From a bacterium (GTDB taxonomy: Bacteria > Patescibacteriota > Patescibacteriia > UBA1558 > UBA10009): a stretch of 64,000 bases of DNA. The notes beneath the pieces were generated by a model, which worked only from the letters and a program-made list of their open reading frames with translations, was not told the DNA's origin and ran no database searches. Where the stretch lies: NCBI GenBank assembly GCA_018672055.1, contig JABHGM010000001.1:8884-72883 (forward strand), in the 5' to 3' direction. The translations under genes and the position numbers were made by a program. Within the stretch, counting starts at the first letter, position 1, and each line of letters opens with the position of its first letter. Below are positions 1 to 64,000 of the stretch, in pieces.

Positions 1-377
1 TCAGTATATTTAAATATATTTAAATTATTCTTTTTAGTATATAAATATATAACTACTATACCAGCTATAATAGCTCCATGTATGGCTAACCCGCCGTGCC
101 ATAATTTTACTATCTCTAACGGTTTACTTAAAAAGTATGTGAGATTATAAAATAATACGTGATATATACGAGCCCCAATTAAACCAAAGATAATTAAATA
201 AAAAAAGAGACTCCATAAATGATCCTGAGTTTCTTTTTCTTTTCTAGTCAAATAATTTAATAAAAAAATACCTGTTAAAATAGCAATTAAAGCTGCTAAG
301 CCATACCAGAAGATATTAATAGGCCCCAAGCTAAATAATATAGCTTGAGGCTTAAAATTATGAAATATTTCTAACAT
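1..377 (-). CDS. lgt: Prolipoprotein diacylglyceryl transferase (Lgt), N-terminal part; ORF runs off the left window edge
   Basis: Manual reverse translation from the ATG at 375-377 gives MLEIFHNFKPQAILFSLGPINIFWYGLAALIAILTG...GARIYHVLFY...KPLEIVKLWHGGLAIHGAII with no stop before position 1. The 'GP..I.WYGL' and 'W.GGL..HG' motifs are typical of Lgt. It is absent from the ORF track because no stop lies inside the window. Confidence 0.6.
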   Translation of the reverse strand, partial: MLEIFHNFKPQAILFSLGPINIFWYGLAALIAILTGIFLLNYLTRKEKETQDHLWSLFFYLIIFGLIGARIYHVLFYNLTYFLSKPLEIVKLWHGGLAIHGAIIAGIVVIYLYTKKNNLNIFKYT

Positions 378-379
378 AG

Positions 380-1036
380 TTATTCTTGAATATCATCTTG
401 AGAATCATTTTCTAAAGAAACTAAAGGTTCAACTAAACCCTCTACTAAACTTGGTAGTTCTCCCCAATTTCCAATTTTCTGACCATTTAGGAAAAAAGTA
501 GGTGTGCTATTCAAACCAAGTCTATATACTTCATCTAAATCTTCTTCAATTACATACTTTTTAGTATGCGTGGACATACAATCATTCCAAATTTCAACAT
601 CTAAATCTAAAACTCCAGCATAACTTTCTAAATCAGAATAAGTTAAATCATCCTGATATGAAAATAACATATCATGATATCCCCAAAAATCACCTTGATC
701 ATGAGCGCATAAAGCTGCTTCTGCTGCTTTATATGCATACTTATGAATTGAAGTTAAAGGAAAATTATGATATTCCAATTTAACTTTATCGGGATATTTA
801 TCCATTATTGATTCAAGAACACTTTGTGCTGAACGACAAGCTGGACACTGGAAATCAGAATACTCAACTATTACTACACTAGCCTCAGGATTTCCTTTAT
901 ATGGACGCTCAGTAGTAATTTCTGAATACTCGGCAGTTTCTCTATTTAAATACCAGGATCCAAGTAATATTATAACTATGGCAATTATTATCCACCAATA
1001 TTTTTTATTCATATATTTAATAGTTAATATAGTCAC
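380..1036 (-). CDS. Membrane-anchored DsbA/thioredoxin-fold thiol:disulfide oxidoreductase
   Basis: N-terminal TM helix, CxxC active site (FQCPACRS), and 'TPTFFLNG' typical of the DsbA/thioredoxin fold. Confidence 0.75.
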   Translation of the reverse strand: MTILTIKYMNKKYWWIIIAIVIILLGSWYLNRETAEYSEITTERPYKGNPEASVVIVEYSDFQCPACRSAQSVLESIMDKYPDKVKLEYHNFPLTSIHKYAYKAAEAALCAHDQGDFWGYHDMLFSYQDDLTYSDLESYAGVLDLDVEIWNDCMSTHTKKYVIEEDLDEVYRLGLNSTPTFFLNGQKIGNWGELPSLVEGLVEPLVSLENDSQDDIQE

Positions 1037-1769
1037 TGGTAATTAAACTTTGATTTTCATACAAAGCATCTGTATATTCCCAAAACATATCTTGCTCACC
1101 AGCACATTCAGCAGATTCAGAAGCACCTCTAGCATATGGATGTAATTGGTCTAGAGGATAATGCTTATAGACCCAAACAACTTGATCACCGTAGTCTTCA
1201 ATAATACGTTTTAGAGTAGGATGAGCTCTGGCACAATAAGGACATTGAAAATCACTAAATTCAACTAATTTAACTTGTGCATCTAAGTTACCTAAATAGT
1301 TATCATCTTTAGTAATTTCTTTAACATTAGAATAACCAGAAGTTGGTAAATCAACACCTTCAATATTTACTTCTTGACCTGCTAAAATACTATCAATTAT
1401 TTGTGTAAAAACTTCATAAGGATAAGCACCTCTAACTAAGTATTCATTAACATAAACTCCAGGGGTTCCTGTTACGCCCGCAGCAGAACCTTCTTGAAAT
1501 TCAGCATTTACCTTTTCAACATATTTATCACTATCTAAACATTCTTTAAAATCCTTCATATCTAAATCCAGCTTATAAGCTAAAGAATTTTCATTATATT
1601 CTGTCTTATCACCAAGTGGCAAAGAAAAACCAGAGCCACTACCAGATAAAGTAATTAAAAAACCAATAGTTCCAACTATTAGTACGCCACCTACTAAACC
1701 TAGAATAAAAGATGATTTAGCAGAAATTAGGTCAAAAAAACCTTTCTTTTTCTTATTTTCATTAAACAT
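1017..1769 (-). CDS. Membrane-anchored DsbA/thioredoxin-fold thiol:disulfide oxidoreductase (paralog)
   Basis: N-terminal TM, CxxC motif (FQCPYCARAHP), 'TPGVYVN' motif. Overlaps the downstream paralog by 20 nt. Confidence 0.75.
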   Translation of the reverse strand: MFNENKKKKGFFDLISAKSSFILGLVGGVLIVGTIGFLITLSGSGSGFSLPLGDKTEYNENSLAYKLDLDMKDFKECLDSDKYVEKVNAEFQEGSAAGVTGTPGVYVNEYLVRGAYPYEVFTQIIDSILAGQEVNIEGVDLPTSGYSNVKEITKDDNYLGNLDAQVKLVEFSDFQCPYCARAHPTLKRIIEDYGDQVVWVYKHYPLDQLHPYARGASESAECAGEQDMFWEYTDALYENQSLITSDYINY

Positions 1770-1824
1770 AAATAAAAACTTTAATTATTAAATGTTGGTT
1801 TATTATACACAAATATGTTGAATA

Positions 1825-3291
1825 TTACAAATTAGGTTGTCTCTTATGAAAATCCGTATTTAATTGAAACTGATGAGCTAAATTAAGTATTACACTCTCT
1901 TTAAAAGGAGCGCCCATTAACTGCATACCAATTGGTAAATTTTGAGTTGATAAACCTACTGGCAAGGAAATAGCACACAAACCTGCTACATTAGCTGAGA
2001 TAGTATAAATATCACATAAATACATAGTTAAGGGATCATTATACTTCTCCCCTAATTTAAAAGCTGTAGTAGGTGTTGTAGGAGTTAATAATACATCAAC
2101 TTCATTAAATATATCTAAATATTCTTTTTGAATTTCTTTTTGAACTTTTTTAGCTTGATTATAATAGGCATCTTGATAACCAGCAGACAAAACATAAGTA
2201 CCCATCATTATTCTACGCTTTACTTCATCACCAAAACCATCTGCCCTGGTCTTTTCATAATGTTCTTTTAAATTCTTAGCTTGCTTATTATTTAAACCAT
2301 ATCGTATACCATCATAACGAGATAAATTAGAAGATACTTCAGCCATTAAAATAATATAGTAAACAGCTAAAGCATGTTCTGTAGAAGGTAAACTAACTTC
2401 TTTAATAATAGCTCCCATCTTTTTAAATTCTTCAGCCATTTCTTTAATCCGTATCTCAATTTCCATGTCCATGCCTTTTATAAAATATTCTTTAGGTAAG
2501 CCAATTACTTTACCTTTAATATCTTTTTTTATATCTTCAGTATACTTATCAACTTTTAATTTACTAGTAGTTGAATCATTTATATCTTCTCCTGCTATTA
2601 CTTCTAAAATCTCTGCACATTCTTCTGCAGTATGTGTCATAGGACCAGCTTGATCAAAAGAAGAAGTCATAGCAATTATTCCGTATCTACTTACACGTGC
2701 GTAAGTAGGTTTTAAGGCAGTAATACCACATAGTGCTCCAGGTTGCCTTACAGAGCCACCAGTGTCTGTACCAATAGAAAATGTTCCCATATCAATAGCT
2801 ACGCTAGCCGCACTACCCCCAGATGAACCTCCAGGTACTCGAGATTTATCCCAAGGATTTAAAACAGGACCATAGGCACTATTTTCATTTGAAGCGCCCA
2901 TAGCAAATTCATCACAATTATTTTTACCTATTATAATAGCACCGGCTTCTTTTAATCTGTGTATTACAGTAGCATCATATGGTGCAATATATTCTTCTAA
3001 TATTTTTGAGCCGGCAGTAGTCTTAATACCCTTAGTCATAAATAAATCCTTAACACTAATAGGTACACCTTCTAAAGCTTTTAACTCTTCCCCACTCTTT
3101 ATCTTCTTATCTACTTCTTTGGCTCTTTTTAAAGCTTCTTTTTTATTTAAAGTAATAAAACAATTTATATCCTCAAAACTTTCTATACGAGTAAAATAAT
3201 ACTTAACAAGTTCAGTACATGAAAACTTCTTATCTCGTAAACCCTTTTTTATTTCACTAATTGTTAAATATGATAAATCCATATTATTCAA
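1825..3291 (-). CDS. gatA: Glu-tRNA(Gln)/Asp-tRNA(Asn) amidotransferase subunit A
   Basis: Amidase signature GGSSGGSAASVA and KPTYARVSRYG; 488 aa. Confidence 0.9.
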   Translation of the reverse strand: MNNMDLSYLTISEIKKGLRDKKFSCTELVKYYFTRIESFEDINCFITLNKKEALKRAKEVDKKIKSGEELKALEGVPISVKDLFMTKGIKTTAGSKILEEYIAPYDATVIHRLKEAGAIIIGKNNCDEFAMGASNENSAYGPVLNPWDKSRVPGGSSGGSAASVAIDMGTFSIGTDTGGSVRQPGALCGITALKPTYARVSRYGIIAMTSSFDQAGPMTHTAEECAEILEVIAGEDINDSTTSKLKVDKYTEDIKKDIKGKVIGLPKEYFIKGMDMEIEIRIKEMAEEFKKMGAIIKEVSLPSTEHALAVYYIILMAEVSSNLSRYDGIRYGLNNKQAKNLKEHYEKTRADGFGDEVKRRIMMGTYVLSAGYQDAYYNQAKKVQKEIQKEYLDIFNEVDVLLTPTTPTTAFKLGEKYNDPLTMYLCDIYTISANVAGLCAISLPVGLSTQNLPIGMQLMGAPFKESVILNLAHQFQLNTDFHKRQPNL

Positions 3292-3571
3292 AAACAGCTT
3301 TAGCTTTAATTAAATTCTTTTCTTTAGCAGGAGCTAAACTTATTAAATTCTCTTGCTCTTCTTTAGAAATACCAACTACCTTATCCTCTCTTAAACGACT
3401 ATCTTCTACGCTTTCAAAATCTAAACCATCTTTTACTTTAACTTTAGATAATTTAGCTACATAACCTAAAATAGATGAAATATCCTTAGTAAACTTGTCT
3501 TTTTCACCTTCTTTAAGCTCTATACGTGCGAGTTTAGCTAGTTTTTCTATGTCTTCTTTGTTTATACTCAT
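3284..3571 (-). CDS. gatC: Glu-tRNA(Gln) amidotransferase subunit C
   Basis: 95 aa, directly upstream of and overlapping gatA. 'LAKLARIEL' GatC-like N-terminus. Confidence 0.7.
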   Translation of the reverse strand: MSINKEDIEKLAKLARIELKEGEKDKFTKDISSILGYVAKLSKVKVKDGLDFESVEDSRLREDKVVGISKEEQENLISLAPAKEKNLIKAKAVFE

Positions 3572-3600
3572 ATTATGCTTATTTTAGCAGATATTGCTAA

Positions 3601-6600
3601 TTAATTGAAATAGATAGCTCCATTATTATGTAACTGTTTAACTTGCTCATAAGTTAAAGCATAGTTATATATTCTAAAATCATCTAACATACCGTCATAT
3701 TCTTCACTACCAGTACTATCTTGGCCAACTTCAATAACATTCCCTGGATTAATATCACCCATGCTACCTGCAGACCAATCATTGGTTGCATTTAAAATAC
3801 CATCTATATATATTTTAGAAATCTCAACCACTGGATCATAAGTAAAAATAACATGATGCCATACTCCGTCAGTCACAGTTTTATTTCCATAAACACTAGC
3901 ACCATTAGAACCATCACTAATTTGTAATCCAGGAAAATCGCCACTATTATTATGGCTCCTAAAAATCCAATAACCTGTACCACCTTCACCGTAGGTTCCA
4001 ATCGTCCTGATATATCCACCATTACCATCAGACTTTTGCGTAGACTTAACCCAAACAGACATAGACCAACCATGAGTTCTAGGATCAATGTCTGTGGTTG
4101 GAGTTATATTTACTTCTTCATCATTATCTTTTTCAAAATCTAAACAACAACCTAACTTACAACTTGAACTTGAAATCCAATCAGTAGCAGGATCCATATT
4201 AGTTAAGGTTCCATTATTACCATTGTATCCACCATTTCCATCACGTGATGAATCATAGGCAGTAACTCCTTCACATTCATCAAACTTCCACCAACCAACT
4301 GGTTCTCCCCTGTTATATTCATAGGCTACTTGAGATGCAGATCTTGCATAATTATATATCTTTACATTATCGATATTTCCATTAAAAAAACTTTCCGCTC
4401 CACCATATGTTTCTTTACCGATAATAAAACTACCAGTATTATCCATATTTGCAGAACCTGGGCTACCAACTACAGAGGTTGACGATGTACCATCATCTAC
4501 TCCATTTACATAAATAGTTGGATAATATGGACTCGCCCTATCAACTACTGCTACTAAATGATACCAAACACCTTCTGTTAATACAGTATTACTTATTGTA
4601 TAAGCATAATCTGTAGTTCCTCCTGGTCCAGCATTATATATGAAATAAGGTTTTCCACTACTTAAACCAAAGTACCATTGTTCTTGATCTTCTTCTCTCT
4701 TTTCCATAAATCTACTAGATCCGCCAGCCCCTTCTTTAAACCAAAGACTAACAGAAAAAGCGTCTGTACCAAAATTAGCTGCATCAATATTACCAAAATC
4801 AACAAAATCATCAGTACCATCGAAATACAAGCAATTATTATACTTACAGTCAACACTATCTTTCCAAATAGCTCCAGTTATAGTCCCAGACGCGCTATTA
4901 CCACTGGAATCATAAGTAATACTTCCGGTCATTTCTTCAAATTTAAATTCAGCTAGAGGTGCACTACAAGCAGCGCTACTACCAGGTACACAATTATATG
5001 CTTCTTGAGAACTAGAAGCAGTGCCATCAGCATTAGTGCCAATAGAACCCAAAACTAAAGATGAGCCTTGATTATAATCTAATCTAACTTCATCTTCAGT
5101 TAAAGCATAGTTATATATCTTAACTTCATCAATTAAGCCGTTATACTCTTCTGACGAGGTTCCCTGACCAATCCAAGCATTCTCATCTAAACTTGTTGGC
5201 GTATAGCTATGTGCATAATCTGAAATATAATTACCATCAACATAAAAATAAATCCTATCAGATTCTCTTTTCATCAAATAATGATGCCAATTAGTATCAA
5301 TAGTATAATTTGTTTGATGAGTTTGCCAAGTAGAACCATCACCAGTTCCACCCGAAAAATAATTATTAGGATCAAAGCCCAAATGACCATTACTAGAACC
5401 AGCTTGCCCCAAATAAACAAACCCTGTCCAACCAGTTGAAATTGCATTTGGTTTGGCCCACACACTTATTGTAAAATCACCATCACCTATGTCGAAAGAA
5501 CTTGATTGACCCAGATCAACATAATCATCAGAGCCGTCAAAACTTAAAGCTTTACCAAATTTTCCACTATTAGTCCATGTAGGACAAGTAGAATCACCAG
5601 GACAAGTGCCAGCTAAATCACCATCATTATCACCAAAGCCATCATCATAAGCAGTATCACCAAAACCTTCATCAAATTTCCAGTAACCAAGCTTTGAGCC
5701 AACAGGAGAGCCTCCTGCCGGATGCCCAGCATTCATATCTTGAATTATCTGCTTAGGCGTACGAGCATAATCGTATATCTTTACATCATCAATTACCCCA
5801 TCTAAATAATCAGCGCCAGAACCACTTAATCTCCAACTATTACCTATCGTCATAGTACCAGCAGAAACACCATTAAATGAACCTATATTATTAATACCGA
5901 TTAAAACTCCATCAATATAAAATTCAACTTTATCATCAGGTTTATATACTCCAGTTAAATAATACCAAGTATCAGTAGTTAAAGCACTAGAAGTAACAAG
6001 ATCTGTATTATCACTAATATCTCTTGTTCCAAACCGAACTGTACTACCAGCTCTATCAAAACCATAATTATCCGTAGTATGCCCGTAAAGCATTATTGCT
6101 CCATCACTAAGCGAATTAAATTTAACCCACATAGCAAAAGTAGTTGCTCTATCTCCGGTAAAACCAATAGATGGAATAGTAGCATAATCATCAGTTCCAT
6201 CTAATTCACAACCAAAACCGAATTTACCAGATACTGTACAATCCATACCAGTATTATTAGCACCATCATTTGTTGTTGTATCATAACCATTACCAGTGCT
6301 ATCATATAGTGTTTTACTATCACCAGATACAGCTTCTTCCATTTTCAAATGTAATAAAGGTCCAGGGGCCCAGTTATATAAATCACGTATTTCACGATTA
6401 GATAAAGCTCTATTATATATTCTAATCTCATCAAGTAAACCATCAAATGAATAATTTTGTGAACCATTATTATAAATATTTCCAAGATATAATTTTCTAC
6501 CCGCCACACTATCAATGACTATATCTCCAACATAGGTACTAGACATTTCTACTCCATCAACATAAATATATGTATAATCGTCTCTTCTAACGCCTACTAT

Positions 6601-8961
6601 ATAATGCCATTCATCAGAAGATATTTCAGTTGGTGAAATTACAGAATAATTAGTCGAATCAGAGACGATTGTAAGTGCTGGTGTTTTGTTAGAGCCTGAA
6701 CCAACTCCAAAACCCCATTCATTTGTACCAGGACTTGCACCTGTATTCCATTTATTAACTATACTACTACGCGAACTAGACAAAGAACCATTTATCTTAG
6801 CCCAGCCAGAAATAGTAAAATTATTTGAACCAAAATCAAATGTATCTGAATCTATTATATCTATACGATTAGTACTAGTATTAAAATCACCAGCATTACC
6901 AAACTTGGCTGTAGTAGTGGCTAGTGCGTTAGTTGAAGTACCATGATTACCGTTACCACTTGAATCTACAACTTCTGCTGGAGTACCATCCCAAGTAGTC
7001 TCATCCATTTTCCAATAACCAACTAAGCCTTGAGATAAATATTGTTGAGGTCTTTGACCTATACCTACACCTACTCCTTCACTTCCACCAAAGCCTGATG
7101 CTCCAGCATTATAATCTCTTCTTATTTGAGCTTGAGTTCTTACATAATTATATACTTTCACCTCATCTATATGACCATTAAAAGGGTAGGATGTAGTACT
7201 ATTCCATTTCATTATTCCAATATCAAAATTATCTCGATTTGGGGTGTCTGCAAACCAGTCACCGGAATCAGAACCAGCATCCAAATTAGTAGACTCTAAA
7301 TTTCCATCGACATAGAATAAATAATTAGAACCATCACTTTGAACTACAACATGATGCCAATTATTATCAGCTAAATTAGTAGTCCCAGAAACGGTATCTT
7401 GAGTATCATTATTTTTTTGAATAAACCGTATCACACCAGTAGTCTGTTCTAAATTTAAAACCATATAATAAAGTGATGACGCATAATCTGCGCTTGAAAA
7501 TATTGTTGGATAACTAGAAACGTCGCTTGTTTTGATCCAAGCACTAATTGTTCCAAGACTATCTGAACTAAGCCAATCTGCCGTAGTTGCATCTACATAA
7601 TCCCCTGTGCCATCAAAGTATAAACACTTACCACTTATACACTGCTCTCGACTTTGCCAAGTAGCATTAGTAACGGTTCCATTACTTTGATTAGAAGAAC
7701 TATCATAAGCAGTAGAGCCATAACCTTCATTAAAAGACCAATAACCAGCAGGTGCTGTACTTTGTTCTTCTGAACCATTACTTGAACCAAAAGTAGATAA
7801 TAATAAATTATCTTCTCTTACATATATATTTTCTACTGTCCAATCTAAACCAATAGTCTGACAATCAAGACCTACTCCTGGACCACTTACAGTATCACGG
7901 TCAATTCTTCTAGAAGTTTGTTCAAATAATCTATCACTACTAGTATTAAAACGAGCAAAATTTTCTGCTTCATTATCACAACGAAACATCGGTGGTATCA
8001 CATAAGGTGAAGTGTCGCAAGAAAGAGTACAACTTTGAACAACATCATATAATACATCATGTGCTTGTAAATTTGTTTGGGTTACATAACTTTGACCGTC
8101 TGCACCCCAACATGATGCACTCCCATTAGGACCCATAGTTTTTTTTGATTTTACTTGATCCCATTCATAAGTATCAGAAACTTTAATAGTTGCCCTCGGC
8201 GGTACACCACCTGTACCACAACCCTTGTCAACGGAAACAAAATTATAACCAATACCACCATTACTATCTATTGTACTACTAGATGTAAAACCAGCTGATA
8301 AATATACGGAATCTAGCATAGCAGAAGTTACTAACATCCAACCGCCATCATTATTTGTCATATCACAATATACCTGTAGCTTATCAGCGGTATTACCACT
8401 TGGGGTAATGTAATAAGCACCATCTCCATTACTATTACTATGTTCTAAAATATTTTTACATGAAATAGCAGGTATTTCTGATGTCCCTATTATTGCTTCT
8501 GCATCATTAATAGTTGCATTACCATAGTATATATAGAGAGTAGCGCCTGAGGCTGGAACACGAGTAGCTATAGTATAAATAGCAGTATCAGAATCATTAC
8601 AATCGTAATCTGTGTCACCATCTATAAAATAAGTAAGTAAAACACCCCTTTCATTGGTTATTCTAATATCATCACAATCTGATTGCATCTTACCTGCTGT
8701 AATTAAAGTGGCAGTATCTAATGTAATTTTTACATACTGATTTGTTACTAATGATCCTGAATTAGTAATAGCTGTACTTTGTCTATAATACCAAGAATCA
8801 TTCCACCAAGCAGCTTCTGTAGTACTAGGACTACGTAATAGATAGATAAATGAAGCAACAATAACAATGCCTATTACTATATAGATAATATAAAAACGAT
8901 AATCTATATTTTTTAGATATTTAAAAATATTATTTAATTTATTTAAAATTGACTGCCCCAT
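3601..8961 (-). CDS. Giant surface protein (1786 aa): N-terminal signal-anchor, DUF2341-like domain, and multiple LamG/concanavalin-like (Laminin_G_3) domains
   Basis: N-terminal TM followed by the 'AAWWNDSWYYRQ...YIYYGN' DUF2341 signature. LamG_3 C-terminal motifs recur ('DEVKVYNY', 'DEIRIYNRALSNREIRDLY', 'DDVKIYDYARTPKQI', 'DEVKIYNYALTEDEV', 'DDFRIYNYALTYEQVKQL'). Linkers of the form 'GYWKFDEG.G.TAYD.SGNGN.G' separate the domains. Confidence 0.85.
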   Translation of the reverse strand: MGQSILNKLNNIFKYLKNIDYRFYIIYIVIGIVIVASFIYLLRSPSTTEAAWWNDSWYYRQSTAITNSGSLVTNQYVKITLDTATLITAGKMQSDCDDIRITNERGVLLTYFIDGDTDYDCNDSDTAIYTIATRVPASGATLYIYYGNATINDAEAIIGTSEIPAISCKNILEHSNSNGDGAYYITPSGNTADKLQVYCDMTNNDGGWMLVTSAMLDSVYLSAGFTSSSTIDSNGGIGYNFVSVDKGCGTGGVPPRATIKVSDTYEWDQVKSKKTMGPNGSASCWGADGQSYVTQTNLQAHDVLYDVVQSCTLSCDTSPYVIPPMFRCDNEAENFARFNTSSDRLFEQTSRRIDRDTVSGPGVGLDCQTIGLDWTVENIYVREDNLLLSTFGSSNGSEEQSTAPAGYWSFNEGYGSTAYDSSSNQSNGTVTNATWQSREQCISGKCLYFDGTGDYVDATTADWLSSDSLGTISAWIKTSDVSSYPTIFSSADYASSLYYMVLNLEQTTGVIRFIQKNNDTQDTVSGTTNLADNNWHHVVVQSDGSNYLFYVDGNLESTNLDAGSDSGDWFADTPNRDNFDIGIMKWNSTTSYPFNGHIDEVKVYNYVRTQAQIRRDYNAGASGFGGSEGVGVGIGQRPQQYLSQGLVGYWKMDETTWDGTPAEVVDSSGNGNHGTSTNALATTTAKFGNAGDFNTSTNRIDIIDSDTFDFGSNNFTISGWAKINGSLSSSRSSIVNKWNTGASPGTNEWGFGVGSGSNKTPALTIVSDSTNYSVISPTEISSDEWHYIVGVRRDDYTYIYVDGVEMSSTYVGDIVIDSVAGRKLYLGNIYNNGSQNYSFDGLLDEIRIYNRALSNREIRDLYNWAPGPLLHLKMEEAVSGDSKTLYDSTGNGYDTTTNDGANNTGMDCTVSGKFGFGCELDGTDDYATIPSIGFTGDRATTFAMWVKFNSLSDGAIMLYGHTTDNYGFDRAGSTVRFGTRDISDNTDLVTSSALTTDTWYYLTGVYKPDDKVEFYIDGVLIGINNIGSFNGVSAGTMTIGNSWRLSGSGADYLDGVIDDVKIYDYARTPKQIIQDMNAGHPAGGSPVGSKLGYWKFDEGFGDTAYDDGFGDNDGDLAGTCPGDSTCPTWTNSGKFGKALSFDGSDDYVDLGQSSSFDIGDGDFTISVWAKPNAISTGWTGFVYLGQAGSSNGHLGFDPNNYFSGGTGDGSTWQTHQTNYTIDTNWHHYLMKRESDRIYFYVDGNYISDYAHSYTPTSLDENAWIGQGTSSEEYNGLIDEVKIYNYALTEDEVRLDYNQGSSLVLGSIGTNADGTASSSQEAYNCVPGSSAACSAPLAEFKFEEMTGSITYDSSGNSASGTITGAIWKDSVDCKYNNCLYFDGTDDFVDFGNIDAANFGTDAFSVSLWFKEGAGGSSRFMEKREEDQEQWYFGLSSGKPYFIYNAGPGGTTDYAYTISNTVLTEGVWYHLVAVVDRASPYYPTIYVNGVDDGTSSTSVVGSPGSANMDNTGSFIIGKETYGGAESFFNGNIDNVKIYNYARSASQVAYEYNRGEPVGWWKFDECEGVTAYDSSRDGNGGYNGNNGTLTNMDPATDWISSSSCKLGCCLDFEKDNDEEVNITPTTDIDPRTHGWSMSVWVKSTQKSDGNGGYIRTIGTYGEGGTGYWIFRSHNNSGDFPGLQISDGSNGASVYGNKTVTDGVWHHVIFTYDPVVEISKIYIDGILNATNDWSAGSMGDINPGNVIEVGQDSTGSEEYDGMLDDFRIYNYALTYEQVKQLHNNGAIYFN

Positions 8962-11900
8962 TGTTATATACTTGTTTAACTTGTAAATTAGTTAAAGCAT
9001 AATTAAATATTTTTACTTCATCTATTTGACCCGTATAAAAGTTACCCGGGCTACCACCAGTACCATTTGTTCCAGCACCTATCATTAACGGATCAGAAAT
9101 ATCTATATCACCATAGCCAGTAATATCTGTTGGACTATTAGCATCTTCAATGCCATCAATGTATAATCTTAGATCATTGCCATCACGTACTCCAACAATA
9201 TGATGCCACAGACCATCATTACCAGATGTATCGCTTATAACAGCTTTTGCGGTAGTATTATCATCAATAGAAACTGCAAATTTACTATTTGTGTCTAATA
9301 ATATAGTATAACTCTTAGCGTTAGTACTATATGATCCATTCTGAACAATATCTTGAATTCCAGCTGTGCTTGTTTTAAACCAAGCGCTAACTGTGCCATC
9401 TCCACTACCCCAATCATGAGTAGATTTATCACCCATACTTAGATAATCATCAGTACCATCAAATTCCATAGAAGCATTTATTTTACCGGTAGCGCCATCA
9501 TTCCAAGCGCCAGAAGTAGCACAAGTACCAGTTGCTGTGTTAGTACCACCAGTACCAATTATTAAACTACCATTATTACCATTATATCCTCCATTACTGT
9601 TAGGTGCCCAATCGTAAATAGTACTACCAGAACATTCATCAAATTTCCAATAACCAACAGAGGCGCCTCTATTAAACGAATAAGCTACTTGAGCTGGAGT
9701 ACGAGCGTAATCATATAATCTAACTTCATCTATTGAACCATTAAAATAATTACCTCTTCTGCCAATTTCTAAATCAACGGCTGTATTTGGAACAGAAAAT
9801 CTTTGAGTATCTGAACTAGGCGAAGCTGTAGATAAAGCACCATCTAAATATGCATAAATAGTTGTACCATCCCATGTCATCACATAATAATGCCACTCAC
9901 CAGTACTTGGCTTACCGAAAGAAACATAATCATTAGAAGGTGTCTCTGCTTCATCATCTAACTCACCACGAATATAATTATCACTATATATCCAAATAGC
10001 ATATCCATCAGTATCCCAACCAGCGCTAGCACCTTTACCAACAATATGCGGATATTGACCACTATTATAACTATCTATCTTTGCCCAAACAGCAACTGTA
10101 CCAGTTGTAGTTAAATCTAAGGCTGCATTATCACTAACTGATATTTCATCATTACCATCAAATAACATACAAGAACCTTTAATGCAGCTAGAAGCTCCTT
10201 GCCAAGTACCATTTGTAATTGTTCCTGTATTATTATTATTACTAGTATCGTATGCACTAGAACCAGTTCTTTCATCCAACTTATATTCTGCAACTGGCGG
10301 ATCACAAGTAGCAGTGTCTCCAGGAATACAATACATTACAGATGCAGAACTTGAAGCAACACCTGTTGTTTCTTGTCCTGATGCTCCTAATACTAAAGAT
10401 GATCCTTTATTATAATCTATTAATATTTCATCTTCAGTTAAAGCCGAACCATACAACTTAAATTCATCAATTGTACCACTGAGCTGGTAAGCATCTAAAG
10501 AATGCCTATTACCAAATGTAAAATTAGTCCATGTCTCTGATACTGAAGTCATATCAACATCTGTATCAATAGATGATGGTGTTTGAGCAATGCCATCGAT
10601 ATAAAGAGTTAATGAGTTATCACCATCTCTAGATAAAGCTATATAATGCCAATTACCATCTAGCTCTGTAATAGTATAAAGATAATCTTTGTATAAAGTT
10701 GAACCGCTAACTAAAGCTGCATGAATTACAGTCGCTGAAGACGAATAAATTACTGCTCCATCATCATTACTAGTTCTAGTATCAAAAATATATGCTTGAT
10801 TATCACTTGTTCTAAACCAAGTAGATGCGGTCCATCTATTTAAACTAGTAAAGCCAGAAAGGCTTCCTGTAACATGCCCATCTCCATCAAAATCAAGACC
10901 TCTGCTAAACTTACCATTATTCGTTGAAGTAGCGTTAGTTATAGTCCCATCATTATCCCCATAACCATAATCATAAGCAGTAGAACCATAACCTTCGTCA
11001 AATTTCCAGTAACCAAATTGTGAAGCAATTGGAGAACCTCCTGCTGGATGTCCAGCATTCATATCTTCTATTACTTGTTTAGGAGTACGAGCGTAGTTAT
11101 ATATACGTACATCATCAATAATACCATTAAAATAATCTTGAACTGGGCCATTACAACTAGAACCACTTTTTTGAGCACCAACATATACTGGCAAACTACT
11201 ATAACTAGCTCCACTAGCAATCTCATTAGAAAGTGTTAAACTTTGCAAACTTCCATTTAAATATAATTTAGTACCTCCAGATATACCCCACTCTTTTACC
11301 CATTCTACATGATACCATTCACTATTAGTTAATACATCTCCACTCGTATAATGAGATGAATAAGCAGTATCACCATCCGAATATAATGCAAAATATAAAT
11401 CATTAGCGTAAGCATATATATTAAAATGAGCATCATTATTACATCCATTTCTTCTAGATAAAACAACTTGTTTTGTAGCATATGAATCAGCCTTAATCCA
11501 AAAACTGAAACTCTGTTTTCTAGTAGGTAAAATACTAAATAAAGTATCATCAGAAGAAATTAAACCATATTGATCAGTCCCATTAAAACTTAAAGCTTGT
11601 CCAAATTTACCGCTAGTCCAAGTAGGTGAATTATACAAGGTAACATTTTTTTGATTAGTTGATCTATCATACGCAGTACTACCACTGCCTTCATCCATTT
11701 TAATATGGGCTATAGGCCCAGGAGCCCAGTTGTATAAGTCACGTACTTCACGACTAGATAAAGATCTGTTATATACTCTAACTTCATCAATATTACCATC
11801 AAATTCATAACCAGCAGCTATTCGTCCTATTTCTAATGATCTACCACTAGCATTATTAACAGCAATAGACCCTATATAAGTACTAGCTTTTTCCTCTCCA

Positions 11901-14284
11901 TCAACATAAATATATATATATTCACCTTTTCTCATACCTAAAACATGATACCATTCCTGACTAGCAATCTCATCTGATGAAACTGCAGTATATGCAGTAG
12001 TACCTGATTCAAAAGCAAAGCCTGGAGTTTTAGAAGTCGATCCACCAGAACCAGTATTTAAACCCCACTCATTAGTCCCTGGAGAAGCACCAGTATTCCA
12101 TTTAGTAATTATTTGATTTTGATAATTAATTGGATCATCACGACGTCTCGCCCAAGCAGAGACAGTAAAATCATTAGAACCGAAATCATAAATATCTAAA
12201 TCTGCTAAATCTATATAACTAGATGTTCCATTAAATTCACTTGAACCCCCAAACTTAGCAGTAGTACTTGCCGTAACAGTAGATGAAGTACCATGGCTAC
12301 CAGCACCACTAGAATCAATAACTTCTGCTGGAGTACCATCCCAGCCAGTACCATCCATTTTCCAATAACCTATTAAACCTTGTGATAAATATTGTTGAGG
12401 TCTTTGACCTATACCTACGCCAACTCCTTCAGTTCCGCTGAAACCTGATGCTCCAGCATTATAGTCTCTTCTTATTTGCGCTGTTGATCTAGCATAATTA
12501 TATATCTTCGGTTCATCTAAAGAACCATCAATCGTAGGATCACTTCCATAACCCATACCTATCCTATCGATTGTTAATGTATTAGATGATGAAAAAGCAC
12601 TGGTAGACCCTTGATATTCTCCATTGATATATGCTCTTATACCTGTTGTTTCAATATTAATAGTAAGATGGTACCAACTATTTAAACTTACAGGCGAACT
12701 TAAACTAATAGATTTACTTACTCCGGTGTCATCTTGTAAATATATTTGTGTACCACTATAACGAAGACTAATTAAATCATCCCAACTTCTACTATTTGGA
12801 CCCTGCATTAATCCTGCTCCGATAGAATTAGGAGAGTAAGTATCCCATTCATTTACTTTAAACCATATAGAAACAGAATGATTTTCAGATAAATCCATAG
12901 CTATAGAACTAAAGCTAACATAATCATTAGATCCATCAAATTTTAAACATTTGCCACTAATACACAGATCTTCACTTTGCCAAATAGCTCCAGAAATAGT
13001 TCCATTACTCTGACTAGAAGAACTATCATAAGCAGTAGAACCATAACCTTCATCAAATGACCAATAACCAATAGGTGCAACATTTACTTGTTCAGTAGAA
13101 TAAGTAACTGTATATGCGCCATATAAACTACCTTTTTCATGCATCTCACTTATACCACCATCTCCAGCAATGGTTGCAAAACGTATTGAACGACTCTCAC
13201 CATCACTGTAAGATTCTGAATAAGAATAATTTGTTTGATAATATGAAGCAACATTACTAGTATGACCATACTTCCAATCAGATCCATTAGGATTAATTAC
13301 AGTTGCCCCGTAGTGCCCTGTAGAAGTCCAATGCTGACCAAACCAATTATCTCCTAGATCAGCTTCATACAATGTACCAGAAATAGCCTCTTGATCAACT
13401 AAATCACCATTAGCATCAACCCAAGCTGCATTTCTAGTACTGCTTGTAAAGCTTAAATAATGATATAAATCCTCGGTAGTACTAGTATTATAATTCATAT
13501 AAATTCTTTCTGAAATATAACCATTGGCAAAACCCATAATGATAGTGCCATATGAACTATAGTTACCATAATCAGTATCTTCATATTTTATTTCAGCAAA
13601 TAATGGACCAGTTGAATTTAAGGCAGTTCTTGTAAGACCTTCAACATTCCACCAATCACTAGGAGGATAGCTATCAGTATGCCTAGAAACACTATTAACA
13701 CCCAAATCAACATTATTATATTTAATATCAGTAAATTGACCATAAGTACCACCATCAGCTGATACTGTATAATCAAAATTATCAGTCATTTCAATCTTAT
13801 TTGCCGTACTAAATACAGCATCAACGTCACTTGTAAAAGAATAAGCAGTAGCAGAAGAATTGCCATAATATATGAAATAAAATTCTGAATTATTTTGAGA
13901 TATACTTGCTTCAAACCAAATACCAGTCTCACTTGTATTCAAAGTACTTTCTTCTACCTGATACTTTTTTATATTACCAAAACTATCAACTACTCTAATA
14001 TCATCAGCATCAGCTTGGAGCTTACCGTCGCTAATTAAAGTAGCTGTATCAATTATTACTCTATATGGCACATCACTTCCGTTAAATGCAGAATCATTAC
14101 TAATCTTTACTCTTTGCCTATAACTCCAAGTTTCATTCCACCAAGCAGCTTCTGTTTCTTCTGGGCTACGTAATAAATAGATAAATGAAGCAACAATAAC
14201 AATACCTATTATTATATAGATAAAATAAAAACGATAATCAATATTTTTTAAATAGTTATATATTTTTTTAAAATAATCTTTCAT
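8939..14284 (-). CDS. Giant surface protein (1781 aa), paralog 2: signal-anchor, DUF2341-like, multi-LamG
   Basis: Conserved N-terminus (YLKNIDYRF..TM..ETEAAWWNETWSYRQ). Collinear with paralog 1, including near-identical inter-domain linkers (RDYNAGASGF.G.EGVGVGIGQRPQQYLSQGL.GYWKMD; MNAGHPAGGSP...GYWKFDEG). C-terminal 'DEVKIFNYALTNLQVKQVYNNGAVNFK'. Confidence 0.85.
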   Translation of the reverse strand: MKDYFKKIYNYLKNIDYRFYFIYIIIGIVIVASFIYLLRSPEETEAAWWNETWSYRQRVKISNDSAFNGSDVPYRVIIDTATLISDGKLQADADDIRVVDSFGNIKKYQVEESTLNTSETGIWFEASISQNNSEFYFIYYGNSSATAYSFTSDVDAVFSTANKIEMTDNFDYTVSADGGTYGQFTDIKYNNVDLGVNSVSRHTDSYPPSDWWNVEGLTRTALNSTGPLFAEIKYEDTDYGNYSSYGTIIMGFANGYISERIYMNYNTSTTEDLYHYLSFTSSTRNAAWVDANGDLVDQEAISGTLYEADLGDNWFGQHWTSTGHYGATVINPNGSDWKYGHTSNVASYYQTNYSYSESYSDGESRSIRFATIAGDGGISEMHEKGSLYGAYTVTYSTEQVNVAPIGYWSFDEGYGSTAYDSSSSQSNGTISGAIWQSEDLCISGKCLKFDGSNDYVSFSSIAMDLSENHSVSIWFKVNEWDTYSPNSIGAGLMQGPNSRSWDDLISLRYSGTQIYLQDDTGVSKSISLSSPVSLNSWYHLTINIETTGIRAYINGEYQGSTSAFSSSNTLTIDRIGMGYGSDPTIDGSLDEPKIYNYARSTAQIRRDYNAGASGFSGTEGVGVGIGQRPQQYLSQGLIGYWKMDGTGWDGTPAEVIDSSGAGSHGTSSTVTASTTAKFGGSSEFNGTSSYIDLADLDIYDFGSNDFTVSAWARRRDDPINYQNQIITKWNTGASPGTNEWGLNTGSGGSTSKTPGFAFESGTTAYTAVSSDEIASQEWYHVLGMRKGEYIYIYVDGEEKASTYIGSIAVNNASGRSLEIGRIAAGYEFDGNIDEVRVYNRSLSSREVRDLYNWAPGPIAHIKMDEGSGSTAYDRSTNQKNVTLYNSPTWTSGKFGQALSFNGTDQYGLISSDDTLFSILPTRKQSFSFWIKADSYATKQVVLSRRNGCNNDAHFNIYAYANDLYFALYSDGDTAYSSHYTSGDVLTNSEWYHVEWVKEWGISGGTKLYLNGSLQSLTLSNEIASGASYSSLPVYVGAQKSGSSCNGPVQDYFNGIIDDVRIYNYARTPKQVIEDMNAGHPAGGSPIASQFGYWKFDEGYGSTAYDYGYGDNDGTITNATSTNNGKFSRGLDFDGDGHVTGSLSGFTSLNRWTASTWFRTSDNQAYIFDTRTSNDDGAVIYSSSATVIHAALVSGSTLYKDYLYTITELDGNWHYIALSRDGDNSLTLYIDGIAQTPSSIDTDVDMTSVSETWTNFTFGNRHSLDAYQLSGTIDEFKLYGSALTEDEILIDYNKGSSLVLGASGQETTGVASSSASVMYCIPGDTATCDPPVAEYKLDERTGSSAYDTSNNNNTGTITNGTWQGASSCIKGSCMLFDGNDEISVSDNAALDLTTTGTVAVWAKIDSYNSGQYPHIVGKGASAGWDTDGYAIWIYSDNYIRGELDDEAETPSNDYVSFGKPSTGEWHYYVMTWDGTTIYAYLDGALSTASPSSDTQRFSVPNTAVDLEIGRRGNYFNGSIDEVRLYDYARTPAQVAYSFNRGASVGYWKFDECSGSTIYDWAPNSNGGYNGNNGSLIIGTGGTNTATGTCATSGAWNDGATGKINASMEFDGTDDYLSMGDKSTHDWGSGDGTVSAWFKTSTAGIQDIVQNGSYSTNAKSYTILLDTNSKFAVSIDDNTTAKAVISDTSGNDGLWHHIVGVRDGNDLRLYIDGIEDANSPTDITGYGDIDISDPLMIGAGTNGTGGSPGNFYTGQIDEVKIFNYALTNLQVKQVYNNGAVNFK

Positions 14285-22248
<7,964 letters not shown>

Positions 22249-22259
<11 letters not shown>

Positions 22260-22833
22260 ATTTTCTTGAACTTACTGTTGTTTGAAAATGTGATGTATGT
22301 AATTTATCATTATCAATTATATTACTCTCTGTTTCTAAAACTATGGTTACTCTGGGTTGTAAATCATAAAAATAACCTGAACCTGCTTGCCAAGCAAAAG
22401 GATCTTTAATTGGTGAGATATAAAAATCTAAACGAGTTACTTTAATATCTGTAGGCGTAATATCTAACCACTCATCTGATACACAATTTACCGAGTTATA
22501 GCAAACCTGAACAGCGTCTCTACCTTCTGACAAAGCTTTTCTAAAAATAACTGGATTATTATTTTCATCAAGTAAAGCAAGCTCGTCTTCAGGTTCTGTT
22601 AAAGAAGTAGGATATGCTGAATAACTATAATCTACAGTACCCATTCTAAATTCACGAGCCATAACTTCTAAAACATACCTAGCATCAGAAATAGAACGTT
22701 GAATATTCGCAGTTCTTTTTTGAACTGTATTAGACTGAGTAAAAATAGATAAAGCATAAGTTGTAGCAATAGCAAAAATACCTAGTACTAAAACCATTTC
22801 CATCATACTAAAACCTTTTTTATTTCCAATCAT
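22249..22833 (-). CDS. Type IV minor pilin (PilW-like), prepilin-type N-terminus
   Basis: N-terminus MIGNKKG|FSMMEMVLVLGIFAIA: Gly cleavage site, Glu at +5, hydrophobic helix. Confidence 0.6.
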
Positions 22834-23419
22834 ACAATTTATCTACAATACTTAAATTATATGGCTTGTCTGCTTCAAACCAAGTTACTTCAGATTCAAG
22901 GTGATAACCTATCCAACTAACACCAACATGGTCACTACACCTATCACCCGGATCTAAAAGCACTTCAGTATCTATGGGATCTTGCCAACATATTTCCTGT
23001 AAAGTAACTAATCTTTTAAATGAGGTAAGGTCTCCTGAATTGTCATGATTAAATACATCTGAAGTATTATCAAAATATACCTGACAACTATCACATAAAC
23101 TTATAACTGAACTAATATCAGAAAATGACCAACTCTTAGTACTAGGATCAAATTCTGTAATTAAGCGATAATTTGTATCAAAATCACTTAAAAAACCCTG
23201 ATACCAATTATTACCAGCTAACCAATTTGAATCACGATGATTCCTTATTACTTCAATAGACTCACGAGCTAGATTAGCAGCTACTAACCTATCTTCAGAA
23301 CTATTTGAAGAAATTAAATTATGGGTAGTTAAAGAAAGTCCAGCAATAACCCCAGTAACAATAACTCCAAGAGCTACTATCATTTCAATAAAACCAAGAC
23401 CTTTTTCATTTTTAAACAT
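22820..23419 (-). CDS. Type IV minor pilin (PilV-like), prepilin-type N-terminus
   Basis: N-terminus MFKNEKG|LGFIEMIVALGVIV with Glu at +5; 'ANLARESIE' PilV-like segment. Confidence 0.6.
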   Translation of the reverse strand: MFKNEKGLGFIEMIVALGVIVTGVIAGLSLTTHNLISSNSSEDRLVAANLARESIEVIRNHRDSNWLAGNNWYQGFLSDFDTNYRLITEFDPSTKSWSFSDISSVISLCDSCQVYFDNTSDVFNHDNSGDLTSFKRLVTLQEICWQDPIDTEVLLDPGDRCSDHVGVSWIGYHLESEVTWFEADKPYNLSIVDKLYDWK

Positions 23420-23423
23420 ATTT

Positions 23424-23960
23424 TTATGGAATAGTTACTAATTCAGAATTAACTCGTCCAGTTACTCTATTTAAATTAATTACTGCTTTTTTACTTGTTA
23501 CACCATCATGCATTAAAGTAATTTCAGCACTTAAAGCAGCCGTAGATCCATTAATGTATATGACTGGTTTAGGTGGTTCAAATATAATATTTAAAGGGAG
23601 AGTATCAGTTGAAACCTCAGAAACAGTTACTCCTTCAGGGAGTATAATACTTCTAATCAACTCCTCAGGAGCATCAAATTCTTTATCGCTATCAGTATCT
23701 TTAAAGATAGCGTATGATCCAAAACCACTTATAAAAAAAAGACCATAATCAATACTTAAATCAGTATCTTCACCAATGCCAGCCAGAGCTTGAGTTTGAG
23801 CCTTACGAATCTCTGTAGCTACTTGATCAGCAACTAAACGTAATTCCTGTGTCCTTTCACCAGCCCTAAAATTAACAACAGTAACTGTAAAAATAATAAC
23901 AAAAATAACTATAACTGTAATTAATTCTATTAAACTGTAACCTTTTTGATTTATCTTCAT
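23424..23960 (-). CDS. Type IV minor pilin (FimT/GspH-like), prepilin-type N-terminus
   Basis: Probable true start at MKINQKG|YSLIELITVIVIFVII (Met7 of the tracked ORF 23424..23978). Class III signal with Glu+5. Overlaps the pilD stop. Confidence 0.6.
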   Translation of the reverse strand: MKINQKGYSLIELITVIVIFVIIFTVTVVNFRAGERTQELRLVADQVATEIRKAQTQALAGIGEDTDLSIDYGLFFISGFGSYAIFKDTDSDKEFDAPEELIRSIILPEGVTVSEVSTDTLPLNIIFEPPKPVIYINGSTAALSAEITLMHDGVTSKKAVINLNRVTGRVNSELVTIP

Positions 23961-24745
23961 AAATATCCTAAATACCAATTTAATATTTGAGTACCATATA
24001 AAAGAGAAATAACAGTAGCTAGAGTTAAGAAAGTACCAAATGGTAATTGGTCACCCCATTTTTTAAATTTAAATACTATTAAAAATATACTAATTACTGA
24101 ACCAACTATATAAGCAAGAAGCAAGGCTACTAAAGAATTAGGCCAACCCAGCATAGTACCCATTAAAAATCCTAAGCGTATATCTCCCCCACCAATCCAT
24201 TTACCTTTGGAGATAATGAACTGGAGCATAAAAAATCCAGATACAATTAAAGCAGCTAATAATAGATTGAAAATATTAAAACCTAAACTTAAATTAAAAA
24301 TTAGGGAGATAAATATAGCTGGAACAACTACTTTATCTAATATCAAATAATGTTTTAAATCATAAACAAATATTACAACTAAAAATGAACAAAATGTAAT
24401 ATATGAAAAGTATACTAATAGAATATTTAAAGGTATTTCAGAACAAATATTTAGTGGGCAGTATGAGCTTAGATAAAGGAAATAACCTAGAACAAATAAA
24501 ATAGCAGTACTTAGTTCTACTAATAAATACTGCCAAGATATTTTAACATTACAATATCTACATTTTCCTTTAAGAAATAAAAAACTAACCACAGGAATCA
24601 AATCCCTAGCTCCAAGCTTGTGATTACACGAAACGCATTTTGACCTACTAGTTATTAAGCTCTCTTTAGTCTTTAATCTATGTATTACAGCATTTAAGAA
24701 ACTACCAATTATTAGGCCAAGAATAAATACAAAAACTGCTATCAT
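23957..24745 (-). CDS. pilD: Prepilin peptidase (A24 family)
   Basis: N-terminal tetra-Cys Zn motif (CVSCNHKL...CRYCNVKI), multi-TM body, and 'GGGDIRLGFLMGTMLGW' catalytic-Asp region. Confidence 0.85.
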   Translation of the reverse strand: MIAVFVFILGLIIGSFLNAVIHRLKTKESLITSRSKCVSCNHKLGARDLIPVVSFLFLKGKCRYCNVKISWQYLLVELSTAILFVLGYFLYLSSYCPLNICSEIPLNILLVYFSYITFCSFLVVIFVYDLKHYLILDKVVVPAIFISLIFNLSLGFNIFNLLLAALIVSGFFMLQFIISKGKWIGGGDIRLGFLMGTMLGWPNSLVALLLAYIVGSVISIFLIVFKFKKWGDQLPFGTFLTLATVISLLYGTQILNWYLGYL

Positions 24746-24791
24746 ATATAGTAAATTTTACCATTTTTATAGCAGTTAAACAATACTAATA

Positions 24792-25331
24792 TTATAGTTT
24801 TCCAAGACATACCGCAGGTCCACCCGTAAGACTTCCGAGGCCAAGAATTATAATTCCACCACCTGTGTCATCATCGCATACTAATATTTGAACTGACTTA
24901 TCATTAGAAGTTACACAATTACTAGATAATGGATTCAAAACTGATATAGCTCCATCAATATCTCCTTGAATAGTTTTTTCTTGTTCTAATAAGGTGCCTG
25001 TTAAATACCTGTTACCATTCCTACAGTAGAAATAAAATCTTGAACTATCGGGATCATGCGGCATAGCTCCGCTAGCTAAATAACCAGTTAATTTATTAAT
25101 TCCAGAACCAACAGCTAAATCATCATAATCATCAGGTATTGCTGGAGGTACTCCATAATTAGCAATATGTATTTCAATAGCCTTATATAATGTACCAATA
25201 TCATTCATTCTATTTCCATCTCTTGCTTTTGCTCTAGTACTATTTAAGGTAATTAAAGAAATAGAAGAAATTAATGCAATAATAGAAATTACAACTAAAA
25301 GTTCAGTTAAAGTAAAGCCTTTTTTATTCAT
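24792..25331 (-). CDS. Type IV pilin (prepilin), paralog 4
   Basis: MNKKG|FTLTELLVVISIIALI class III signal peptide; Cys-containing C-terminal globular domain. Confidence 0.75.
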   Translation of the reverse strand: MNKKGFTLTELLVVISIIALISSISLITLNSTRAKARDGNRMNDIGTLYKAIEIHIANYGVPPAIPDDYDDLAVGSGINKLTGYLASGAMPHDPDSSRFYFYCRNGNRYLTGTLLEQEKTIQGDIDGAISVLNPLSSNCVTSNDKSVQILVCDDDTGGGIIILGLGSLTGGPAVCLGKL

Positions 25332-25390
25332 AAATCTATATATAGTCTAAATAAAAAAAATAATTTATTAAAAGACTAATTCTAAATAAA

Positions 25391-25867
25391 TTAGTTACAG
25401 TCAGTTATAACCCCCTGATTATTAATAGCATGTAAACCAGCACTATATTCGGTAGTTCCGCCCTCTAAATAAAAACACAGTTGATAATCATCAACTGTGG
25501 CTCCAGCAGAACCATCATTTTTACTAATTGAGTAATCACAAACATCAACAGATGTGGAATTACAGGCTCCAACACCAGTAATATCAAAAAATCTACTTAG
25601 ATCATCAGTTACAAAAGCAGGCCCTGTGCAGCTAGTAGTTAAGTCATATGCGCCATCACAACCTACCATAGTAGCGCCAGGTATAGTATTAGCACCTAAC
25701 TCCATAGTTATATACATTTGACTTATATCAGAAACACGTCTTGCATCACGACCTTTCTCACGACTACTAGTAAAAAGAATTGCTGCTGACGACATAAACA
25801 AAGCAATTATAGAAATTACTAATAATAATTCAGTTAAAGTAAAACCTTTTATATTTCTTAAATTCAT
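25391..25867 (-). CDS. Type IV pilin (prepilin), paralog 3
   Basis: ...NIKG|FTLTELLLVISIIAL prepilin signal; 'ARRVSDI' pilin-conserved N-terminal helix; C-terminal Cys pairs. Confidence 0.75.
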   Translation of the reverse strand: MNLRNIKGFTLTELLLVISIIALFMSSAAILFTSSREKGRDARRVSDISQMYITMELGANTIPGATMVGCDGAYDLTTSCTGPAFVTDDLSRFFDITGVGACNSTSVDVCDYSISKNDGSAGATVDDYQLCFYLEGGTTEYSAGLHAINNQGVITDCN

Positions 25868-25878
25868 TTATATTTCAA

Positions 25879-26361
25879 TTAAGGAGTATAAGAACAAGTA
25901 ATTGGCGAACTGGTAATAATACCACCAGGGCCTACATGATTAACTCCTGCAGCAATATTAGCTATACCTTCTTCTAAATAGAAACAGATTTCATAATCTG
26001 CTTCATCACTATCTAAACCTATTGAATAAGCACAGATAGCTTCAGAATTACCATTACAAGCACTAGTACCTGTAGGATCTGTTAAAGTACCCCAATTATA
26101 ACCAGCAAAATCTCCACAATCCGTTGTTAGATCACCTTCACTATTACAACCACCAGGAAAAATATCATAACCACCAGTTGCACTATTTGCAGCTTCCATT
26201 TCAATTAATAAAGAAAGTTGTTTAACATCTGATACACGTTTTGCATCACGAGCTTTTGCTCTAGCACCATTTAGAGACACAACAGCAATTGACGATAATA
26301 AACCAATAATGGCAATAACTACTAAAAGTTCAATTAAAGTAAAACCTTTTTTGTTTTGCAT
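25879..26361 (-). CDS. Type IV pilin (prepilin), paralog 2
   Basis: MQNKKG|FTLIELLVVIAIIGLL. The first ~60 aa are nearly identical to paralog 1 (also at the DNA level) and the C-terminus diverges. 7 Cys. Confidence 0.8.
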   Translation of the reverse strand: MQNKKGFTLIELLVVIAIIGLLSSIAVVSLNGARAKARDAKRVSDVKQLSLLIEMEAANSATGGYDIFPGGCNSEGDLTTDCGDFAGYNWGTLTDPTGTSACNGNSEAICAYSIGLDSDEADYEICFYLEEGIANIAAGVNHVGPGGIITSSPITCSYTP

Positions 26362-26392
26362 AGGATTTTTTAGTTAATATATATATGCATAT

Positions 26393-26401
26393 ATTATAAC
26401 A
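26393..26401 (-). promoter_or_regulatory. Extended -10 element (TGtTATAAT on the minus strand), ~32 nt upstream of the pilin paralog 2 start
   Basis: Plus-strand 'attataaca' is the reverse complement of TGTTATAAT. It lies immediately after the terminator of the upstream pilin gene. Confidence 0.4.
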
Positions 26402-26403
26402 TA

Positions 26404-26434
26404 AAAAGGTCTCGATTACGAGACCTTTTTATAT
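26404..26434 (-). terminator. Rho-independent terminator after pilin paralog 1
   Basis: Hairpin aaaaaggtctcg-atta-cgagacctttttat: 11-bp GC-containing stem, 4-nt loop, U-run on the minus-strand transcript (A-run/T-run on both sides). Confidence 0.75.
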
Positions 26435-26449
26435 CTATACAATCAAATA

Positions 26450-26938
26450 TTATATATCGTAAGTACATTCGGCAGTAATTACACCACCAGGACCAGCACT
26501 ATTAACCCCTTGAGCAACACCACCAATACCTTCTTCTAAGTAAAAACATATTTGATAATCACCTGTAGCTTCACCAACACCCATTGAATAAGCACAAGGT
26601 GCAGCAGTATCTGCCTGACAAGCAGCAGTGCCAGAAGGATCTAAAATAGTATTAAGATCAACCCCACCTAACAAATTAGCAGCAACGCCAGTACATGCGC
26701 TCATTAAATCACCTGCGTCCTCGCATACGGTAGGAAAAACATTATAACCACCAGTAGAACTATTAGCAGCTTCCATTTCTACTAAAGTACTAATTTGTTT
26801 AACATCTGATACACGTTTTGCATCACGAGCTTTTGCTCTAGCACCATTTAGAGATACTACAGCTAAAGTTGATAATAGACCAATAATGGCAATAACCACT
26901 AAAAGTTCTATTAATGTAAAACCTTTTTTGTTTTGCAT
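26450..26938 (-). CDS. Type IV pilin (prepilin), paralog 1; likely major pilin
   Basis: MQNKKG|FTLIELLVVIAIIGLL class III signal; Cys-rich C-terminal domain. First gene after the long intergenic region and followed by a strong terminator, consistent with a highly expressed major subunit. Confidence 0.8.
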   Translation of the reverse strand: MQNKKGFTLIELLVVIAIIGLLSTLAVVSLNGARAKARDAKRVSDVKQISTLVEMEAANSSTGGYNVFPTVCEDAGDLMSACTGVAANLLGGVDLNTILDPSGTAACQADTAAPCAYSMGVGEATGDYQICFYLEEGIGGVAQGVNSAGPGGVITAECTYDI

Positions 26939-27135
26939 AAAATTATAAAGTTATATTTATAAGACTATAATTTAAGTAAATTTAAGTAGATTTTAAATAA
27001 ACATTTCGACCTTTATTTATTTAAAAATAAAGAATTTATAAAGTAGAAGCTTCTTTTACTTCATAAAATGACTTAAATAACTTTTTTTATATTATTAAAG
27101 GCTGTGGATAACAAATCCCCAACCATGCTATATAT

Positions 27136-27164
27136 ATTATAATAGTTTTTAAGACAAAAATCAA
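27136..27164 (-). promoter_or_regulatory. Candidate sigma70-type promoter (TTGATT-17-TATAAT on the minus strand) between pilC and the pilin array
   Basis: Reverse complement of 27136-27164 reads ttgatt-tttgtcttaaaaactat-tataat. It would give a ~190-nt leader to the pilin ATG at 26938. Confidence 0.35.
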
Positions 27165-27182
27165 TACTTATCAACAACTTAT

Positions 27183-28400
27183 CTAAAACTGATTAGCTAG
27201 GTTATACATTGGTAAAATAATAGATGCTACCATACCACCTACTGCTACACCAATTAAAACCATTATAAAAGGTTCAATTAAATGAGTCATATTAGCTACC
27301 ATATTCTCAATTTCTCTTGAATAAAAATCACTCACCTTATTTAATATATTATCTAAACGACCAGTTTTTTCACCAACCGCTAGCATGTTTGAAACAAGTT
27401 TAGGTACAATATCTGAGCGTAAAAATACCACAGCTACGCTATTCCCATCTTCCACCTCTTTAATAGTCTCTTCAATCAATTCCCTATATGCCATATTACC
27501 AACTACCTCAGAAACAATTTCTAAAGCTCTAGCAAGAGGTACCCCGCCTACTACCAAGGTAGATAAAGAACGAGTGAAACGAACTAAATAAATCATTTTA
27601 AATAGATTGCCAAAAATTGGTATTTTTAATTTAAAAGCATCCCATATAGATCTGCCTCTGGTCGTAGAAAGTAACCACTTAGTACCAAATATAATCCCAG
27701 CAATAACAATTATTAAAGCCCACCAATACTGCCTCATAACATGAGAAGAACCAATTAATACTTTAGTTGTAAAAGGTAGTTCAGAACCAGAAGCTGTAAG
27801 CATTGAAGTTAGTTGAGGAATCACAAAAATCATCATAGCGACACCGACAACAACTAAACCTGACATAATGAAAATAGGATAAATCATAGCTCCCTTAATC
27901 TTTGAAGTTAAATCATAATCCTTTTCTTCTTGATCAGCTAAGTACTCTAATACTTCATCTAATTTACCAGATGTTTCTCCTGACTTAATCATAGAAGCAA
28001 AGAACTCAGAAAAAACTTTAGGATATTTAGCAAGTGAGCCAGATAATTTAACACCATTCTCTACTTCGTCTGCTATATCTGATATTATTTCTTTAAAATG
28101 TTCACTTTCTGTTTGTTGAACAATAATTCTTAAAGATTGAACAACAGGTACATTAGCACTAATCATTACAGCTAGTTGACGTGCAAAAATTACAACTTCT
28201 TTTCTTTTAATTTTTCCTTTTAAAAAAGTAAAAGTAAAACCTTTTTCAGAATCATATTCAACCCTAGACACTTCTTCAATAGAAATTATAGCGATTCCTC
28301 TATCAATTAAAATATCGGCTGCTGTATTTTCGTCAGCAGCCTCAACAATACCTTGAAATATTTGTCCTGAAGGCTTCCTAGCCTTGTAATTATATTTCAT
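27183..28400 (-). CDS. pilC: Type IV pilus platform protein PilC (GspF family)
   Basis: 405 aa, two GspF repeats, three TM segments, conserved 'KYPKVFSEFF...IKSGETSG' and 'GEKTGRLD'-type motifs. Confidence 0.85.
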   Translation of the reverse strand: MKYNYKARKPSGQIFQGIVEAADENTAADILIDRGIAIISIEEVSRVEYDSEKGFTFTFLKGKIKRKEVVIFARQLAVMISANVPVVQSLRIIVQQTESEHFKEIISDIADEVENGVKLSGSLAKYPKVFSEFFASMIKSGETSGKLDEVLEYLADQEEKDYDLTSKIKGAMIYPIFIMSGLVVVGVAMMIFVIPQLTSMLTASGSELPFTTKVLIGSSHVMRQYWWALIIVIAGIIFGTKWLLSTTRGRSIWDAFKLKIPIFGNLFKMIYLVRFTRSLSTLVVGGVPLARALEIVSEVVGNMAYRELIEETIKEVEDGNSVAVVFLRSDIVPKLVSNMLAVGEKTGRLDNILNKVSDFYSREIENMVANMTHLIEPFIMVLIGVAVGGMVASIILPMYNLANQF

Positions 28401-28402
28401 AA

Positions 28403-29473
28403 TTATCTAAATAGCTTAGCAATAGTTTTGGGATCAGTAGCATACTTTGCAGCTTCTTGCTGATCAATACGCCCCATTCTAACAAGTTCTGCAAGTGACA
28501 TATCCATACTTATCATACCTTGAGCTCTGGATGTCTGAATTATACTTTCTAAATTTGCAAACCTACCATCTTTAATTAATGACTTACCAGAATCAGAAGA
28601 AGTAAGTATTTCTACAGCTAATGCTTGATCACCTTTAACATCTGGTATTAATTTCTGAGCAATAATACCTACTAAATACTTAGCTAATACATCACGTACC
28701 CATTTTTTCTTAGCTTCAGGGAAATCTGAAACTATTCCTTGAATACAAGAAATAACAGTATCATAATTCATAATAACTAATACTAAACGTCCTGATTCAG
28801 CCATTTCTAAAAGAGCTTCTAATGTTTTTAAATTATCAACTTCAGATAATACAACAACATTTATATCCTGATCACTTATACTTACTAAACCTTCAGTAAA
28901 TGAATTAACATCATTACCTATTTCTCTTTGTTCAATAAAACTCTGATCATTAATAAATAGATGTTCAATAGGTTTTTCTAAAAGCAATATTCTTTCTTTT
29001 CTACTTTTATTTATTTCATCAATAATAGCAGCTAACGTAGTGCTTCTACCCGAATTAAAAGCACCAGTAACAATTATCAAACCGCTGCTAGCTCTAGAAA
29101 AAGAACTAATTACTTTAGGTACACCTAGTTTTTCTAAAGATAATATTTGTCCTGTAATTAATTTTAAAGACACACTATGGCTACCCTTCTGTTTAAAAAT
29201 ATGTACCTTAAAACGAGCTTTATCTTTCCAAGGAAAAACAAATTTAATTTCTTTACGCTTTTTTAATAATTCTAATTGTTCAGCTGGTACAAAATACTTG
29301 ATGAGAGCATCTAAAAATTCTTTATTAACAACAGCAACATCAGGTAGTGACACTAACTTACCATTTACTCTAATAAATGGATTACTACCTATGTCGAAAT
29401 GAATATCTGTTGCTCTCCTCTCGGCTACGCTATTCAATATTTGATTAATAGTTGTTTCTACGGTTGTAGTCAT
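28403..29473 (-). CDS. PilT-like retraction-ATPase homolog with degenerate catalytic motifs (probable pseudo-ATPase)
   Basis: Collinear with PilT across its full length, but every catalytic motif is altered. Walker A GPTGSGKST -> GAFNSGRST. Asp box EDPIE -> EKPIE. Walker B region DPDIILVGEMRD -> DQDINVVVLSEVDN. His box GHLVFGTLHT -> GRLVLVIMNY. Confidence 0.75.
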   Translation of the reverse strand: MTTTVETTINQILNSVAERRATDIHFDIGSNPFIRVNGKLVSLPDVAVVNKEFLDALIKYFVPAEQLELLKKRKEIKFVFPWKDKARFKVHIFKQKGSHSVSLKLITGQILSLEKLGVPKVISSFSRASSGLIIVTGAFNSGRSTTLAAIIDEINKSRKERILLLEKPIEHLFINDQSFIEQREIGNDVNSFTEGLVSISDQDINVVVLSEVDNLKTLEALLEMAESGRLVLVIMNYDTVISCIQGIVSDFPEAKKKWVRDVLAKYLVGIIAQKLIPDVKGDQALAVEILTSSDSGKSLIKDGRFANLESIIQTSRAQGMISMDMSLAELVRMGRIDQQEAAKYATDPKTIAKLFR

Positions 29474-29518
29474 ATTAAATTAATTAAATAATTATATAAT
29501 TGACAAGCATTATATATA

Positions 29519-29893
29519 TTAAAAATTTTCTAAAACTTTTTTTATTTTAATAATTACTTCACTTGGTACAAAATGAGCTTTAATTAAAAAATCTTTAGCT
29601 CCAAGATCTAAACATTTATCTATATCTTCTTTTTGACTTAAATTTGATAATACAATAACTGGTATATTCATATTTTCACTTTTAAGCTTTTCTAAAAATT
29701 CAAAACCATTTAATTTAGGCAGAAGTAGATCAAGTAATATTAAATCTGGTTTTTTCTCTTTTATTATTCTTAATGCCTTTTCTCCATCAGATGCCAAAAT
29801 TACCTTATAACCTTCTATTTCTAGCTTAGAGCTATACATCTGTATTAAAAAGCTATCATCTTCTACAATTAAAATTTTATGATTATTAACCAT
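29519..29893 (-). CDS. Stand-alone response-regulator receiver (CheY/PilH-like)
   Basis: ILIVEDD...PDLILLDLLLP (phospho-acceptor Asp)...LSNLSQ...K; 124 aa with no output domain. Confidence 0.8.
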   Translation of the reverse strand: MVNNHKILIVEDDSFLIQMYSSKLEIEGYKVILASDGEKALRIIKEKKPDLILLDLLLPKLNGFEFLEKLKSENMNIPVIVLSNLSQKEDIDKCLDLGAKDFLIKAHFVPSEVIIKIKKVLENF

Positions 29894-29897
29894 TTAA

Positions 29898-31649
29898 TTA
29901 TTCTTCTTGCTTAGTTACTCTCAAAATTTCTTCAACAGTAGTTAAACCTAAGATTGCCTTCATCCATCCATCTTGAATAATATTAACAAAATTTTGTTTA
30001 ATTAACTCTTCCCTTACTTCTTTACCATTAAAGCCTTGAGCAATGATTTCTCTCATTCTAGTATTAATAATTATCATCTCAGCTATAGCAAGTCTTCCTT
30101 TATAGCCTGTGCCTCCACATTGACTACATCCTTCTCCCTTATGGAATTGAAAGTTACTATTTTCTTTAACTCCTTTATACCAAGCTTTTTCAGGTAATTC
30201 TGCTAAATCCTTTTTAACTTCAACTAAAACTTCTGGTGGAACTTCTTCTTTAACTTTACAATTTTCACAAATACGACGTATTAATCTTTGAGAAATTATT
30301 AAATTAAGAGTAGAAGCAAGTAAAAAAGCTTCTGCACCCATATCAATAAAACGAGGTACAGCACCAACAGCATCATTAGTATGCAAAGTAGTTAAAACAG
30401 AATGACCAGTTAAAGCAGCATGAATTGCTAATCTGGCAGTTTCTTTATCACGAATCTCACCAACCATAATAATATCTGGATCTTGTCTAAGTAGTGCTCT
30501 TAAACCAGCTACAAATGAAAAGCCTAATTCACTTCTTACTTGTGACTGATTAATGCCCTCAATATGATATTCAACAGGATCTTCTAAGGTAGAAATATTT
30601 ACACCATCTTTATTTAATTTAAATAATGCAGAGAATAAGGTAGTAGATTTACCAGAACCAGTAGGACCAGTAACTAAAAACATTCCATTTGGCTTTTTTA
30701 AATTCTTTTCCATCTTTTCAAGAGCATTACCAAAAAAACCTAACTCTTCGAATGTAGGTGCCTTATCTGGTGATTCTAAAACTCTAAGAACTACTTTTTC
30801 TTGAGTAATAAGAGGTATTAAAGAAACACGGAAATCAACATCTTTCTCGCCTACAGTAAGTCTAATACGTCCATCTTGAGGAATACGTGTTTCATCTATT
30901 TTTAAGTTAGAAATAACTTTAATACGAGAAACTAAAGCTGCATGAACATAGATAGGTAAAACAATTGAAGTATGTAAAATACCATCAATCCTGTATCTTA
31001 CTCTACTCTTATCTCCTTGTGGCTCTATATGTATATCTGAAGCACCGCCTTCAATAGCATGACGTAAAATAACGGAAACTATCTTAGAAACAGGAGCACT
31101 TTTAACAACTTGCTCAAGAGGTGTGGCATCACTAATGCTGGTACCAGATTTAGGAGCTAATTTTTCTTCAGCGAAATCTAAAGCTTTACCAACCTGCTCC
31201 TTAATACTTTCATAACCCTTGGCTGCGTTTTGAAAACTATCTGGAGATATGACAAAATATTTTACTTTTAAATTCTTTTTACGAGCCAAAAATTCAATAG
31301 CATCAATAGCTTTAAAATCTGAAGGATCTACTAAACCAACATCTAAATTATTACCTTCTTTATTAAAAACTATTACTTTGTAATTACGTGATAAATCTTG
31401 AGGGATAACTTTAAGAGCTTCTTCTTTAATTTTTTTGCCTTCCAAAAACTCATAAGGCATATTTAAAATCTGACCCTTTATCTTAGCTATAACTTCTGTA
31501 TTAGCAATAGCTGATCCATTTAAAAGTTTACTAAACTTTTCAGGATTAGCTTTTATCATTTTTAAATATTGCTTATACTCTTCAGGACTAATTGAATCTT
31601 GAGTCTTTAAAGCATCTAATAATTGTTTTTGTAATGATTTTTTTAACAT
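29898..31649 (-). CDS. pilB: Type IV pilus assembly ATPase PilB (GspE family)
   Basis: Intact Walker A GPTGSGKSTT, Asp box EDPVEY, Walker B DPDIIMVGEIRD, His box GHSVLTTLHTN, C-terminal tetra-Cys (CENCK...CSQCGGTGYKGR); 583 aa. Confidence 0.9.
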   Translation of the reverse strand: MLKKSLQKQLLDALKTQDSISPEEYKQYLKMIKANPEKFSKLLNGSAIANTEVIAKIKGQILNMPYEFLEGKKIKEEALKVIPQDLSRNYKVIVFNKEGNNLDVGLVDPSDFKAIDAIEFLARKKNLKVKYFVISPDSFQNAAKGYESIKEQVGKALDFAEEKLAPKSGTSISDATPLEQVVKSAPVSKIVSVILRHAIEGGASDIHIEPQGDKSRVRYRIDGILHTSIVLPIYVHAALVSRIKVISNLKIDETRIPQDGRIRLTVGEKDVDFRVSLIPLITQEKVVLRVLESPDKAPTFEELGFFGNALEKMEKNLKKPNGMFLVTGPTGSGKSTTLFSALFKLNKDGVNISTLEDPVEYHIEGINQSQVRSELGFSFVAGLRALLRQDPDIIMVGEIRDKETARLAIHAALTGHSVLTTLHTNDAVGAVPRFIDMGAEAFLLASTLNLIISQRLIRRICENCKVKEEVPPEVLVEVKKDLAELPEKAWYKGVKENSNFQFHKGEGCSQCGGTGYKGRLAIAEMIIINTRMREIIAQGFNGKEVREELIKQNFVNIIQDGWMKAILGLTTVEEILRVTKQEE

Positions 31650-31654
31650 AAAAT

Positions 31655-31987
31655 TTACTGTCTACCTTCTAATAAAAGATCTATAGGTGCAGGCGGAGCT
31701 TCAAACGGATTCTCTTTACCTACCCTACCTAGTTCTAAAGGTAACTTAACAAATGATCTAAGAGATTGATAAACAGAGTTAGAAAAAATATTATTATCAA
31801 ATGAGCTTATTGTATTATTAATCTTTTCAATTGAAACAGCATATTTACTACTCATTAAACCAAAATCTGATCCAAAATCTGAGTTAGATGAATTATTTGA
31901 AAAATAAATTAAAGTATAGCTAATAATACCAAATATAATAATAACTAGTACAATATTTTTTACTTTTGTATTACTTTTTTTAGCCAT
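31655..31987 (-). CDS. Small membrane-anchored protein occupying the pilP position
   Basis: 110 aa with a single N-terminal TM, between the pilO-like gene and pilB. No recognisable domain. Confidence 0.45.
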   Translation of the reverse strand: MAKKSNTKVKNIVLVIIIFGIISYTLIYFSNNSSNSDFGSDFGLMSSKYAVSIEKINNTISSFDNNIFSNSVYQSLRSFVKLPLELGRVGKENPFEAPPAPIDLLLEGRQ

Positions 31988-31988
31988 A

Positions 31989-32642
31989 TTATGGTATGTA
32001 AAAATATGTTCTAAGAGCTAAAGAATATCCAGACATGTCAGTACCTCCTGCAAAACTTAAAGCCATAACATCCATCAAACGTAAATGTCTTTCAATATTA
32101 GCTAATAGTCCTTTTAATTTAAAATAATCCCCTCCTTGTACACTTAAAGTAATGTCCAAATAATGAATACCTGATGCAAATTGATCGTATTCGTCATCTT
32201 TAAAATCAAAATCATCTTCGTCTTCGTCTGCGCTAAGTAAAGACCCTTCAGCAATATCAATAAATGACAAAGAAAAACCACTGGATAAAGTAACTGCTTC
32301 AAGCTGAGCCATTAAATTAGGTACTTCCGCCTCTGATGGCAAAACTTCATTTAACTTATTAATATTACTAAGTTGTTTATCTTTAAATTCTGATACTGTA
32401 GTATCTAAATTTTTTAAATTATTATAGTAAGTTTCTAATTCACGTAATTCTTGTTCTTTTTGTTCTAGTAAACCACCTTTTTTTTGATTTATTGATTCTA
32501 TTTTAGGAATTAATACAATTAGAACCATCATAATGACTACTATAACAAAAGTAATATATTTTGAAATATTAAAATACTTATTTAATAAAAAGTTAATTTT
32601 ATTTATTTTCTTAACTTGTTTTTTTCTATCTTCTAAAGGCAT
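31989..32642 (-). CDS. PilO-like pilus assembly protein
   Basis: N-terminal TM followed by a coiled-coil region (QKKGGLLEQKEQELRELETYYNNLKNL), then a periplasmic-type domain. Gene order is pilM-pilN-pilO. Confidence 0.55.
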   Translation of the reverse strand: MPLEDRKKQVKKINKINFLLNKYFNISKYITFVIVVIMMVLIVLIPKIESINQKKGGLLEQKEQELRELETYYNNLKNLDTTVSEFKDKQLSNINKLNEVLPSEAEVPNLMAQLEAVTLSSGFSLSFIDIAEGSLLSADEDEDDFDFKDDEYDQFASGIHYLDITLSVQGGDYFKLKGLLANIERHLRLMDVMALSFAGGTDMSGYSLALRTYFYIP

Positions 32643-32644
32643 AA

Positions 32645-33565
32645 TTAAAATGAATAAAAAACATCTCCTACTAATTCCAAAGAAATATTAAATGATATTG
32701 TACCCCCTATATTATTACCAGCAGCAGCACTTATTTCTACTAAAGCTATTTCGGGAGAATCTTGGAAAACTTTATACTGTCTAGCAACATTAGTATAACT
32801 ATCAGTATTAGCAGACAAAGCAACTATCCCGTCAGCTGATGCAGAGACATTAGAATAATAGACATCATCAATAGTAATTTTTTCTAAAACTGCAAAAACT
32901 TTAGTCCAATAAATATGAACTTTAAGTAAAGCATCGACTATTTCTAACTTTTTACCTATTATTTCTGCCTCTTGTTTTGTTTCTTCAAATTCAGCTAAAA
33001 CTTTTTCTCCTTCTTCAACATTAGTAATTATTTTATCTCCCTGCTTCTCTATAGCTGTGCCATAGACTGTTAAACCAATATAGAAAATAATAGTTAAAAT
33101 TAAACCAGCTATTGCATATAAACCAAGAGAAATATATATTTTTTTATTTGGTATTAAATATGTGCCTTCAGGAATTAAATTAACATCTAGTTCTTCTAAA
33201 ACTGGTTCTTCATGTAATATACCTTCAGTTACTTTAGGCAAGCTACTTGATATATTATTTTTTATAACATTCTGAGTTGGTTCATCAATTACTTTACGTT
33301 TCTTTTTAAATAATGATTTAAAAAAACTTGGCTTATTACTTACCCTCTTCTGTTTTTTAGTTAACGGTCTTTCTTCAATCTTAAACTCTGGTACCACGAT
33401 ATCTTCAATTGGTTTTGGCTGTGAAGGAGCAGGTGTCTTTACTTCTTGTTTTTCAGGTACATGAAATTCAACAGGAGCTTCTTTTTTAAGAGCTTGTTTA
33501 AATTTCTCTTCATCTTTTCTTAATTCATCAGGTAAAAGATTTATATTGTCTAAATCATCAGCCAT
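32645..33565 (-). CDS. PilN-like pilus assembly protein with a long K/E-rich N-terminal extension
   Basis: TM helix (LGLYAIAGLILTIIFYIGLTVYG) followed by a PilN-type region; sits directly after pilM. Confidence 0.55.
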   Translation of the reverse strand: MADDLDNINLLPDELRKDEEKFKQALKKEAPVEFHVPEKQEVKTPAPSQPKPIEDIVVPEFKIEERPLTKKQKRVSNKPSFFKSLFKKKRKVIDEPTQNVIKNNISSSLPKVTEGILHEEPVLEELDVNLIPEGTYLIPNKKIYISLGLYAIAGLILTIIFYIGLTVYGTAIEKQGDKIITNVEEGEKVLAEFEETKQEAEIIGKKLEIVDALLKVHIYWTKVFAVLEKITIDDVYYSNVSASADGIVALSANTDSYTNVARQYKVFQDSPEIALVEISAAAGNNIGGTISFNISLELVGDVFYSF

Positions 33566-33573
33566 CTTTTTAT

Positions 33574-34761
33574 TTATATATCTCGCATAGCAAGGCCAAT
33601 AGCTACAGCTAAACGAGTGCCTACTTCATCTAAAACTGGTTTTAATTCTTCAGGATAAACTACTCTATCCCAAGGATTACCAATAATAGTTGGTTTATTA
33701 AATATCTCTGTAAAATAATCAGATAGGTTAGGTAAAAAAGCACTACCACCAGATAATACTATTTTCTCAACACTTGAATTTCCTTGATTTTGATATAGGT
33801 CGAAAACATATTTAACTTCATTAACAATTGGACTCAAACTATCAGTTATAACCTTAGGAATACCCTTGCCCTGAACATTAACGCCCATACTTATACCAAT
33901 ATCTCGTTTAAACTGCTCTGCTCTCTCAGGAGTAACATTTAAACTCTTACTTATTGCTTGAGTTATAGTATAGCCACCAACATCAATAGATCTATTTAAA
34001 ATAGGTACGCCTTTTTCAATAATACAAATATCAGTTGTTATAGAACCAACATCTATAATAGTAACAGTGGCTTCATCTACGCCCATTAAAGACCTAGATA
34101 AAGCAAAAGCTTCTGTTTCTAAACTAATTAATCTAAGCCCTGCTTTTTTAAATATATCAATATATCTATTTACTAAATTCTTAGGAGCAGCTGTTACTAA
34201 AATTCTTAATTGTTTTGGAGATTTACCTTTAAAAGTTTCAGGACCATCCTTTTTAATATCTTTCTTATCAACTTCTTTTTCTTTCTCTTTTTCATCACTT
34301 TTAGTCTCTTTCTTTTTAAAGAAAGAAAAACCTTTTTTAGAATCATCTTTTTTAGTATCTTTATCAGAAGCCTCGCCAGTAATGATTTTCCAATCCAAAA
34401 TCATTTCATCCATAGGTAATGGTACATATTTTTTAGCTTCCCATTTAACAGCTGAAGCTAAATCCTTAGTAGGCATTTTAGGCAAGGTAATAATTGAATT
34501 AAAAACAGAAAATGTAGGTAAAGCAGCTATAGCATTAGTAGAAGTAGCACCTGATGATTCAACTAATTTTTTTAAAGACTGAATTATCTTTTGCTGAGCT
34601 TGAGGTGTAGTAGAACGTATAATATCAGTAGCAATATCAATATAGCCATAGGTAACAAGCCTAGGTTTTCCACCTTCATTTTTAAGTTCAACTAGTTTTA
34701 TACTAGCTGTACCCACATCTATACCTAGATATCCAGTTTTTGAACCACCAAAAATAGCCAT
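33574..34761 (-). CDS. pilM: Type IV pilus assembly protein PilM (actin-like ATPase fold)
   Basis: N-terminal 'YLGIDVGTASIKLVELK' and C-terminal 'IVLSGGSAFLPNLSDYF' actin-fold motifs. Contains a K/D/E-rich low-complexity insertion. Confidence 0.85.
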   Translation of the reverse strand: MAIFGGSKTGYLGIDVGTASIKLVELKNEGGKPRLVTYGYIDIATDIIRSTTPQAQQKIIQSLKKLVESSGATSTNAIAALPTFSVFNSIITLPKMPTKDLASAVKWEAKKYVPLPMDEMILDWKIITGEASDKDTKKDDSKKGFSFFKKKETKSDEKEKEKEVDKKDIKKDGPETFKGKSPKQLRILVTAAPKNLVNRYIDIFKKAGLRLISLETEAFALSRSLMGVDEATVTIIDVGSITTDICIIEKGVPILNRSIDVGGYTITQAISKSLNVTPERAEQFKRDIGISMGVNVQGKGIPKVITDSLSPIVNEVKYVFDLYQNQGNSSVEKIVLSGGSAFLPNLSDYFTEIFNKPTIIGNPWDRVVYPEELKPVLDEVGTRLAVAIGLAMRDI

Positions 34762-34831
34762 AATTTATTTATATCTATAAATTACCCAATTAAGGTAATA
34801 ATTGGGATAAATTAGCTTTTCTTCTGTCTAT

Positions 34832-34840
34832 ATTATAACA
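34832..34840 (-). promoter_or_regulatory. Extended -10 element (TGtTATAAT on the minus strand) upstream of pilM
   Basis: Plus-strand 'attataaca' is the reverse complement of TGTTATAAT, ~70 nt upstream of the pilM ATG. An 8-bp inverted repeat (cccaatta/taattggg, 34776-34797) lies in the predicted leader. Confidence 0.4.
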
Positions 34841-34908
34841 TAAATTGAGTGATTTAAAAAGAAATAAAAAAATAAACTAGTAACAACTAATTTATTTTAA
34901 TAAATATA

Positions 34909-37338
34909 TTATTCAACAATAGTTGAAGCCATAGCTTCACGCCAAACAGGTAATCCCCCAGCCACATTGTCCATGCCAGGAGGTGTATTAACTATAACTC
35001 TACCATCATATATTATTATTTCAGCAGGTTCATTTTCCTCAATATAGTTTCTTTGTAATAAAATTTCATGAGCCATTACTAAACCACTTATTGTTAACTG
35101 TCTAGTATTAGAAGTATCATCACCTGTATAAAATTTACCTTTTAATCCAGAACCATTATCTAAAACTATAAAATTACCAACTATATTAGATACTGAAGGC
35201 GAAATAGTTACATTACCACCTTTTATTATCCAAGTAAGTGAAGCTAAATTTTCAATTTGTGAAGCAACCGAAGCTTCTTCATAAAACATATCTGAATTAA
35301 TTACTAAATCACCGTTTATTATAACTGTACCAGCTCCAGATGAATTAGTACCACGCGCATTATAAAAGGTTAATGGATTATCTATAGTATAGGTTGTTTG
35401 TCCTGTAAAATTATATACCTTATTACCCAACGTAGTATAACCAGACAAAGCATTATCAACATCATCTGAAGTAAAATCAACTTGATCATAACTATTAGCT
35501 ATTCTATTAAAATTAATTAATCCAGGTATAGTCCAATACTGATTACTAACTGTAGGTAAATCAAAATCAGCATATCCTGATTCTGAACAACCACTTTCAG
35601 TACTAAAATTAACAATATCACCTCCTATACCAGTTCTAATACAATAGCTAGCATTAAACCTAGTGTCAGGAGCTCCAAAAGAACCAGAACTACCTAAACC
35701 GCTCTTACCATAAACTAATCCATATTTAGACTCAAGCCATGGAGAACTTAAGTTACCATAAAATTTTAACCAACCAAGTCCCCTGTCTGCTGTACCATCA
35801 TTAAAACCATTCCAAGCTTCACCAGTTAATGATCCAGCACCATCTAAACTAGTACAATGATAAGGATTCTGACACATAGATAGCCAACCATCATCAGCAC
35901 CAAAAACGATTACATGACCCCAACCAGTTAATTCATAATTCTGACTATCATAAACAATAGGGACCGAACCGCTTGGCGGATTAATATATCCTTCATCTAC
36001 ACAAGTTGAACCAAAACAAATCCAACCAATATTACTATCCCAGGCCCAGCCATAAATACTATTACCATCTTTAGTTAAACCGTAATCAGGCGGACATAGG
36101 CTAAAATATGTACCATAGTAAATATTATCACAATTTAATGAAGCCCAGCCATAATTATAGCTCCAAGCCCAGCCATAGATACCACTTGGTAAATCACCCG
36201 AATTAACTGTTGCCGAAAAATCATCAGTTGCATTTAAAGTGTCTCGTACCCATAGTTTAGCAATTTGCGTACTAGTAGAACTATAATTAAATGTTTGAGT
36301 ATAAGCAGCGGGAGTCCAATCTATCTCCCACGGCTCACCACTATTATCAAAATCCCAACGGTATTCTAATTCATTCCTAGTATCTTCATAATCTGAAGAA
36401 CAAGCTCCGTTAAAAGTAAATAATTGTTCAGTATCATCAGAATTTAAGGGATCTACAGAAAAACATGCTTGAGGAGCATAGTTCTCTTGCCAATCTATAC
36501 GTAATTGAAAAACATGAGGTGACAAAGAAGTGTCTGTAGTCGACATCTGAACTTTCCAATATAATTTATCATCACTTGTATTAAAAACAATATTTACAGG
36601 ACTAGGAACATCCCCTGCTCCAAAGGTTAACCATTCACCAAGTCCAGGACCATACCAAGTACTACCATCATTAGAAAATTGATATCTTATGGTTTCACCT
36701 AAATCATCATGAACAGGTTGAACAGTTATTTCAGTAATAATACTATTAGTTTCTAACACTAAAATATCATCAGAAGTTATTTCACCAGATGTTTGATAAA
36801 CACCACCAACATCAGATAATCTTAAATGTGCTAAAGTATCATCCCAAACCATATTTGAGGCAGAGCCAAGATCATCTCTATCAGTAAAATCTTCTAAATA
36901 ATAATGAGCTAATGGATTATTTATTCTATGACTTAAAGCTAGAGTAGCTGTATAATATTCACTATACTCATCAAGACCATGAACAGAACGAGTCCTAAAT
37001 AAAAGAGTAGGCGCATATGGATGTGAGGTTGACCAATAATAATGTCTATTAAATGGAGATGAAGAAGTATAAAAAGCATCAATATCATTCCAAGTATCTC
37101 CTCCATTATTTGAATATTCTATTTCAAAATCAGTGAAATTAAGAGGTTTCCCAATTACTGTAAATTCAATAAATGAATCATATGGATCATCAGAACCACC
37201 GTTTTGCCAAATATCATCACCTCCTACAAAAGAAACAATTGGTGCAGTAATTGCTTTAACAGGTAACTGAAATACAAAAAAACTGCTTATTATCAATAAT
37301 AAGCAAGTTAAAAAAAGTATTTTTTTATTAAATTTCAC
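34909..37338 (-). CDS. Secreted 809-aa protein with repeated aromatic 'GWAW..N.GW' motifs
   Basis: Signal peptide (MKFNKKILFLTCLLLIISSFFVFQLPVKA). Repeats IYGWAWSYNYGWASLNC / IYGWAWDSNIGWICFG / TGWGHVIVFGADDGWLSM / GEAWNGF..GLGWLKF. Confidence 0.7.
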   Translation of the reverse strand: MKFNKKILFLTCLLLIISSFFVFQLPVKAITAPIVSFVGGDDIWQNGGSDDPYDSFIEFTVIGKPLNFTDFEIEYSNNGGDTWNDIDAFYTSSSPFNRHYYWSTSHPYAPTLLFRTRSVHGLDEYSEYYTATLALSHRINNPLAHYYLEDFTDRDDLGSASNMVWDDTLAHLRLSDVGGVYQTSGEITSDDILVLETNSIITEITVQPVHDDLGETIRYQFSNDGSTWYGPGLGEWLTFGAGDVPSPVNIVFNTSDDKLYWKVQMSTTDTSLSPHVFQLRIDWQENYAPQACFSVDPLNSDDTEQLFTFNGACSSDYEDTRNELEYRWDFDNSGEPWEIDWTPAAYTQTFNYSSTSTQIAKLWVRDTLNATDDFSATVNSGDLPSGIYGWAWSYNYGWASLNCDNIYYGTYFSLCPPDYGLTKDGNSIYGWAWDSNIGWICFGSTCVDEGYINPPSGSVPIVYDSQNYELTGWGHVIVFGADDGWLSMCQNPYHCTSLDGAGSLTGEAWNGFNDGTADRGLGWLKFYGNLSSPWLESKYGLVYGKSGLGSSGSFGAPDTRFNASYCIRTGIGGDIVNFSTESGCSESGYADFDLPTVSNQYWTIPGLINFNRIANSYDQVDFTSDDVDNALSGYTTLGNKVYNFTGQTTYTIDNPLTFYNARGTNSSGAGTVIINGDLVINSDMFYEEASVASQIENLASLTWIIKGGNVTISPSVSNIVGNFIVLDNGSGLKGKFYTGDDTSNTRQLTISGLVMAHEILLQRNYIEENEPAEIIIYDGRVIVNTPPGMDNVAGGLPVWREAMASTIVE

Positions 37339-37352
37339 TTATCTATTATAAA

Positions 37353-38207
37353 TTATAAAGTTATAATATTTTCTACATCACCAAGTAATTGTAATATAGC
37401 ATTATTTACATTAGTTCGGATAACATCTAAATCACTTTGATAACTCTGTAAAGTACTAAGAGAAACATTAGAACTTAAATCTAAACGAGTAATAGCTGTT
37501 AACTGAGTATCAATCTCTATAATATAAGCATCAAAAGAAGATTGTTCTGATTCCATATTACTAATACTACCATCTAAACTTCCTTTTAAAGTCTTGTCAT
37601 CATCTAAGTATATTACATTACATTCACTGGTACACCATACATCATTAGGATCATCACATTCTTCACTCTTATCAACTATTGAATCACCACAAACAGTTTT
37701 AGGATCTCCTTTAGCAGCGTAAGCAATAGGAATTAAACTTAAACTATTCTGATAACTTGAAGCTCTTGTATGACCAATAACATAATCAAAAGTTTCATTA
37801 ATTAAAGTGTATGAATCTTGTATATTACTAACTATTTGATTAGCATCATAATGATAATTAGTAGATTGAATTAGAGCAACATGCGTAGTAGTAACATCAG
37901 TACTATTAATTAAATCAAATAAAGCTGATTCGCTAGTTGAATTACTAATAGCAGTAAGTAATGGAGTTAATTGATTATCTTGATAGGCTTGCCAATCAGC
38001 AATTAAATCATCTTGGATCTGAGTATTAATATTATCATAACTATTAATTGTTGAATTAATAGCAGTATTTGTAGAATCAATCTTATTTTGAACTCTATCA
38101 GAGTACAAAGTTTTACACTCTGTTAAATTAACACAAGCTGCTTTAGAAGAGCTAGTTACTAAAATTAGAGCTATGAAGATAAAGGATAAGAATATTATTT
38201 TTTTCAT
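37353..38207 (-). CDS. Secreted protein with a Myxococcus-type cysteine-rich repeat
   Basis: Signal peptide. 'CGDSIVDKSEECDDPNDVWCTSECNV' matches the CG[DN]G.V[DE]..EECDDGN...C..C cysteine-rich repeat pattern. Confidence 0.65.
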   Translation of the reverse strand: MKKIIFLSFIFIALILVTSSSKAACVNLTECKTLYSDRVQNKIDSTNTAINSTINSYDNINTQIQDDLIADWQAYQDNQLTPLLTAISNSTSESALFDLINSTDVTTTHVALIQSTNYHYDANQIVSNIQDSYTLINETFDYVIGHTRASSYQNSLSLIPIAYAAKGDPKTVCGDSIVDKSEECDDPNDVWCTSECNVIYLDDDKTLKGSLDGSISNMESEQSSFDAYIIEIDTQLTAITRLDLSSNVSLSTLQSYQSDLDVIRTNVNNAILQLLGDVENIITL

Positions 38208-38223
38208 ATGTTTTAAATTAAAA

Positions 38224-38472
38224 TTAATTATGCACTACCTTAGCTCTAAGCTCAACTATCTTTTTTTGTAATTCGACTTTATTTATTTCATCACCAGATC
38301 TCATATCACGATCTACTACCACTGAGTCTAAATGTGATAAATCAGCTCCAGGACCAAAATATTTTTTATACAAATCCCCTGGCCAGAAGAATAAGCCAAT
38401 TAATATCAAAATAATAATCACAACTACTATTAAGATAATAACTGAACTCTTATTATTAGTTACTTGTTCCAT
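38224..38472 (-). CDS. Small single-pass membrane protein
   Basis: 82 aa; TM segment SVIILIVVVIIILILIGLFFW; no recognisable domain. Confidence 0.5.
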   Translation of the reverse strand: MEQVTNNKSSVIILIVVVIIILILIGLFFWPGDLYKKYFGPGADLSHLDSVVVDRDMRSGDEINKVELQKKIVELRAKVVHN

Positions 38473-38501
38473 ATATTTATATATTTAATATTATAAATTT
38501 A

Positions 38502-39977
38502 TTAAGGAAATTCTGGGAAAGTACAATCCACTCTTTCAAGATAGGAACCACTATAATCATTATCCCAGTTATAACTACCATCGTGCCATACTCTAGTTCC
38601 AGCTTGATAAGATCCTTGAACTAAATTACTACACCCAGATGCACTATACATTTGAGCAATTTCTGGCATTGAAGTATCATGTAATACTGATCTAAGGCCA
38701 CTCCAAGCACTACCTGTTGAATCTGCCCAAAAACTATCTGTAGCACATCTATAAACACTATTGCCTTGAGATACCCAACCAGCATCACAAGTAAAAAATG
38801 CATCTCCTAAAGTACTAGAATCACTATTAGGAATACAACTACCATCGTCTACATTAGCATTAGGATTATAATTTTCAGCACCAGAGATTGTACAACCTTC
38901 AACAACAGCGCCTAATTGAATTGGAATCCAACCAGTGCCAATACATAAATTTAATATTTGATTACTATAGCTTAATGTTCCTGCATTAGTAGCATCGCAA
39001 GTAGCTTCAGCACCTATCTTAACTCCACCATTTACAGCAAGAGCAACGCTTGGATTAGAATCACCAATTCCTACTTTACCATCATGAGTTATAATTAACC
39101 TATCCTCTAAAGTTGTATTACCTGTTTCTGTTGTTTGAAAAACAATATTTAATGGATTTTTATTATTACTAGAACTATGATAAGTAGGTGCTACTGTTTT
39201 TATAACCGCACCAATGCCTCCGCTATCAGGGTCTCGAGAATTAAAATTTATAACATGAACAGTATTACCACTACTTATACCACTTACATCTGTAAGTAAT
39301 TCTATAGATGCTGTATCTAAAACTACCTGCCTTATAGTTAACTTAGTATTACCACCAGCTGGATTGGAATAACCAATAATAACATTATCAGAAAATGAAG
39401 TATTATTATCAAATCTAGCAGTTAAACCATTAAAATCCATTATTCCATTAAATACTCCATAACCGTCTACAACTAAATCGTCACCAATTTTTACTATACT
39501 CTGCCCTCCATTTGAAGAAACATCTAAAATATATTCAGGTACCTTGCCAATACCTACATTACCAGCTGCGTCTATTATAAACTTACTAGAACTATTATTT
39601 TGTAAGAGCATTAAATTACCTTGAGATGCAGCATCAATATTTCCATAAATTAAATTCTCGCCTGTTTCTACTTCTAAACTTGCGCTACCCATCATTAACA
39701 TAGTTTGAATCCCTATATTACCAGTATTAAAATTCTGTATATCTCCTACCATAGAGCCCTGCCAAATACCTAAACCACCTTTTACTGAATTTTCTAAAAC
39801 ATTATAATTAACAACTTCATCTGCTGTAGTACCATCTGCTGATGGCAATCCAACAATTGAATAACCTTGAGTATTAAGCCTATTCCCAAGATCAACATCT
39901 TTTGATTCGACTCCTGATGTAAATATAATAAGCATTACTAATGATATTAAGATACTAAATATTAATTTTGTTTTCAT
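38502..39977 (-). CDS. Secreted/membrane-anchored protein with tail-fibre-like 'NVGIG...P...L.V.G' motifs and a Cys-rich C-terminus
   Basis: N-terminal signal/anchor. Motifs AAGNVGIGKVPEYILDVSSNGG and DGKVGIGDSNPSVALAVNGG resemble repeats common in phage tail-fibre and fibre-chaperone proteins. 10 Cys in the C-terminal third. Confidence 0.65.
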   Translation of the reverse strand: MKTKLIFSILISLVMLIIFTSGVESKDVDLGNRLNTQGYSIVGLPSADGTTADEVVNYNVLENSVKGGLGIWQGSMVGDIQNFNTGNIGIQTMLMMGSASLEVETGENLIYGNIDAASQGNLMLLQNNSSSKFIIDAAGNVGIGKVPEYILDVSSNGGQSIVKIGDDLVVDGYGVFNGIMDFNGLTARFDNNTSFSDNVIIGYSNPAGGNTKLTIRQVVLDTASIELLTDVSGISSGNTVHVINFNSRDPDSGGIGAVIKTVAPTYHSSSNNKNPLNIVFQTTETGNTTLEDRLIITHDGKVGIGDSNPSVALAVNGGVKIGAEATCDATNAGTLSYSNQILNLCIGTGWIPIQLGAVVEGCTISGAENYNPNANVDDGSCIPNSDSSTLGDAFFTCDAGWVSQGNSVYRCATDSFWADSTGSAWSGLRSVLHDTSMPEIAQMYSASGCSNLVQGSYQAGTRVWHDGSYNWDNDYSGSYLERVDCTFPEFP

Positions 39978-40016
39978 AGAATTGTAATAGTTAAATTTTT
40001 AAATAATTATACGTAT

Positions 40017-40022
40017 ATTATA
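40017..40022 (-). promoter_or_regulatory. Candidate -10 (TATAAT, minus strand) for the 38502..39977 gene in the divergent intergenic region
   Basis: Reverse complement gives ttttca-17nt-tataat, ~32 nt upstream of the ATG at 39977. Confidence 0.3.
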
Positions 40023-40139
40023 CAATATTTTTAAACATTTGAAAATTGTATATAACTCCATATTTCTTTTCTACATGTTATTACCTAAATAATAGCTAAT
40101 ATAAGCAATAAGATGCTAAAAAAGGTAAATAACACCCCT

Positions 40140-40168
40140 TGACAATATTGACAAAATGGTGTAGAATG
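40140..40168 (+). promoter_or_regulatory. Consensus sigma70-type promoter (TTGACA-17-TAGAAT)
   Basis: ttgaca atattgacaaaatggtg tagaat with an exact 17-bp spacer, ~75 nt upstream of the ATG at 40247. Confidence 0.65.
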
Positions 40169-40246
40169 ATATGTTTAAAGTGGATAAAAGTATCCAAATA
40201 AACGTTCTTAAATAATTAAATAAACACTTAAAACAGGGAGATTAAA

Positions 40247-41884
40247 ATGAAAAAATTCTTTTTACTCTTAACATTAATGCTCACATTAATGCTCTACCCT
40301 GTTTTAGGACAGGGTGAATGGTCATACGCTGCTTCATTACCAGATGGAGTTAATATGTCTATAAAACTATTCATTGAAGATGAAAAACTAGTAGTTACTC
40401 TAAGTGGCATTCCTATTACAGGAAATACCATGTCAACACATATGCAAGTATGCTATATAGATGAGGATATCTGTGTAAAAACAGGTGATCTGCCAGACAC
40501 ATTAGCAAGTTTTGCTGCTATTGATCTTAAAAATGGTAATCATGAACTTATGCTTGTTGGTGGTGTTGATCCAGATCTAATTCCTAGAGACGAAGCATAT
40601 ATTATTAATTACCTAACAGGTGAATGGCGTGAAACAGGTTCTATGCAAATAGGAAGAAGGAACTTTGATGGTAGAGTATTATCTGATGGCAAAGTAGTGG
40701 TAGGTTTTGGTTTTGATTCAAATGGTGGTAGAACTTATGAAATATGGGATCCTGAAACTGAAGAATTCTTTTTCTTAGGTGAAGCTGATTGTCAAAAACA
40801 AATCTACAAAATGATAACGATTAATGGCTCAATTTATGCAGTTGGTGATGATGAAAAGATACTTGTTTTCAATGAAGAAACTTACTTCTGGGATTTGGTC
40901 GCTGAATTTGATTTTGGCTGGGGTTCCTTTGCTATATCAGCTACACTAGATGATAAATTATTAATAAGTGCTGGTAATCAATATAATCCATTTGTTGAAT
41001 ATACTGAAATTGCAGCTATTGTTGATCCATTAACTGGTGAAGTTACTATGATTGATTCAGTGAATTATACTGGTGTACATTCTGCTCAATTCTGTGCTGA
41101 TAACGGGGTATGCTATAAACCCGGTGGATTTAATGTTTACAATGGTTTTGATATTAATACCGTTGAATCATATAAAGATAGCACTTGGACTATACTTGAA
41201 CCTATGCCAATTGATTATGCTAATCCATTTGTTGCAAAAATGCTTGATGGTAGATATTTTGTAACTGGTGATAATACACAATCAAATGGTGCAAACCTAA
41301 TATTCTCATGGAATTCAGAACCGGCTATAAGCTATTTTCAATTCTCACCAGATCCTCCTAGAGGTGATACGGTAGAAATTCAAGCTTATGATCCTGATGG
41401 TGATAATATAAGAGTATGTTTGTCAATAGCTTCTGCAGATTCATTAATATGTTCTACTGGGGGATATGAACCATCTGGTTCAACATTCATATTTACCAAT
41501 GTCATCCATGAATGGGGATATTTCGATGTAATAGTTTATGACGAATGGTCTGAAAATGGTACTCATAATTCTTCTGTTACAGTTCAACTAGTATTACTTT
41601 CAAATAATGTTACTGCGCCAACTAAATTCAAGCTCAATCAGAATTATCCTAATCCATTCAACCCTACAACTATTATTAGCTATGAGCTAGACATTTCCAG
41701 TAATGTGCAACTAATCATCTACGATCTTAGTGGAAGAGAAGTTGCCAATTTGGTAAATACTTACCAATTACCTAGTGAATATACTATAGAGTGGAATGCT
41801 ACAGATCTTTCAAGTGGCACCTATTTCTATAAACTTATCACTGATAATAGAACTCTCTCGAAAAAAATGGTTTTACTTAAATAA
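40247..41884 (+). CDS. Secreted Kelch/beta-propeller-like protein with a T9SS-type (Por) C-terminal sorting domain
   Basis: Signal peptide MKKFFLLLTLMLTLMLYPVLG. The C-terminal ~80 aa, 'NYPNPFNPTTIISYELDISSNVQLIIYDLSGREVANLVN...EWNATDLSSGTYFYKLITDNRTLSKKMVLLK', match the Por secretion tail pattern (NYPNPFNP...I.Y.L......V.L.IYD..GR.V..L......G.......A..L.SGVYFY.L......KKM.LLK). Confidence 0.85.
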   Translation: MKKFFLLLTLMLTLMLYPVLGQGEWSYAASLPDGVNMSIKLFIEDEKLVVTLSGIPITGNTMSTHMQVCYIDEDICVKTGDLPDTLASFAAIDLKNGNHELMLVGGVDPDLIPRDEAYIINYLTGEWRETGSMQIGRRNFDGRVLSDGKVVVGFGFDSNGGRTYEIWDPETEEFFFLGEADCQKQIYKMITINGSIYAVGDDEKILVFNEETYFWDLVAEFDFGWGSFAISATLDDKLLISAGNQYNPFVEYTEIAAIVDPLTGEVTMIDSVNYTGVHSAQFCADNGVCYKPGGFNVYNGFDINTVESYKDSTWTILEPMPIDYANPFVAKMLDGRYFVTGDNTQSNGANLIFSWNSEPAISYFQFSPDPPRGDTVEIQAYDPDGDNIRVCLSIASADSLICSTGGYEPSGSTFIFTNVIHEWGYFDVIVYDEWSENGTHNSSVTVQLVLLSNNVTAPTKFKLNQNYPNPFNPTTIISYELDISSNVQLIIYDLSGREVANLVNTYQLPSEYTIEWNATDLSSGTYFYKLITDNRTLSKKMVLLK

Positions 41885-41910
41885 ACTATTTAACAAATTT
41901 TCGGGCTAAG

Positions 41911-41949
41911 AGGTTCCTGGTCATATATGACAGGAACCTTCTTTTTTTA
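41911..41949 (+). terminator. Rho-independent terminator
   Basis: aggttcctg-gtcatatatga-caggaacct hairpin followed by tcttttttta. Confidence 0.7.
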
Positions 41950-41996
41950 TCTTAAAAAACATTAGTATAACTAATGCTTTATTTTTTTACTCTAAT

Positions 41997-42989
41997 TTAT
42001 CTAATTTTTAATCCAATATTTCTATCTTCAACATCCGATAAATTTGTATTAATTTCTGGCCAATCAAATCTAGGGGCTACTAATCTGTATGATACCTTTA
42101 TATCACTATTACTATATATAATTAATTGATTACTATCCGGATTTAATTCATACCAGACATTTGCCCTGCCCTCAGGAGTTAAAGCAACTATTAAATCATT
42201 CCAATCTTTATCCAAAACTATGATCTGTTTAAATAACCAAAGGTCTGAACCTTTTTCCAAATTATCAAAATCTATTACAAAACTATATATTCCATTTGAA
42301 TGATTATTTAACTCAACCTTACCCATTGTTTCTTCTTTAATACCTGTTGTTGAATGACCATAGGTTGAATATGATACATCGTCAATCCAATATACCGGAT
42401 CAATAGTGGCAGCAGTTAACTTGGTAACAGTTAGCTCACCAGTTACAGAAGCATCTCCAGTTACTTGTAATCTATTATCGCCTACAACTGGCGCTGCACC
42501 AATAGCGACATTCATACCAACTTCATTATAAGTAATACCATTAGTATCAGACTGCCAAAGACCTCCTATTTCAGACCATGATGATATACAATCGTTTTCA
42601 AAACAGAAAGCCTTATAATCCCCCTCGGATCTAACCTTTCCTACGAACTGCCCAGCATAACCATTTGGATTTGAAGTCTGACCATAAATTCCTGCCTTGC
42701 CCGTATAAGAATGAATACCTATAATAGCTCCACTATTATCTTCATCTACAGTTGATGCCTGTATTCTCCCGTTGGTTATTGTCAGATCACCATTCTTTAC
42801 CTGTGGAATAATACTTACATCCAAAGGTTCTGGCCTGTTCTCAAAAGGAGCAACTGCTGTTGGGGCTTCCCAAGCAGAATAAGTAACTACACCAACTAAA
42901 CCAAATAAAAAAACAAAATAAATAATAAGTTTTAATTTGTTGGCTCTTAACTTTTTAATTAAATTCATATTTTGACTAGTTTCATACAT
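41997..42989 (-). CDS. Membrane-anchored secreted protein with a tail-fibre-like 'NVAIG..P....L.V.G' motif
   Basis: N-terminal TM (LKLIIYFVFLFGLVGVVTYSAW). 'GMNVAIGAAPVVGDNRLQVTGDASVTG' resembles the motif seen in 38502..39977. Confidence 0.6.
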   Translation of the reverse strand: MYETSQNMNLIKKLRANKLKLIIYFVFLFGLVGVVTYSAWEAPTAVAPFENRPEPLDVSIIPQVKNGDLTITNGRIQASTVDEDNSGAIIGIHSYTGKAGIYGQTSNPNGYAGQFVGKVRSEGDYKAFCFENDCISSWSEIGGLWQSDTNGITYNEVGMNVAIGAAPVVGDNRLQVTGDASVTGELTVTKLTAATIDPVYWIDDVSYSTYGHSTTGIKEETMGKVELNNHSNGIYSFVIDFDNLEKGSDLWLFKQIIVLDKDWNDLIVALTPEGRANVWYELNPDSNQLIIYSNSDIKVSYRLVAPRFDWPEINTNLSDVEDRNIGLKIR

Positions 42990-43000
42990 AATTGTATAAT
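42972..43000 (+). promoter_or_regulatory. Near-consensus sigma70-type promoter (TTGACT-17-TATAAT) for lemA-htpX
   Basis: ttgact agtttcatacataattg tataat, ~45 nt upstream of the lemA ATG. Overlaps the 5' end of the divergent minus-strand gene. Confidence 0.6.
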
Positions 43001-43044
43001 AAATTAGCTAAAAATACAATATATTAATTATTAACAAAAAAACT

Positions 43045-43599
43045 ATGAATACCCTATTATACATCATTCTAGCAGTAGTCATACTTGTCATATTATGGCT
43101 AATTGGCGTATATAATGGCTTAATTAAGCTAAGAAACAGAACTGATGAAGCTTGGTCAGATATTGATGTACAACTTAAAAGAAGGTATGATTTAATACCT
43201 AATTTAGTAGAAACCGTAAAAGGCTATGCAACTCATGAAAAAGAATTATTTGAGAATGTTACTAAAGCTAGATCTCAAGCTATGCAAGCTGAAGGCGTAG
43301 GAGAAAAAGGGAAAGCAGAAAATATGTTAACTGGTGCTTTAAAATCACTATTTGCTGTTTCTGAAAATTATCCAGATCTTAAAGCTTCAGATAATTTTGC
43401 TAAGTTACAAGATGAACTAACTGATACAGAGAATAAGATACAAGCAGCTCGTAGATTCTATAATGGAAATGTTAGAGACTTTAATACTAAGACTCAAGTC
43501 TTCCCAAATAATATGGTAGCAGGTATGTTAAGCTTTAAACCATTTGAATTCTTTGAAATAGAAGAAGCTCAAAAAGAAAACGTCAAAGTAGATTTTTAA
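43045..43599 (+). CDS. lemA: LemA family membrane protein
   Basis: N-terminal TM followed by '[50 protein letters not shown]...ENYPDLKAS...QDEL' LemA signature. Confidence 0.85.
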
Positions 43600-43602
43600 T
43601 CT

Positions 43603-44490
43603 ATGTACAATCAGATAGAATCAAATAAACGTAAAACTTGGTTTTTAATGACTATTTTTTTAGTCTTCATTGTTTTAATTGGCTATCTGTGGGGTGCTTA
43701 CTATGGTTTTGGCTTAAGCGGAATAGCTATAGCTATAACCCTAGCCATTGTACTTAACCTCTTTTCTTTTTTTAAAGGCGACAAAGTTGCTTTAGGTATT
43801 TCAGGAGCTAAGAAAATTAAAAAAGAACAAAACCCTTATGTATTTAGAATGGTAGAAAATCTAAGTATTACTGCAGGACTTCCAATGCCTAAGGTGTATA
43901 TAATAGAAGATATAAATATAAATGCTTTTGCAACAGGCAGAGATCCAGAAAAAGCATCTATAGCTGTTACTACTGGCGCTATAGAAAAGCTAGAGAATGA
44001 AGAATTAGAAGGTGTCATAGCTCATGAGCTATCACATATTAAAAACTATGATATTCGTTTAATGATGATAGTTATTATCTGCGTTGGCATTATTACCCTA
44101 CTCGCTGATTTCTTTATACGAGCTCAGTTTATGTTCGGTGGCAAAAAAAATAATAGTAAAGGTGGCAATGCTGGAGCTATTTTAATGATTGTAGGTATAG
44201 TACTTGCTATTCTCTCCCCTGTCTTTGCTAAACTTATTCAACTAGCAGTATCTAGAAAAAGAGAATACTTAGCAGATGCTTCTGGTATTTTACTAACACG
44301 TTACCCTGAAGGATTAGCTGGAGCTTTAGAAAAGATAAAAAGTAATAAGCCAATGAAACGAGCTAATCACGCTACTGCTCATCTATACATTTCAAATCCA
44401 TTTAAAATAAAGAAAGGTAAAAAATCCGGACTATTTTCTACACACCCCCCTATTGATGAACGAATAGCAGAACTAAGTAAAATGGCTTAA
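43603..44490 (+). CDS. htpX: HtpX-like zinc metalloprotease (M48 family)
   Basis: HELSHIKNYD (HExxH), multi-TM, 'YLADASG' and 'FSTHPPIDERI' motifs. Adjacent to lemA, a common pairing. Confidence 0.85.
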   Translation: MYNQIESNKRKTWFLMTIFLVFIVLIGYLWGAYYGFGLSGIAIAITLAIVLNLFSFFKGDKVALGISGAKKIKKEQNPYVFRMVENLSITAGLPMPKVYIIEDININAFATGRDPEKASIAVTTGAIEKLENEELEGVIAHELSHIKNYDIRLMMIVIICVGIITLLADFFIRAQFMFGGKKNNSKGGNAGAILMIVGIVLAILSPVFAKLIQLAVSRKREYLADASGILLTRYPEGLAGALEKIKSNKPMKRANHATAHLYISNPFKIKKGKKSGLFSTHPPIDERIAELSKMA

Positions 44491-44519
44491 TTGACAAATA
44501 GTCAAATAAATCATATTAT
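44491..44519 (+). promoter_or_regulatory. Sigma70-type promoter (TTGACA-17-TATTAT) ending ~9 nt before the clpC ATG, suggesting a leaderless or near-leaderless mRNA
   Basis: ttgaca aatagtcaaataaatca tattat; clpC ATG at 44529. Confidence 0.5.
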
Positions 44520-44528
44520 CTCTTAACT

Positions 44529-47033
44529 ATGACAGACAATATATACAATAAATTTACTAAGCATTTTAAGCATATTTTAACGCTATCTCAAGATATAGCT
44601 GCTTCTTTGTATCATCATCAAATAGAGCCTCTTCATTTACTCTATTCTCTATCTAATGAAAAAGGCAGTATTGGTGCTGAAATATTACATAAGAATAAAC
44701 TAACTCCAGAAAAAGTAAGAAGAGTTTTAGAAATATTAAATAATAATCAAAGTAAAGATCAAACAACTACTAAAGCTATGCCAAGCTTAAGTAAAGAAGC
44801 CTCTCAGATAATAGAAAAAAGTGTAAAGATAGCTTTTGAATATAATCATAAATATGTTGGCACTGAACATTTAATACTAGCACTAGTTACAAGTGAAAAC
44901 ACATTACTAGTAAACTTTTTTAAAGAATTAAATATTTCTGGAAAGGGCGTTAAATCACATATTGAAGGCATATTAAAAAGTACTTCTAAGTTTGTTGATC
45001 TTACAAAAAAACCAAATAATTTAAATGATGGTCAATTAGAAAGAGTTTTAACTCAAGACAACAATTCAAAAGACAGTTCAGCTTTAGAAACATTTGCTGT
45101 TGATTTAACTGATTCTCAAATTCAAGCAAATATTGATCCAGTAATTGGTAGAGAAGAAGAAATAGACAGAGTAATTCAAATACTATCCAGAAGAACAAAA
45201 AATAATCCAATTTTACTTGGTGATCCAGGTACTGGTAAAACAGCTATTGTTGAAGGACTAGCTAAAAGAATATCAGAGAATAAGGTACCTGATGTTTTAA
45301 TAAATAAAAGAATCTTAACTCTAGATCTAGGCTCTGCTATTGCTGGTACTATTTATAGGGGTGAATTTGAAAATAGATTAAAACAAGTTATTGAAGAAGT
45401 TAAAGCAGATCCAAATATAGTACTATTTATCGATGAAATACATACAGTAATTGGCGCTGGCGCTTCTACTGGTTCACTTGATGCTGCTAACCTTTTTAAA
45501 CCAGAGTTAGCTCGTGGAAATTTAAGAATGATTGGAGCTACTACACAAGAAGAATTTAAAAAACATATTGAATCTGATCCAGCTTTTGAAAGAAGATTTC
45601 AACCTGTTTTAGTTGCTGAATCAACTCCAGAAGAAACACGTGAAATATTAGAAGGAATTAAGAAAAATTATGAAAAATATCATCAAGTTAAAATATCAAA
45701 TGAAGCTATTGTAGCTGCCGTTGAACTATCAACTAGATATTTACCAAATAAGAACTTGCCAGATAAAGCAATTGATTTAATTGATGAAGCTTCAGCTAAG
45801 ATAAAAGTAGCTACTACTAAAAATGGTATAGCTAGAACTATAAAGAAGTTAGAAAAAGAATTAAGTGATATTCAAGAAGTAAAAGAAAAGTATATAGTAA
45901 GTGAAAAGTTTGATGAAGCTTTAAAGTATAAGAGTCAAGAAGATGACATATTAAAAAAATTAGATGACCTTAAAAAAGAGGAAGATCAAGAAAAAAAGAA
46001 AATTCTAGGTACTCTTACTAGGCGTGATATTGCTTTAGTTTTATCACATATGACTAAGATACCAGTTAGTGAATTAGTAGCTACAGAAAAGCAAAAACTC
46101 CTTAATTTAGAGGATATTTTAAAGAATTTCATAATTGGACAAGATGAAGCATTAGCTGACCTTTCTAAGAGCATTAGAAGGTCCAGAACAGGTATTTCTG
46201 ACCCAAATAGACCTATTGCCTCATTTATCTTTTTAGGTCCATCAGGGGTCGGTAAAACAGAAACAGCTAAGATACTAGCACGTGAAATATATGAAGATGA
46301 AGACGCTTTAATACGTATTGATATGTCTGAATTTTCACATAGTTTTAATATCTCAAAGTTAATTGGCGCACCAGCAGGTTATGTTGGTTATAAGGAGCAA
46401 GGTAAATTAACTGATCAAGTTAAAAGAAAACCATATAGTGTAATATTATTTGATGAAATAGAAAAAGCTCATCCAGATGTTTTTGATTTATTACTACCTA
46501 TTCTAGAAGATGGTGAATTAACTGATGCTACAGGTAAAAAAATAAACTTCAAAAATACAATTATTATAATGACTTCAAATATTGGACTTAAAGAATTTAA
46601 CAGACAAGCAGAGCTCGGTTTTGAAACTAGTAGCTCAAATAGAGAGAAAAGAGATAAAGGATTTAAAAAACTAACCAAAACCATTGATGAAGGTTTAAGC
46701 GATACATTTAGACCAGAATTTTTAAATAGAATAGATAAAGTAGTAATCTTTAAACCATTAACAGAAGATGATATAGCTAAAATTACTAAGCTTCATTTAA
46801 AAGACTTAGCTTTTAGAATAAAGGATCAAGGTATTAATTTAAAAACAAGTCTTAGTTTAGAAAAGTTAATTACTAAAAAATCATATGATCCAGATCAAGG
46901 TGCTAGGAAAGTAAGAAAAATTATTTCGGATTTATTAGAAAATCCATTAGCTACTGAATTATTAAATGATAAGTTTAAAGATAAAAAAATAATAAATGTA
47001 AAAGCACAGAAAGAAAAAGTAATATTTAATTAA
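44529..47033 (+). CDS. clpC: ClpC/ClpB-type AAA+ chaperone (Clp ATPase with N-domain repeats and two AAA modules)
   Basis: Two Clp_N repeats. AAA-1 Walker A GDPGTGKTAIVEGLA and Walker B LFIDEIHT. Short coiled-coil M region. AAA-2 Walker A GPSGVGKTETAKILA and Walker B ILFDEIEKAH. 834 aa. Confidence 0.85.
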   Translation: MTDNIYNKFTKHFKHILTLSQDIAASLYHHQIEPLHLLYSLSNEKGSIGAEILHKNKLTPEKVRRVLEILNNNQSKDQTTTKAMPSLSKEASQIIEKSVKIAFEYNHKYVGTEHLILALVTSENTLLVNFFKELNISGKGVKSHIEGILKSTSKFVDLTKKPNNLNDGQLERVLTQDNNSKDSSALETFAVDLTDSQIQANIDPVIGREEEIDRVIQILSRRTKNNPILLGDPGTGKTAIVEGLAKRISENKVPDVLINKRILTLDLGSAIAGTIYRGEFENRLKQVIEEVKADPNIVLFIDEIHTVIGAGASTGSLDAANLFKPELARGNLRMIGATTQEEFKKHIESDPAFERRFQPVLVAESTPEETREILEGIKKNYEKYHQVKISNEAIVAAVELSTRYLPNKNLPDKAIDLIDEASAKIKVATTKNGIARTIKKLEKELSDIQEVKEKYIVSEKFDEALKYKSQEDDILKKLDDLKKEEDQEKKKILGTLTRRDIALVLSHMTKIPVSELVATEKQKLLNLEDILKNFIIGQDEALADLSKSIRRSRTGISDPNRPIASFIFLGPSGVGKTETAKILAREIYEDEDALIRIDMSEFSHSFNISKLIGAPAGYVGYKEQGKLTDQVKRKPYSVILFDEIEKAHPDVFDLLLPILEDGELTDATGKKINFKNTIIIMTSNIGLKEFNRQAELGFETSSSNREKRDKGFKKLTKTIDEGLSDTFRPEFLNRIDKVVIFKPLTEDDIAKITKLHLKDLAFRIKDQGINLKTSLSLEKLITKKSYDPDQGARKVRKIISDLLENPLATELLNDKFKDKKIINVKAQKEKVIFN

Positions 47034-47043
47034 AATATATTAA

Positions 47044-47076
47044 AAACAGGGTCACTTATTATTAATACCCTGTTTT
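47044..47076 (+). other. Hairpin between clpC and comFC (weak terminator or attenuator candidate)
   Basis: aaacagggt / accctgttt 9-bp stem with a 14-nt loop, ending 1 nt before the comFC ATG. Short T-run only. Confidence 0.3.
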
Positions 47077-47727
47077 ATGATTAAAAAAATATTTAACTAT
47101 CTACTCTCGCTAATATTTCCTATAGAATGCATATCCTGTAAAGAAGAAGATACTTATCTTTGTACTAAATGTTTAAATAAGATAGATATAAATCATGATT
47201 TTAAATTTAAAAAAAATTTAAAATATATAGACAAAGTACATTCTGCAACTAAGTATGATAATAAATTACTTCAAATAGCAATCCATTATTTTAAATTTAG
47301 ATATATTAAAGAACTGGTAGTGCCTCTATCAAAAATTATTATTAAATACCTTGAGCAAGAAAAAATAGAATTAACTGATTATATGCTAATACCAATACCA
47401 CTTCACAAAAAAAGGTATTTAGAAAGAGGCTTTAATCAATCAGAACTAATTGCTACTCAATTAGCTAAACATTTTAATCTACAAATAGCTAATAATGTAT
47501 TAATAAGATCAATAAATACACCTCATCAAGTAGGTTTGAATAAGAAAAAAAGACTAAATAATTTAAATGAAGCCTTTAAAGTATTAAAACCTGAATTAAT
47601 TAAAGATAAAAAAATCATCCTAATAGATGATGTTGTAACAACAGGCTCTACTCTAGAAGAAGTAGCTAAAACCCTAATAAAAGCTAAGGTTAGTAACATA
47701 ATAGCTATTACTATAGCTTATGACTAA
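47077..47727 (+). CDS. comFC: ComF family protein (phosphoribosyltransferase-like competence protein ComFC)
   Basis: N-terminal double Cys pair (CISCKEE...CTKCLNK) and C-terminal PRTase motif 'IILIDDVVTTGSTLEE'. Confidence 0.8.
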   Translation: MIKKIFNYLLSLIFPIECISCKEEDTYLCTKCLNKIDINHDFKFKKNLKYIDKVHSATKYDNKLLQIAIHYFKFRYIKELVVPLSKIIIKYLEQEKIELTDYMLIPIPLHKKRYLERGFNQSELIATQLAKHFNLQIANNVLIRSINTPHQVGLNKKKRLNNLNEAFKVLKPELIKDKKIILIDDVVTTGSTLEEVAKTLIKAKVSNIIAITIAYD

Positions 47728-47803
47728 TTTGACAATTATAGCCAAATATTGTAGTCTCTAAATGCCGAACATAAAAAAATAAAGCAACTCAAGGAGAAAA
47801 AAA

Positions 47804-48322
47804 GTGCAACAAACAAACTCAATATACTCAGTAAACATGGATATTCTTAATCAAATGCCAGAGGAACTTGGTAATATACCAAATATGAAAAAGAAGGCTA
47901 ATAGCGTACCAGCAAGTTTATCACTGAGTGATATACCCGATCAGGATAAAAAACTTTGCACCATGGTTAAAAGTGATGTGCTATTAATTATTAATGAAAT
48001 TAATAAAAAAATAGCTATCTGCGAAACCCAAAGTGATAATGAAAAAAATTCCTTAAGAACGGTTGAAAGTAATAGCGCTGGATTTAAAGAGCCATCAGAA
48101 GGAAATGGATCTAGTGATAATAAAAACATTTTATCTGCTCACAATGCTAATAGTTTAGCTATCTTATTCAACTCACTAACCGCACAAAAACGAAGAATAT
48201 TCAAAGGAGGATTTACTAATCGCTGTACCAAAAAACGGGGTACCTTTACTTGCAATAATGATATTTCATTAGAAAGATATCTAGCAGTACCAGGAACCAC
48301 TAAATGTCCGTCATGTAAATAA
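47804..48322 (+). CDS. Hypothetical protein with a C-terminal Cys cluster; SD plus GTG start
   Basis: AAGGAG 8 nt upstream of the GTG start. C-terminal CTKKRGTFTCNN...CPSCK. No recognised domain. Confidence 0.5.
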   Translation: MQQTNSIYSVNMDILNQMPEELGNIPNMKKKANSVPASLSLSDIPDQDKKLCTMVKSDVLLIINEINKKIAICETQSDNEKNSLRTVESNSAGFKEPSEGNGSSDNKNILSAHNANSLAILFNSLTAQKRRIFKGGFTNRCTKKRGTFTCNNDISLERYLAVPGTTKCPSCK

Positions 48323-48343
48323 CACTAAAATTATTTTAGACTT

Positions 48344-48376
48344 AAAAACGCTCATATCGGCAACGAGCGTTTTTTT
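48344..48376. terminator. Bidirectional Rho-independent terminator between convergent genes
   Basis: aaaaacgctc-atatcggcaac-gagcgttttttt: GC stem flanked by an A-run and a T-run, so it is functional on both strands. Confidence 0.7.
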
Positions 48377-48390
48377 ATTTACTATATATA

Positions 48391-48894
48391 TTATAACTTA
48401 AGCCATCTACTTAAACCTTCTGAAATTGGTTCATCTTCTTTATCTAAATCTTCTTCTAAGTATTCAGTTAATAGTTTTCTAATATCCAAAGGATTTTGAT
48501 TTTCGAGTGGTATAGGCATTCTAGGACGAGTAGCTGATTTAAAATTAATAAACAATGTTTTTACTTCAGGTGGTTGATAGATGATATAAAAATTACTAAT
48601 TTCTTCAAAGGGGAAATACCTGTCCTCTACTTCAATACCATCTTCTGTAATGCTAAAAGTAATTTGTTCTGGTTCACGCCTATTTATTAAAACAAAAGTA
48701 ATCGTACCTATTATTATGATAACTGCGAATAAAAAATTAATAGTTACTATAGAATATATTAAACAAAATGCAATTAATACAAAAATCCAAAAGTACCATT
48801 TCTTACTTCTCTCATATTGAGTGAATTCTTGAAAATTCCACTTAGCCAATATTTCACCATGTTTATCCATATACATATTATATATCATACTCAA
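48391..48894 (-). CDS. Hypothetical membrane protein (two TM helices plus a cytoplasmic domain)
   Basis: 167 aa; TM region YFWIFVLIAFCLIYSIVTINFLFAVIIIIGTITFVLI; no recognised catalytic motif. Confidence 0.55.
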   Translation of the reverse strand: MSMIYNMYMDKHGEILAKWNFQEFTQYERSKKWYFWIFVLIAFCLIYSIVTINFLFAVIIIIGTITFVLINRREPEQITFSITEDGIEVEDRYFPFEEISNFYIIYQPPEVKTLFINFKSATRPRMPIPLENQNPLDIRKLLTEYLEEDLDKEDEPISEGLSRWLKL

Positions 48895-48898
48895 TTAA

Positions 48899-48927
48899 TT
48901 GACAAATCTTCAAAAAAGTTATATATT
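48899..48927 (+). promoter_or_regulatory. Sigma70-type promoter (TTGACA-17-TATATT) for the tRNA-Ser pair
   Basis: ttgaca aatcttcaaaaaagtta tatatt, ~30 nt upstream of the first tRNA 5' end. Confidence 0.55.
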
Positions 48928-48956
48928 ACACAAGTTATTATTTCTTATATAATAAC

Positions 48957-49051
48957 GGAGAGGTACCCAAGTGGCTTAAGGGGACTGTTTGCTAAACAGT
49001 TAGATCGTCTTTATGGGCGGTGCGAGGGTTCGAATCCCTCCCTCTCCGCCA
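48957..49051 (+). tRNA. tRNA-Ser (anticodon GCU), with encoded CCA
   Basis: Acceptor ggagagg/cctctcc, long variable arm, anticodon loop ctGCTaa, T-arm gggttcgaatccc, 3' gCCA. Confidence 0.8.
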
Positions 49052-49060
49052 AAATACTAG

Positions 49061-49150
49061 GGAGAGTTGCCGGAGCGGTCGAACGGGGCAGTCTTGAAAA
49101 CTGCTGGGCCTTTACAGGTCCCGGGGGTTCGAATCCCTCACTCTCCGCCA
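49061..49150 (+). tRNA. tRNA-Ser (anticodon UGA), with encoded CCA
   Basis: Acceptor ggagag./.ctctcc, long variable arm, anticodon stem gcagt/actgc with loop ctTGAaa, T-arm gggttcgaatccc, gCCA. Confidence 0.8.
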
Positions 49151-49166
49151 TTATATGGTCAAAATC

Positions 49167-49198
49167 ATAAATTCCTGTATTGTAATACAGGAATTTAT
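49167..49198. other. Perfect 15-bp inverted repeat with a 2-nt spacer (hairpin or protein-binding palindrome) downstream of the tRNA pair
   Basis: ataaattcctgtatt-gt-aatacaggaatttat. No following T-run. Could be a terminator for the tRNAs or an operator. Confidence 0.5.
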
Positions 49199-49207
49199 AG
49201 TAAAAAC

Positions 49208-49236
49208 TTGTATTATTGCTCAGATATGCTATAATT
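49208..49236 (+). promoter_or_regulatory. Promoter with extended -10 (TTGTAT-17-TGcTATAAT)
   Basis: ttgtat tattgctcagatatgct ataat...; TG at -15/-14 and a perfect TATAAT, ~25 nt upstream of the ATG at 49261. Confidence 0.5.
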
Positions 49237-49260
49237 CAACCATATAAATAAACTAATTAT

Positions 49261-50397
49261 ATGGCATTAATTAAACGCTATATTCACAATACTCTTATTA
49301 AAAAACTGGAACCTAATAAGGTTGTAGTACTTTATGGACCTCGCCAAATAGGAAAAACTACTTTAACTGAAGAAATACTCAAAAATACGAAAGAAAAATA
49401 TCTATTCTTAAATGGTGAAACTAGAAATGTTCAAAAATGGCTTAGTAGCCAAGAAGTGGATACTTTTAAACAATACATTGCTGATAATGAATTACTAGTT
49501 ATAGACGAAGCACAAAAAATAGACAATATTGGATTAAATTTAAAATTAATAGTAGACCATATTAAAAATATTAAAGTATTAGCCACTGGTTCATCTTCGT
49601 TTGAATTAGCTAATCAGATAGGCGAACCTTTAGTTGGACGTAAATGGCAATTTACACTTTATCCAATTTCTCAACTAGAACTTAAACAATACGAAAATCT
49701 TAATCAAACAAATAATAATCTAGAATCAAGACTTGTCTACGGTTCTTATCCTGAAGTAATAAAAGCGAAATCAAATCAAGAACGAAAAGATATTTTAAAT
49801 GAAATAGCTGATAGCTATCTATATCGTGACTTGTTAGAATTTGATGAGATAAAAAAATCACAAAAAATTATTGATATATTAAAAAACATCGCCTTTCAAA
49901 TAGGGCAAGAAGTGTCTATTCAAGAGTTATCTTCAGCTGTCAACCTGAATCTAAGAACCGTAGAAAAATATCTAGATTTATTAGAAAAAACTTTTGTTAT
50001 TAAAAGAGTCTATGGCTTTTCAAGAAATTTAAGAAAAGAAATTAGTAAAATGTCAAGATTCTATTTCTTTGATAACGGAATTAGAAATGCGATTATTCAA
50101 AATTTTAATACTCTTGATTTAAGAAATGATATTGGACAACTTTGGGAAAACTATATATTCATGGAAAGGATCAAAAAAAATGAATACAAAAATATCCACA
50201 CAAATATATATTTTTGGAGAACCTATGATCAAAAAGAAATAGATCTTATAGAAGAACGTGATGGTATACTTTATGGATATGAAATTAAGTATAATGAAAA
50301 TAAAAAAATGAAACCGCCTAAAGGTTGGCTAGAAACATATGAAAATGCCGAATTTAAAATAATAAATAATAAAAATTATCTAGACTTTATTACATAA
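49261..50397 (+). CDS. AAA family ATPase (PF13173 AAA_14 + DUF4143 type)
   Basis: Walker A VVLYGPRQIGKTTL and Walker B LLVIDEAQK. 378 aa with the C-terminal DUF4143-like region typical of this family. Confidence 0.75.
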   Translation: MALIKRYIHNTLIKKLEPNKVVVLYGPRQIGKTTLTEEILKNTKEKYLFLNGETRNVQKWLSSQEVDTFKQYIADNELLVIDEAQKIDNIGLNLKLIVDHIKNIKVLATGSSSFELANQIGEPLVGRKWQFTLYPISQLELKQYENLNQTNNNLESRLVYGSYPEVIKAKSNQERKDILNEIADSYLYRDLLEFDEIKKSQKIIDILKNIAFQIGQEVSIQELSSAVNLNLRTVEKYLDLLEKTFVIKRVYGFSRNLRKEISKMSRFYFFDNGIRNAIIQNFNTLDLRNDIGQLWENYIFMERIKKNEYKNIHTNIYFWRTYDQKEIDLIEERDGILYGYEIKYNENKKMKPPKGWLETYENAEFKIINNKNYLDFIT

Positions 50398-50413
50398 TTA
50401 TTCAACATAGCTA

Positions 50414-50490
50414 GCGCCCGTAGCTCAGCTGGATAGAGCGCAGGATTGCGGTTCCTGAGGTCAGAGGTTCAACTCCTCTCGGGCGCACCA
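50414..50490 (+). tRNA. tRNA-Arg; anticodon read as GCG, which is unusual for bacteria (ACG is normal)
   Basis: Perfect cloverleaf: acceptor gcgcccg/cgggcgc, Arg-type D-arm tagctcagctggatagagc, anticodon stem cagga/tcctg with loop ttGCGgt, T-arm agaggttcaactcctct, aCCA. Confidence 0.75.
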
Positions 50491-50547
50491 AAAAATACTT
50501 AATTTTAAGCTATTTTTTTTATTTTTAAAACCTGTTAAACTAAAATC

Positions 50548-52623
50548 ATGTTAAATTTAGAAACCAAAGTAGAAGAGCTAACATCTGTTGGTAAAACAGC
50601 TGCTTCTCACTTAAAAAGACTAGGTATTGAAACAGTAGCCCACCTTATTGCTTGGTATCCTTTTAGATATGATGATTTTAGTCAATTAAAAGACATACGT
50701 GATTTAAAAGCAGGTGAAATTGCTACAGTTCAAGGTAAAATCGAATTACTAGCTACTAAACGCTCCCCTCGTAAAAAAATGATGATTACTGAATGTTTCT
50801 TAAGTGATGATACTGGTAGTATTAAGGCTATTTGGTTTGGGCAAAAATATATTACTAAAGTTTTAGAAAATAATGATTCTGTATTTTTCTCAGGTAAAAT
50901 AGATGGTGATCTTTTTGATCACTACTTTCAAAATCCGTCATTTGAAAAAGTAAGTGATGATACAGCACATACTGCTAGAATTGTTCCAATCTATCCCCTA
51001 ACTTACGGTTTAACTCAAAAACAAATAAGATTTTTAGTAAAACACTCTTTAGTAAATATTAAATTAAATGAAGATTGGTTAGGAGAAGATATAAAGAAAG
51101 AATATAATTTAATTGATTTAGATCAAGCTATACATAATATTCATTTCCCAGATGATTTAAAAGAATTATATAAAGCTAAAAGAAGATTAAAATTTGGTGA
51201 ACTTTTAGAATTTCATTTACAAAATTATTTAGTAAAAAAAGATTTAGAAAAAGCTTTAGCTATACCTTTAACTTTTAATGAGCTAGAAACAAAAAAAATT
51301 GTAAATAGTTTAGGTTTCACTTTAACCGATGCTCAAAAAAAATGTACTTGGCAGATATTACAAGACATGACTCTTAAAAAACCAATGAATAGATTATTAG
51401 AAGGTGACGTTGGTTCAGGTAAAACTGTAGTAGCCGCTCTGCCTATTGCTAATGCTGCTTTAAATGGCTATCAAACAGCTTTACTAGCACCAACTGAGAT
51501 ATTAGCCTTTCAACATTTTGAATCATTAAAAGAAATATTTAAAACTGTTGATTTAAATATTGCTCTTTTAACTAGAACTAAGCAATTAATTACTAATACT
51601 AAGAATCAAGAAGTAGAAAAAATAACTAAAGGTAAATTATTAAAAAAAATAAATTCAAAAGAAATAGATTTAGTAATAGGTACTCATGCAGTTATCCAAG
51701 ATAAAGTAGAATTTAATAATCTAGCTTTAGTTATAATAGATGAACAACATAGATTTGGCGTAGCTCAAAGAAAAGCAATTCGTGACAAATCAGGTGATAA
51801 AAATACTACACCTCATTTACTCTCTATGACAGCTACACCTATTCCCAGAACACTAGCTCTTACTCTCTATGGTGATTTAGATATATCCATAATTAATGAA
51901 CTACCGCCTGGTAGAAAAAAACCTGAAACTACATTAGTAGATAAGAGAGATAGAAATAAATCATATAAATTTATTGAGCAAGAAATATTAAAAGGTAGAC
52001 AAGCTTTTGTAATCTGCCCACTTATTGATGAATCTGATAAATTAGGCGTCAAAGCAGTTACTGAAGAGTATAAAAGATTAAGTGAAAAAGTATTCCCTAA
52101 CCTTAAAGTAGGTTTACTCCATGGTAAATTAAAAACTCAAGCTAAAGAAGATGTTATGAAAGAAATGAGTGAGAATAAAATAAATATTTTAGTTGCTACC
52201 TCTGTTATTGAGGTAGGTGTTAATATTCCAAATGCTAATGTTATGATTATTGAATCAGCTGAACGTTTTGGTTTAGCTCAACTTCATCAATTTAGAGGTA
52301 GAATAAATAGAAGTACTCATCAAGCATATTGCTACCTATTTTCTGATAATATTAACGAAAAAACATTTACCAGACTAAAAACTTTAACTGAGTGTTTTGA
52401 TGGCTTTAAACTAGCTGAAGTTGATTTAAAATTAAGAGGCAGTGGTAATATGTCAGGCACTCGTCAATCAGGATTATTCAATAATTTTAGAATAGCCAAT
52501 TTTAATGATGTTGAATTAATTGCTGAAACAAAAAAAGCTGCAGATAGTATAAGCACTAATGATCCACAACTAATAAATTATCCAGAAATTAAAGAAGCAG
52601 CTAAAGAAATACACCCTGAATAA
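50548..52623 (+). CDS. recG: ATP-dependent DNA helicase RecG
   Basis: N-terminal wedge/OB region. Helicase motif I DVGSGKTVVA, motif II DEQHRFGV, motifs V-VI (QFRGRINR). 691 aa. Confidence 0.9.
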   Translation: MLNLETKVEELTSVGKTAASHLKRLGIETVAHLIAWYPFRYDDFSQLKDIRDLKAGEIATVQGKIELLATKRSPRKKMMITECFLSDDTGSIKAIWFGQKYITKVLENNDSVFFSGKIDGDLFDHYFQNPSFEKVSDDTAHTARIVPIYPLTYGLTQKQIRFLVKHSLVNIKLNEDWLGEDIKKEYNLIDLDQAIHNIHFPDDLKELYKAKRRLKFGELLEFHLQNYLVKKDLEKALAIPLTFNELETKKIVNSLGFTLTDAQKKCTWQILQDMTLKKPMNRLLEGDVGSGKTVVAALPIANAALNGYQTALLAPTEILAFQHFESLKEIFKTVDLNIALLTRTKQLITNTKNQEVEKITKGKLLKKINSKEIDLVIGTHAVIQDKVEFNNLALVIIDEQHRFGVAQRKAIRDKSGDKNTTPHLLSMTATPIPRTLALTLYGDLDISIINELPPGRKKPETTLVDKRDRNKSYKFIEQEILKGRQAFVICPLIDESDKLGVKAVTEEYKRLSEKVFPNLKVGLLHGKLKTQAKEDVMKEMSENKINILVATSVIEVGVNIPNANVMIIESAERFGLAQLHQFRGRINRSTHQAYCYLFSDNINEKTFTRLKTLTECFDGFKLAEVDLKLRGSGNMSGTRQSGLFNNFRIANFNDVELIAETKKAADSISTNDPQLINYPEIKEAAKEIHPE

Positions 52624-53274
52624 TTATAACTGATTTATTATATAATCAAATTCATCTTGAGAAAGTAGTCCTTCTACTTTCTCATTATTTATATACAAAG
52701 TAGGCGTAGCTTCAACTCCTAAAGCTCTAGCTTCAGCAAAAGAGTTTGTAATTAAAGATAAAGTTCCTTGATTTTCATAACAGCTATTAAATCTAGCTAT
52801 ATCTAAATTTAAATTCTGAGCTATTTCTAAATATAGAGAACTACCTAAATTACTTTGATTAGCAAATACATTATCATGAAATTCCCAAAACTTACCCTGA
52901 ACTTGAGCGCATCTAGCAGCTACAGCAGCACTTAAACCTCTTGGATCATAAGTACCTGTAAAATCTTTCCAAACTATTTTTATTCTATCCCTATACTTAT
53001 CTAAAATATACTTTAAACTAGGTTGCAAATCACGACAATAGGAACAACTAAAACTTTCGAATAGAATTATAGTAATTTCTGAATTATTAATACCCAACCA
53101 AGGATCTGAAGTTAAAATTAATGGCTCATCTAAACTAAGCTTATTTGAATCTTCATTAATATTTTCATCTCTGTTAAGTGATTTATTTACTAAAATTAAT
53201 CTTACAACTAAAAGACCAACAAAAAAAATAAGGAGAACCTCTAAAAGTATGATAATTTTTTTTTGTTTTTCCAT
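52624..53274 (-). CDS. Membrane-anchored DsbA/thioredoxin-fold oxidoreductase (third paralog in window)
   Basis: N-terminal TM, CxxC active site (FSCSYCRDL), 'TPTLYINN' motif. Its stop abuts the recG stop with zero spacing. Confidence 0.75.
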   Translation of the reverse strand: MEKQKKIIILLEVLLIFFVGLLVVRLILVNKSLNRDENINEDSNKLSLDEPLILTSDPWLGINNSEITIILFESFSCSYCRDLQPSLKYILDKYRDRIKIVWKDFTGTYDPRGLSAAVAARCAQVQGKFWEFHDNVFANQSNLGSSLYLEIAQNLNLDIARFNSCYENQGTLSLITNSFAEARALGVEATPTLYINNEKVEGLLSQDEFDYIINQL

Positions 53275-53278
53275 TATC

Positions 53279-54565
53279 TTAAGGTAAGTCTATACTATAT
53301 ACATTATTATCTGAATTAGTAAAATACAAAGTTGATTCATCGCTAGATAGCATTACATTTTGTGCTTGATAACCTGTATCACTATCAGGTACAGCAAGTA
53401 AAGAATAACTACCTGTTTCTAAGTTTATCAAATAAAAGTCATCTGGTACTTCGTTTGCTAATTCTGGATACCAACCACTACCAGTGGGCAAATCTCTAGG
53501 TACAGCACAATAAGCAGAACCACCTGACCCATTGATAGTACATTTATGTGCCCAGGTATTTAATCTAAGATCAGTATTATTTAAACCAATATTATTACCT
53601 TGAGCATCAACTATCCATAACTGAGGTTTAAAACTAGTATTTGCACTATATACAGAATAAAACATTCTAGTACCATTAGGCGTCCAAACTCCTTCAAAGC
53701 CTCTGCCTTCTGGAACAAATGATTTAAAATTTTCTTGATTTTGACCAATAAATATTATTTCTTGTCTATTTGCATCATAACTATCTCTAAATGTAGCTAC
53801 AACCTGATTATTAGGTGAAAAATCTACATTAACATCACTCGCTCTATCCCCTATCTGTTCAATAAATCTAATATTCGAACCATTAGAATTAGCAGTAACT
53901 ATCCAATTATTTTCTTTGTTAGGTCCAATTACTTCTGCAGCTATTTGATTACCGTCATTTGAAAAAGTAAATTCTCTCATTTCTTTAGGTAAAGTAATCT
54001 GTTTTTTTTCTTGAAAATCATATAATATATTCGCTCCATCAGGATATTCTAAAATTGCTTGAGAACCATTCCTGTCCCAAGTAATACTTTCAACTTGATG
54101 AAATACTTTATCTGAATACTCAGCTAATTGACCATTACTTAACACTTTTAAAAATTTACCAGATGAACTATCGTAAAATACCAAACCTTGTGATGATGTC
54201 ATAGCACCTTTAGAACTACTAAAAGTATTTTTTTGAACTTCAGTTAAACCACCTCTAGCTACTTTACTAGGCACTAAACCTTGAAATGAGGTATCATCAG
54301 GAGATACTTGATCTGTAGGTCTAGTTACTACTTCTGGTAATTGACCAGGCTCTAAGACTGTATCAGATGGAATAAAGGTAGTAGGTGTAGTAGTTATTTC
54401 TGATTTAAAGAAAAATATGTAAAGCAAATAACTTAAAGATATTACTATAAGTAGTAAAATAATTCCCATTAATATTTTTTTCCAAGGTAACACCATATAA
54501 TAATTATTTACATTCTGCTTTATTAAAACCGCCCCAATCAGAATTTCCATATTCATTAACTCCAA
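53279..54565 (-). CDS. Membrane-anchored TolB-like beta-propeller protein
   Basis: TM helix (GIILLLIVISLSYLLYIFFF) followed by a Thr/Pro-rich linker and PD40-like repeats (FSNDGNQIA, DFSPNNQVVA, WTPNGTRMFY, MLSSDESTLYF). The true start may be Met24 (~54496). Confidence 0.6.
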   Translation of the reverse strand: MELMNMEILIGAVLIKQNVNNYYMVLPWKKILMGIILLLIVISLSYLLYIFFFKSEITTTPTTFIPSDTVLEPGQLPEVVTRPTDQVSPDDTSFQGLVPSKVARGGLTEVQKNTFSSSKGAMTSSQGLVFYDSSSGKFLKVLSNGQLAEYSDKVFHQVESITWDRNGSQAILEYPDGANILYDFQEKKQITLPKEMREFTFSNDGNQIAAEVIGPNKENNWIVTANSNGSNIRFIEQIGDRASDVNVDFSPNNQVVATFRDSYDANRQEIIFIGQNQENFKSFVPEGRGFEGVWTPNGTRMFYSVYSANTSFKPQLWIVDAQGNNIGLNNTDLRLNTWAHKCTINGSGGSAYCAVPRDLPTGSGWYPELANEVPDDFYLINLETGSYSLLAVPDSDTGYQAQNVMLSSDESTLYFTNSDNNVYSIDLP

Positions 54566-55529
54566 ATACTTCAGGATTTAATACATAGCCTTCTGATAAA
54601 TCAATAGTACAATTTAAAACATTTGAAGCACAACTTATACCAAATATATATTGAACTCCGCCATTATCACGATAAGCATTTAATTTTCCGCATTGCAAAT
54701 TACCGCTGTAAGTAAAAATTATTGTATCTCTCGACCAAGGAATGCTAGGTTTTAAAGAAAATTGCTCTACACAATGCGCTTTACCAAATACATTCTCCCC
54801 ATTTTTTATAATATCTTCTACCCAGGGCGATTCTCCATTTTTTAAATCCCCTATATAGCTGCAAACTCCACGAGGACCATAAGCATTTCCACAAGCCGCA
54901 TAACTACATGAATCATTTTTTCTTAACACGCCGCATGAATTGTAAGTATCGTCAGAGGGAGTACTGGGATTACAAAAATTACATTCTCCTATAACCATAT
55001 TACCAGGCTGATCTTTACAAAATTCACCACAAGCTAATTGATTAGCTTCTTTTAACGAACCATCTAGATTATAACATCCTGTTGATGTTTCAATAGGCGA
55101 AATATTAAAATTAAATTTTACTAATTCTGGATTAATCTGAATTAATAATACATACGAACCAAGCGCTAAGAATAAACCAGCCACAGCACCAACGATAGTT
55201 TCTTGAGCTGAGGTAATTTTAGTAGGATTACCGCCACTAAATAACCATTGCACACCACCATACATAATCATAAAAACTGCTACTATACCAGCAATACCTA
55301 CAAAAAATTTATAAAAATGTTGAATATAGGGAATTAATAGATTACCCTGCTTGTCACCTACAAATTCATAATTACCACAAGTAGAATTATATTCTAAATA
55401 CATTCCAGGAATTGGTACTTCTAAGACAATAGCTCCTTCAGTCTGCTTACAATCAGCTGCAAATAAACTAAACATAGGAACTAAAAATATAGCCGTAAAT
55501 ATTGAAATTATTATTATTTTTTTTATCAT
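54504..55529 (-). CDS. Signal peptide + two-TM hairpin + Cys-rich (about 16 Cys) extracytoplasmic domain protein
   Basis: Signal peptide MIKKIIIISIFTAIFLVPMFSLFAA. Two hydrophobic helices (FFVGIAGIVAVFMIMYGGVQWLF and IVGAVAGLFLALGSYVLLIQI) separated by a short loop. About 200 aa C-terminal domain with many Cys. Confidence 0.6.
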   Translation of the reverse strand: MIKKIIIISIFTAIFLVPMFSLFAADCKQTEGAIVLEVPIPGMYLEYNSTCGNYEFVGDKQGNLLIPYIQHFYKFFVGIAGIVAVFMIMYGGVQWLFSGGNPTKITSAQETIVGAVAGLFLALGSYVLLIQINPELVKFNFNISPIETSTGCYNLDGSLKEANQLACGEFCKDQPGNMVIGECNFCNPSTPSDDTYNSCGVLRKNDSCSYAACGNAYGPRGVCSYIGDLKNGESPWVEDIIKNGENVFGKAHCVEQFSLKPSIPWSRDTIIFTYSGNLQCGKLNAYRDNGGVQYIFGISCASNVLNCTIDLSEGYVLNPEVFGVNEYGNSDWGGFNKAECK

Positions 55530-55548
55530 ATTATTTTATGAGTTTATT

Positions 55549-56172
55549 TTAAAATGGACTTTTAATTACTTTCCAGATTGTCTGAAAAGTTGTTTCAACA
55601 GGATGAGTAATTGCATATAAAATTATTATAAATATATAAAGTGTAAAAATTACTATAAAATTTACCAATATCAACGCTGGCATATCTATCTTTTCTAACT
55701 TAGGAACCCATTTAACTTTAATCAAATTACCAAAAATTAACTGTGCATTCATTATAAAAACAACTAATATTATACCACCAGGGGTTACTGCTAAAGTACC
55801 ATTTATAAATCGATACATTCTTTGTAATCTCTTAACTCTTAAACCAACTGTTTTCTGTTTTAAAGTTAAATTTTTTGTTTTTTGTAATTTACGTGCTGCT
55901 TTTTTTTGTTGATCTAACGTCTTCTTATACTCTAAAGCTCTATCTCTTAAACCTTTTTTTTCGAGAACTTTTTCCTGATCAGGTTTAACATCTTCATCGT
56001 CTGCTTGCCTATTAATATTCTCAGGCACTCTAACAGGTGCTCCTAAATTACCTTTATTATAATCTTCTTTCTTCTTTTTCTCTTGACGCGTATTTTCATT
56101 AAAATCTTTTGCATATTTAAGGGAATTATCATTAGAAGGTGAACTCTGAATATTATTTAATCCTTCTACCAT
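55549..56172 (-). CDS. Hypothetical membrane protein (K/E-rich N-terminus, two C-terminal TM helices)
   Basis: Low-complexity charged N-terminal half. C-terminal TM segments IILVVFIMNAQLIF and LILVNFIVIFTLYIFIIILYAI. Confidence 0.5.
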   Translation of the reverse strand: MVEGLNNIQSSPSNDNSLKYAKDFNENTRQEKKKKEDYNKGNLGAPVRVPENINRQADDEDVKPDQEKVLEKKGLRDRALEYKKTLDQQKKAARKLQKTKNLTLKQKTVGLRVKRLQRMYRFINGTLAVTPGGIILVVFIMNAQLIFGNLIKVKWVPKLEKIDMPALILVNFIVIFTLYIFIIILYAITHPVETTFQTIWKVIKSPF

Positions 56173-56175
56173 ATA

Positions 56176-56739
56176 TTATTCTAACCATTCAAAATCATTA
56201 ACTAACCAGCTATTCCCAGCTTCAACTAAATTTAATTCTAAATCTTGATATATTACTGATATTTCACTACCAATTGTTTCTTCTCTTTGTAAAGTAATTA
56301 TAATATTAGCATTACCATTTTCTTCATCTAAAGCATTAATATCTGTTTTTAAAACTTTTGAACTTATACCATAAAATTCATCACTGCCTTCACTATCTTC
56401 TATCATCTCATTAAGCTTAACCTTTAACAAATTAGTTGATAATAATTTAACTTCTTCTAGATTTAAAAAACCACTATCAGAAGAATAACTAGCAAAACGC
56501 TCAGCAAAATTATTTGCTACAGTAGTTACTGTTACTTCAATAGGAGTTAAATTAATTATTACTTCTGGCTCTACTATTACTTCAGGTACAGAAGTATCAT
56601 CAATTACTATATCTTGATCAAAACTAATAACCTCTGGTTCATCAAAAAAGGAATCATCCATTAGAAGTACAGCTATAGCTAGACCAATTACTACTATTAC
56701 TATTAGAGAAATTATTATTATATTTTTTTTACTCATCAT
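56176..56739 (-). CDS. Hypothetical single-pass membrane protein with an acidic ectodomain
   Basis: N-terminal TM IIIISLIVIVVIGLAIAVLLM followed by a D/E-rich domain. Confidence 0.5.
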   Translation of the reverse strand: MMSKKNIIIISLIVIVVIGLAIAVLLMDDSFFDEPEVISFDQDIVIDDTSVPEVIVEPEVIINLTPIEVTVTTVANNFAERFASYSSDSGFLNLEEVKLLSTNLLKVKLNEMIEDSEGSDEFYGISSKVLKTDINALDEENGNANIIITLQREETIGSEISVIYQDLELNLVEAGNSWLVNDFEWLE

Positions 56740-56740
56740 A

Positions 56741-58645
56741 TTATTTATTATTTTCTTTATTATCTTCTCCGCCTTGTGAATTCATTTGAGCTTCAAACTC
56801 TTTCTTAGAAGCTTCAATTTCTAAAAGTTGTCTTGGATCAGAAGTTATTATTTGATCTTCAGTATATGAAGCCCTAACTAAAAGAGCCACATGCTTATTA
56901 CCAGCAAAGAAAATACCTTCACCAACATTACCTTCTAAAAGTAAATACTTTTCACCTTCTGTTAAATTAAAAGTTTTTTGAACTATATCAATACCAGCTG
57001 GTGACTGTTTAAGAAGAAGTTGCAAAGCTGAATTAGTTACAATAGCCTGACCATAAGGTGAACCAAGAAAATCATTAACATCCTGAGTAATTGTAGTAAC
57101 CCCTAAATAATACTTACGACATCTTTTAACTAAAGCAAAGATAAATTTAGCACTATCCTCTCTTTGCATTAACCACCAAGCTTCATCAATAATTAATATT
57201 CTTTTTTTAACTTCAGATCTTACAGTATTCCATATGTAATTAATTATAGTATAAATAGCAATAGGTTTTAATTCATCTTCTAAATCACGAACCGAAAAAC
57301 AAATTAACTGATTCTTAACATCAATATTTGTAGGTGAATTAAATAATCCAGCAAAAGTACCCTCAGTATACTTTTTAAGACGTATTACTAAATCACTAGC
57401 CCCTTCCATACCACTTAAAATTTCTTCTAAATCTTTCATAAGTGGTGGATCAATATTATTTAAATCAGAATCAACCGTTATATCTTTTTTAGCATAAGTC
57501 TCTATTAAAGCACGATCAATTAATGAATCTTCAGCATGCGTTAAATCTCCAAGCATTAAACGAACTAAACCTTTTAATGTAATAACTGAACTTCTTAAAA
57601 TATCTGCAGGTCTAGAATCACTTTCAGTGGGACGTGGTAAATCAAAAGGATTTAATTTACTTTCTGAATTTAATGATAAGTTAATATATGCACCACCAAC
57701 AGCATCACTTAGATACTTATACTCACTTTCTGGGTCAATAATCATTACTTCTGTACCCATCATCATACTTCTTAAAATTTCAAGTTTAATAGCATAAGAT
57801 TTACCAGCTCCAGATGTTGCAAAAACTACTGAGTTAGGATTTTGTAAACTAAATCTATCAAAAATTATTAAACTATTGTTATGCCTATTAATACCATATA
57901 ATATTCCATCATCTGAAGTTAATTCAGATGAAATAAATGGGAAAGATGTAGCAATAGGTGAAGAATTCATATTAAATGAAATCTGTAACTCATCATTACC
58001 AAGAGGTAAACTTGAATTAAAACCTTGCTCTGCTTGATAGAGGGCACGTTTAGTATATACAAGCTTAGAGCCAAAAATAGATTCTACTTTTTCTACCATT
58101 CTATCTAATTCTTCTTTAGAATCAGCATAAATTGTAGTATATAATGAAAATTGAAAAAATCTCTCAGTACCTTGTGTTAACTCATCTCTTAATTTTTCAA
58201 TATCGCGTAAAGCTGTTTCACGTAATGGATCACGAGGAGCACCTTTTTCTGCATCAGCCATAAGCTGTGCTTCTAAATTACCAACCTTTTTCCTTAATTG
58301 TTTTAAAATAACTTCAGTTTTAACTTGATAGAAAAACATGGATATATCAAGTGGTGAACTATAGTTAATGATTGAAGAAAACCAACCTACACTAATATAT
58401 CTAGGATAATTAATTACAAATAAAGTTGTTAAATACTTGCCATTTAATTCAACGGCTCTGGGATCAACTTTAAAACTAGCAGGAGCAATAATATCACGAA
58501 CCGAGGTGACTCCCTCTCTATATATTTTTTCAGCTTCAAGTAATTTTTTCTGCTCTTTAGCGCTAAGCTTTATTTTATTCTTCTTATCTTTCTTTTTAGA
58601 AAGCTTTACTTCTTGCTGCTCTATTTTTGATGTTTGAAAAGCCAT
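56741..58645 (-). CDS. VirB4/TrbE-family type IV secretion ATPase, ATPase portion
   Basis: 'KYLTTLFVINYPRYISVGWFSSI' VirB4-type region, Walker A VVFATSGAGKSYAI, Walker B RILIIDEAWWLM, 'GVTTITQ' motif. Resembles Gram-positive conjugative VirB4 homologs (Tn916 Orf16 / TcpF-like). Confidence 0.75.
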   Translation of the reverse strand: MAFQTSKIEQQEVKLSKKKDKKNKIKLSAKEQKKLLEAEKIYREGVTSVRDIIAPASFKVDPRAVELNGKYLTTLFVINYPRYISVGWFSSIINYSSPLDISMFFYQVKTEVILKQLRKKVGNLEAQLMADAEKGAPRDPLRETALRDIEKLRDELTQGTERFFQFSLYTTIYADSKEELDRMVEKVESIFGSKLVYTKRALYQAEQGFNSSLPLGNDELQISFNMNSSPIATSFPFISSELTSDDGILYGINRHNNSLIIFDRFSLQNPNSVVFATSGAGKSYAIKLEILRSMMMGTEVMIIDPESEYKYLSDAVGGAYINLSLNSESKLNPFDLPRPTESDSRPADILRSSVITLKGLVRLMLGDLTHAEDSLIDRALIETYAKKDITVDSDLNNIDPPLMKDLEEILSGMEGASDLVIRLKKYTEGTFAGLFNSPTNIDVKNQLICFSVRDLEDELKPIAIYTIINYIWNTVRSEVKKRILIIDEAWWLMQREDSAKFIFALVKRCRKYYLGVTTITQDVNDFLGSPYGQAIVTNSALQLLLKQSPAGIDIVQKTFNLTEGEKYLLLEGNVGEGIFFAGNKHVALLVRASYTEDQIITSDPRQLLEIEASKKEFEAQMNSQGGEDNKENNK

Positions 58646-58646
58646 A

Positions 58647-59330
58647 TTAATGATCTTCCATTCTTAATTTATTAATATCTACTAATTTCTGAGCATCAAC
58701 TATTTCTGGATTATATGTATTGTAATATAATTCAATTAAGCTTTGAGTATCTAATTGAAGAGCTTTCATACCCATTGAACCTAAACTACCTGATACAAAA
58801 TCAACTCTTTTACCAACCTCTTCTTGAAAACGTACAAATCTTTTTCTACTCATAGTAACAGAAACTGCAGGTTGAAAAGATTCAGTTAACCTTTCCCAAA
58901 ACTTTTTCTTAGCTTTCTTTAAACCCATAAATGGTACTACAACATAAAACTTCTTAGTCATAATCTTACCTAGATCAAGTAACTCTTGTAAAAAATCTTT
59001 GTAATCAGCAATCTGCATCCTAAGCAACTCATTAGTTTGTTCTTTTTCTAAATTATTTAATTTCTCTAAATACCTATCAATATTTAAATATCTAGACTGA
59101 ATAACTATTTGTAATGGAAAATCTAAAGAGTTTAAAAAACCAATATATGCTTGAATCAAAGCATTTTGTTCATCCTCGCCTTTTAAGGCAAAATTAATTG
59201 AAGAAACAAGTAAAGTAGCACGAACTGTACCATCTCGTAAAATAACTAAGTTATCACGAATCTCAGCAATATCTAAATATTGTTGAGTTGATGCTTTTGG
59301 CTTATTTCCTGCTAACTTATTTTTCTTCAT
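58647..59330 (-). CDS. VirB4 N-terminal-domain-like protein (separate ORF, 1-nt spacer to the ATPase ORF)
   Basis: 'IAEIRDNLVILRDGTVRATLLVSSINFALKGEDEQNALIQAYIGFLNSLDFPLQIV' resembles the N-terminal region of Firmicute VirB4 homologs (I.F.DINY.L..EDK..I...Y..FLN). Combined length with the next ORF is 861 aa, similar to full-length VirB4. Confidence 0.5.
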   Translation of the reverse strand: MKKNKLAGNKPKASTQQYLDIAEIRDNLVILRDGTVRATLLVSSINFALKGEDEQNALIQAYIGFLNSLDFPLQIVIQSRYLNIDRYLEKLNNLEKEQTNELLRMQIADYKDFLQELLDLGKIMTKKFYVVVPFMGLKKAKKKFWERLTESFQPAVSVTMSRKRFVRFQEEVGKRVDFVSGSLGSMGMKALQLDTQSLIELYYNTYNPEIVDAQKLVDINKLRMEDH

Positions 59331-59333
59331 ATA

Positions 59334-59807
59334 TTATTTAATTTCTAAATCTGTTAAATCATTTTGAAAATGTGACATTTGAGCTACTTCACCTTTATAT
59401 ACGCCACCTGTATCAATTATTAAGGAAAGGTCAGATAATCTAGAACGAGTTACTATTTTTTTAGAGACTATTTCTTTCTTAGGCATTAACTCTTCTTTTT
59501 CTTTTTCTTCCTTAGTTTTGGTATTTAAATCTCGTGCCCATATTCTTAATTTTGGTCTTTTAAATGTTTGTAATACATTTAATGCAAAATAATGAAAAGG
59601 CATACTATTTATTTTAATAAAAGCAATTACTAGAAATATAGCGGCAGTTGGAATACCAGTTAAAAGAAATAGAGCCATATCAGATAATTTATACTCTAAA
59701 AACATTATTAATCCAGCAATTACTAAGAGTATAAACTGTCTAACAGTAATAGGACCAATTATCTTATCCTCTACTTCTATAAATTGTGGTACTGTTGCTT
59801 GTCTCAT
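59334..59807 (-). CDS. PrgI-family (VirB3-like) small membrane protein
   Basis: 'ATVPQFIEVEDKIIGPITVRQFILLVIAGLIMFL' then a second TM 'LTGIPTAAIFLVIAFIKI'. This is the PrgI pattern (VP..L...EDKI.G.LT.RQ + 2 TM), located immediately upstream of VirB4 as in Gram-positive T4SS. Confidence 0.6.
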   Translation of the reverse strand: MRQATVPQFIEVEDKIIGPITVRQFILLVIAGLIMFLEYKLSDMALFLLTGIPTAAIFLVIAFIKINSMPFHYFALNVLQTFKRPKLRIWARDLNTKTKEEKEKEELMPKKEIVSKKIVTRSRLSDLSLIIDTGGVYKGEVAQMSHFQNDLTDLEIK

Positions 59808-59810
59808 ATA

Positions 59811-60875
59811 TTAAAATCTAAGTTTAGTATTTAAATCAGAAATAGCATCAAACTCAAAGGAAGTCATTATCTCTTTACCCTGATCTACGTATTGCTTAAT
59901 AACATCAGCAACGGACATGTTGTGTTCCATACTAGCCTGGCCAATAGCTAAATACATTTTATATAAAGGACTTCTTCTCCAAGCGTTTAAACCTTTAGCT
60001 TTTTTAATTAAAGATTCATTAGTTAATAAGTTAATCTTGTCAGATATCTTTTGGGCTTGTCTCTCTGGATCAGCCCCTAATCTTCTAAAAGTAGCCAAAG
60101 TTAAAGAAGCTAACTCTTCAACTGGACCTACTAATTTATATTCTTTAGAAATATCATCAAGCTTACCTTTTTTCTTAGGACGATTAAACTTAGTAGTTGT
60201 CTTAATTAAAGGTTCTACTTTTTCAGGAAGCTCTTCTTGAATAACTTGTTTAACTATTTTTTTCTTAGGAATAATAGTAGGTGGTATAAATGAAGACTCT
60301 TCTTTTAACCTTTCAATATCTTCATCAATTACAATACCTTTCTCTTTATTTACTTTATCTTTAATATCTCTTAAAAATGCTAAAACTTTATCTATTATTT
60401 CAGATTCAAACCCTACTCCACCTTCTTCCTGAGGACGCTCTAATACTTCAGAAGCGTCTATTATAGTTCTTCTATCTCTAAGTAAAGTAACAATTACATC
60501 TCTTAATCTTTTAGTTTGTTCTTCATCTAAACTTAAATTAAGAGTCTCAACTAATTTATTTAAAATCTTATCCAAAGAATATTTTTTTTGAGGTAACATC
60601 TCTTTAGGTACAGATATTTTAGACACTTCTTCTTCATCATTTGGATGAAAATAAAAACTGGCATTTTTTTTACGAATAGCTGGAGGCGGAGGTTGTAAAA
60701 CCAGCTCTTCTTTGCCAGTATCAATTATATCAGTAACTTCTTTTTTTTGAGGTTCACTAAAAGATTCTTGGTGGAAAGGCTTTAACTCGCCATCAATTAA
60801 TATTTTATACTCTCCATTTTCATCACGTACTACTATCTGATCTTGAATTGTATTTGTTTTTGATTTTTGAGGCAT
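59811..60875 (-). CDS. Hypothetical soluble protein (354 aa) in the T4SS-like cluster
   Basis: No TM segments, charged and low-complexity, no recognised motif. Confidence 0.5.
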   Translation of the reverse strand: MPQKSKTNTIQDQIVVRDENGEYKILIDGELKPFHQESFSEPQKKEVTDIIDTGKEELVLQPPPPAIRKKNASFYFHPNDEEEVSKISVPKEMLPQKKYSLDKILNKLVETLNLSLDEEQTKRLRDVIVTLLRDRRTIIDASEVLERPQEEGGVGFESEIIDKVLAFLRDIKDKVNKEKGIVIDEDIERLKEESSFIPPTIIPKKKIVKQVIQEELPEKVEPLIKTTTKFNRPKKKGKLDDISKEYKLVGPVEELASLTLATFRRLGADPERQAQKISDKINLLTNESLIKKAKGLNAWRRSPLYKMYLAIGQASMEHNMSVADVIKQYVDQGKEIMTSFEFDAISDLNTKLRF

Positions 60876-60877
60876 GG

Positions 60878-61849
60878 TTATAATGTAGTAATTGGCCTTG
60901 ACTGTAAAATATATAATTTATTTTTAGAATATGCCCATTCAACATCTTGAGGACATTTATAATGCTTCTCTATTTTTTTAATAACTTCAGCTAGTTCAAT
61001 AATCTCTTTACCTGTTAACTTTTGTTTTTCTTGAATATTCTTAGCAACACTTTTTAAAACACTCCCCCCACCTTTCTTCATAATAATCTGTTTTTCTTGC
61101 TTTACAATATTTATATCTAAAATAGTTCCTTCTTTTTTATGCACGATATATGAATCAGGCGTAATAATTCCAGAAACAATAGCTTCACCTAACCCAAATC
61201 CTGCTTCAATAATCATTTGATTATAATCTTCAGTAACAGGGTGAACACTAAAAGCTACACCAGACACTTCACTATCAATCATTTTCTGAATTACCACAGC
61301 TACACTAACACTAACCTTATGTAACTTCTTTTCAAATCTGTAGAATATAGCGCGGGGAGTAAATAACGAAGCCCAACACTTTTTAACATTAGTAATTAAA
61401 TTCTTTTCATCGATATACAAGAAAGTATCAAGTTCACCAGCCCAAGATGCAATAGATGAGTCTTCAGCAGTAGCTGAAGATCTAACAGCAACCCATTTAC
61501 ACTTTAATTTCTTAAATTCTTTGTGTATTGCTTCTTCAATAGGCTTAGGCACATTAGAATCCATGATCATGTCATTGATTACATTAGATGCCTTATCAAT
61601 ACTATTAACATCTTGATAGTTTACCTTGTTAAGCTCAGCTTCTATCAAGACATTTAAGTCTCCTTGACCAGGACCAGCTGGTGGCGGAGTATCATTTAAA
61701 AAACTATCAAAAGCAGATGCTAAGACTACATAACCAGGTGGTACAGAGAGCTTAGCTTGAGTCATTTCACCCAAAGAAGCACCCTTACCCCCAGCAATGC
61801 CTACATCTTTCTTTTTTAGCTTTGTAAAGGGTAAAACAAAATTATTCAT
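60878..61849 (-). CDS. PEP synthase/PPDK N-terminal nucleotide-binding domain (PPDK_N) stand-alone protein
   Basis: GIAGGKGASLGEM...SVPPGYVV, VAVRSSATAEDS...WAGELDTFL, FTPRAIFYR, SGVAFSVHPVT, EAGFGLGEAIVSGIITPD, PQDVEWAYSKNKLYILQSRPITT. Confidence 0.8.
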   Translation of the reverse strand: MNNFVLPFTKLKKKDVGIAGGKGASLGEMTQAKLSVPPGYVVLASAFDSFLNDTPPPAGPGQGDLNVLIEAELNKVNYQDVNSIDKASNVINDMIMDSNVPKPIEEAIHKEFKKLKCKWVAVRSSATAEDSSIASWAGELDTFLYIDEKNLITNVKKCWASLFTPRAIFYRFEKKLHKVSVSVAVVIQKMIDSEVSGVAFSVHPVTEDYNQMIIEAGFGLGEAIVSGIITPDSYIVHKKEGTILDINIVKQEKQIIMKKGGGSVLKSVAKNIQEKQKLTGKEIIELAEVIKKIEKHYKCPQDVEWAYSKNKLYILQSRPITTL

Positions 61850-62092
61850 AAGTTGAATTCTAATTAATTATAACATAAATTAGGGGTATCTAACAATAAT
61901 TATTTTCTTATACAATTTATCTTAAAATAATATAAATAAACCTTATTATACTTGACATTTTATTCAATATATGCTATACTTATATATTGAATGAACATTA
62001 ACATAGCTTTCAATCTGTAGTCTATTTTGGCTAAGATTAGAGAATAATTCAATAAAAACAAACAAACCGTCCAATAGGGCAAGGAGTTAAAC

Positions 62093-62752
62093 GTGTTACA
62101 AAAAGAAAATATAGCAATATCAAGAATCATTGACCTAATACCACACGGAACAAAATTGGTAAAATTTCTAGGCAGACATGCTAAATCAGTTCAGAAAGGC
62201 ACTCAAGAAACTAGAACGCTTTCAGAGAAAGGCGTGGATCTCTGTAAAGATGTTTCATATTTCTACGGTAGATTATTTCTTCACCTGCGTGATAGTTATG
62301 GGGAATTTGAATACTGCTCATCAGAATGGCCCAGATCATTACTGACAACATTCCTGACAACCAAAGAAACTCAGATTGTAATGCTGAATAATATGACTAT
62401 TCCTGTCGGTGCAAGCCTGAAAAATCTCAATGATGGAGAATGGTTCAGAGAACGGAAAGCAAAAAAAATGACTGTTGTTGAAATGATTCAAGAATTCTTG
62501 AAAAATAGAGATGTGCTTGGTGGAAAACCTTTTGATGAATATGAACAAGCATACATCTCTTGGGTTATGGAAGACATTTATTCTAAAGCTGGATTTTTTC
62601 ATGAAATCGGCTGCACTTTGGCTGCCATTAAACTGGGAATTAATCCTGAAGAAGCTGGACTAAATGAGTGCCAAGGCTATCTGTTCTGCCTTGATAATTC
62701 CGCTAAAGTATTGTCCGTAATTAAAGTTGCTCCTCCAGCAACACTCGAATAG
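62093..62752 (+). CDS. Hypothetical protein; compositionally GC-richer than its neighbours, SD plus GTG start
   Basis: AAGGAG 7 nt upstream of the GTG start. Visibly higher G+C than flanking genes. Has its own terminator. No recognised domain. Confidence 0.55.
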   Translation: MLQKENIAISRIIDLIPHGTKLVKFLGRHAKSVQKGTQETRTLSEKGVDLCKDVSYFYGRLFLHLRDSYGEFEYCSSEWPRSLLTTFLTTKETQIVMLNNMTIPVGASLKNLNDGEWFRERKAKKMTVVEMIQEFLKNRDVLGGKPFDEYEQAYISWVMEDIYSKAGFFHEIGCTLAAIKLGINPEEAGLNECQGYLFCLDNSAKVLSVIKVAPPATLE

Positions 62753-62796
62753 TACTCTCAATCACCTCTAGGTGAAAGAAAGTCATACACTAAAAA

Positions 62797-62829
62797 AGGT
62801 CACTTTGTAAAAAGTGGCCTTTTTCTTTT
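62797..62829. terminator. Bidirectional Rho-independent terminator between convergent genes
   Basis: aggtcacttt-gtaa-aaagtggcct stem (one G-U pair), flanked by an A-run upstream and ttttctttt downstream. Confidence 0.65.
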
Positions 62830-62841
62830 ACTTGAAATATA

Positions 62842-63933
62842 TTATTTTCTTTTTATAACATTCATTATTCCATTAGTACCATCTACCTCTACAATATCAC
62901 CGTCTTTTAATATCTTGGTAGCACTTTTAGCGCCAATAATACATGGTATACCTGCTTCACGTGCCAGCGTTACTGGATGCGATGTAATACCTGGTCCTCC
63001 ATCACAGACCATGCCTACTGATAATGAAATAATTGTTGAAAATACTGGAGTAGCTTGTAAGGTGGCAATAATGTCACCTTTTTTTACTTTATGAAAACTA
63101 TCTGGATTAATTACTATTTTAACAGGTCCTTTTGCTTTGCCTGGGGAAACCGGTTGACCTGTTAAATATTTAGCCTTCATATCAATTTTAACGTACTTCT
63201 TAAATATATCCTCAGCTTTTTTTTCAATAATAACCTTTGCTCCTGTATGGCTACACTGCCAGCATGATAATTTAATTCTTTCAGATAATTCTCTAGAATA
63301 ATCCTTTTTACCTACCAAAGCTTTTCTAAATTCATTCATCTTAAAATGTCTTATTTGATTAACAGTTAAAGCTAAACGTCTAGCTGATTCATTTAAAACT
63401 GGATCAAAATAGTAAAGAGATAATGATACTATAGTTTTTCTAAGCTCTTTATAATACATACCTTCTCTCATGGTCTGAAATAATCTAGCAGTGTCTTTAT
63501 CAATATCTAATTTTTTTATAATTCTCTTTTGATCTGAATCTAGCTTTTTTTCTTCATTTATTAGCTTACTTAACTTATTATTAGGATTACCTGTTAAATG
63601 CTTTTTAAAACGTAATATAAAGTCTTCGAATGTAAGTACTGGATCTTCGTAATCACGAGTTAGCCAAAAATAATTCTTTTCATGAGCTTTAATTAATTTA
63701 TATAGCTCTTTATCTTTTTTTATACCTTCTAAATTATTAGATTTAATTAATTTAACCCATTTATCTTTTTTAGATATTATTACTAATAATTTCAAAGCAG
63801 CTACGAGTTCTTTACGATTAACCATAGCTGAGTATTCAGTAATTAATACATTTAAATATTTACCTGCTTTTTGTTTATCACTTACTTTATTGAATATATA
63901 ATTCCTTAGATATTCAAATAAATAATTTTCCAT
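62842..63933 (-). CDS. PEP-utilising enzyme 'mobile' (phosphohistidine swivel) domain protein; reading frame stays open upstream to the window edge
   Basis: C-terminal 'GQPVSPGKAKGPVKIV...GDIIATLQATPVFSTIISLSVGMVCDGGPGITSHPVTLAREAGIPCIIG' matches the PEP-utilisers swivel domain (GG..SHAAI.ARE.GIP). In-frame sequence upstream of Met (63934-64000) has no stop, so the true N-terminus may lie outside the window. Confidence 0.7.
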   Translation of the reverse strand: MENYLFEYLRNYIFNKVSDKQKAGKYLNVLITEYSAMVNRKELVAALKLLVIISKKDKWVKLIKSNNLEGIKKDKELYKLIKAHEKNYFWLTRDYEDPVLTFEDFILRFKKHLTGNPNNKLSKLINEEKKLDSDQKRIIKKLDIDKDTARLFQTMREGMYYKELRKTIVSLSLYYFDPVLNESARRLALTVNQIRHFKMNEFRKALVGKKDYSRELSERIKLSCWQCSHTGAKVIIEKKAEDIFKKYVKIDMKAKYLTGQPVSPGKAKGPVKIVINPDSFHKVKKGDIIATLQATPVFSTIISLSVGMVCDGGPGITSHPVTLAREAGIPCIIGAKSATKILKDGDIVEVDGTNGIMNVIKRK

Positions 63934-64000
63934 AGCAAGTACTGGAAAATATGTTGAATATATTTGCTTATATCTTTTCTCGTATCCTTCATGAAGGCTA

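Follow-up and report, generated by a model that had tools for sequence, protein, structure and literature searches.

A central part in host finding and attachment by Patescibacteria is ascribed to type IV pili, about which almost nothing is known outside the Saccharibacteria. In the pilE/pilS system of Neisseria, variable head sequence is transferred from silent, 5'-truncated donors, and a G-quadruplex (G4) 5' of pilE is required; more generally, short-tract gene conversion gives rise to concerted evolution of tandem duplicates. Locus one of Nanosynbacter lyticus TM7x encodes PilC1, PilB1, PilT, PilMNO, and PilD along with five pilins (PMC11623550), and a CPR-enriched pilin family has been described together with MdbA-like thiol-disulfide oxidoreductases (PMC6744442). 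In Streptococcus sanguinis, two major pilins, PilE1 and PilE2, make up one heteropolymeric pilus (PMC10628169, PMC6497953).

Here, we analyze four tandem pilin genes, P1 to P4, in a 64,000-nucleotide stretch of DNA (hereafter, the window) from an ultra-small, uncultivated, Falkowbacteria-like Patescibacterium. The pilin block belongs to a canonical Patescibacteria type IVa-like pilus locus, and the array, whose layout is conserved and ordinary in this group, does not represent a new system of pilin variation. We consider it likely that P1 is the principal major pilin and forms a transcription unit of its own, that P2–P4 are accessory pilins co-transcribed with pilD, and that the array is old, with a single P1-to-P2 conversion in it.

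The pilus locus and its pilins

The locus is complete, with the order pilMNO-pilB-RR-pilT-pilC-P1..P4-pilD-minor pilins, and its genes and elements all lie on the minus strand of the window. Pfam searches place the pilins in a single gene string with PilD, PilC, PilT, PilB, PilM, and a PilO-like protein. The assembly machinery 5' of the pilins (27183-34761) comprises PilC, PilT, a receiver-only response regulator, PilB, the PilO-like protein, a 306-aa ORF, and PilM. On the 3' side of the array are the prepilin peptidase PilD (23957-24745; A24_N_bact, E = 4.6e-33; Peptidase_A24, E = 3.4e-14) and four minor-pilin-like genes (21471-23978; a FimT/GspH-like gene, two more pilins, and a PilX_N-like gene), the synteny of which is kept in the related contigs L001/L002 and L006. 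Two DsbA-like ORFs are located close to the locus, at positions 380-1769 of the window.

P1 (26450-26938; 162 aa, 6 Cys; Pfam N_methyl, E = 2.5e-9), P2 (25879-26361; 160 aa, 6 Cys), P3 (25391-25867; 158 aa, 6 Cys), and P4 (24792-25331; 179 aa, 4 Cys) are all full-length ORFs with an ATG and a signal peptide and with no frame defects; the P2-P3, P3-P4, and P4-pilD spacers are 11, 59, and 46 nt long. The class III signal peptides recognized in the original prediction are present in all four, with a short basic leader, terminal Gly, F at +1, and E at +5 (MQNKKG/FTLIELL in P1 and P2, MNLRNIKG/FTLTELL in P3, and MNKKG/FTLTELL in P4), and the Pfam N_methyl matches of P1–P4 score 26.6-38.4 bits against a curated cut-off of 21.2. 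Together with the type IV pilus neighbors, these features bear out the identification of four type IV pilins. Their designation as four paralogs holds for the N-terminal ~55 residues and for the homologous heads of P1 and P3 (BLASTP E = 4e-14), but not for the head of P4, which is unrelated to that of P1 (E = 16) and contains a GspG-like 'MPxDP...YxY' stretch. P2, the ortholog of which in the sister genome L014 is denoted B_P2, and P3 are the other members of the P1 head family. The alpha1 helix sequences of P3 and P4 are clearly unlike those of P1 and P2. The P1 pilin family is common across Patescibacteria, and the exact P1 protein was found on 79 public contigs.

By GAST percentage, a heuristic for major pilins (PMC11623550), P1–P3 reach 39.5, 38.1, and 37.3%, respectively, whereas the minor pilins range from 26 to 28% and cytoplasmic proteins from 22 to 26%; given that the values of P2 and P3 are as high as that of P1, these two pilins may be abundant as well. 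The AlphaFold2 model of P1 (pLDDT 91.2) has a lollipop fold, with a 51-residue helix at 9-59 and a beta-sheet with four strands at 118-156. When this model was compared with the PDB using Foldseek, the top and sole convincing match was the full-length PAK pilin (1OQW; probability 0.99, TM 0.46-0.51), which gives no indication of a head-specific function. The P1 sequence profile matched solved pilins in the PDB over the N-terminal ~60 residues only and detected no relative of the P1 head with a solved structure.

Age and stability of the array

All four pilins have one-to-one orthologs in the sister genome, which indicates that the array is old and stable; recent duplication followed by fast divergence of the heads is excluded by the same orthology. 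In L001/L002, the four genes follow the order seen in the window, each being closest to its positional counterpart. In the neighbor-joining tree of the heads, orthologs cluster and paralogs do not (bootstrap 88 for W_P2 with B_P2 and 100 for W_P3 with B_P3, where W stands for the window and B for L014), and in the 3' part of the genes, 24 sites support orthology versus 6 that support concerted evolution. The P4 ortholog in L014 is 86% / 60% identical at the amino acid level. In L016-L021, which are relatives of the Falkowbacteria type, the second rather than the first pilin of the array is the equivalent one, so that location directly after pilC is no fixed rule for this gene.

Transcription of the array and the role of P2

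A sigma-70-like promoter, TTGATT-17-TATAAT (27136-27164; 10/12 matches in the consensus scan), is predicted upstream of P1, and TATAAT occurs at the equivalent place in L014, L015, L024, L030, and L034. The promoter/leader region also contains an operator-like element, TGGGGATTTG-TTATCCACA (27103-27121), the right arm of which is the exact DnaA-box consensus 9-mer. This 9-mer, TTATCCACA, is present in one exact copy in the 64 kb window, and at least 10 relatives have it within 250 nt 5' of the orthologous pilin; of the 15 boxes, 11 fall within that upstream 250 nt (binomial 2e-14). The distribution of the box suggests that a conserved regulator, DnaA or some other factor, would control pilus expression at the major-pilin promoter. 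The long P1 leader further includes a conserved motif, AAAGGTCGAAA (27004-27014), shared by the leaders of the window and of L014, L015, L023, L024, L025, L030, and L034. An upstream ORF at AAGGTCGAAATG was considered as a conserved element and rejected; it is found in the window only and is missing in the relatives.

The P1-P2 spacer folds at -31.6 kcal/mol (z = -6.6), and folding and conservation jointly predict an intrinsic terminator, TAAAAAGGTCTCG-TAAT-CGAGACCTTTTTA (26402-26431), with a hairpin that lies 19 nt 3' of the P1 stop codon TAA. The hairpin consists of a 7-bp G+C-rich stem (GGTCTCG/CGAGACC) that is extended by an A/T tract, with a TAAT loop, and is followed by TTTTTA. Hairpins with a T-run, 20-35 nt past the stop codon of the equivalent pilin and with unrelated stem sequences, are present in at least 13 relatives (L014, L015, L034, L036, L016, L017, L018, L021, L020, L023, L030, L028, and L004), and the stems of the window and L014 differ by a compensatory T-A to C-G change. 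The built-in promoter/terminator scanner overlooked this hairpin, apparently because the stem is extended through the A/T tract and the T tail is lost, and called only a hairpin internal to P3, so folding and a hairpin survey were used instead; the scanner reported no terminator-like site in the spacers from P2 to pilD. A permissive-threshold Rfam search of positions 24000-27400 yielded only chance-level matches (E 0.3-0.8) and thus no known RNA family.

The T-tract of the terminator is abutted by an extended -10 element, TGTTATAAT (26393-26401), a candidate promoter for P2-P4-pilD, and a TGnTATAAT-like element is located behind the terminator in at least 8 relatives (L014, L015, L016, L017, L018, L021, L023, and L034). 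The 64 kb window contains no excess of the pattern TGNTATAAT (8 found vs 10.4 expected); 4 of the 8 sites are in intergenic spacers, in the right orientation and 5' of genes. Conservation in relatives is the real support for both the predicted terminator and the putative extended -10 element. The original prediction of these two adjoining elements after P1 thus stands up to the folding score and to the comparison of their positions across relatives. Separate transcription of P1 is plausible because the terminator and the promoter-like element part it from P2–P4, and with the layout conserved, so is the suggested differential expression of P1 vs P2–P4.

Promoter activity, relative expression, and the choice of filament pilins are what we infer from sequence, as follows. 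The sigma-70-type promoter with its conserved operator-like box would drive P1 through a leader of ~190 nt, yielding a short and probably abundant mRNA, a unit of its own closed by the intrinsic terminator. The extended -10 promoter and read-through of the terminator would drive P2-P3-P4-pilD and the four minor-pilin genes, and the level of P2–P4 would therefore differ from that of P1, being probably lower or separately controlled. P1–P3 share one predicted disulfide-rich head fold and are old, probably functionally separate paralogs, with a different head in P4; PilD would process all four pilins, and the conserved alpha1 helix would bring each of them into filaments.

Two alternatives concern the role of the downstream pilins. 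The stronger one, tentative as it is and drawn by analogy with S. sanguinis, is that P1 and P2, and perhaps P3, co-polymerize stochastically in one pilus. This could be expected because the P1 and P2 alpha1 helices are nearly identical: residues 1-23 of the mature proteins are the same and 54 of the 60 N-terminal residues match. The two proteins also share the head fold, the Cys pattern, and major-pilin-like GAST, and the conversion described below would keep the core helix compatible, with the differing heads creating a mosaic surface. This possibility is compatible with transcription in two units and competes with our model only on the role of P2; against it, the terminator between P1 and P2 predicts unequal amounts, unlike the 'comparable amounts' of PilE1/PilE2, and the alpha1 helices of P3 and P4 are clearly different.

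Somewhat less probable, and likewise an argument from analogy, is that P2–P4 serve as major pilins under other conditions, such that one machinery would assemble distinct pili. TM7x builds two distinct type IV pili with different major pilins (PMC11623550), and in the present locus, each head has been conserved as an orthologous lineage of its own and the promoter-like element of P2 is without the conserved box of P1, for which reason regulation probably differs. TM7x, however, has two sets of machinery and the window has one, and P2–P4 appear to share a transcript with pilD and the minor-pilin genes, whose products should be needed for any pilus.

Gene conversion between P1 and P2

Pairwise nucleotide alignment of P1 and P2 shows that, as anticipated, divergence is non-uniform, although the contrast is milder than had been described. 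Instead of near-identity over ~170 nt, the first 195 nt are 89% identical, with 22 differences and, at gene nt 85-144 (26795-26854 in P1 and 26218-26277 in P2), one 60-nt run without a mismatch; a repeat finder reports this region as a 222-nt direct repeat (87%). Nor do the heads diverge completely: past nt 195, the genes remain 63% identical in nucleotide and 49% in amino acid sequence, and the heads align on all six Cys and on several motifs including DYxICFYLEEG.

A 60-nt identical run is not expected given 22 differences in the 5' 195 nt (permutation, p = 0.004). The longest identical P1/P2 runs elsewhere are 25 nt in L014 and at most 23 nt in other relatives. Within the tract, 13 of the 60 nt distinguish W_P2 from its ortholog B_P2 and none distinguishes it from W_P1, whereas B_P1 and B_P2 differ at 7 nt, and the sister and outgroup pairs at 7 nt or more. 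Codon-level synonymous comparison does not separate the 5' part from the remainder (9/57 vs 13/44, p = 0.14), probably because low GC3 (0.09-0.19) leaves little signal at synonymous sites; four-taxon site patterns were used in its place. Six consecutive informative sites in the tract favor grouping W1 with W2 and B1 with B2. Every site that discriminates P1 from P2 is P1-like in the W_P2 tract, and W_P2 encodes A37, V45, and S46 in P1 codons, in place of the G, I, and N of B_P2 and C_P2. With the P2-specific states gone and replaced by the exact P1 codons, a single short P1-to-P2 conversion is indicated, with the P1 copy as the donor and the P2 copy as the recipient. The event would have spanned ~60-70 nt in this lineage and left the two genes identical in the middle of the helix-coding region. 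The original prediction is supported insofar as P1 and P2 have recombined, and their 5' likeness is kept in part by what the site patterns identify as one short gene-conversion event; most of it reflects the constraint that normally acts on alpha1 of pilins, in a genome with low GC3.

A different role for the tract, which we regard as unlikely, is that of a RecA substrate whose unequal recombination provides a simple population-level pilin switch: once the P1 head is deleted, the P2 head would be expressed from the strong P1 promoter, and duplication in the reciprocal event would create a P2::P1 hybrid. Four independent contigs (L010 from Logan, L011 and L012 from ENA, and L033 from JGI) indeed join the P1 upstream region and P1 nt 1-84 to P2 nt 145-end, with P3 and P4 coming next; L008, a loop contig of 718 nt whose length corresponds to one 577-nt P1-P2 period and 141 nt more, has the reciprocal junction; and L009 and L013 contain P2 with a longer P1-type patch. 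Yet the hybrid contigs are all at most 2.2 kb long, the two with a stated depth have ~2.4x coverage, and the junction always falls within the 60-nt repeat, at which de Bruijn assembly collapses the sequence or forms a loop. Unusual internal deletions in L013 and L033, of 163 nt in P3 and of 141 nt in pilC, suggest assembly trouble, and the hybrids match the window strain outside the junction in the stretches compared. The canonical proteins are found on ~80 contigs, one of these 963 kb long, and irreversible deletion makes for a poor switch. The hybrid contigs may therefore be assembly artifacts. To count P1, P2, and hybrid forms, JGI metagenomes were scanned with a degenerate 105-nt pattern, but the single contig returned is too few for a census.

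It is a still longer shot that the 60-nt tract is maintained as a recombination substrate, with RecA exchange deleting or duplicating the 577-nt P1-P2 unit in some cells. If this were true, L008, L010-L012, and L033 would be footprints of unequal exchange, the P2 head would be expressed from the strong, box-controlled P1 promoter, the reciprocal product would contain a P2::P1 hybrid, and host-dependent ultra-small bacteria would change their pilus surface by a minimal, cassette-free route.

That no recombination took place, the 5' likeness including the 60-nt run being due to purifying selection on alpha1 and extreme codon bias, is very improbable. The low GC3 and the non-significant codon-level test speak for this explanation, and outside the run, the conserved 5' part of P1 and P2 is ~84% identical, equal to the 83% of the sister genome's pair. 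However, all 13 nucleotide changes from the ortholog, three of which alter amino acids, would have to match P1 independently of any exchange, in a tract where the sister and outgroup pairs remain distinct. The short P1-to-P2 conversion thus remains our explanation for the identical run.

Cassette variation of the Neisseria type, in which downstream paralogs would donate head sequence to the expressed P1, has in its favor the tandem pilins with conserved 5' and variable 3' parts and the evident P1-P2 recombination but is highly improbable, given that P1–P4 are complete genes with start codons and signal peptides, the only detected transfer went from P1 to P2 in the conserved part, and the heads are stably orthologous across genomes. 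The array includes no silent or truncated pilin cassettes, no head mosaics were found among the protein variants in public clusters, and the 244 nt 5' of P1 contain no G-quadruplex-forming sequence, only a lone GGGG without further G/C runs. Exchange of the variable heads as a source of pilin variation, part of the original prediction, is not supported: the sole conversion tract detected lies in the helix-coding part, which it homogenizes, and the heads are one-to-one orthologous. Invertible segments (Moraxella Piv type, shufflon-like) were rejected as well, the pilin genes being all in one orientation; inverted repeats at the pilins are limited to weak A+T-rich matches (71-89% over 18-35 nt), and no recombinase families are among the Pfam matches of the scanned locus ORFs, three of which have no match. 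The Pam pilus (described in a preprint) is unrelated and is not of type IV.

Comparison with known systems

For a large environmental clade, the locus offers a template that is clean and conserved: a 6-Cys head family in up to three copies, a putative monocistronic major-pilin unit, and a separate downstream operon. It points experimenters to P1 as the expected filament gene and to signals that can be sought in metatranscriptomes. Paralog helices can stay identical through conversion. Nothing in these findings overturns current views. The DnaA-box finding may be the more useful lead, in that it would denote a conserved pilus regulator in organisms with very few transcription factors.

PilA, the PAK pilin of Pseudomonas aeruginosa and a T4a major pilin, resembles P1 in lollipop architecture, leader type, and length class, although the sequence identity is only 22% and three disulfides are predicted in P1 compared with one in PilA. 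The similarity between P1/P2 and Neisseria pilE/pilS lies in the non-reciprocal transfer of sequence among pilin copies of one genome; in contrast to Neisseria, P1–P4 are complete, the transferred stretch falls within the conserved helix part, and there is no G4 motif. The pattern is that of concerted evolution of tandem duplicates, an identical tract between diverged flanks, with paralogs closer than orthologs there only; compared with concerted evolution in general, it is nothing unusual, consisting of a short tract in, so far, one lineage.

PilE1/PilE2 of S. sanguinis are, like P1 and P2, complete and potentially expressed paralogs in which alpha1 is identical or nearly so and the heads differ. 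PilE1 and PilE2, however, are extensively identical along their whole length and are produced at similar levels, whereas the heads of P1 and P2 are 49% identical and a predicted terminator separates the genes. In overall organization, the locus resembles other type IV pilus loci of Patescibacteria/CPR, with which the window shares the set of machinery without the PilQ secretin, several pilins beside pilD with diverged heads and conserved N-termini, and disulfide oxidoreductase genes nearby. The locus differs from that of TM7x in belonging to a Falkowbacteria-like rather than a Saccharibacteria class, in being known here from sequence, and in having one set of machinery; furthermore, three of the pilins in the window are paralogs of one 6-Cys head family.

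Organization of the pilin block

The four genes constitute the pilin block of a type IV pilus locus from Patescibacteria, a real but ordinary feature in which the transcription unit of the major pilin is conserved and two old paralogs have undergone one short, well-supported conversion. All four genes are complete ORFs on the minus strand: P1 (26938..26450, 162 aa), P2 (26361..25879, 160 aa), P3 (25867..25391, 158 aa), and P4 (25331..24792, 179 aa). Each encoded protein starts with a short, basic leader that ends in Gly and is followed by FTL(I/T)ELL, and each produces a Pfam N_methyl match above the curated threshold, which bears out the class III signal peptides of the original prediction. 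The block belongs to a single long string of minus-strand genes, where PilM, an unassigned 306-aa ORF, a PilO-like protein, PilB, a receiver-only response regulator, PilT, and PilC are encoded upstream of P1, and the prepilin peptidase PilD, four minor-pilin-like proteins, and then LigA are encoded after P4. The closest homologs come from Patescibacteria, several of them labeled Candidatus Falkowbacteria; identical copies of all four proteins are present on about 80 public contigs each (the longest one of 963 kb), where their annotation goes no further than prepilin-type or type II secretion proteins. A recognizable Shine-Dalgarno sequence is absent from all four genes (24746-26960), in contrast to the Falkowbacteria-type relatives (contigs L017, L018, and L021), where AAGGAGG precedes the first pilin gene.

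Three tandem giant paralogs (3601-19486, minus strand; 1786, 1781, and 1733 aa) separate ligA from the amidase gene gatA; all three have a membrane helix at the N terminus, a DUF2341 start with the conserved sequence 'EAAWWN(D/E)(S/T)W.YRQ', and 5-6 concanavalin-like lectin domains (Laminin_G_3). In contig L002 of a sister genome, gatC directly follows ligA, and a Laminin_G_3 giant lies beside the pilus locus in contig L004 as well. The giant paralogs are likely to be surface adhesins gained beside the pilus locus.

Conserved terminator and putative promoter between P1 and P2

A hairpin with A-tract and T-tract flanks (GGTCTCG-TAAT-CGAGACC, minus strand) is located 19 nt past the P1 stop codon, and the folding energy of the P1-P2 spacer is -31.6 kcal/mol, compared to -12.5 +/- 2.9 in shuffles (z = -6.6). 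Judging from the sequence, we consider this P1 terminator to be real; a simple terminator scanner overlooked it, apparently through extending the stem across the A/T tract. The T-tract is adjoined by an extended -10 element, TGTTATAAT (26401..26393, minus strand). This pattern is no more frequent in the window than expected (8 found versus 10.4 expected); 4 of the 8 TGNTATAAT sites are intergenic and correctly oriented upstream of genes, namely, at 26393 (P2), 34832 (pilM), 49227 (ORF at 49261), and 61867 (ORF at 61849), which suggests that the extended -10 is the working promoter type of this organism.

At least 13 related genomes have a G+C-rich hairpin with a T-run 20-35 nt past the stop codon of the P1-type pilin. 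These hairpins have stems of unrelated sequence; therefore, it is the structure and position that are conserved, not the sequence. Between the window and the sister genome L014, the stem shows a compensatory pair change, T-A to C-G, and at least 8 genomes have a TGnTATAAT-like element after the hairpin. Such a pattern would be expected of a functional terminator-promoter pair, and the predicted succession of a terminator after P1 and an extended -10 is upheld by the fold, the abutting element, and the conserved layout. No terminator-like site was detected in any of the spacers between P2 and pilD (11, 59, and 46 nt). The P1 mRNA would be monocistronic and probably abundant, and P2, P3, P4, pilD, and the minor pilins would make up a second unit supplied by its own promoter along with read-through. 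Differential expression of the pilins, as originally proposed, appears to be a reasonable reading of this layout, and the presence of a terminator between P1 and P2 predicts unequal amounts of the two subunits.

Just past the P2 extended -10, there is a perfect A+T-rich palindrome, ATATATGCATATAT (26371-26392, minus strand), a small second hairpin in the spacer, and another A+T palindrome, TATATTAATATA, occupies the equivalent spot in L014; the former may be an operator or a chance occurrence in A+T-rich DNA. The only terminator-like site reported by the scanner is located inside the P3 coding sequence (25466-25499, minus strand), at the DDYQLCFYLE motif; it consists of a perfect 10-bp hairpin with TTTTTATTTA after it and represents a chance-level count (1 found, 1.2 expected).

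A DnaA-box-like element in the P1 promoter

Upstream of P1, the predicted promoter TTGATT-17-TATAAT (27164..27136, minus strand) is followed, after the -10, by a TGGGGATTTG-TTATCCACA element (27121..27103, minus strand), in which TTATCCACA is an exact DnaA-box consensus 9-mer and the sole exact copy in the 64 kb window; the window P2 promoter has no such box. The 9-mer, as TTATCCACA or TGTGGATAA, is found no more than 250 nt upstream of the equivalent 6-Cys pilin in at least 10 distinct relatives (L014, position 2383; L015, 3757; L017, 3754; L018, 3745; L021, 3746; L024, 3626; L025, 3245; L030, 2740; L034, 3154 and 3800; L036, 3787), and in L034, a copy stands ahead of each of the first two pilins. 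The 9-mer takes the form of a palindrome 12-16 nt past the -10 or is fused to an extended -10 (TGnTATAATGTGGATAAG). Among the 15 boxes in 221 kb of non-redundant sequence, 11 fall within the 3% that is upstream of these pilins (binomial 2e-14), and a twelfth box is located ahead of a pilin that the search pattern did not pick up. One arm of the element is invariant, and the other one varies without compensation, which argues for a protein-binding site over an RNA hairpin. The box looks like a conserved, putative operator that could be bound by DnaA or another factor; a limited literature search found no paper that combines a DnaA box with pilins or Patescibacteria.

The long, A+T-rich P1 leader additionally contains a conserved motif, AAAGGTCGAAA / AAAGGTCGA(AA) (27014..27004, minus strand). 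The AAAGGTCGA(AA) motif is also found in the leaders of L014, L015, L023, L024, L025, L030, and L034, 30-110 nt past the box and approximately 60-80 nt ahead of the start codon, with no match to an Rfam family and no accompanying conserved upstream ORF.

Ancient paralogs and a short gene conversion

The 5' ends of P1 and P2, originally described as almost identical, are indeed alike, with 89% identity over codons 1-65, and include one perfect 60-nt run (gene nt 85-144; 26795-26854 in P1 and 26218-26277 in P2, minus strand), but there are 22 differences in these 195 nt. A repeat finder independently delineated a 222-nt direct repeat with 87% identity and a spacing of 577 nt. The complete divergence claimed for the heads (the globular C-terminal domains) does not hold: beyond codon 65, P1 and P2 retain 63% nucleotide and 49% amino acid identity, all six Cys are aligned, and so are the motifs DP(S/T)GT.AC, CAYS.G, and DY.ICFYLEEG. 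The P3 head belongs to the same family as the P1 head (BLASTP E = 4e-14), whereas the P4 head is unrelated (E = 16), so that P4 is paralogous to the rest in the N-terminal ~55 residues only.

When each GTDB species was represented by a single genome, the head family was identified at 19 loci, where the number of pilins per array ranges from one to four. A close relative (L001/L002, GCA_964606355.1) carries the four pilins between pilC and pilD in an unchanged order, and a more distant relative (L006/L015) has two. Each of the four pilins in the window has its highest similarity to the L014 pilin at the corresponding position: the P1 head shows 64% amino acid identity to that pilin versus 49% to the window's own P2, and the respective values for the P2, P3, and P4 heads are 57%, 58%, and 60%. 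In the neighbor-joining tree of the heads, the P1 proteins of the window, L014, and an outgroup relative cluster together, as do the window and L014 versions of P2 (bootstrap 88) and P3 (bootstrap 100). Among the informative sites of the 3' four-taxon comparison, 24 support orthology, 6 within-genome grouping, and 8 the cross pattern. Together, the head identities, the tree, and the site patterns indicate that the pilin duplications are older than the split of these genomes and that the heads have been separate ever since. For several of the MAG records with this locus (L014, L015, L017, L020, L022, L028, and L021), the title reads 'uncultured Gammaproteobacteria bacterium' or 'Methanoregula sp.'; these are probably mislabeled or mis-binned contigs.

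Against this background of orthology, six consecutive informative sites in gene nt 88-132 group the window P1 and P2 against the L014 P1 and P2, with orthology-supporting sites on either side of the block. Within the 60-nt run, there are no differences between the window P1 and P2, compared to 7 nt between the L014 P1 and P2, and 13 nt between the two P2 genes. Wherever the P1 and P2 of the sister genome differ within this run, the window P2 is in the P1 state, including the P1-type residues A37, V45, and S46, where P2 of both L014 and the outgroup has G, I, and N. This local grouping, combined with the P1 states in P2, is the signature of a single short P1-to-P2 gene conversion in the lineage of the window. 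A run of at least 60 nt among 22 differences in the first 195 nt is unexpected (permutation p = 0.004); a codon-level synonymous test of P1 and P2 was not significant, and no long identical runs were found in other relatives. Outside the run, the P1/P2 identity in the window (~84%) equals that of the sister pair (83%); therefore, the resemblance of the 5' ends mostly reflects ordinary constraint acting on the alpha1 helix, with the GC3 of this genome at 0.09-0.19.

Hybrid contigs and alternative recombination systems

Hybrids are present among the members of the P1 and P2 90%-identity clusters. Four metagenomic contigs (L010 from SRR3719564, L011 and L012 from the HAWL17-1 samples SAMN05224487 and SAMN08283974, and L033 from Ga0233448) contain nt 1-84 of P1 and the region upstream of it, then pass through the identical run into P2 nt 145-end, P3, and P4, and lack the P1 head. 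Contig L008 (ERZ27237622) is a 718-nt loop, that is, the 577-nt repeat period plus 141 nt, with the reciprocal (P2::P1) junction, and in L009 (ERZ4200985) and L013 (ERZ4231638), P2 has a P1-type patch of slightly greater length. Unequal exchange and conversions with other end-points are expected to yield precisely such products, but a 60-nt repeat at low coverage gives the same contigs through assembly. All these contigs are 2.2 kb or shorter, and both with a stated depth are at ~2.4x; outside the junction, the compared stretches of the hybrids agree with the window strain; further odd deletions occur in L013 (163 nt of P3) and L033 (141 nt of pilC); and the long contigs show the canonical arrangement. 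We therefore treat ongoing recombination as unproven.

The exchange of head domains that had been envisaged is not supported, given the stability of the heads and the location of the transferred tract in the conserved part of the gene. For the same reasons, a Neisseria-type cassette system can be rejected: unlike in that system, all pilin copies in the window are complete, and no G4 motif was found. An inversion system is dismissed given the single gene orientation, the lack of meaningful inverted repeats, and the lack of a recombinase family among the scanned ORFs.

Predicted structure and comparison with characterized pilins

The AlphaFold2 model of P1, built with 84 homologs as input, is confident (pLDDT 91.2) and predicts a classical lollipop, with a helix comprising residues 9-59 and a four-stranded sheet. 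The only convincing structural match to this model in the PDB is the full-length PAK pilin 1OQW (prob 0.99, TM ~0.5); at the level of sequence profiles, the match between P1 and solved pilins is confined to the N-terminal ~60 residues. The Gly+Ala+Ser+Thr content is 37-40% in P1, P2, and P3, compared to 26-28% in the minor pilins and 22-26% in the cytoplasmic proteins of the locus; under the heuristic applied to Saccharibacteria pilins (PMC11623550), this composition would fit abundant, shed subunits. Two DsbA/thioredoxin-like genes downstream of gatA (380-1769, minus strand), which have two or three syntenic counterparts in the pilus neighborhoods of relatives (L001, L002, and L006), plausibly encode the oxidoreductases that make the disulfides of the pilins. 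Their placement fits the proposal that CPR-enriched thiol-disulfide oxidoreductases are pilin folders (PMC6744442).

Mature P1 and P2 are identical at residues 1-23 and match at 54 of the first 60 residues, resembling in this near-identity of the N-terminal helix PilE1 and PilE2 of Streptococcus sanguinis, in which alpha1 is identical and both subunits mix stochastically (PMC10628169). By analogy with this system, co-assembly of P1 and P2 seems structurally plausible.

Follow-up and report, generated by a model that had tools for sequence, protein, structure and literature searches.

In the PilT-like ATPase family, the Walker motifs A and B, the catalytic Glu, the two arginine fingers and the Asp-box Glu show complete conservation; the Asp-box Glu coordinates Mg and the gamma-phosphate is coordinated by the His of the His box (PMC5424180). 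Two of these residues in PilT, K136 and E204, are described as necessary for binding and hydrolysis of ATP (PMC6821130). All four catalytic motifs are still present in PilU (PMC13584747); the PilT paralogues of Geobacter and Myxococcus are extra PilT-family members with specialised roles, and all of them retain Walker A and B as well as their Asp and His boxes (PMC5065972; PMC13584747). The closest precedent for the protein described here is PilT1 of Bdellovibrio bacteriovorus (Bd1510), which is encoded in a pilB-pilT1-pilC operon and lacks a recognisable Walker A motif (PMC4237445), the likeness being one of operon and described features. Deletion of PilT1 partly suppresses the biofilm-predation defect caused by loss of pilT2, and a regulatory role, not that of a motor, was proposed for this protein by the authors (PMC4237445). 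In Vibrio cholerae, ATPase-defective PilT is still a structural or adaptor partner at the pilus base, and an ATP-locked form alters piliation (PMC6821130).

The protein considered here is encoded in a stretch of Patescibacteria DNA of 64 kb that was analysed as a whole (hereafter, the window). Its gene, denoted pilT*, belongs to an operon with the order pilM-N-O-x-pilB-cheY-like-pilT*-pilC-pilins-pilD, which includes the following features (matches given for locus L001 were obtained on that identical locus):

33574-34761, minus strand: pilM (PilM_2 Pfam match, L001)
32645-33565, minus strand: pilN-like gene, assigned by position only
31989-32642, minus strand: pilO-like gene, assigned by position only
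31655-31987, minus strand: 110-aa ORF with no Pfam match
29898-31649, minus strand: PilB extension ATPase, all motifs intact (PF00437, 413 bits, plus MshEN)
29519-29893, minus strand: single-domain CheY-like response regulator in the gap between pilB and the pilT-like gene (PF00072, 95.5 bits)
28403-29473, minus strand: pilT*, encoding the putative PilT-like pseudo-ATPase (ORF of 356 codons, 356 aa, frame intact)
27183-28400, minus strand: PilC platform protein (T2SSF, 210.8 bits, two stretches)
24792-26938, minus strand: four pilin genes (N_methyl matches, L001)
23957-24745, minus strand: PilD prepilin peptidase (Peptidase_A24 match, L001)
21471-23978, minus strand: four minor-pilin-like genes (N_methyl matches, L001)

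KGFTLxE motifs are present at the N-termini of the pilin and minor-pilin-like translations (21471-26938), and the ORF coordinates place the pilC start 3 nt past the stop of the pilT-like gene. In the T4aP core operon, this gene lies between pilB and pilC, which is the place of a positional PilT orthologue, and the same slot holds canonical PilT in other Patescibacteria. PilB is encoded by the second gene upstream, with the CheY-like gene in between, and its translation contains GPTGSGKST, EDPVE, DPDIIMVGEIRD and GHSVLTTLHT, plus two CxxC motifs. The CheY-like protein and 54 sequences aligned with it have an intact phospho-acceptor Asp and intact equivalents of T/S87, Y/F106 and K109. A CheY-like gene occurs in most of the degenerate loci described below but is not specific to them, being present in some canonical Patescibacteria loci as well, where it lies between pilB and canonical pilT (L028, L033, L047, L062, L065, L067, L074 and L076). 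The pilT-like gene also encloses, on the other strand, an ORF of 120 aa (29040-29402) that is unsupported.

In a phmmer search of the PDB, the PilT-like protein matches Aquifex PilT (2ewv_A, E=3e-59), with the alignment spanning query residues 6-356 and running ungapped across all four motifs. Membership in the superfamily is indicated by PF00437 (T2SSE), at 59.7 bits against a cutoff of 24.9, over residues 4-333. The best family is TIGR01420 (NCBIfam pilT_fam, PilT/PilU), yet the score of 285.4 bits falls below the cutoff of 319.1; a canonical Patescibacteria PilT (P0103) scores 453.6. Pfam matches to thymidine kinase and STAND NTPase are under their cutoffs and reflect generic P-loop similarity. 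The AF2 model (pLDDT 91.4, pTM 0.86) shows a predicted complete PilT fold that consists of an N-terminal PAS-like and a C-terminal RecA-like domain. In Foldseek comparisons, this model matches PilT4 of G. metallireducens with a TM-score of 0.87-0.90 (348 columns) and P. aeruginosa PilT with 0.81-0.85, so that across the canonical PilTs (3jvu/3jvv; PilT4 6ojx; 2ewv) the same two-domain fold is found at TM 0.81-0.90 and 30-35% identity. PilU, a member of the same family (TIGR01420) with the same fold, is a weaker structural match (TM 0.77-0.79, 26% identity by Foldseek), and part of the PilT-type AIRNLIRE helix is present in the window protein.

The active site is where the window protein departs from canonical PilT. 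The counterparts of the catalytic elements are listed below, with residues of canonical PilT numbered after P. aeruginosa (Pa) PilT, the sequence of which was verified to be identical to 3jvu_A:

29207-29209, minus strand: K89, arginine-finger position (Pa R82, R in 100% of canonical PilTs)
29162-29164, minus strand: K104, arginine-finger position (Pa R97, R in 100% of canonical PilTs)
29039-29065, minus strand: Walker A-like P-loop GAFNSGRST, residues 137-145 (K136 to R, T132 to F, G133 to N)
28964-28978, minus strand: Asp box EKPIE, residues 166-170 (D160 to K; E170, equivalent to Pa E163, kept)
28832-28873, minus strand: Walker B region DQDINVVVLSEVDN, residues 201-214 (catalytic Glu E211 kept)
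28763-28792, minus strand: His-box region GRLVLVIMNY, residues 228-237 (H222 to R, H229 to N, T230 to Y)
28568-28591, minus strand: AIRNLIRE-equivalent helix SGKSLIKD, residues 295-302 (L-I-[KR]-[ED] half only)

Aligned to Pa PilT, the catalytic positions K136, D160, H222 and H229 are occupied by R143, K167, R229 and N236, respectively. The Walker A Lys and the Asp-box Asp are each present in 100% of the canonical PilTs, and here Arg and Lys stand in their places; both histidines of the His box are missing, and both arginine fingers are Lys. In the Walker B region and pore loop 1, G203 is replaced by S, R206 by D and D207 by N, and the catalytic Glu is present as E211 (Pa E204). Canonical PilT and the window protein thus share the slot between pilB and pilC, the P-loop scaffold, the Asp-box glutamates, the QRE motif and part of AIRNLIRE, and differ by K136R, D160K, H222R, H229N, R206D, R82K, R97K and T132F. 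A prior sequence-only reading of this DNA had described a protein alignable to PilT along its whole length, with substitutions in the catalytic elements, next to a PilB that is two genes away and has every motif intact. The alignment, the verified Pa numbering and the PilB motif strings bear out each of these points, and translation reproduces the strings and coordinates listed above for the Walker A, Asp-box, Walker B and His-box regions. That reading went too far in holding every catalytic element to be substituted, given that E170 and E211 are present, and in calling the Walker A glycines lost: the Lys is indeed Arg, but the glycines of the GxxxxGK[ST] consensus, G137 and G142, are kept and only the middle Gly is Asn. 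Its list of substitutions also missed the Lys residues at the two arginine fingers, R206 to D, G203 to S and T132 to F.

The sequence-only reading treated these changes as a peculiarity of one gene, whereas they mark a large group of Patescibacteria proteins encoded in the canonical pilT operon slot. A single signature, GP[FY]xSG[RK][ST]T / E[KRE]PIE / SG[RK]LV..M[DN], is carried by 167 Patescibacteria homologues, and the gene order of these degenerate loci is mostly pilB-(CheY)-pilT*-pilC. The degenerate group, to which the window protein is assigned, is defined here by a slightly looser form, GP[FY]xSG[RK][ST]T / E[KREQ]PIE / SG[RK]LV...[ML][DNE], together with clustering among these 167 proteins. 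The best 120 homologues listed include two canonical proteins (P0103 and P0115) and one fragment, the remainder all having the degenerate signature. About 50 loci from GTDB species-representative genomes likewise display it, mostly in the order pilB-RR-pilT*-pilC; the best match among those listed in the GTDB scan, with 52% identity, comes from a Komeilibacteria MAG, the window's own species not being among those listed, and full-length homologues with the same signature extend down to 37% identity. The TIGR01420 cutoff is passed by some degenerate members (P0074, 326.4 against 319.1 bits). A literature search found no paper describing this Patescibacteria PilT group, and none that names a PilT as a pseudo-ATPase.

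Within the group, the P-loop is strongly conserved: position 136 is R in 80% and K in 19% (basic in 99%), S/T137 is kept in 98%, G130 in 99% and G135 in 98%, and position 132 is F/Y in 92%. Elsewhere in the active site, the Asp at position 160 is replaced by Lys, Arg or Glu; position 204 is E in 43%, K in 14%, R in 8% and A in 8%; R206 is retained in 1%; position 222 is R in 74% and K in 14%, and position 229 is D in 42%, N in 28% and E in 13%. The arginine-finger positions are R in 56% and K in 41% (R82) and R in 65% and K in 30% (R97), and the AIRNLIRE helix keeps I293 in 90%, K/R294 in 79% and E/D295 in 87%. When the 93 sites with an invariance of 95% or more across 149 canonical PilTs were compared with the 167 degenerate proteins, 43 proved to be retained, including G130, G135, E159, E163 and Q175-R176-E177, and 33 were relaxed, with clusters at 204-211, 227-245, R82, R194 and R239. 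Across the group, there is drift at R206 and the catalytic Glu, in pore loop 1 and in the His box, whereas the P-loop scaffold, the Mg-coordinating Glu and QRE are nearly invariant; in canonical PilTs, by contrast, the catalytic Glu and pore loop 1 are constrained. The charges at positions 160 and 204 tend to be complementary: among the 167 proteins, 63 are (+,-), 29 are (-,+) and one is (+,+), and a basic residue at 204 with a non-basic one at 160 recurs in several separate lineages. In P0004-P0037, the nearest sister group, K/R stands in place of the catalytic Glu, and the equivalents of E163 and E204 are both kept in the window protein and its two closest relatives.

In a neighbor-joining tree, the window protein (P0001) falls inside the 167-member cluster, which branches beside the canonical Patescibacteria PilTs, suggesting that the degeneration occurred independently of that of Bdellovibrio PilT1. 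The group is monophyletic in the full tree but in only 45 of 100 bootstraps, which points weakly to a single origin; because of this low bootstrap value, we do not claim one.

The gene is under purifying selection. Relative to two relatives, dN/dS is 0.13-0.16 for the PilT-like gene, 0.11 for pilB and 0.10-0.12 for pilC, and the identical protein is found, in identical synteny, on 73 contigs (136 collection blocks). The assembly artefact that the sequence-only reading had allowed for is excluded by this recurrence, and its choice between conserved degeneracy and decay falls on the former, with the same substitutions in 167 homologues and dN/dS well below one. Its suggestion of a pseudo-ATPase fares well to the extent that the altered form is conserved and relaxation of constraint falls on the catalytic Glu, R206/R239, pore loop 1 and the His box; the loss of ATPase activity itself is what we infer from these sequence features. 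Because the altered version is kept by many relatives under purifying selection, the protein probably belongs to the pilus machine as a non-motor component and is not the product of a broken gene.

The interpretation towards which we lean is that the window protein is a PilT-derived pseudo-ATPase that binds nucleotide with little or no hydrolysis and forms a non-motor ring at the PilC/PilM platform. That the P-loop is so strongly conserved shows that a ligand site matters. Nucleotide would still be bound and the ring would still assemble at the platform, and ATP turnover and the power stroke would be lost or nearly lost. Judging from the covariation, the acidic cluster that holds Mg and water could be neutralised internally by the Lys167-Glu211 pair, and Arg229 could stand in for the gamma-phosphate histidines. 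Slow hydrolysis by the window protein may persist because E211, E170 and a basic P-loop residue are kept. Such a ring could be a clutch, a brake or an adaptor. Most likely, the pseudo-PilT ring and PilB would compete to occupy the machine's base and, in what is the weakest step of the scheme, a nucleotide-gated clutch or brake would end extension, after which the pilus would either be held or undergo only slow, unpowered retraction; the CheY-like regulator encoded next to it could plausibly supply the input.

Among the alternatives, the one that survives best, although we judge it unlikely, is a working retraction ATPase with a rewired active site, in which Arg143 would replace the Walker A Lys, Arg229 would make the His-box contact, Lys89 and Lys104 would serve as the fingers, and E170 and E211 would carry the chemistry. 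The replacements are conserved, not random, and those of His222 by Arg and of the arginine fingers by Lys could in principle substitute functionally; the pilT slot is occupied and constraint is as strong as on PilB and PilC, the near-invariance of the basic residue at 136 and of S/T137 fits an enzyme, and so do the E163 and E204 equivalents of the window protein and its two closest relatives. Lys-to-Arg replacement in the Walker A motif of P-loop NTPases, however, generally leaves binding intact and cripples hydrolysis. Moreover, Glu occupies the catalytic position in less than half of the group and gives way to K/R in P0004-P0037, and there is no constraint on R206 or pore loop 1; because an enzyme dependent on these elements would not tolerate such drift, a rewired enzyme is disfavoured. 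The changes also affect the Walker A Lys (K136) and both arginine fingers, conserved family-wide (PMC5424180), and K136 is, with E204, described as needed by PilT to bind and hydrolyse ATP (PMC6821130).

Slightly less likely, in our estimate, is that the protein, itself inactive, serves as an adaptor for a second ATPase of PilT/PilU type, catalytically competent and encoded at another place in the genome. PilU-driven retraction needs a PilT protein, but an ATPase-defective one suffices, as with PilT(K136A) of V. cholerae (PMC6821130; PMC6762196), and the Bdellovibrio layout, with an operonic degenerate PilT1 and an orphan canonical PilT2, matches such a scheme. Orphan PilT-like genes in which the Walker A Lys is retained, with a pilM copy adjacent, occur in other Patescibacteria genomes, but in this type, too, the His box and D160 are missing. 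When an intact pilT was sought in the 64-kb window (of a genome of about 963 kb), only two T2SSE ORFs were found, PilB and the PilT-like protein, and no second T2SSE-family partner was present within 10 kb of any of the approximately 50 degenerate loci. No assembly with both a degenerate and a canonical locus appears among the 80 loci listed, and the lack of an orphan Lys-type copy from this genome among the best 120 relatives listed is weak evidence against such a copy. The best 120 listed relatives of a canonical Patescibacteria PilT likewise include no protein from this genome, a result that carries no weight as to a canonical copy. PilT1 itself differs in coming from another phylum and in having the canonical orphan PilT2 beside it, no such partner being known here; the V. 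cholerae Walker mutants are engineered forms of a canonical PilT that need the PilU motor, whereas here the inactive-looking state arose in nature, is old and has been conserved, with no PilU seen.

That pilT* might be a pseudogene in decay, or stem from an error of sequencing or assembly, as the degenerate motifs themselves and the low T2SSE score next to PilB (59.7 against 413 bits) might suggest, is practically precluded by the intact 356-codon frame ending 3 nt from the pilC start, the identical protein on 73 contigs, the low dN/dS, the full-length homologues with the same signature and the confident fold prediction.

The pseudo-ATPase that we favour bears on how pili are read across these organisms. 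Patescibacteria are ultra-small, and type IV pili are held to be central to their host attachment, DNA uptake and movement. In genome papers, 'PilT, retraction ATPase' is routinely entered among the genes present (PMC11809585, PMC6744442, PMC5220378). Public annotation hides the difference described here because some degenerate members, such as P0074, pass the NCBI PilT/PilU cutoff, and the cultured Saccharibacteria models, which carry canonical PilT, would for that reason be unrepresentative of the degenerate lineages on this point. It is conceivable, if on the whole doubtful, that in a large part of the Patescibacteria, the present organism among them, the sole PilT homologue is a nucleotide-binding ring without ATP hydrolysis, so that the pili would lack a retraction motor. 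The sequence-only reading had likewise allowed for a non-retractile pilus on the condition that the genome has no other, intact pilT. If this is the case, retraction in these episymbionts would have no power source or would depend on PilB alone, and the pseudo-PilT would be a CheY-controlled clutch or latch that sets the pilus kept out as a host tether against sliding back for DNA uptake, a naturally evolved 'motor-dead' component of a type IVa machine. Should a large share of these lineages carry such a motor-incapable PilT, inferences about their twitching, forceful retraction and competence that rest on gene presence would need revisiting. The degenerate group is also a natural experiment on the roles of the PilT ring beside ATP hydrolysis, a question that arose from the V. 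cholerae PilT/PilU work.

On the minus strand of the window, whose GC content is low (about 0.27-0.36), the PilT-like gene is part of a type IVa pilus operon that is complete and of Gram-positive style:

minus strand, preceding pilB: pilM, pilN-like gene, pilO-like gene and 110-aa ORF
29898-31649, minus strand: pilB
29519-29893, minus strand: single-domain CheY-like response regulator, between pilB and the PilT-like ORF
28403-29473, minus strand: PilT-like ORF (356 codons)
27183-28400, minus strand: pilC, starting 3 nt from the stop of the PilT-like ORF
minus strand, operon tail after pilC: four pilins, pilD and four minor-pilin-like genes

GC skew in the window tracks the coding strand: it is strongly negative (-0.15 to -0.32) across the minus-strand gene regions (1-40 kb and 52-62 kb), whereas the 40-52 kb stretch, with a majority of plus-strand genes, is for the most part around zero or slightly positive. 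Three minus-strand ORFs have no Pfam match, two upstream of pilM (809 aa, 34909-37338; 284 aa, 37353-38207) and one between the pilO-like gene and pilB (110 aa, 31655-31987). ORFs of similar size occupy these positions in L086 (GCA_900089805.1; PilT-like protein 79% identical), the closest relative with a long contig, in which the operon is interrupted after pilC by two transposase genes (rve and Transposase_mut; 12352-14407) in place of the pilins and pilD. The pilus operon and a DNA ligase gene (19483-21468) are directly followed downstream by three giant tandem paralogous ORFs (1786, 1781 and 1733 aa; 3601-19486, minus strand); the first two share 37% identity across about 1,490 aa, and either one shares 25-27% with the third. 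Each of the ORFs of 1786 and 1781 aa has DUF2341 at its N-terminus as well as six stretches of Laminin_G_3 (concanavalin-like lectin), and the third has DUF2341 and Laminin_G_3 matches in the record of the identical locus L001. These lectin-type proteins are candidates for pilus-linked adhesion to a host.

The PilT-like protein is a member of the T2SSE superfamily descended from PilT. It passes the superfamily cutoff (PF00437) and, as the sequence-only reading had claimed, aligns to PilT along its full length: Aquifex PilT (2ewv) matches residues 6-356 at E=3e-59 with no gaps through the motif region, Thermus PilT2, Geobacter PilT4 and P. aeruginosa PilT also give whole-length matches, and PilU, DotB, GspE and PilB rank below PilT in the structure database, each progressively worse. 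A confident AlphaFold2 model (69 homologues; pLDDT 91.4, pTM 0.86) reaches TM scores of 0.87-0.90 against PilT4, 0.81-0.85 against P. aeruginosa PilT and 0.77-0.79 against PilU. The protein misses the curated PilT/PilU cutoff (TIGR01420; 285.4 vs 319.1 bits) and fails the Walker A Lys, His-box and arginine-finger tests, and is therefore not classed as a PilT motor.

In an alignment of 319 PilT-type proteins to P. aeruginosa PilT (the numbering reference, checked identical to 3jvu_A), Walker A K136 is replaced by R143, T132 by F and G133 by N; Asp-box D160 is K167, with E163 retained as E170; in the Walker B region, E204 is retained as E211, with G203 changed to S and R206 to D; His-box H222 and H229 are R229 and N236; and both arginine fingers are Lys (R82->K89, R97->K104). 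The four motif strings quoted from the sequence alone are exact on re-translation, and the neighboring PilB indeed has all its motifs. The assertion that every catalytic element is substituted holds for K136, D160, H222 and H229 but not for E163 (Mg) and E204 (catalytic), and the Walker A glycines described as lost are not, both consensus P-loop glycines being still in place.

An alignment of 149 canonical PilTs has 93 positions with an invariance of at least 95%. Of these, a set of 167 degenerate Patescibacteria proteins keeps 43, including the fold core, G130, G135, E159, P161, E163, Q175-R176-E177 and D181. Another 17 are held partly or as another conserved residue, shifted positions being T132 (F/Y, 92%), K136 (R, 80%, or K, 19%), H222 (R/K, 88%), T220 (S, 79%) and G203 (S, 62%). 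The 33 relaxed sites cluster at 204-211 (catalytic Glu and pore loop 1), 227-245 (His box onward), R82, R194 and R239; only 43% of the set has E at the catalytic Glu position (204), where the sister group of the protein (P0004-P0037) mostly has Lys or Arg. According to McCallum et al. (PMC5424180), the PilT-like ATPase family shows complete conservation of Walker A/B, the catalytic Glu, a pair of Arg fingers and a single Asp-box Glu; this last residue is a Mg ligand, the second histidine of the His box touches the gamma-phosphate and mediates cooperativity between chains, and the Arg fingers sense nucleotide. We infer the equivalence between the PilB residues of that study and PilT numbering from identical spacings (R-R 15, E-H 18, H-H 7). 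Together with these roles, the retained and relaxed sites indicate that the degenerate set probably conserves the residues that hold nucleotide and Mg and has abandoned those that split ATP and couple hydrolysis to movement. Charges at positions 160 and 204 are complementary, namely, (+,-) in 63/167, (-,+) in 29/167 and (+,+) in 1/167, and a basic 204 with a non-basic 160 recurs across several separate lineages; this covariation suggests an internal salt bridge in place of the former acidic cluster for Mg and water, formed by Lys167 and Glu211 in the protein under study. The persistence of E170, E211 and a basic P-loop residue would fit an active ATPase with a rewired catalytic site, but related proteins vary freely at the catalytic Glu, R206 and pore loop 1, which makes this unlikely.

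The best 120 database homologues, which extend down to 37% identity and are full length except for one fragment, include only two with canonical motifs, and the remaining full-length ones share the signature GP[FY]xSG[RK][ST]T / E[KREQ]PIE / SG[RK]LV...M[DN]. This signature is also found in at least about 50 loci from GTDB species-representative genomes (titled Komeili-, Kerfeld-, Buchanan-, Nomura-, Kuenen- and Jacksonbacteria, 'Parcubacteria' and unnamed Patescibacteria), almost all with the gene order pilB-RR-pilT*-pilC (RR, response regulator; pilT*, degenerate gene). A canonical PilT (GPTGHGKST / EDPIE / GEMRD / TGHLVFxTLHTN) resides in the same slot in Saccharibacteria, in agreement with the conserved Walker boxes reported for Saccharibacteria PilT, in Yanofsky-, Yonath- and Adlerbacteria, and in the loci of P0103 and P0115, the nearest canonical relatives of the protein.

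About as improbable as a rewired ATPase is an adaptor role, in which the protein would serve another, competent ATPase with its gene elsewhere in the genome: the 64-kb window has no T2SSE-family ORF other than the PilT-like ORF and pilB, and a second T2SSE gene is absent from the 10 kb around every degenerate locus examined (at least about 50). Among the matches listed for a canonical Patescibacteria PilT and for the Walker A Lys type that lies outside pilus operons, none is on a contig of 963,283 bp, the longest to carry the protein. Compared with two relatives (79% and 76% protein identity), the gene has a dN/dS of 0.13-0.16, the values for its operon partners being 0.11 (PilB), 0.10-0.12 (PilC) and 0.10-0.13 (response regulator). 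Given this low dN/dS and the shared signature, the question of conserved degeneracy versus decay, left by the sequence-only reading to a comparison of relatives, is settled: the degeneracy is conserved. The sequence is real because 73 contigs (up to 963,283 bp; 136 collection blocks) carry an identical copy of the protein with unchanged neighbors, and a pseudogene or artefact, refuted by the same three observations, has a negligible probability.

Many third-party-assembly records titled 'uncultured Gammaproteobacteria bacterium' (e.g., L007, L013-L015, L017, L021, L027, L029 and L031) carry the Patescibacteria-type pilB-RR-pilT*-pilC operon; their proteins group with Patescibacteria, and the titles look unreliable. 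In a Komeilibacteria MAG (L006:5930-7684), the pilB beside the degenerate PilT consists of two adjacent ORFs (333 and 251 aa), and a stop codon, frameshift or sequencing error could account for the split.

In a neighbor-joining tree built with the motif columns left out, all 167 degenerate proteins form one clade beside the canonical Patescibacteria PilTs, with longer branches (root-to-tip 1.50 vs 1.11; mean pairwise distance 1.05 vs 0.61 in the canonical set). As only 45 of 100 bootstraps support strict monophyly, we do not claim a single origin. One subgroup of degenerate homologues, located outside pilus operons (L030:10001-12139, L012:10001-12143, also L010 and L014), keeps the Walker A Lys (GSFGSGKTT...SGRLVIxNxEAD), and its member P0074 scores above the TIGR01420 cutoff. 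In L030, the PilT-like gene lies between peptidyl-tRNA hydrolase and a pilM homologue (PF11104, 8e-40), and the pair is flanked by Der GTPase and Mfd, and is thus set among housekeeping genes.

Papers on Patescibacteria pili list PilT as the retraction/twitching ATPase without mention of a degenerate type (PMC11809585, PMC6744442, PMC5220378), and our search for PilT as a pseudo-ATPase, degenerate-Walker or catalytically inactive paralog, which covered part of the journals, returned nothing relevant. Unlike the protein described here, the Geobacter and Myxococcus PilT paralogues keep all four motifs (PMC5065972, PMC13584747). We found no earlier description of the degenerate type in Patescibacteria, and its only described analogue that we found is PilT1 of Bdellovibrio, an operonic protein without Walker A that its authors proposed to be regulatory and the deletion of which partially relieves the pilT2 defect (PMC4237445). 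In V. cholerae, PilT Walker A/B mutants still support retraction because PilU requires the PilT protein, and ATP-locked PilT changes piliation (PMC6821130). These experimental precedents make a non-catalytic role of PilT credible.

The pilT slot of this operon is occupied by a protein that has the PilT fold, evolves under purifying selection and carries a rebuilt active site common to many Patescibacteria. This protein would bind nucleotide, form the usual ring and dock at PilC/PilM, with little or no ATPase activity and without a power stroke, a combination that we read as a non-motor ring. The neighboring CheY-like receiver, intact in its phospho-acceptor site and in its D57, T/S87 and K109 equivalents, would be a plausible input to the ring; its gene is not specific to the degenerate type, since many Patescibacteria operons have it between pilB and either a degenerate or a canonical pilT. 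Most likely, the ring would compete with PilB at the base of the machine, acting as a clutch, brake or latch.

What the first reader, a model, noticed from the sequence alone, without database searches (positions are those of the whole stretch)
40140..41949. Stand-alone gene for a Kelch-like secreted protein with a Bacteroidota/FCB-type T9SS C-terminal sorting domain in a genome context that does not look FCB-like
The C-terminal 80 aa are a textbook Por-secretion (T9SS type A) sorting domain: NYPNPFNP...IYDLSGREV...SGTYFYKL...KKMVLLK. The gene has its own consensus TTGACA-17-TAGAAT promoter and a strong terminator. No T9SS machinery genes (PorK/L/M/N, SprA) are in the window. The surrounding genes are Gram-positive-like or CPR-like: PrgI/VirB4, multi-pilin T4P, DUF2341 giants. 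Either this organism belongs to a lineage with T9SS, which would change my interpretation of the window, or the gene was horizontally acquired and the CTD is orphaned or repurposed.
Basis: partly seen in the sequence, partly recalled or inferred. Interest (0 to 1): 0.6.

Follow-up and report, generated by a model that had tools for sequence, protein, structure and literature searches.

The report
T9SS-tailed Kelch protein in CPR bacterium
An ultra-small CPR (Patescibacteria) bacterium, a group thought to have no outer membrane, carries and maintains a secreted Kelch-propeller protein with a genuine type IX secretion sorting tail; the gene came in by horizontal transfer, and in a sister species it is still being swapped with a co-occurring Marinimicrobia bacterium, which may point to the unknown host.

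Summary
Window 40247-41884 (+) encodes a 545-aa protein with four parts: a Sec-type signal peptide, a 7-bladed Kelch propeller, an Ig-like domain, and a C-terminal domain. The tail passes the curated type-A T9SS sorting-domain models (TIGR04183 47.6 bits against a cut-off of 23; PF18962 40.8 against 27).

The host is a Patescibacteria/CPR bacterium. Its nearest ClpC relatives are Parcubacteria- and Patescibacteria-group genomes. It has a type IV pilus operon with no secretin hit and a PrgI/VirB4 secretion cluster, and contigs reach 963 kb. No T9SS gene was seen in about 70 kb.

The family is tiny. It sits at the same locus in three closely related CPR species and is absent from that locus in more distant relatives, so it is an insertion.

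In one sister species the gene shares 1501 bp (one mismatch) with a copy inserted in a Marinimicrobia chromosome. The two copies differ only in the last 60 residues of the tail. This shows recent exchange between a CPR bacterium and an FCB bacterium.

The window's copy has host-like composition yet keeps a canonical tail. The tail therefore seems to be under selection, although it cannot work in cis. Its role there is inferred, not shown. I could not screen the whole genome for T9SS genes.

The parts
40139..40167 (+). Sigma-70-type promoter: TTGACA (40139-40144), 17-nt spacer, TAGAAT (40162-40167). A second overlapping TTGACA lies at 40148.
   Evidence: 11/12 match. The arrangement is conserved upstream of the orthologues in L006 and L036/L037/L033. 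Promoter activity is inferred.
40181..40196 (+). Conserved 5'UTR palindrome or hairpin, TGGATA-N4-TATCCA.
   Evidence: The arms are invariant and the centre varies in the window, L006, L036 and the Marinimicrobia copy. It folds as a 6-bp stem in all three UTRs tested, but the energies are not significant. Function unknown.
40235..40240 (+). Shine-Dalgarno sequence AGGGAG, 6 nt before the ATG.
   Evidence: Sequence; conserved.
40247..41884 (+). CDS, 545 aa: Kelch propeller, Ig-like domain and T9SS type-A CTD.
   Evidence: The exact protein is on record as NCBI MBT4495972.1, 'T9SS type A sorting domain-containing protein [bacterium]'.
40247..40312 (+). Sec-type signal peptide (aa 1-22, MKKFFLLLTLMLTLMLYPVLG|QGEW). 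It has no lipobox Cys.
   Evidence: Read from the sequence. AF2 gives a helix at aa 2-16 followed by a low-confidence linker. It is conserved in the orthologues. No signal-peptide predictor was available.
40313..41311 (+). Seven-bladed Kelch-type beta-propeller (aa 23-355).
   Evidence: AF2 pLDDT is mostly 85-97, with about 28 strands. Foldseek against the PDB hits galactose oxidase/AA5 oxidases and Kelch domains at E 1e-18 to 1e-15. Kelch_1 scores 24.2 bits.
41312..41611 (+). Ig-like middle domain (aa 356-455), with the invariant motifs FSWN, SDPDxD and HNSS.
   Evidence: AF2 strands at aa 360-449; invariant columns. The nearest outgroups P0034 and P0179 align co-linearly through this domain.
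41612..41881 (+). T9SS type-A C-terminal sorting domain (aa 456-545; HMM match aa 467-542).
   Evidence: It is 50-60% identical to CTDs of Ignavibacteria, Melioribacter and Bacteroidota proteins. The AF2 CTD-only model (pLDDT 86) is a beta-sandwich that matches T9SS substrate CTDs 8glk_D, 8gl8_D and 8gl6_D, PorZ and the mirolase CTD, among other Ig-like folds.
41908..41949 (+). Intrinsic-terminator-like hairpin followed by a T-run, lying between the convergent target gene and g330.
   Evidence: -17.4 kcal/mol, z = -3.5. The simple scan missed it because of a bulge.
38502..39977 (-). Left neighbour g491, a secreted protein with no family hit. It corresponds to the C-terminal part of a single large ORF in more distant relatives.
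41997..42989 (-). Right neighbour g330. It corresponds to the N-terminal part of the same single ORF in more distant relatives.

Best explanation
What it is. The gene is a horizontally acquired, FCB-type (Marinimicrobia-linked) T9SS cargo gene that has become resident in a Patescibacteria/CPR bacterium.

Expression and export.
- It is transcribed from its own conserved sigma-70-type promoter. Conservation is shown; activity is inferred.
- It is translated with an N-terminal Sec signal peptide and exported across the single membrane (inferred).
- It folds into a 7-bladed Kelch propeller, an Ig-like domain and a canonical type-A CTD beta-sandwich (predicted structure).

Why the tail cannot act in cis. 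CPR cells are thought to lack an outer membrane, and no T9SS component is visible here. The tail therefore cannot act as an outer-membrane translocation signal in this cell. There is no PorU-type sortase to remove it, so it should stay on the mature protein. The protein has no membrane or wall anchor. It should then be a released or loosely surface-associated binding protein (inferred).

History of the gene.
- It entered an ancestor of a genus-level CPR clade, within or next to a surface-protein gene beside the type IV pilus operon (shown by synteny).
- It evolves fast, like its surface-protein neighbours.
- It keeps every conserved CTD position. The window's copy has drifted to host-like codon composition, so the tail is under selection in the CPR lineage and is not an orphaned relic (inferred).

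Likely partner. In a sister species the gene has recently recombined with a copy in a co-occurring Marinimicrobia chromosome (shown). I therefore infer that this CPR clade lives in physical contact with Marinimicrobia, and that the protein acts at that interface.
For: CTD identity.
- TIGR04183 scores 47.6 against 23, and PF18962 40.8 against 27.
- All five CPR-clade family members plus the Marinimicrobia copy pass TIGR04183, at 23.3-47.6 bits.
- The positions invariant within the family are the same ones that are invariant in FCB CTDs: NYPNP.N, G496, L502, G524, Y526.
- The fold is consistent with solved T9SS substrate CTDs.

CPR host.
- Nearest ClpC loci are Parcubacteria group GW2011_GWF2_45_11 at 72%, Patescibacteria group at 67% and Komeilibacteria at 57%.
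- The type IV pilus operon has no secretin hit, and there is a PrgI/TraC/VirB4/T4SS_pilin cluster.
- That cluster type and the proposed lack of an outer membrane are described for CPR in 10.1101/2025.01.22.634366.
- The longest contig carrying the gene is 963 kb.

Not an assembly artefact.
- All 24 contigs read show the same CPR neighbours.
- Orthologues lie at the same site in L006, between the same neighbours, and in the L008/L035/L036 species on the downstream side.

Insertion.
- L023 and L009 keep PilM-g809...LemA-M48-ClpC but have no such gene.
- In them one 845/1051-aa ORF stands where g330 and g491 flank the gene in the window.

Narrow family with FCB outgroups.
- Only 2 clusters at 50% identity among 1.84 billion representatives.
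- The next relatives are Kelch+CTD proteins at 23-28% identity, the named ones from Ignavibacteria and Melioribacter.

Exchange with Marinimicrobia.
- P0301 lies between AspRS and a bPH_2 gene in a Marinimicrobia/Fidelibacterota context. Exact 65-bp direct repeats flank it, and a related Marinimicrobium shows the empty site.
- It is identical to the CPR-linked P0030 over 1501 bp apart from one mismatch, then 79% identical over the last 261 bp.
- Two independent MAG contigs break exactly k=55 from the two fork points.

Composition.
- The target's GC3 is 0.194, against a window mean of 0.152 with sd 0.037.
- P0031 has 0.262.
- P0030 has 0.378, in a CPR flank of 0.18-0.30 and next to Marinimicrobia genes of 0.33-0.46.

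CTD conservation. Mean pairwise identity is 54% in the CTD, against 48% in the propeller and 46% in the middle domain.
Against: - Genome-wide absence of T9SS genes was not tested. Only about 70 kb could be read.
- Absence of an outer membrane comes from the literature on CPR, not from this genome.
- The signal peptide was judged by eye.
- The CTD's higher conservation is modest. It could reflect fold constraints, or repeated re-import from Marinimicrobia, rather than a function in the CPR cell.
- The direction of the recent exchange rests on composition alone. The outer 92 bp and 57 bp of the Marinimicrobia cassette match neither genome's flank, so a third donor or a mobile element may be involved.
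- That Marinimicrobia have a working T9SS is supported here only by a sub-threshold PorV2/PorQ-like neighbour (E 1e-10) and by the literature placing T9SS in the FCB superphylum (PMC12398890).
- The exchange was seen in a sister species, not in the window's own species.
- Nothing shows expression.
Confidence: 0.62

Rival explanations
1. Ordinary cargo. The organism has its own T9SS elsewhere in the genome, and the protein is exported and surface-attached in the usual way.
For: The tail is fully canonical. Only about 7% of the genome could be inspected.
Against: - The host places within Patescibacteria.
- The pilus operon has no secretin hit, and the T4SS cluster is the monoderm type typical of CPR.
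- T9SS is described as specific to the FCB superphylum (PMC12398890).
- No T9SS family appears in any read stretch.
- No second CTD-bearing ORF occurs in the window or in any fetched CPR locus.
Confidence: 0.03
2. Assembly or binning artefact. The gene belongs to an FCB bacterium and was mis-joined into a CPR contig.
For: Chimeric paths do occur for the sister-species allele. L032 and L035 join a Marinimicrobia upstream flank to a CPR downstream flank through the shared 1.5 kb.
Against: - For the window's allele, all 24 contigs read (up to 963 kb, several sources) show identical CPR neighbours on both sides.
- The orthologue in L006 lies between the same CPR genes.
- Promoter and 5'UTR are conserved across the CPR species.
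- Composition is host-like.
Confidence: 0.02
3. Passenger with an orphaned tail. The gene is repeatedly imported from Marinimicrobia DNA, for example by natural transformation of an epibiont. It has no function in the CPR cell, and the tail looks conserved only because copies are refreshed from a donor in which T9SS selection operates.
For: - There is a recent 1.5-kb replacement in the sister species, with Marinimicrobia-like GC3.
- GC3 rises across the three CPR species, 0.19, 0.26 and 0.38, which suggests different residence times.
- Mobile-element genes lie next to, or fused to, family members: an IS481 transposase and a serine recombinase.
Against: - The most host-like copy, the window's, has the highest TIGR04183 score in the family and an intact ORF, promoter and SD.
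- The identical protein recurs in many samples (58 index blocks).
- The locus has been kept in three species whose housekeeping genes are 85-92% identical.
Confidence: 0.15
4. Tail used in trans. After Sec export from the epibiont, the canonical CTD is recognised at the surface of a T9SS-bearing host by the PorV shuttle and PorU/PorZ/PorQ attachment complex. The CPR protein is thereby docked, or even covalently attached, to the host's outer surface.
For: - The positions conserved in FCB CTDs are retained despite host-like drift elsewhere in the gene.
- The exchange partner is an FCB bacterium that carries the same protein and has a PorV2/PorQ-like gene two genes away.
- All cultivated Patescibacteria are described as obligate episymbionts (PMC12206443 abstract).
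Against: This is entirely inferential. No precedent was found in the literature searches. The fold match does not distinguish a T9SS CTD from other Ig-like sandwiches. The host association itself is unproven.
Confidence: 0.12

Closest known systems
Type-A CTD cargo proteins of the type IX secretion system (TIGR04183 / PF18962), in particular the Kelch-repeat+CTD proteins of Ignavibacteria and Melioribacter (e.g. P0044, P0047, P0094 = MROS_1509)
   Same: The architecture is the same: signal peptide, Kelch propeller and C-terminal sorting domain. The tail passes both curated models and is 50-60% identical to FCB tails. The conserved positions are the same, and so is the predicted beta-sandwich fold.
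   Different: The gene is encoded in a CPR/Patescibacteria genome with no visible T9SS and presumably no outer membrane. The propeller is only 23-28% identical to the FCB proteins. There is an extra Ig-like domain shared only with two uncharacterised outgroups, P0034 and P0179.
Galactose oxidase / AA5 and GlxA-type radical copper oxidases (PDB 5c92, 1gof, 4unm)
   Same: They are the best whole-model structural matches: a 7-bladed Kelch propeller followed by an Ig-like domain (E about 1e-18, roughly 510 aligned columns).
   Different: Sequence identity is 12-16% and rmsd about 13 A. No GlxA or glyoxal-oxidase profile hits the target. The catalytic Cu ligands were not examined. This is a fold resemblance only.
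NanM / YjhT N-acetylneuraminate mutarotase (Kelch propeller)
   Same: JGI labels some second-tier homologues this way, and they carry PF24996.
   Different: The target scores 12.7 bits against a cut-off of 45 for PF24996, so it is not a member.
Horizontally acquired surface and host-interaction genes of Patescibacteria (e.g. the MPF-FATA-type T4SS proposed to come from monoderm hosts)
   Same: A secreted or surface protein gene in a CPR genome whose closest relatives lie in another phylum (10.1101/2025.01.22.634366).
   Different: Here the partner is a diderm FCB lineage. The transferred protein carries a sorting signal for a machine the recipient lacks. One exchange is recent enough to be nucleotide-identical.

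Membership tests
T9SS type-A C-terminal sorting domain (TIGR04183 / PF18962) | Profile score above the curated cut-off, over the full model length | tested here: met
   TIGR04183 47.6 bits (cut-off 23), model positions 2-70 of 72. PF18962 40.8 bits (cut-off 27), positions 2-74 of 75.
T9SS type-A C-terminal sorting domain (TIGR04183 / PF18962) | The domain lies at the extreme C-terminus of a protein that has an N-terminal Sec signal peptide | tested here: met
   The match covers aa 467-542 of 545. The N-terminus MKKFFLLLTLMLTLMLYPVLG|QG was judged by eye and by the AF2 helix at aa 2-16. No signal-peptide predictor was run.
T9SS type-A C-terminal sorting domain (TIGR04183 / PF18962) | Ig-like beta-sandwich fold like that of solved T9SS substrate CTDs | tested here: inconclusive
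   The CTD-only model has pLDDT 86. Hits include 8glk_D, 8gl8_D, 8gl6_D, 5m11 and 8qb1_A, but at E 4e-3 to 2e-2 and mixed with unrelated Ig-like domains.
Functional T9SS cargo | The same genome encodes the T9SS machinery (SprA/Sov, PorV, PorK/L/M/N, PorU and others) | tested here: not met
   None appears in the 64-kb window plus 4.6 kb beyond it. The host is a CPR bacterium. The rest of the roughly 0.96-Mb genome could not be read, so this is a partial test.
Functional T9SS cargo | The CTD is cleaved by PorU and the protein is attached to the cell surface | not testable with these tools
   This needs proteomics or biochemistry.
Kelch-repeat beta-propeller | Kelch profile hit and a propeller fold | tested here: met
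   Kelch_1 24.2 bits (cut-off 20.1). Kelch_6 24.4 bits, just under its cut-off of 25.3. The AF2 propeller matches KLHL, KEAP1 and designed Kelch proteins with TM-score (target-normalised) 0.65-0.69 at E about 1e-16.
Radical copper oxidase (galactose oxidase / GlxA) | Family profile hit and the Cu-ligand / Tyr-Cys cofactor residues | tested here: not met
   No GlxA or Glyoxal_oxid profile hits the target at E<=1. There is only a fold resemblance. The catalytic residues were not mapped.
NanM sialic-acid mutarotase | PF24996 / TIGR03547 above the cut-off | tested here: not met
   PF24996 12.7 bits against 45. There is no TIGR03547 hit.
Patescibacteria / CPR (host assignment) | Nearest relatives of a conserved protein are CPR; small genome; type IV pilus without a secretin; CPR-type PrgI/VirB4 cluster | tested here: met
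   No rRNA or ribosomal-protein phylogeny was possible from the window.

The most novel reading that the evidence does not exclude
This marine CPR clade is an epibiont of Marinimicrobia. Its Sec-secreted Kelch protein uses a still T9SS-competent tail in trans: the host's surface PorV/PorU attachment complex captures it, so the protein is planted on the host's outer membrane. The shared gene would then be both a host-range marker and part of the attachment mechanism.
Probability: 0.12. Interest if true: 0.85.

Novelty: new variant of a known kind. Interest (0 to 1): 0.6.

Why it matters
- T9SS sorting tails are treated as a marker of a working T9SS in FCB bacteria. Here a canonical, maintained tail sits in a lineage that should be unable to use it, so annotation pipelines (NCBI already names it a T9SS protein) can mislead about cell biology.
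- The hosts of marine CPR bacteria are essentially unknown. A 1.5-kb nucleotide-identical segment shared between a CPR chromosome and a Marinimicrobia chromosome in the same samples is a concrete, testable host-linkage clue.
- The tail can be tested directly, by reporter secretion in a T9SS model organism and by PorV binding. This turns the question of what an orphan sorting signal does into an experiment.

Tried and rejected
- GTDB-representative scan with the N-terminal family alignment: no relative found. The family is absent from, or cut off in, the representative genomes.
- The listing of cluster members to obtain organism names for outgroup proteins: none carried names.
- Representative-library profile search: swamped by giant multi-Kelch proteins. 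It only showed how narrow the family is.
- PDB sequence search with the tail: only spurious antibody hits.
- afdb50 fold library: unavailable.
- Walking beyond the window's left end: the two edge proteins are not on record.
- Homologues of the PorQ/PorV2-like Marinimicrobia neighbour: only three unnamed or hypothetical hits. A T9SS in that organism therefore remains inferred.
- Literature searches for T9SS CTDs in CPR/Patescibacteria, and for T9SS in Marinimicrobia: nothing relevant found.
- Recent-transfer signal in the window's own copy: rejected. GC, GC3 and codon usage lie within about 1 sd of the other window genes.
- Terminal inverted repeats around the Marinimicrobia cassette: none, only the 65-bp direct repeat.
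- dN/dS was not attempted, because the orthologues are only 48% identical and synonymous sites are saturated.
Full report
**What is there**

Window 40247-41884 (+) is a 545-aa ORF. Its last 80 residues match the curated type-A T9SS sorting-domain models over their full length. TIGR04183 scores 47.6 bits (cut-off 23, E 1.2e-12) and PF18962 scores 40.8 bits (cut-off 27).

An AlphaFold2 model built on 39 homologues has mean pLDDT 85. It shows these parts:
- an N-terminal helix, the signal peptide MKKFFLLLTLMLTLMLYPVLG|QGEW;
- about 28 strands forming a 7-bladed propeller (aa 23-355);
- an Ig-like domain (aa 356-455);
- a C-terminal beta-sandwich (aa 462-543).

Foldseek against the PDB returns galactose-oxidase/AA5 enzymes and Kelch domains for the whole model, at E 1e-18 to 1e-15. 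A separate model of the tail alone (pLDDT 86) hits T9SS substrate CTDs in the translocon complexes 8glk, 8gl8 and 8gl6, plus PorZ and the mirolase CTD. Those hits have weak E-values and sit among other Ig-like folds.

The promoter TTGACA-17-TAGAAT (40139-40167) is present. On its own it is not statistically remarkable in this AT-rich DNA. It is, however, conserved upstream of the orthologues in two other species, together with a TGGATA-N4-TATCCA palindrome in the 5'UTR and the AGGGAG ribosome-binding site. The terminator hairpin at 41908-41943 folds at -17.4 kcal/mol, z = -3.5. No other ORF in the window carries such a tail.

**Who the host is**

The exact protein is in NCBI as 'T9SS type A sorting domain-containing protein [bacterium]'. 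It occurs on contigs of up to 963 kb. All 24 contigs read show the same neighbours.

The window encodes the following:
- a type IV pilus operon: PilB, PilT, PilC, four pilins, a prepilin peptidase and PilM, with no secretin hit;
- a PrgI/TraC-like/VirB4-like/T4SS_pilin cluster;
- DsbA-like proteins;
- three DUF2341-LamG giants.

No T9SS or outer-membrane family appears.

The nearest ClpC loci among GTDB species representatives are as follows:
- an 86% match in a MAG whose title is evidently wrong;
- Parcubacteria group GW2011_GWF2_45_11 at 72%;
- Patescibacteria-group MAGs at 67-68%;
- Komeilibacteria at 57%.

[quoted passage not shown] T9SS is described as specific to the FCB superphylum (PMC12398890). 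The host is therefore a CPR bacterium. A genome-wide T9SS screen could not be run.

**How the gene got there**

The family is tiny. It forms two clusters at 50% identity among 1.84 billion representatives, and a handful of sequences that are 46-55% identical.

In L006 (ClpC 90% identical) the orthologue P0031 lies between the same genes. It is only 48% identical, whereas the housekeeping neighbours are 85-92% identical. The adjacent surface-protein genes are 41-65% identical. The gene thus sits in a fast-evolving surface-protein stretch beside the pilus operon.

In relatives with ClpC at 68-72% identity (L023, L009) the flanking synteny PilM-g809 ... LemA-M48-ClpC is kept, but the gene is absent. 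In its place is one ORF of 845 or 1051 aa. The N-terminus of that ORF matches g330, and its later parts match g491, in the same order. This fits insertion of a stand-alone cassette, in the opposite orientation, into or beside a surface-protein gene in the ancestor of a genus-level clade.

The next relatives outside the family are Kelch+CTD proteins at 23-28% identity. The named ones come from Ignavibacteria and Melioribacter. The two closest, P0034 and P0179, align co-linearly through the middle domain and also carry the tail. The whole architecture was therefore inherited from an FCB-type gene.

**Exchange with Marinimicrobia**

In the sister species (ClpC 86%), the orthologue P0030 has GC3 0.38, while its CPR flank has 0.18-0.30.

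One contig (L032) joins P0030 to 7.4 kb of DNA at 37-46% GC. The AspRS on that DNA is 100% identical to one in MAG GCA_964409335.1, and 73% identical to proteins named Candidatus Marinimicrobia or Fidelibacterota.

Further contigs (L039-L043) show a near-identical gene, P0301, natively placed between that AspRS and a bPH_2 gene:
- Exact 65-bp direct repeats flank it. They duplicate the bPH_2 ribosome-binding site and first eight codons.
- A related Marinimicrobium (AspRS 79%) has bPH_2 directly next to AspRS, which is the empty site.

P0030 and P0301 compare as follows:
- They are identical at the nucleotide level from 76 bp upstream of the ATG through codon 475. That is 1501 bp with one mismatch.
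- They then drop to 79% identity over the last 261 bp, the C-terminal two-thirds of the tail.

P0030 has CPR-type flanks on both sides:
- The TTGACA promoter, preceded by an IS481 transposase and a RodA/FtsW gene end, lies upstream in L033, L036 and L037.
- A g330-like gene, LemA, M48 and ClpC lie downstream in L035, L036 and L008.

All four flank combinations occur among contigs, as expected when assemblers cross a 1.5-kb exact repeat. L032 and L035 are therefore chimeric paths. Two independent MAG contigs end exactly 55 bases from the two fork points (L038 at 7769, L008 at 9161), which is the signature of a k=55 assembly graph branching there.

Both genomes therefore hold the gene, and a 1.5-kb piece moved between them very recently. 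The crossovers fall in the two most conserved patches, the 5'UTR and the NQNYPNPFNP motif. Composition favours Marinimicrobia-to-CPR for this event. The outer 92 and 57 bp of the Marinimicrobia cassette match neither flank, so a further donor is possible.

A PorV2/PorQ-like gene lies two genes from P0301 (E 1e-10, below the cut-off).

**Is the tail functional in the CPR cell?**

The window's copy is compositionally at home. Its GC is 0.339 and its GC3 0.194, against window means of 0.308 +/- 0.033 and 0.152 +/- 0.037, and its codon usage is ordinary. Even so, it has the best TIGR04183 score in the family.

All five CPR-clade members and the Marinimicrobia copy pass the model. The family's invariant tail positions are the ones that are invariant in FCB tails. 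The tail is somewhat more conserved than the rest of the protein: 54% against 48% and 46% mean pairwise identity.

This argues for purifying selection on the tail within the CPR lineage. Fold constraints or repeated re-import could contribute.

**Most likely mechanism**

The protein is exported by Sec and released or loosely held at the surface of a cell with no outer membrane. The tail stays attached because no PorU-type sortase is expected. The propeller serves as a binding module.

The recent exchange makes Marinimicrobia the best candidate partner for this CPR clade. The boldest reading is that the tail is recognised in trans by the partner's T9SS attachment complex. That reading is not excluded, but there is no direct evidence for it.

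**Novelty**

NCBI already labels the protein by its tail. No paper found here links T9SS tails to CPR bacteria, or CPR bacteria to Marinimicrobia. I rate it a new variant of a known kind: a canonical T9SS-cargo gene maintained in a lineage without the machine, with direct evidence of ongoing inter-phylum exchange.

**Limits**

- The whole genome was not screened for T9SS genes.
- There are no expression data.
- The signal peptide was judged by eye.
- The exchange was seen in a sister species, not in the window's own species.

Noticed in passing
window 40181-40196; L006 about 9932-9947; L036 about 164-179: A conserved TGGATA-N4-TATCCA palindrome or hairpin in the 5'UTR of every family member, including the Marinimicrobia copy. 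The arms are invariant and the centre varies. It could be an operator or a small RNA hairpin.
   Followed up: partly
window 38502-39977 and 41997-42989; L023 5236-7773; L009 182-3337: g330 and g491 match, in the same order, the N-terminal and later parts of one 845/1051-aa secreted ORF in more distant CPR relatives. By eye, the L023 version contains a Hint/intein-like stretch (CFSGETRISTPNG...VHN); this was not checked against a profile.
   Followed up: partly
window about 34900-43000 compared with L006: This is a fast-evolving surface-protein stretch beside the type IV pilus operon. g809, g284, g491, the target and g330 are 41-65% identical between species whose flanking housekeeping genes are 85-92% identical.
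   Followed up: partly
L007 10001-12145: P0033 is a serine recombinase (Resolvase + Recombinase domains) fused in frame to the last ~360 residues of family member P0029. It lies next to three Fib_succ_major-domain proteins. This may be an integrative element inserted in the gene. The host lineage of this contig was not resolved.
   Followed up: no
L033 599-1531: In the sister CPR species an IS481-family transposase lies immediately upstream of P0030, where the window has g491/g284/g809. This indicates a local rearrangement.
   Followed up: partly
L039 6026-6090 and 7943-8007: An exact 65-bp direct repeat flanks the Kelch-CTD cassette in the Marinimicrobium. Upstream of the cassette it creates a 64-aa ORF that starts with the bPH_2 start codons and overlaps the P0301 start by 4 nt, which suggests read-through expression from the bPH_2 promoter.
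   Followed up: partly
L008, L013, L016, L018, L022, L023 (record titles): Several GTDB-representative MAGs are titled 'uncultured Gammaproteobacteria bacterium'. At least L008 and L023 share ClpC (86% and 68%) and flanking gene order with this CPR genome, so their titles look wrong. The other four, at 44-51% ClpC identity, were not examined.
   Followed up: no
window 62093-62752 (+): This ORF has the most deviant composition in the window (GC 0.374, GC3 0.291, codon-usage distance 1.61). The public gene call for this stretch is a 119-aa gene on the other strand with no family hit. The ORF may be spurious or foreign.
   Followed up: no
window 380-1769 (-): There are two adjacent DsbA/Thioredoxin_4 ORFs. 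The second (1017-1769) matches the C-terminal half of the DSBA profile first and the N-terminal half of Thioredoxin_4 afterwards, as if tandem genes were fused or frameshifted. Neither ORF's product, as listed here, is on record as a called gene in the public collection.
   Followed up: no
window 60878-63933 and 4.6 kb beyond (L005 1-7768): A run of four PEP-utilizers mobile-domain paralogues lies next to a PPDK_N gene, an unusual array for a small genome.
   Followed up: no
window 41612-41881: GC3 of the tail (0.30 for codons 456-535) is about twice that of the rest of the gene (0.14-0.17) and of the window mean (0.15). The same trend is seen in P0031. It could reflect codon constraint or a more recent recombination in the tail.
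   Followed up: partly

What the first reader, a model, noticed from the sequence alone, without database searches (positions are those of the whole stretch)
52624..61849. Gram-positive-style type IV secretion module (PrgI-like + VirB4 + membrane proteins) without a relaxase or coupling protein in the window, bracketed by a DsbA-like protein and PEP-synthase-domain genes
A co-directional minus-strand block encodes the following, in order of transcription. First a PrgI/VirB3-like 2-TM protein and a VirB4 family ATPase split into an N-terminal-domain ORF plus an ATPase ORF. Then two small membrane proteins and a signal-peptide + 2-TM-hairpin protein with a ~200-aa Cys-rich ectodomain. Last come a membrane-anchored TolB-like beta-propeller and a DsbA-like oxidoreductase. 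No VirD4/TraG coupling ATPase, relaxase, integrase or oriT-like repeat is evident within the window. The module therefore looks chromosomal and not dedicated to plasmid or ICE conjugation. It could serve protein delivery, host-cell interaction or DNA uptake. The TolB-like propeller and Dsb partnership are not standard T4SS components, so the composition may represent an undescribed variant.
Basis: partly seen in the sequence, partly recalled or inferred. Interest (0 to 1): 0.75.

Follow-up and report, generated by a model that had tools for sequence, protein, structure and literature searches.

The report
Patescibacteria chromosomal type IV secretion operon
This is the chromosomal, non-conjugative type IV secretion gene cluster typical of ultrasmall Patescibacteria (class ABY1), a system described in 2023-2025, so it is a genuine but ordinary member of a known kind.

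Summary
Window 52624-61849 (minus strand) is one tightly packed 11-gene block. In order of transcription it encodes a PPDK_N protein, a conserved unknown cytoplasmic protein (g354), PrgI/VirB3 and TrsD (the separate VirB4 N-terminal domain). Then come the VirB4 ATPase, a bitopic protein shown here to have a VirB8 fold, and a small 2-TM protein. Last are a VirB2-like pilin fused to a 16-Cys ectodomain, a membrane-anchored PD40-type beta-propeller and a membrane-anchored DsbA.

No relaxase, coupling protein, integrase or att/oriT-like repeat was found in the 64-kb window or in 7 kb further upstream. The core g354-PrgI-TrsD-VirB4-VirB8-like is syntenic in about 80 species-level ABY1 genomes (Falkowbacteria, Kerfeldbacteria, Komeilibacteria), usually next to recG, radA or comF.

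This is the Patescibacteria-clade T4SS derived from the MPF-FATA class (Wang 2023; Quinonero-Coronel 2025). It is therefore not an undescribed variant.

Three points are modestly new:
- The VirB8 fold assignment is near-universal in these loci.
- Pilin, propeller and DsbA form a recurrent linked sub-module.
- The pilin ectodomain is hypervariable.

A VirB6-like protein, adjacent in many relatives, is missing from this window.

The parts
61867..61896 (-). promoter-like site (TTGTTA, 18 nt, TG-TATAAT) just upstream of the first gene of the block
   Evidence: Consensus scan, 10 of 12 matches with an extended -10 TG. The total number of such sites in the region is not above the shuffled expectation, so this is only a candidate.
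60878..61849 (-). stand-alone PPDK_N (PEP synthase ATP-binding domain) protein, 323 aa. It is probably co-transcribed but lineage-specific, and not a T4SS part.
   Evidence: Pfam PPDK_N E 9.1e-94. There is a 2-nt gap to the next gene. It is found upstream of the T4SS core in only 9 of 81 related loci. Three PEP-utilizers genes lie further upstream on the source contig.
59811..60875 (-). g354: conserved cytoplasmic protein of unknown function, with two helical domains joined by a variable Pro-rich linker. It is always immediately upstream of prgI.
59334..59807 (-). PrgI / VirB3-like 2-TM protein
   Evidence: Pfam PrgI PF12666 E 3.5e-9, 37.5 bits against a 27-bit cutoff. TMs at 16-34 and 46-64. 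Present in 79 of 81 loci.
58647..59330 (-). TrsD-like protein: the VirB4 N-terminal domain encoded as a separate ORF
   Evidence: NCBIfam VirB4_plasma positions 92-236, E 7.8e-10; TrsD/TraD 2.5e-7; CD1110 positions 8-133. PF26593 TraC-like on the source contig. It is a separate ORF of about 225 aa in 81 of 81 loci, so the split is ancestral and not a frameshift.
56741..58645 (-). VirB4-family ATPase (C-terminal two thirds; Walker A GAGKS, Walker B IIDEAW)
   Evidence: NCBIfam conju_CD1110 E 1.8e-111, 373.7 bits against a 325-bit cutoff, covering model positions 170-733. Pfam P-loop_TraG 2.8e-29. The best solved relative is Thermoanaerobacter VirB4 4ag5 at 1.9e-50, against TrwK at 2e-9. At least 413 relatives; the best 80 are 67-83% identical and are nearly all from Patescibacteria MAGs.
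56176..56739 (-). VirB8-like bitopic protein (N-terminal TM, disordered linker, NTF2-like domain)
55549..56172 (-). g207: small membrane protein with a charged, probably disordered N-terminal half and a C-terminal 2-TM hairpin. It is fast-evolving and its function is unknown.
   Evidence: No family hit. TMs at 122-140 and 167-185. Proteins of the same position and topology sit between the VirB8-like gene and the pilin gene in about 14 related loci, including loci that also have a VirB6-like gene, but sequence similarity is low.
54504..55529 (-). VirB2-like T4SS pilin (signal peptide plus TM hairpin) fused to a ~210-aa hypervariable Cys-rich ectodomain
   Evidence: Pfam T4SS_pilin PF18895 E 7.1e-8, above cutoff. 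It has 16 Cys. In relatives there are 50 such ORFs in 30 loci, median length 442 aa and median 19.5 Cys. The ectodomain alone has only 6 hits at E<=1e-3 among 1.84 billion representatives; the two relatives tested (P0166, P0169) are also pilin fusions.
53279..54496 (-). membrane-anchored extracytoplasmic PD40-type beta-propeller (405 aa from the ATG at 54496)
   Evidence: Weak PD40 hit, 5.2e-4. 862 or more homologs of about 410 aa; relatives carry PF07676, PF26550 and PF26549 on record, and PD40 scores above cutoff in P0080 and P0117. It has an N-terminal TM. The start position follows the gene call on the source contig. It lies next to a pilin in all 21 loci that have it, among 45 loci with enough flank.
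52624..53274 (-). membrane-anchored DsbA-like thiol-disulfide oxidoreductase (CSYC active site)
   Evidence: Pfam Thioredoxin_4 3.3e-29 and DSBA 1e-12. TM at 6-24. It lies downstream of the T4SS core in 21 of 45 loci with enough flank: 15 with pilin and propeller, 1 with pilin only, and 5 directly after the VirB8-like gene.
50548..52623 (+). recG, convergent and abutting the DsbA gene: the conserved chromosomal neighbour
   Evidence: RecG domains are on record for this gene on the source contig. RecG lies on the opposite strand downstream of the T4SS in 40 of 81 loci. This matches the ABY1 context reported in PMC12102498.
47077..47727 (+). ComF-like protein (double zinc ribbon plus PRTase): the competence-related neighbour typical of ABY1 T4SS loci
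   Evidence: Pfam Pribosyltran 1.3e-10 and DZR_2 2.9e-4. A ComF-like gene directly follows the VirB8-like gene in many relatives.

Best explanation
The block is the chromosomal type IV secretion system of a Patescibacteria (CPR) bacterium of class ABY1. Its closest named relatives are Komeilibacteria and Falkowbacteria.

Shown here:
- The cluster encodes a monoderm-type inner-membrane platform: PrgI/VirB3, a VirB4 ATPase split into TrsD plus the ATPase, and a VirB8-fold bitopic protein.
- It also encodes a VirB2-like pilin.
- The genes are packed as one operon and conserved in position across about 80 species.
- No relaxase, coupling protein, integrase or element boundary was found nearby.

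Inferred:
- VirB4, anchored by PrgI and scaffolded by the VirB8-like protein, probably drives membrane extraction and polymerisation of the pilin into a short surface fibre or channel.
- A polytopic VirB6-like protein encoded elsewhere in this genome probably takes part.
- The fibre would carry a hypervariable, disulfide-rich ectodomain.
- The membrane-anchored DsbA probably oxidises that ectodomain outside the membrane.
- The anchored beta-propeller probably acts as an assembly or cell-wall-spanning accessory.

By analogy with Southlakia epibionticum, where the homologous cluster is essential for growth on a host, the machine most likely serves contact with a host cell and exchange with it (protein export or import of host material), not plasmid or ICE conjugation.
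For: - Component identities come from profile matches and the VirB8 fold.
- The VirB4 is closest to a Firmicute VirB4 structure (4ag5, 1.9e-50) and far from Gram-negative TrwK (2e-9). It passes the NCBIfam CD1110 cutoff.
- At least 413 relatives were found. The best 80 are 67-83% identical and are nearly all Patescibacteria MAGs named Falkowbacteria, Kerfeldbacteria or Komeilibacteria.
- Synteny is strong: g354, PrgI, TrsD and VirB4 occur in 78-81 of 81 loci and the VirB8-like gene in 75.
- Among 45 loci with at least 6 kb downstream, 15 have pilin + propeller + DsbA and 6 have pilin + propeller. The propeller is never found without a pilin.
- No relaxase, T4CP or integrase was found in the window or in 7 kb upstream.
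- GC content is uniform at about 0.28-0.31 across the block itself (52-61 kb) and its downstream flank; it rises to 0.34 only over the PPDK_N end and the upstream orphan ORF, within the window's overall range of 0.27-0.38. No flanking repeats were found.
- The literature describes the same architecture and the same non-conjugative reading, including the ABY1 link to recG, comF and radA (PMC12102498). It reports essentiality and pilin arrays in Saccharibacteria (PMC10633639; PMC12857230).
Against: - No VirB6-like polytopic protein is present in the 64-kb window, although many relatives carry one two genes upstream of g354. The machine in the window is therefore incomplete on its own, and the VirB6 of this organism was not located.
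- No VirB1-like hydrolase was seen.
- A T4CP or relaxase elsewhere in the genome cannot be excluded. The 2025 survey finds T4CP homologs in most Patescibacteria genomes, usually far from virB4.
- No ABY1 member has been cultured or mutated, so function is transferred from Saccharimonadia.
- The link of DsbA and the propeller to the T4SS rests on gene neighbourhood only, and the window has two further DsbA paralogs.
- The propeller was not modelled.
Confidence: 0.78

Rival explanations
1. The machine is a DNA-uptake or DNA-exchange device (comparable to H. pylori ComB or the archaeal Ced importer) that works with the neighbouring recombination and competence genes.
For: - recG abuts the operon, and a ComF-like gene lies 5 kb away.
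- In relatives, ComF or RadA directly follow the VirB8-like gene.
- PMC12102498 notes this ABY1 co-localisation and suggests functional coordination.
- The VirB4 has a weak match to CedB (1.7e-15).
- A full T4P cluster lies in the same window.
Against: - The CedB score is 56.7 bits against a cutoff of 700, whereas the CD1110 match passes its cutoff. The CedB match is therefore generic VirB4/HerA similarity.
- In S. epibionticum, competence depends on ComEC and T4P. Deleting comEC abolishes transformation but not viability, while the T4SS is essential.
- recG, radA and comF are housekeeping genes on the opposite strand or outside the operon here.
Confidence: 0.12
2. It is part of, or a decayed remnant of, an integrative conjugative element whose relaxase, coupling protein and integrase lie outside the window.
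For: - The VirB4 belongs to a family named for ICE and plasmid conjugation ATPases.
- T4CP genes are often encoded far from virB4.
- A minority of Patescibacteria do carry relaxases.
Against: - The same gene order sits in the same chromosomal context (recG, radA, comF) in about 80 species-level genomes with 67-83% VirB4 identity. This indicates vertical inheritance.
- There is no GC shift across the T4SS genes themselves, no flanking repeats and no tRNA-adjacent integrase.
- All ORFs are intact and tightly packed.
- Relaxases were found in only 103 of 3,035 Patescibacteria genomes.
Confidence: 0.04
3. The DsbA and the beta-propeller are general envelope housekeeping genes that merely sit next to the T4SS operon and play no part in it.
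For: - Two more DsbA paralogs lie at 380-1769, next to Cys-containing giant surface proteins.
- T4P pilins in the window also carry 4-6 Cys, so many substrates exist.
- 18 of 45 related loci have neither gene downstream of the core.
Against: - The propeller is found only together with a Cys-rich pilin (21 of 21 loci). DsbA follows the T4SS core in 21 of 45 loci, in several arrangements, including directly after the VirB8-like gene.
- The genes share the strand with 4-7 nt gaps here.
- The adjacent pilin has 16 Cys, and its relatives have up to 30.
Confidence: 0.3

Closest known systems
Patescibacteria-clade T4SS, ABY1 arrangement (Quinonero-Coronel et al. 2025, Microb Genom, PMC12102498)
   Same: - A VirB4 whose close relatives are nearly all Patescibacteria.
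- A separate TrsD ORF, PrgI/VirB3 and a VirB2-like PF18895 pilin near virB4.
- No relaxase or T4CP nearby.
- A chromosomal location next to recG and comF.
   Different: - That survey found VirB8 homologs only rarely (about 50, mostly ABY1). Here a VirB8-fold protein follows VirB4 in 75 of 81 sampled loci.
- The DsbA, the propeller and the Cys-rich pilin fusion are not mentioned in its main text or held supplements.
- No VirB6 lies near virB4 in this window.
Southlakia epibionticum ML1 T4SS cluster SEML1_0006-0019 (Wang et al. 2023, Cell, PMC10633639)
   Same: - A Gram-positive-like subunit set plus essential VirB2-like pilins.
- No recognisable relaxase or coupling protein in the cluster.
- A proposed role at the epibiont-host interface.
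   Different: - It belongs to a different class (Saccharimonadia).
- It has an array of six divergent pilins, whereas this window has one pilin fused to a large Cys-rich domain.
- It has an adjacent VirB6 and peptidoglycan hydrolases.
- According to PMC12102498, no structural VirB8 homolog was detected there.
- Its function was tested by Tn-seq; nothing has been tested for ABY1.
MPF-FATA conjugative T4SSs of monoderms (pGO1 TrsC/D/E, pCF10 PrgH-L, pIP501, C. difficile CTn2 CD1110)
   Same: - A VirB4 of the CD1110 family.
- PrgI-type VirB3.
- A TrsD-type separate N-terminal domain, as in pGO1.
- A PrgL/TraM/TraH-like VirB8-fold bitopic protein.
- No outer-membrane core components.
   Different: - Those systems are on plasmids or ICEs, with a relaxase, a T4CP, a VirB1-like hydrolase, VirB6 (PrgH) and surface adhesins, and they lack VirB2 pilins.
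- This block is chromosomal, has a pilin, and lacks all the DNA-processing parts in the window.
F-type T4SS thioredoxin-fold accessory proteins TrbB and TraF
   Same: A thioredoxin-fold periplasmic or extracytoplasmic protein encoded with a pilus-forming T4SS.
   Different: Only sub-threshold matches were found: TraF PF13728 at 16.7 bits against a 23-bit cutoff, and TrbB TIGR02738 at 14.6 bits against 132. The protein here is a membrane-anchored DsbA/BdbD-like oxidase, not a member of those families.

Membership tests
Patescibacteria-clade T4SS (MPF-FATA-derived) | VirB4 ATPase of the monoderm (MPF-FATA) lineage whose nearest relatives are patescibacterial | tested here: met
   CD1110-family score of 373.7 bits exceeds the 325-bit cutoff. 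The best solved relative is Firmicute VirB4 4ag5 at 1.9e-50, against TrwK at 2e-9. The 80 best genomic relatives (67-83% identity) are nearly all Patescibacteria MAGs. No explicit phylogeny with MPF reference sequences was built.
Patescibacteria-clade T4SS (MPF-FATA-derived) | TrsD (VirB4 N-terminal homolog) encoded next to virB4 | tested here: met
   58647-59330 lies 1 nt upstream of virB4 and matches TrsD/TraD and VirB4 N-terminal models. It is present in 81 of 81 loci.
Patescibacteria-clade T4SS (MPF-FATA-derived) | PrgI/VirB3 homolog near virB4 | tested here: met
   PF12666 scores above cutoff. Present in 79 of 81 loci.
Patescibacteria-clade T4SS (MPF-FATA-derived) | VirB2-like pilin (PF18895/PF04956) near virB4 | tested here: met
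   PF18895 scores 32.8 bits against a 26.6-bit cutoff. The relative P0169 also hits TrbC/VirB2.
Patescibacteria-clade T4SS (MPF-FATA-derived) | No relaxase, and no T4CP adjacent to virB4; chromosomal context | tested here: met
   No such domains in the 64-kb window or in 7 kb upstream. The recG/comF context is conserved. The rest of the genome was not searched.
Patescibacteria-clade T4SS (MPF-FATA-derived) | VirB6-like polytopic membrane protein | tested here: not met
   No polytopic protein of this kind lies in the window. blastp of 37 VirB6-like proteins from related loci against all window ORFs gave no hit. Relatives have it two genes upstream of g354, with weak TrbL hits (best E 2.2e-4). 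A metagenome scan did not locate this organism's copy. The 2025 survey also finds VirB6 in only a minority of genomes, so this is not a strict requirement for the family.
Conjugative MPF-FATA T4SS / ICE | Relaxase (MOB) and oriT | tested here: not met
   No relaxase domain in the window or upstream flank. No inverted repeats above chance.
Conjugative MPF-FATA T4SS / ICE | VirD4/TcpA-type coupling protein | tested here: not met
   None in the window or flank (same calls). Elsewhere in the genome could not be tested.
Conjugative MPF-FATA T4SS / ICE | Integrase or recombinase and element boundaries (att repeats, compositional shift) | tested here: not met
   No integrase domain. GC is about 0.28-0.31 across the T4SS genes, as in the downstream flank. 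No flanking direct repeats. The locus is syntenic across about 80 species.
VirB8 / PrgL / TraM family (NTF2-like T4SS scaffold) | Bitopic topology: N-terminal TM followed by an extracytoplasmic NTF2-like domain | tested here: met
VirB8 / PrgL / TraM family (NTF2-like T4SS scaffold) | Detectable sequence homology to VirB8 or PrgL profiles | tested here: not met
   No Pfam or NCBIfam hit. A profile of 10 homologs finds no PDB sequence. The assignment rests on fold, topology and gene position only.
TolB | PD40 beta-propeller | tested here: inconclusive
   The window protein scores 20.3 bits, below the 20.9-bit cutoff. The relatives P0080 and P0117 score 26.5 and 31.7 bits. No structure was predicted.
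TolB | TolB N-terminal alpha/beta domain and Tol-Pal partners | tested here: not met
   There is no TolB_N hit; the N-terminus is a TM anchor plus a low-complexity linker. No Tol-Pal genes lie in the window. It is a PD40-type propeller, not TolB.
DsbA-like thiol-disulfide oxidoreductase | Thioredoxin fold with a CXXC motif, located outside the cytoplasm | tested here: met
   Thioredoxin_4 3.3e-29 and DSBA 1e-12. The CSYC motif is visible in the sequence. N-terminal TM anchor.

The most novel reading that the evidence does not exclude
In class ABY1 the T4SS pilin has become a host-recognition device. A VirB2-like membrane hairpin is fused to a hypervariable, disulfide-knotted ectodomain. That ectodomain would be matured and mounted by a dedicated membrane-anchored DsbA and a PD40 propeller. 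An ABY1-specific cytoplasmic protein (g354) might replace the missing coupling protein as the substrate or regulatory partner of VirB4. This would be a distinct, undescribed sub-type of the Patescibacteria T4SS with its own accessory set.
Probability: 0.25. Interest if true: 0.55.

Novelty: new member of a known kind. Interest (0 to 1): 0.3.

Why it matters
The Patescibacteria T4SS is currently one of the more interesting open problems in secretion biology. It is essential in the one species tested, it is widespread, it is apparently pilus-forming in a monoderm, and its substrate is unknown. This window adds no new kind of system.

The comparative work here does sharpen the ABY1 parts list:
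- A VirB8-fold scaffold is near-universal in the sampled loci.
- A conserved unknown cytoplasmic partner (g354) always precedes prgI.
- A pilin-propeller-DsbA sub-module recurs.
- The pilin ectodomain evolves very fast, as expected for a host-contact surface.

These are concrete targets for structure prediction of complexes, and for genetics once an ABY1 co-culture exists.

Tried and rejected
- **Iterated HMM for the propeller.** The profile drifted onto the VirB8-like family through the shared TM-plus-linker N-terminus. Hits shorter than 300 aa were discarded.
- **VirB6 of this organism.** Three attempts failed. blastp of relatives' VirB6-like proteins against window ORFs gave nothing. A metagenome scan with a VirB6-like alignment found 458 or more relatives, but none on the JGI contig that carries this locus. 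A profile search against PDB sequences gave nothing.
- **g207 as a minimal VirB6.** Rejected, because proteins of the same position and topology co-occur with the large VirB6-like gene in relatives.
- **Pilin ectodomain.** A search of 1.84 billion representatives gave only 6 weak hits. No family could be defined, which I read as hypervariability.
- **TrsD against PDB sequences.** No meaningful hit.
- **Repeat scan for att or oriT.** Only chance AT-rich matches.
- **Supplement search of PMC12102498 for thioredoxin, DsbA, PD40 and PPDK.** No occurrence in the held files, which may be truncated.

Full report
**Observation**

Window 52624-61849 carries eleven co-directional minus-strand ORFs separated by 1-19 nt.

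- 56741-58645 is a VirB4-family ATPase. NCBIfam conju_CD1110 gives E 1.8e-111 and 373.7 bits, above the curated 325-bit cutoff, covering model positions 170-733. Pfam P-loop_TraG gives 2.8e-29.
- 58647-59330, one nucleotide upstream, matches only the N-terminal part of VirB4 models and the TrsD/TraD family. It is labelled TraC-like on the source contig.
- 59334-59807 is PrgI (PF12666, above cutoff) with two TM helices.
- 54504-55529 carries a T4SS_pilin (PF18895) hairpin at residues 69-123, behind a signal-like helix. A ~210-residue tail follows, and the protein has 16 cysteines.
- 52624-53274 is a membrane-anchored DsbA-like protein with a CSYC motif.
- 53279-54565 has a TM anchor and a sub-threshold PD40 hit. 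Its relatives score above the PD40 cutoff. The gene call on the source contig starts at 54496, which removes the apparent overlap with the pilin gene.
- 60878-61849 is a stand-alone PPDK_N protein.

**Surroundings**

The window is a low-GC (about 0.30) stretch of chromosome typical of CPR bacteria. It holds:
- a complete type IV pilus cluster;
- three giant LamG surface proteins;
- LigA, ClpB and GatCA;
- a ComF-like gene;
- three tRNAs;
- recG, abutting the DsbA gene.

No ORF of at least 90 aa in the window carries a relaxase, VirD4/TcpA or integrase domain. The exact VirB4 sequence occurs on a 417-kb ENA contig and a 214-kb JGI contig. On these, the 7 kb upstream of PPDK_N hold three PEP-utilizers genes and nothing conjugative. 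GC across the T4SS genes (52-61 kb) and the downstream flank is about 0.28-0.31. It rises to 0.34 only over the PPDK_N end and an orphan ORF upstream, within the window's overall range of 0.27-0.38. No repeats above chance bracket the block.

**Relatives**

A scan of species-representative genomes found at least 413 loci encoding a relative of the VirB4. The best 80 are 67-83% identical. They come almost entirely from MAGs named Patescibacteria, Falkowbacteria, Kerfeldbacteria or Komeilibacteria, that is, class ABY1. tblastn, iterated HMM searches and ORF maps of these loci gave the following.

- The core is invariant: g354, PrgI, TrsD, VirB4 and the 187-aa protein occur in 78, 79, 81, 81 and 75 of 81 loci. 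The VirB4 split is therefore ancestral, not a frameshift.
- Three alternatives follow downstream:
  - a small 2-3-TM protein, one or two Cys-rich pilins, the propeller and DsbA, then RadA and a convergent recG;
  - ComF;
  - RadA and recG directly.
- Of 45 loci with at least 6 kb of downstream flank, 15 have pilin + propeller + DsbA, 6 have pilin + propeller, 5 have DsbA alone directly after the core, 1 has pilin + DsbA, and 18 have none. The propeller never occurs without a pilin.
- Many loci carry, two genes upstream of g354, an 850-1440-aa protein with 6-9 TM helices and a strongly conserved AQYN-FI...GW-IVRD-NMFF motif. It gives weak TrbL/VirB6 matches in 4 of 18 members (best E 2.2e-4) and is a probable extended VirB6.
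- This window has no such gene. PPDK_N and the PEP-utilizers genes occupy that position, as PPDK_N does in 8 other loci.
- I could not locate this organism's VirB6.

**New assignments**

The pilin ectodomain has only six weak relatives among 1.84 billion cluster representatives. The two that were checked are also pilin fusions. It therefore evolves very fast.

**What it is**

All of this matches the published Patescibacteria T4SS. Quinonero-Coronel et al. 2025 (PMC12102498) surveyed 3,035 genomes and reported:
- a monophyletic patescibacterial VirB4 clade nested in MPF-FATA;
- TrsD as the most abundant companion, plus PrgI/VirB3 and VirB2-like pilins (PF18895) near virB4;
- relaxases in only 103 genomes;
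- T4CP homologs mostly far from virB4;
- VirB8 homologs rare and nearly all in ABY1;
- for ABY1 specifically, co-localisation with comF, recG and radA.

Wang et al. 2023 (PMC10633639) showed by Tn-seq that the homologous cluster, including its pilins, is essential for epibiotic growth of Southlakia epibionticum. They noted that it lacks recognisable coupling and relaxase proteins. The 2025 FEMS review (PMC12857230) summarises it as a monoderm T4SS that may build a pilus for exchange with the host. It also points out that comEC deletion abolishes competence without affecting viability.

**Mechanism**

Shown:
- the parts list and the tight operon-like packing;
- vertical conservation of the locus;
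- absence of DNA-processing genes nearby;
- predicted extracytoplasmic topology (N-terminal TM anchor) of the VirB8-like protein, the propeller and DsbA.

Inferred:
- VirB4 is completed by TrsD, anchored by PrgI and scaffolded by the VirB8-like protein, and works with a VirB6-like channel encoded elsewhere.
- This platform extracts the pilin from the membrane and assembles a surface fibre or conduit whose exposed part is the variable, disulfide-rich domain.
- DsbA oxidises that domain, and the propeller assists assembly or spans the wall.
- The machine mediates contact and exchange with a host cell.

I give the identity high confidence and the functional reading moderate confidence.

**Rivals**

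- A DNA-uptake role is suggested by the recG/comF/radA neighbourhood. The Saccharibacteria genetics weaken it, and so does the generic nature of the CedB match.
- An ICE or ICE remnant is very unlikely, given the synteny across about 80 species and the lack of boundaries.
- DsbA and the propeller may be unrelated neighbours. This remains a real possibility (about 0.3), because two more DsbA paralogs lie in the window and the evidence is neighbourhood only.

**Novelty and score**

Three increments are useful but modest:
- a near-universal VirB8-fold protein in the sampled ABY1 loci;
- a conserved unknown cytoplasmic partner (g354);
- a recurrent pilin-propeller-DsbA sub-module with a hypervariable ectodomain.

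Interest is 0.3. The most novel reading still open is a distinct ABY1 sub-type with a dedicated adhesin-maturation module. I give it a probability of about 0.25 and an interest of about 0.55 if true.

Noticed in passing
window 21471-34761 (-): A complete type IV pilus cluster: PilM, a PilO-like protein, PilB, a response regulator, a PilT-like protein, PilC, three major-pilin-like genes, the prepilin peptidase and several minor pilins. T4P and T4SS are both essential in cultured Saccharibacteria. Here they lie 18 kb apart on the same strand.
   Followed up: partly
window 3601-19486 (-): Three tandem giant secreted proteins (1786, 1781 and 1733 aa). Each has five or six LamG/ConA-like domains plus DUF2341 and fibrinogen-like or sialidase-like segments. 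They are probable host-adhesion surface proteins.
   Followed up: no
window 380-1036 and 1017-1769 (-): Two further membrane-anchored DsbA/Thioredoxin_4 paralogs in tandem, next to gatCA. The second shows two thioredoxin-like stretches. The DsbA beside the T4SS is therefore one of at least three in 64 kb.
   Followed up: partly
window 40247-41884 (+): A Kelch-repeat protein with a C-terminal Por_Secre_tail (type IX secretion sorting domain, E 2.7e-10) in what should be a monoderm CPR genome without a T9SS. This is unexplained.
   Followed up: no
window 60878-61849 and 62842-63933 (-); L001:1-5804: PEP-synthase-like domains are dispersed over separate genes. One is a stand-alone PPDK_N protein. 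Upstream lie three proteins (513, 479 and 978 aa) that carry only the PEP-utilizers swivel domain. PPDK_N directly precedes the T4SS core in 9 of 81 related loci. Function is unknown.
   Followed up: partly
L010:21-3581, L016, L026, L027, L040, L063:4-4515 (related loci): In several ABY1 relatives the VirB6-like gene is preceded by a 970-1500-aa protein with 31-90 cysteines, no predicted TM segment and no Pfam match for the one tested (L010). This is another Cys-rich candidate T4SS-associated surface protein. It is absent from this window.
   Followed up: partly
window 62093-62752 (+): A 219-aa ORF on the opposite strand between the PEP-utilizers and PPDK_N genes. It has no family match, is found only in this organism's own contigs, and sits in a slightly GC-richer stretch (0.34). 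The source contigs call shorter genes here. It may not be a real gene.
   Followed up: no
window 34909-39977 and 41997-42989 (-): Four proteins with an N-terminal signal or anchor (809, 284, 491 and 330 aa) and no Pfam family, lying between the T4P cluster and the LemA/M48 genes. They are uncharacterised envelope proteins.
   Followed up: no
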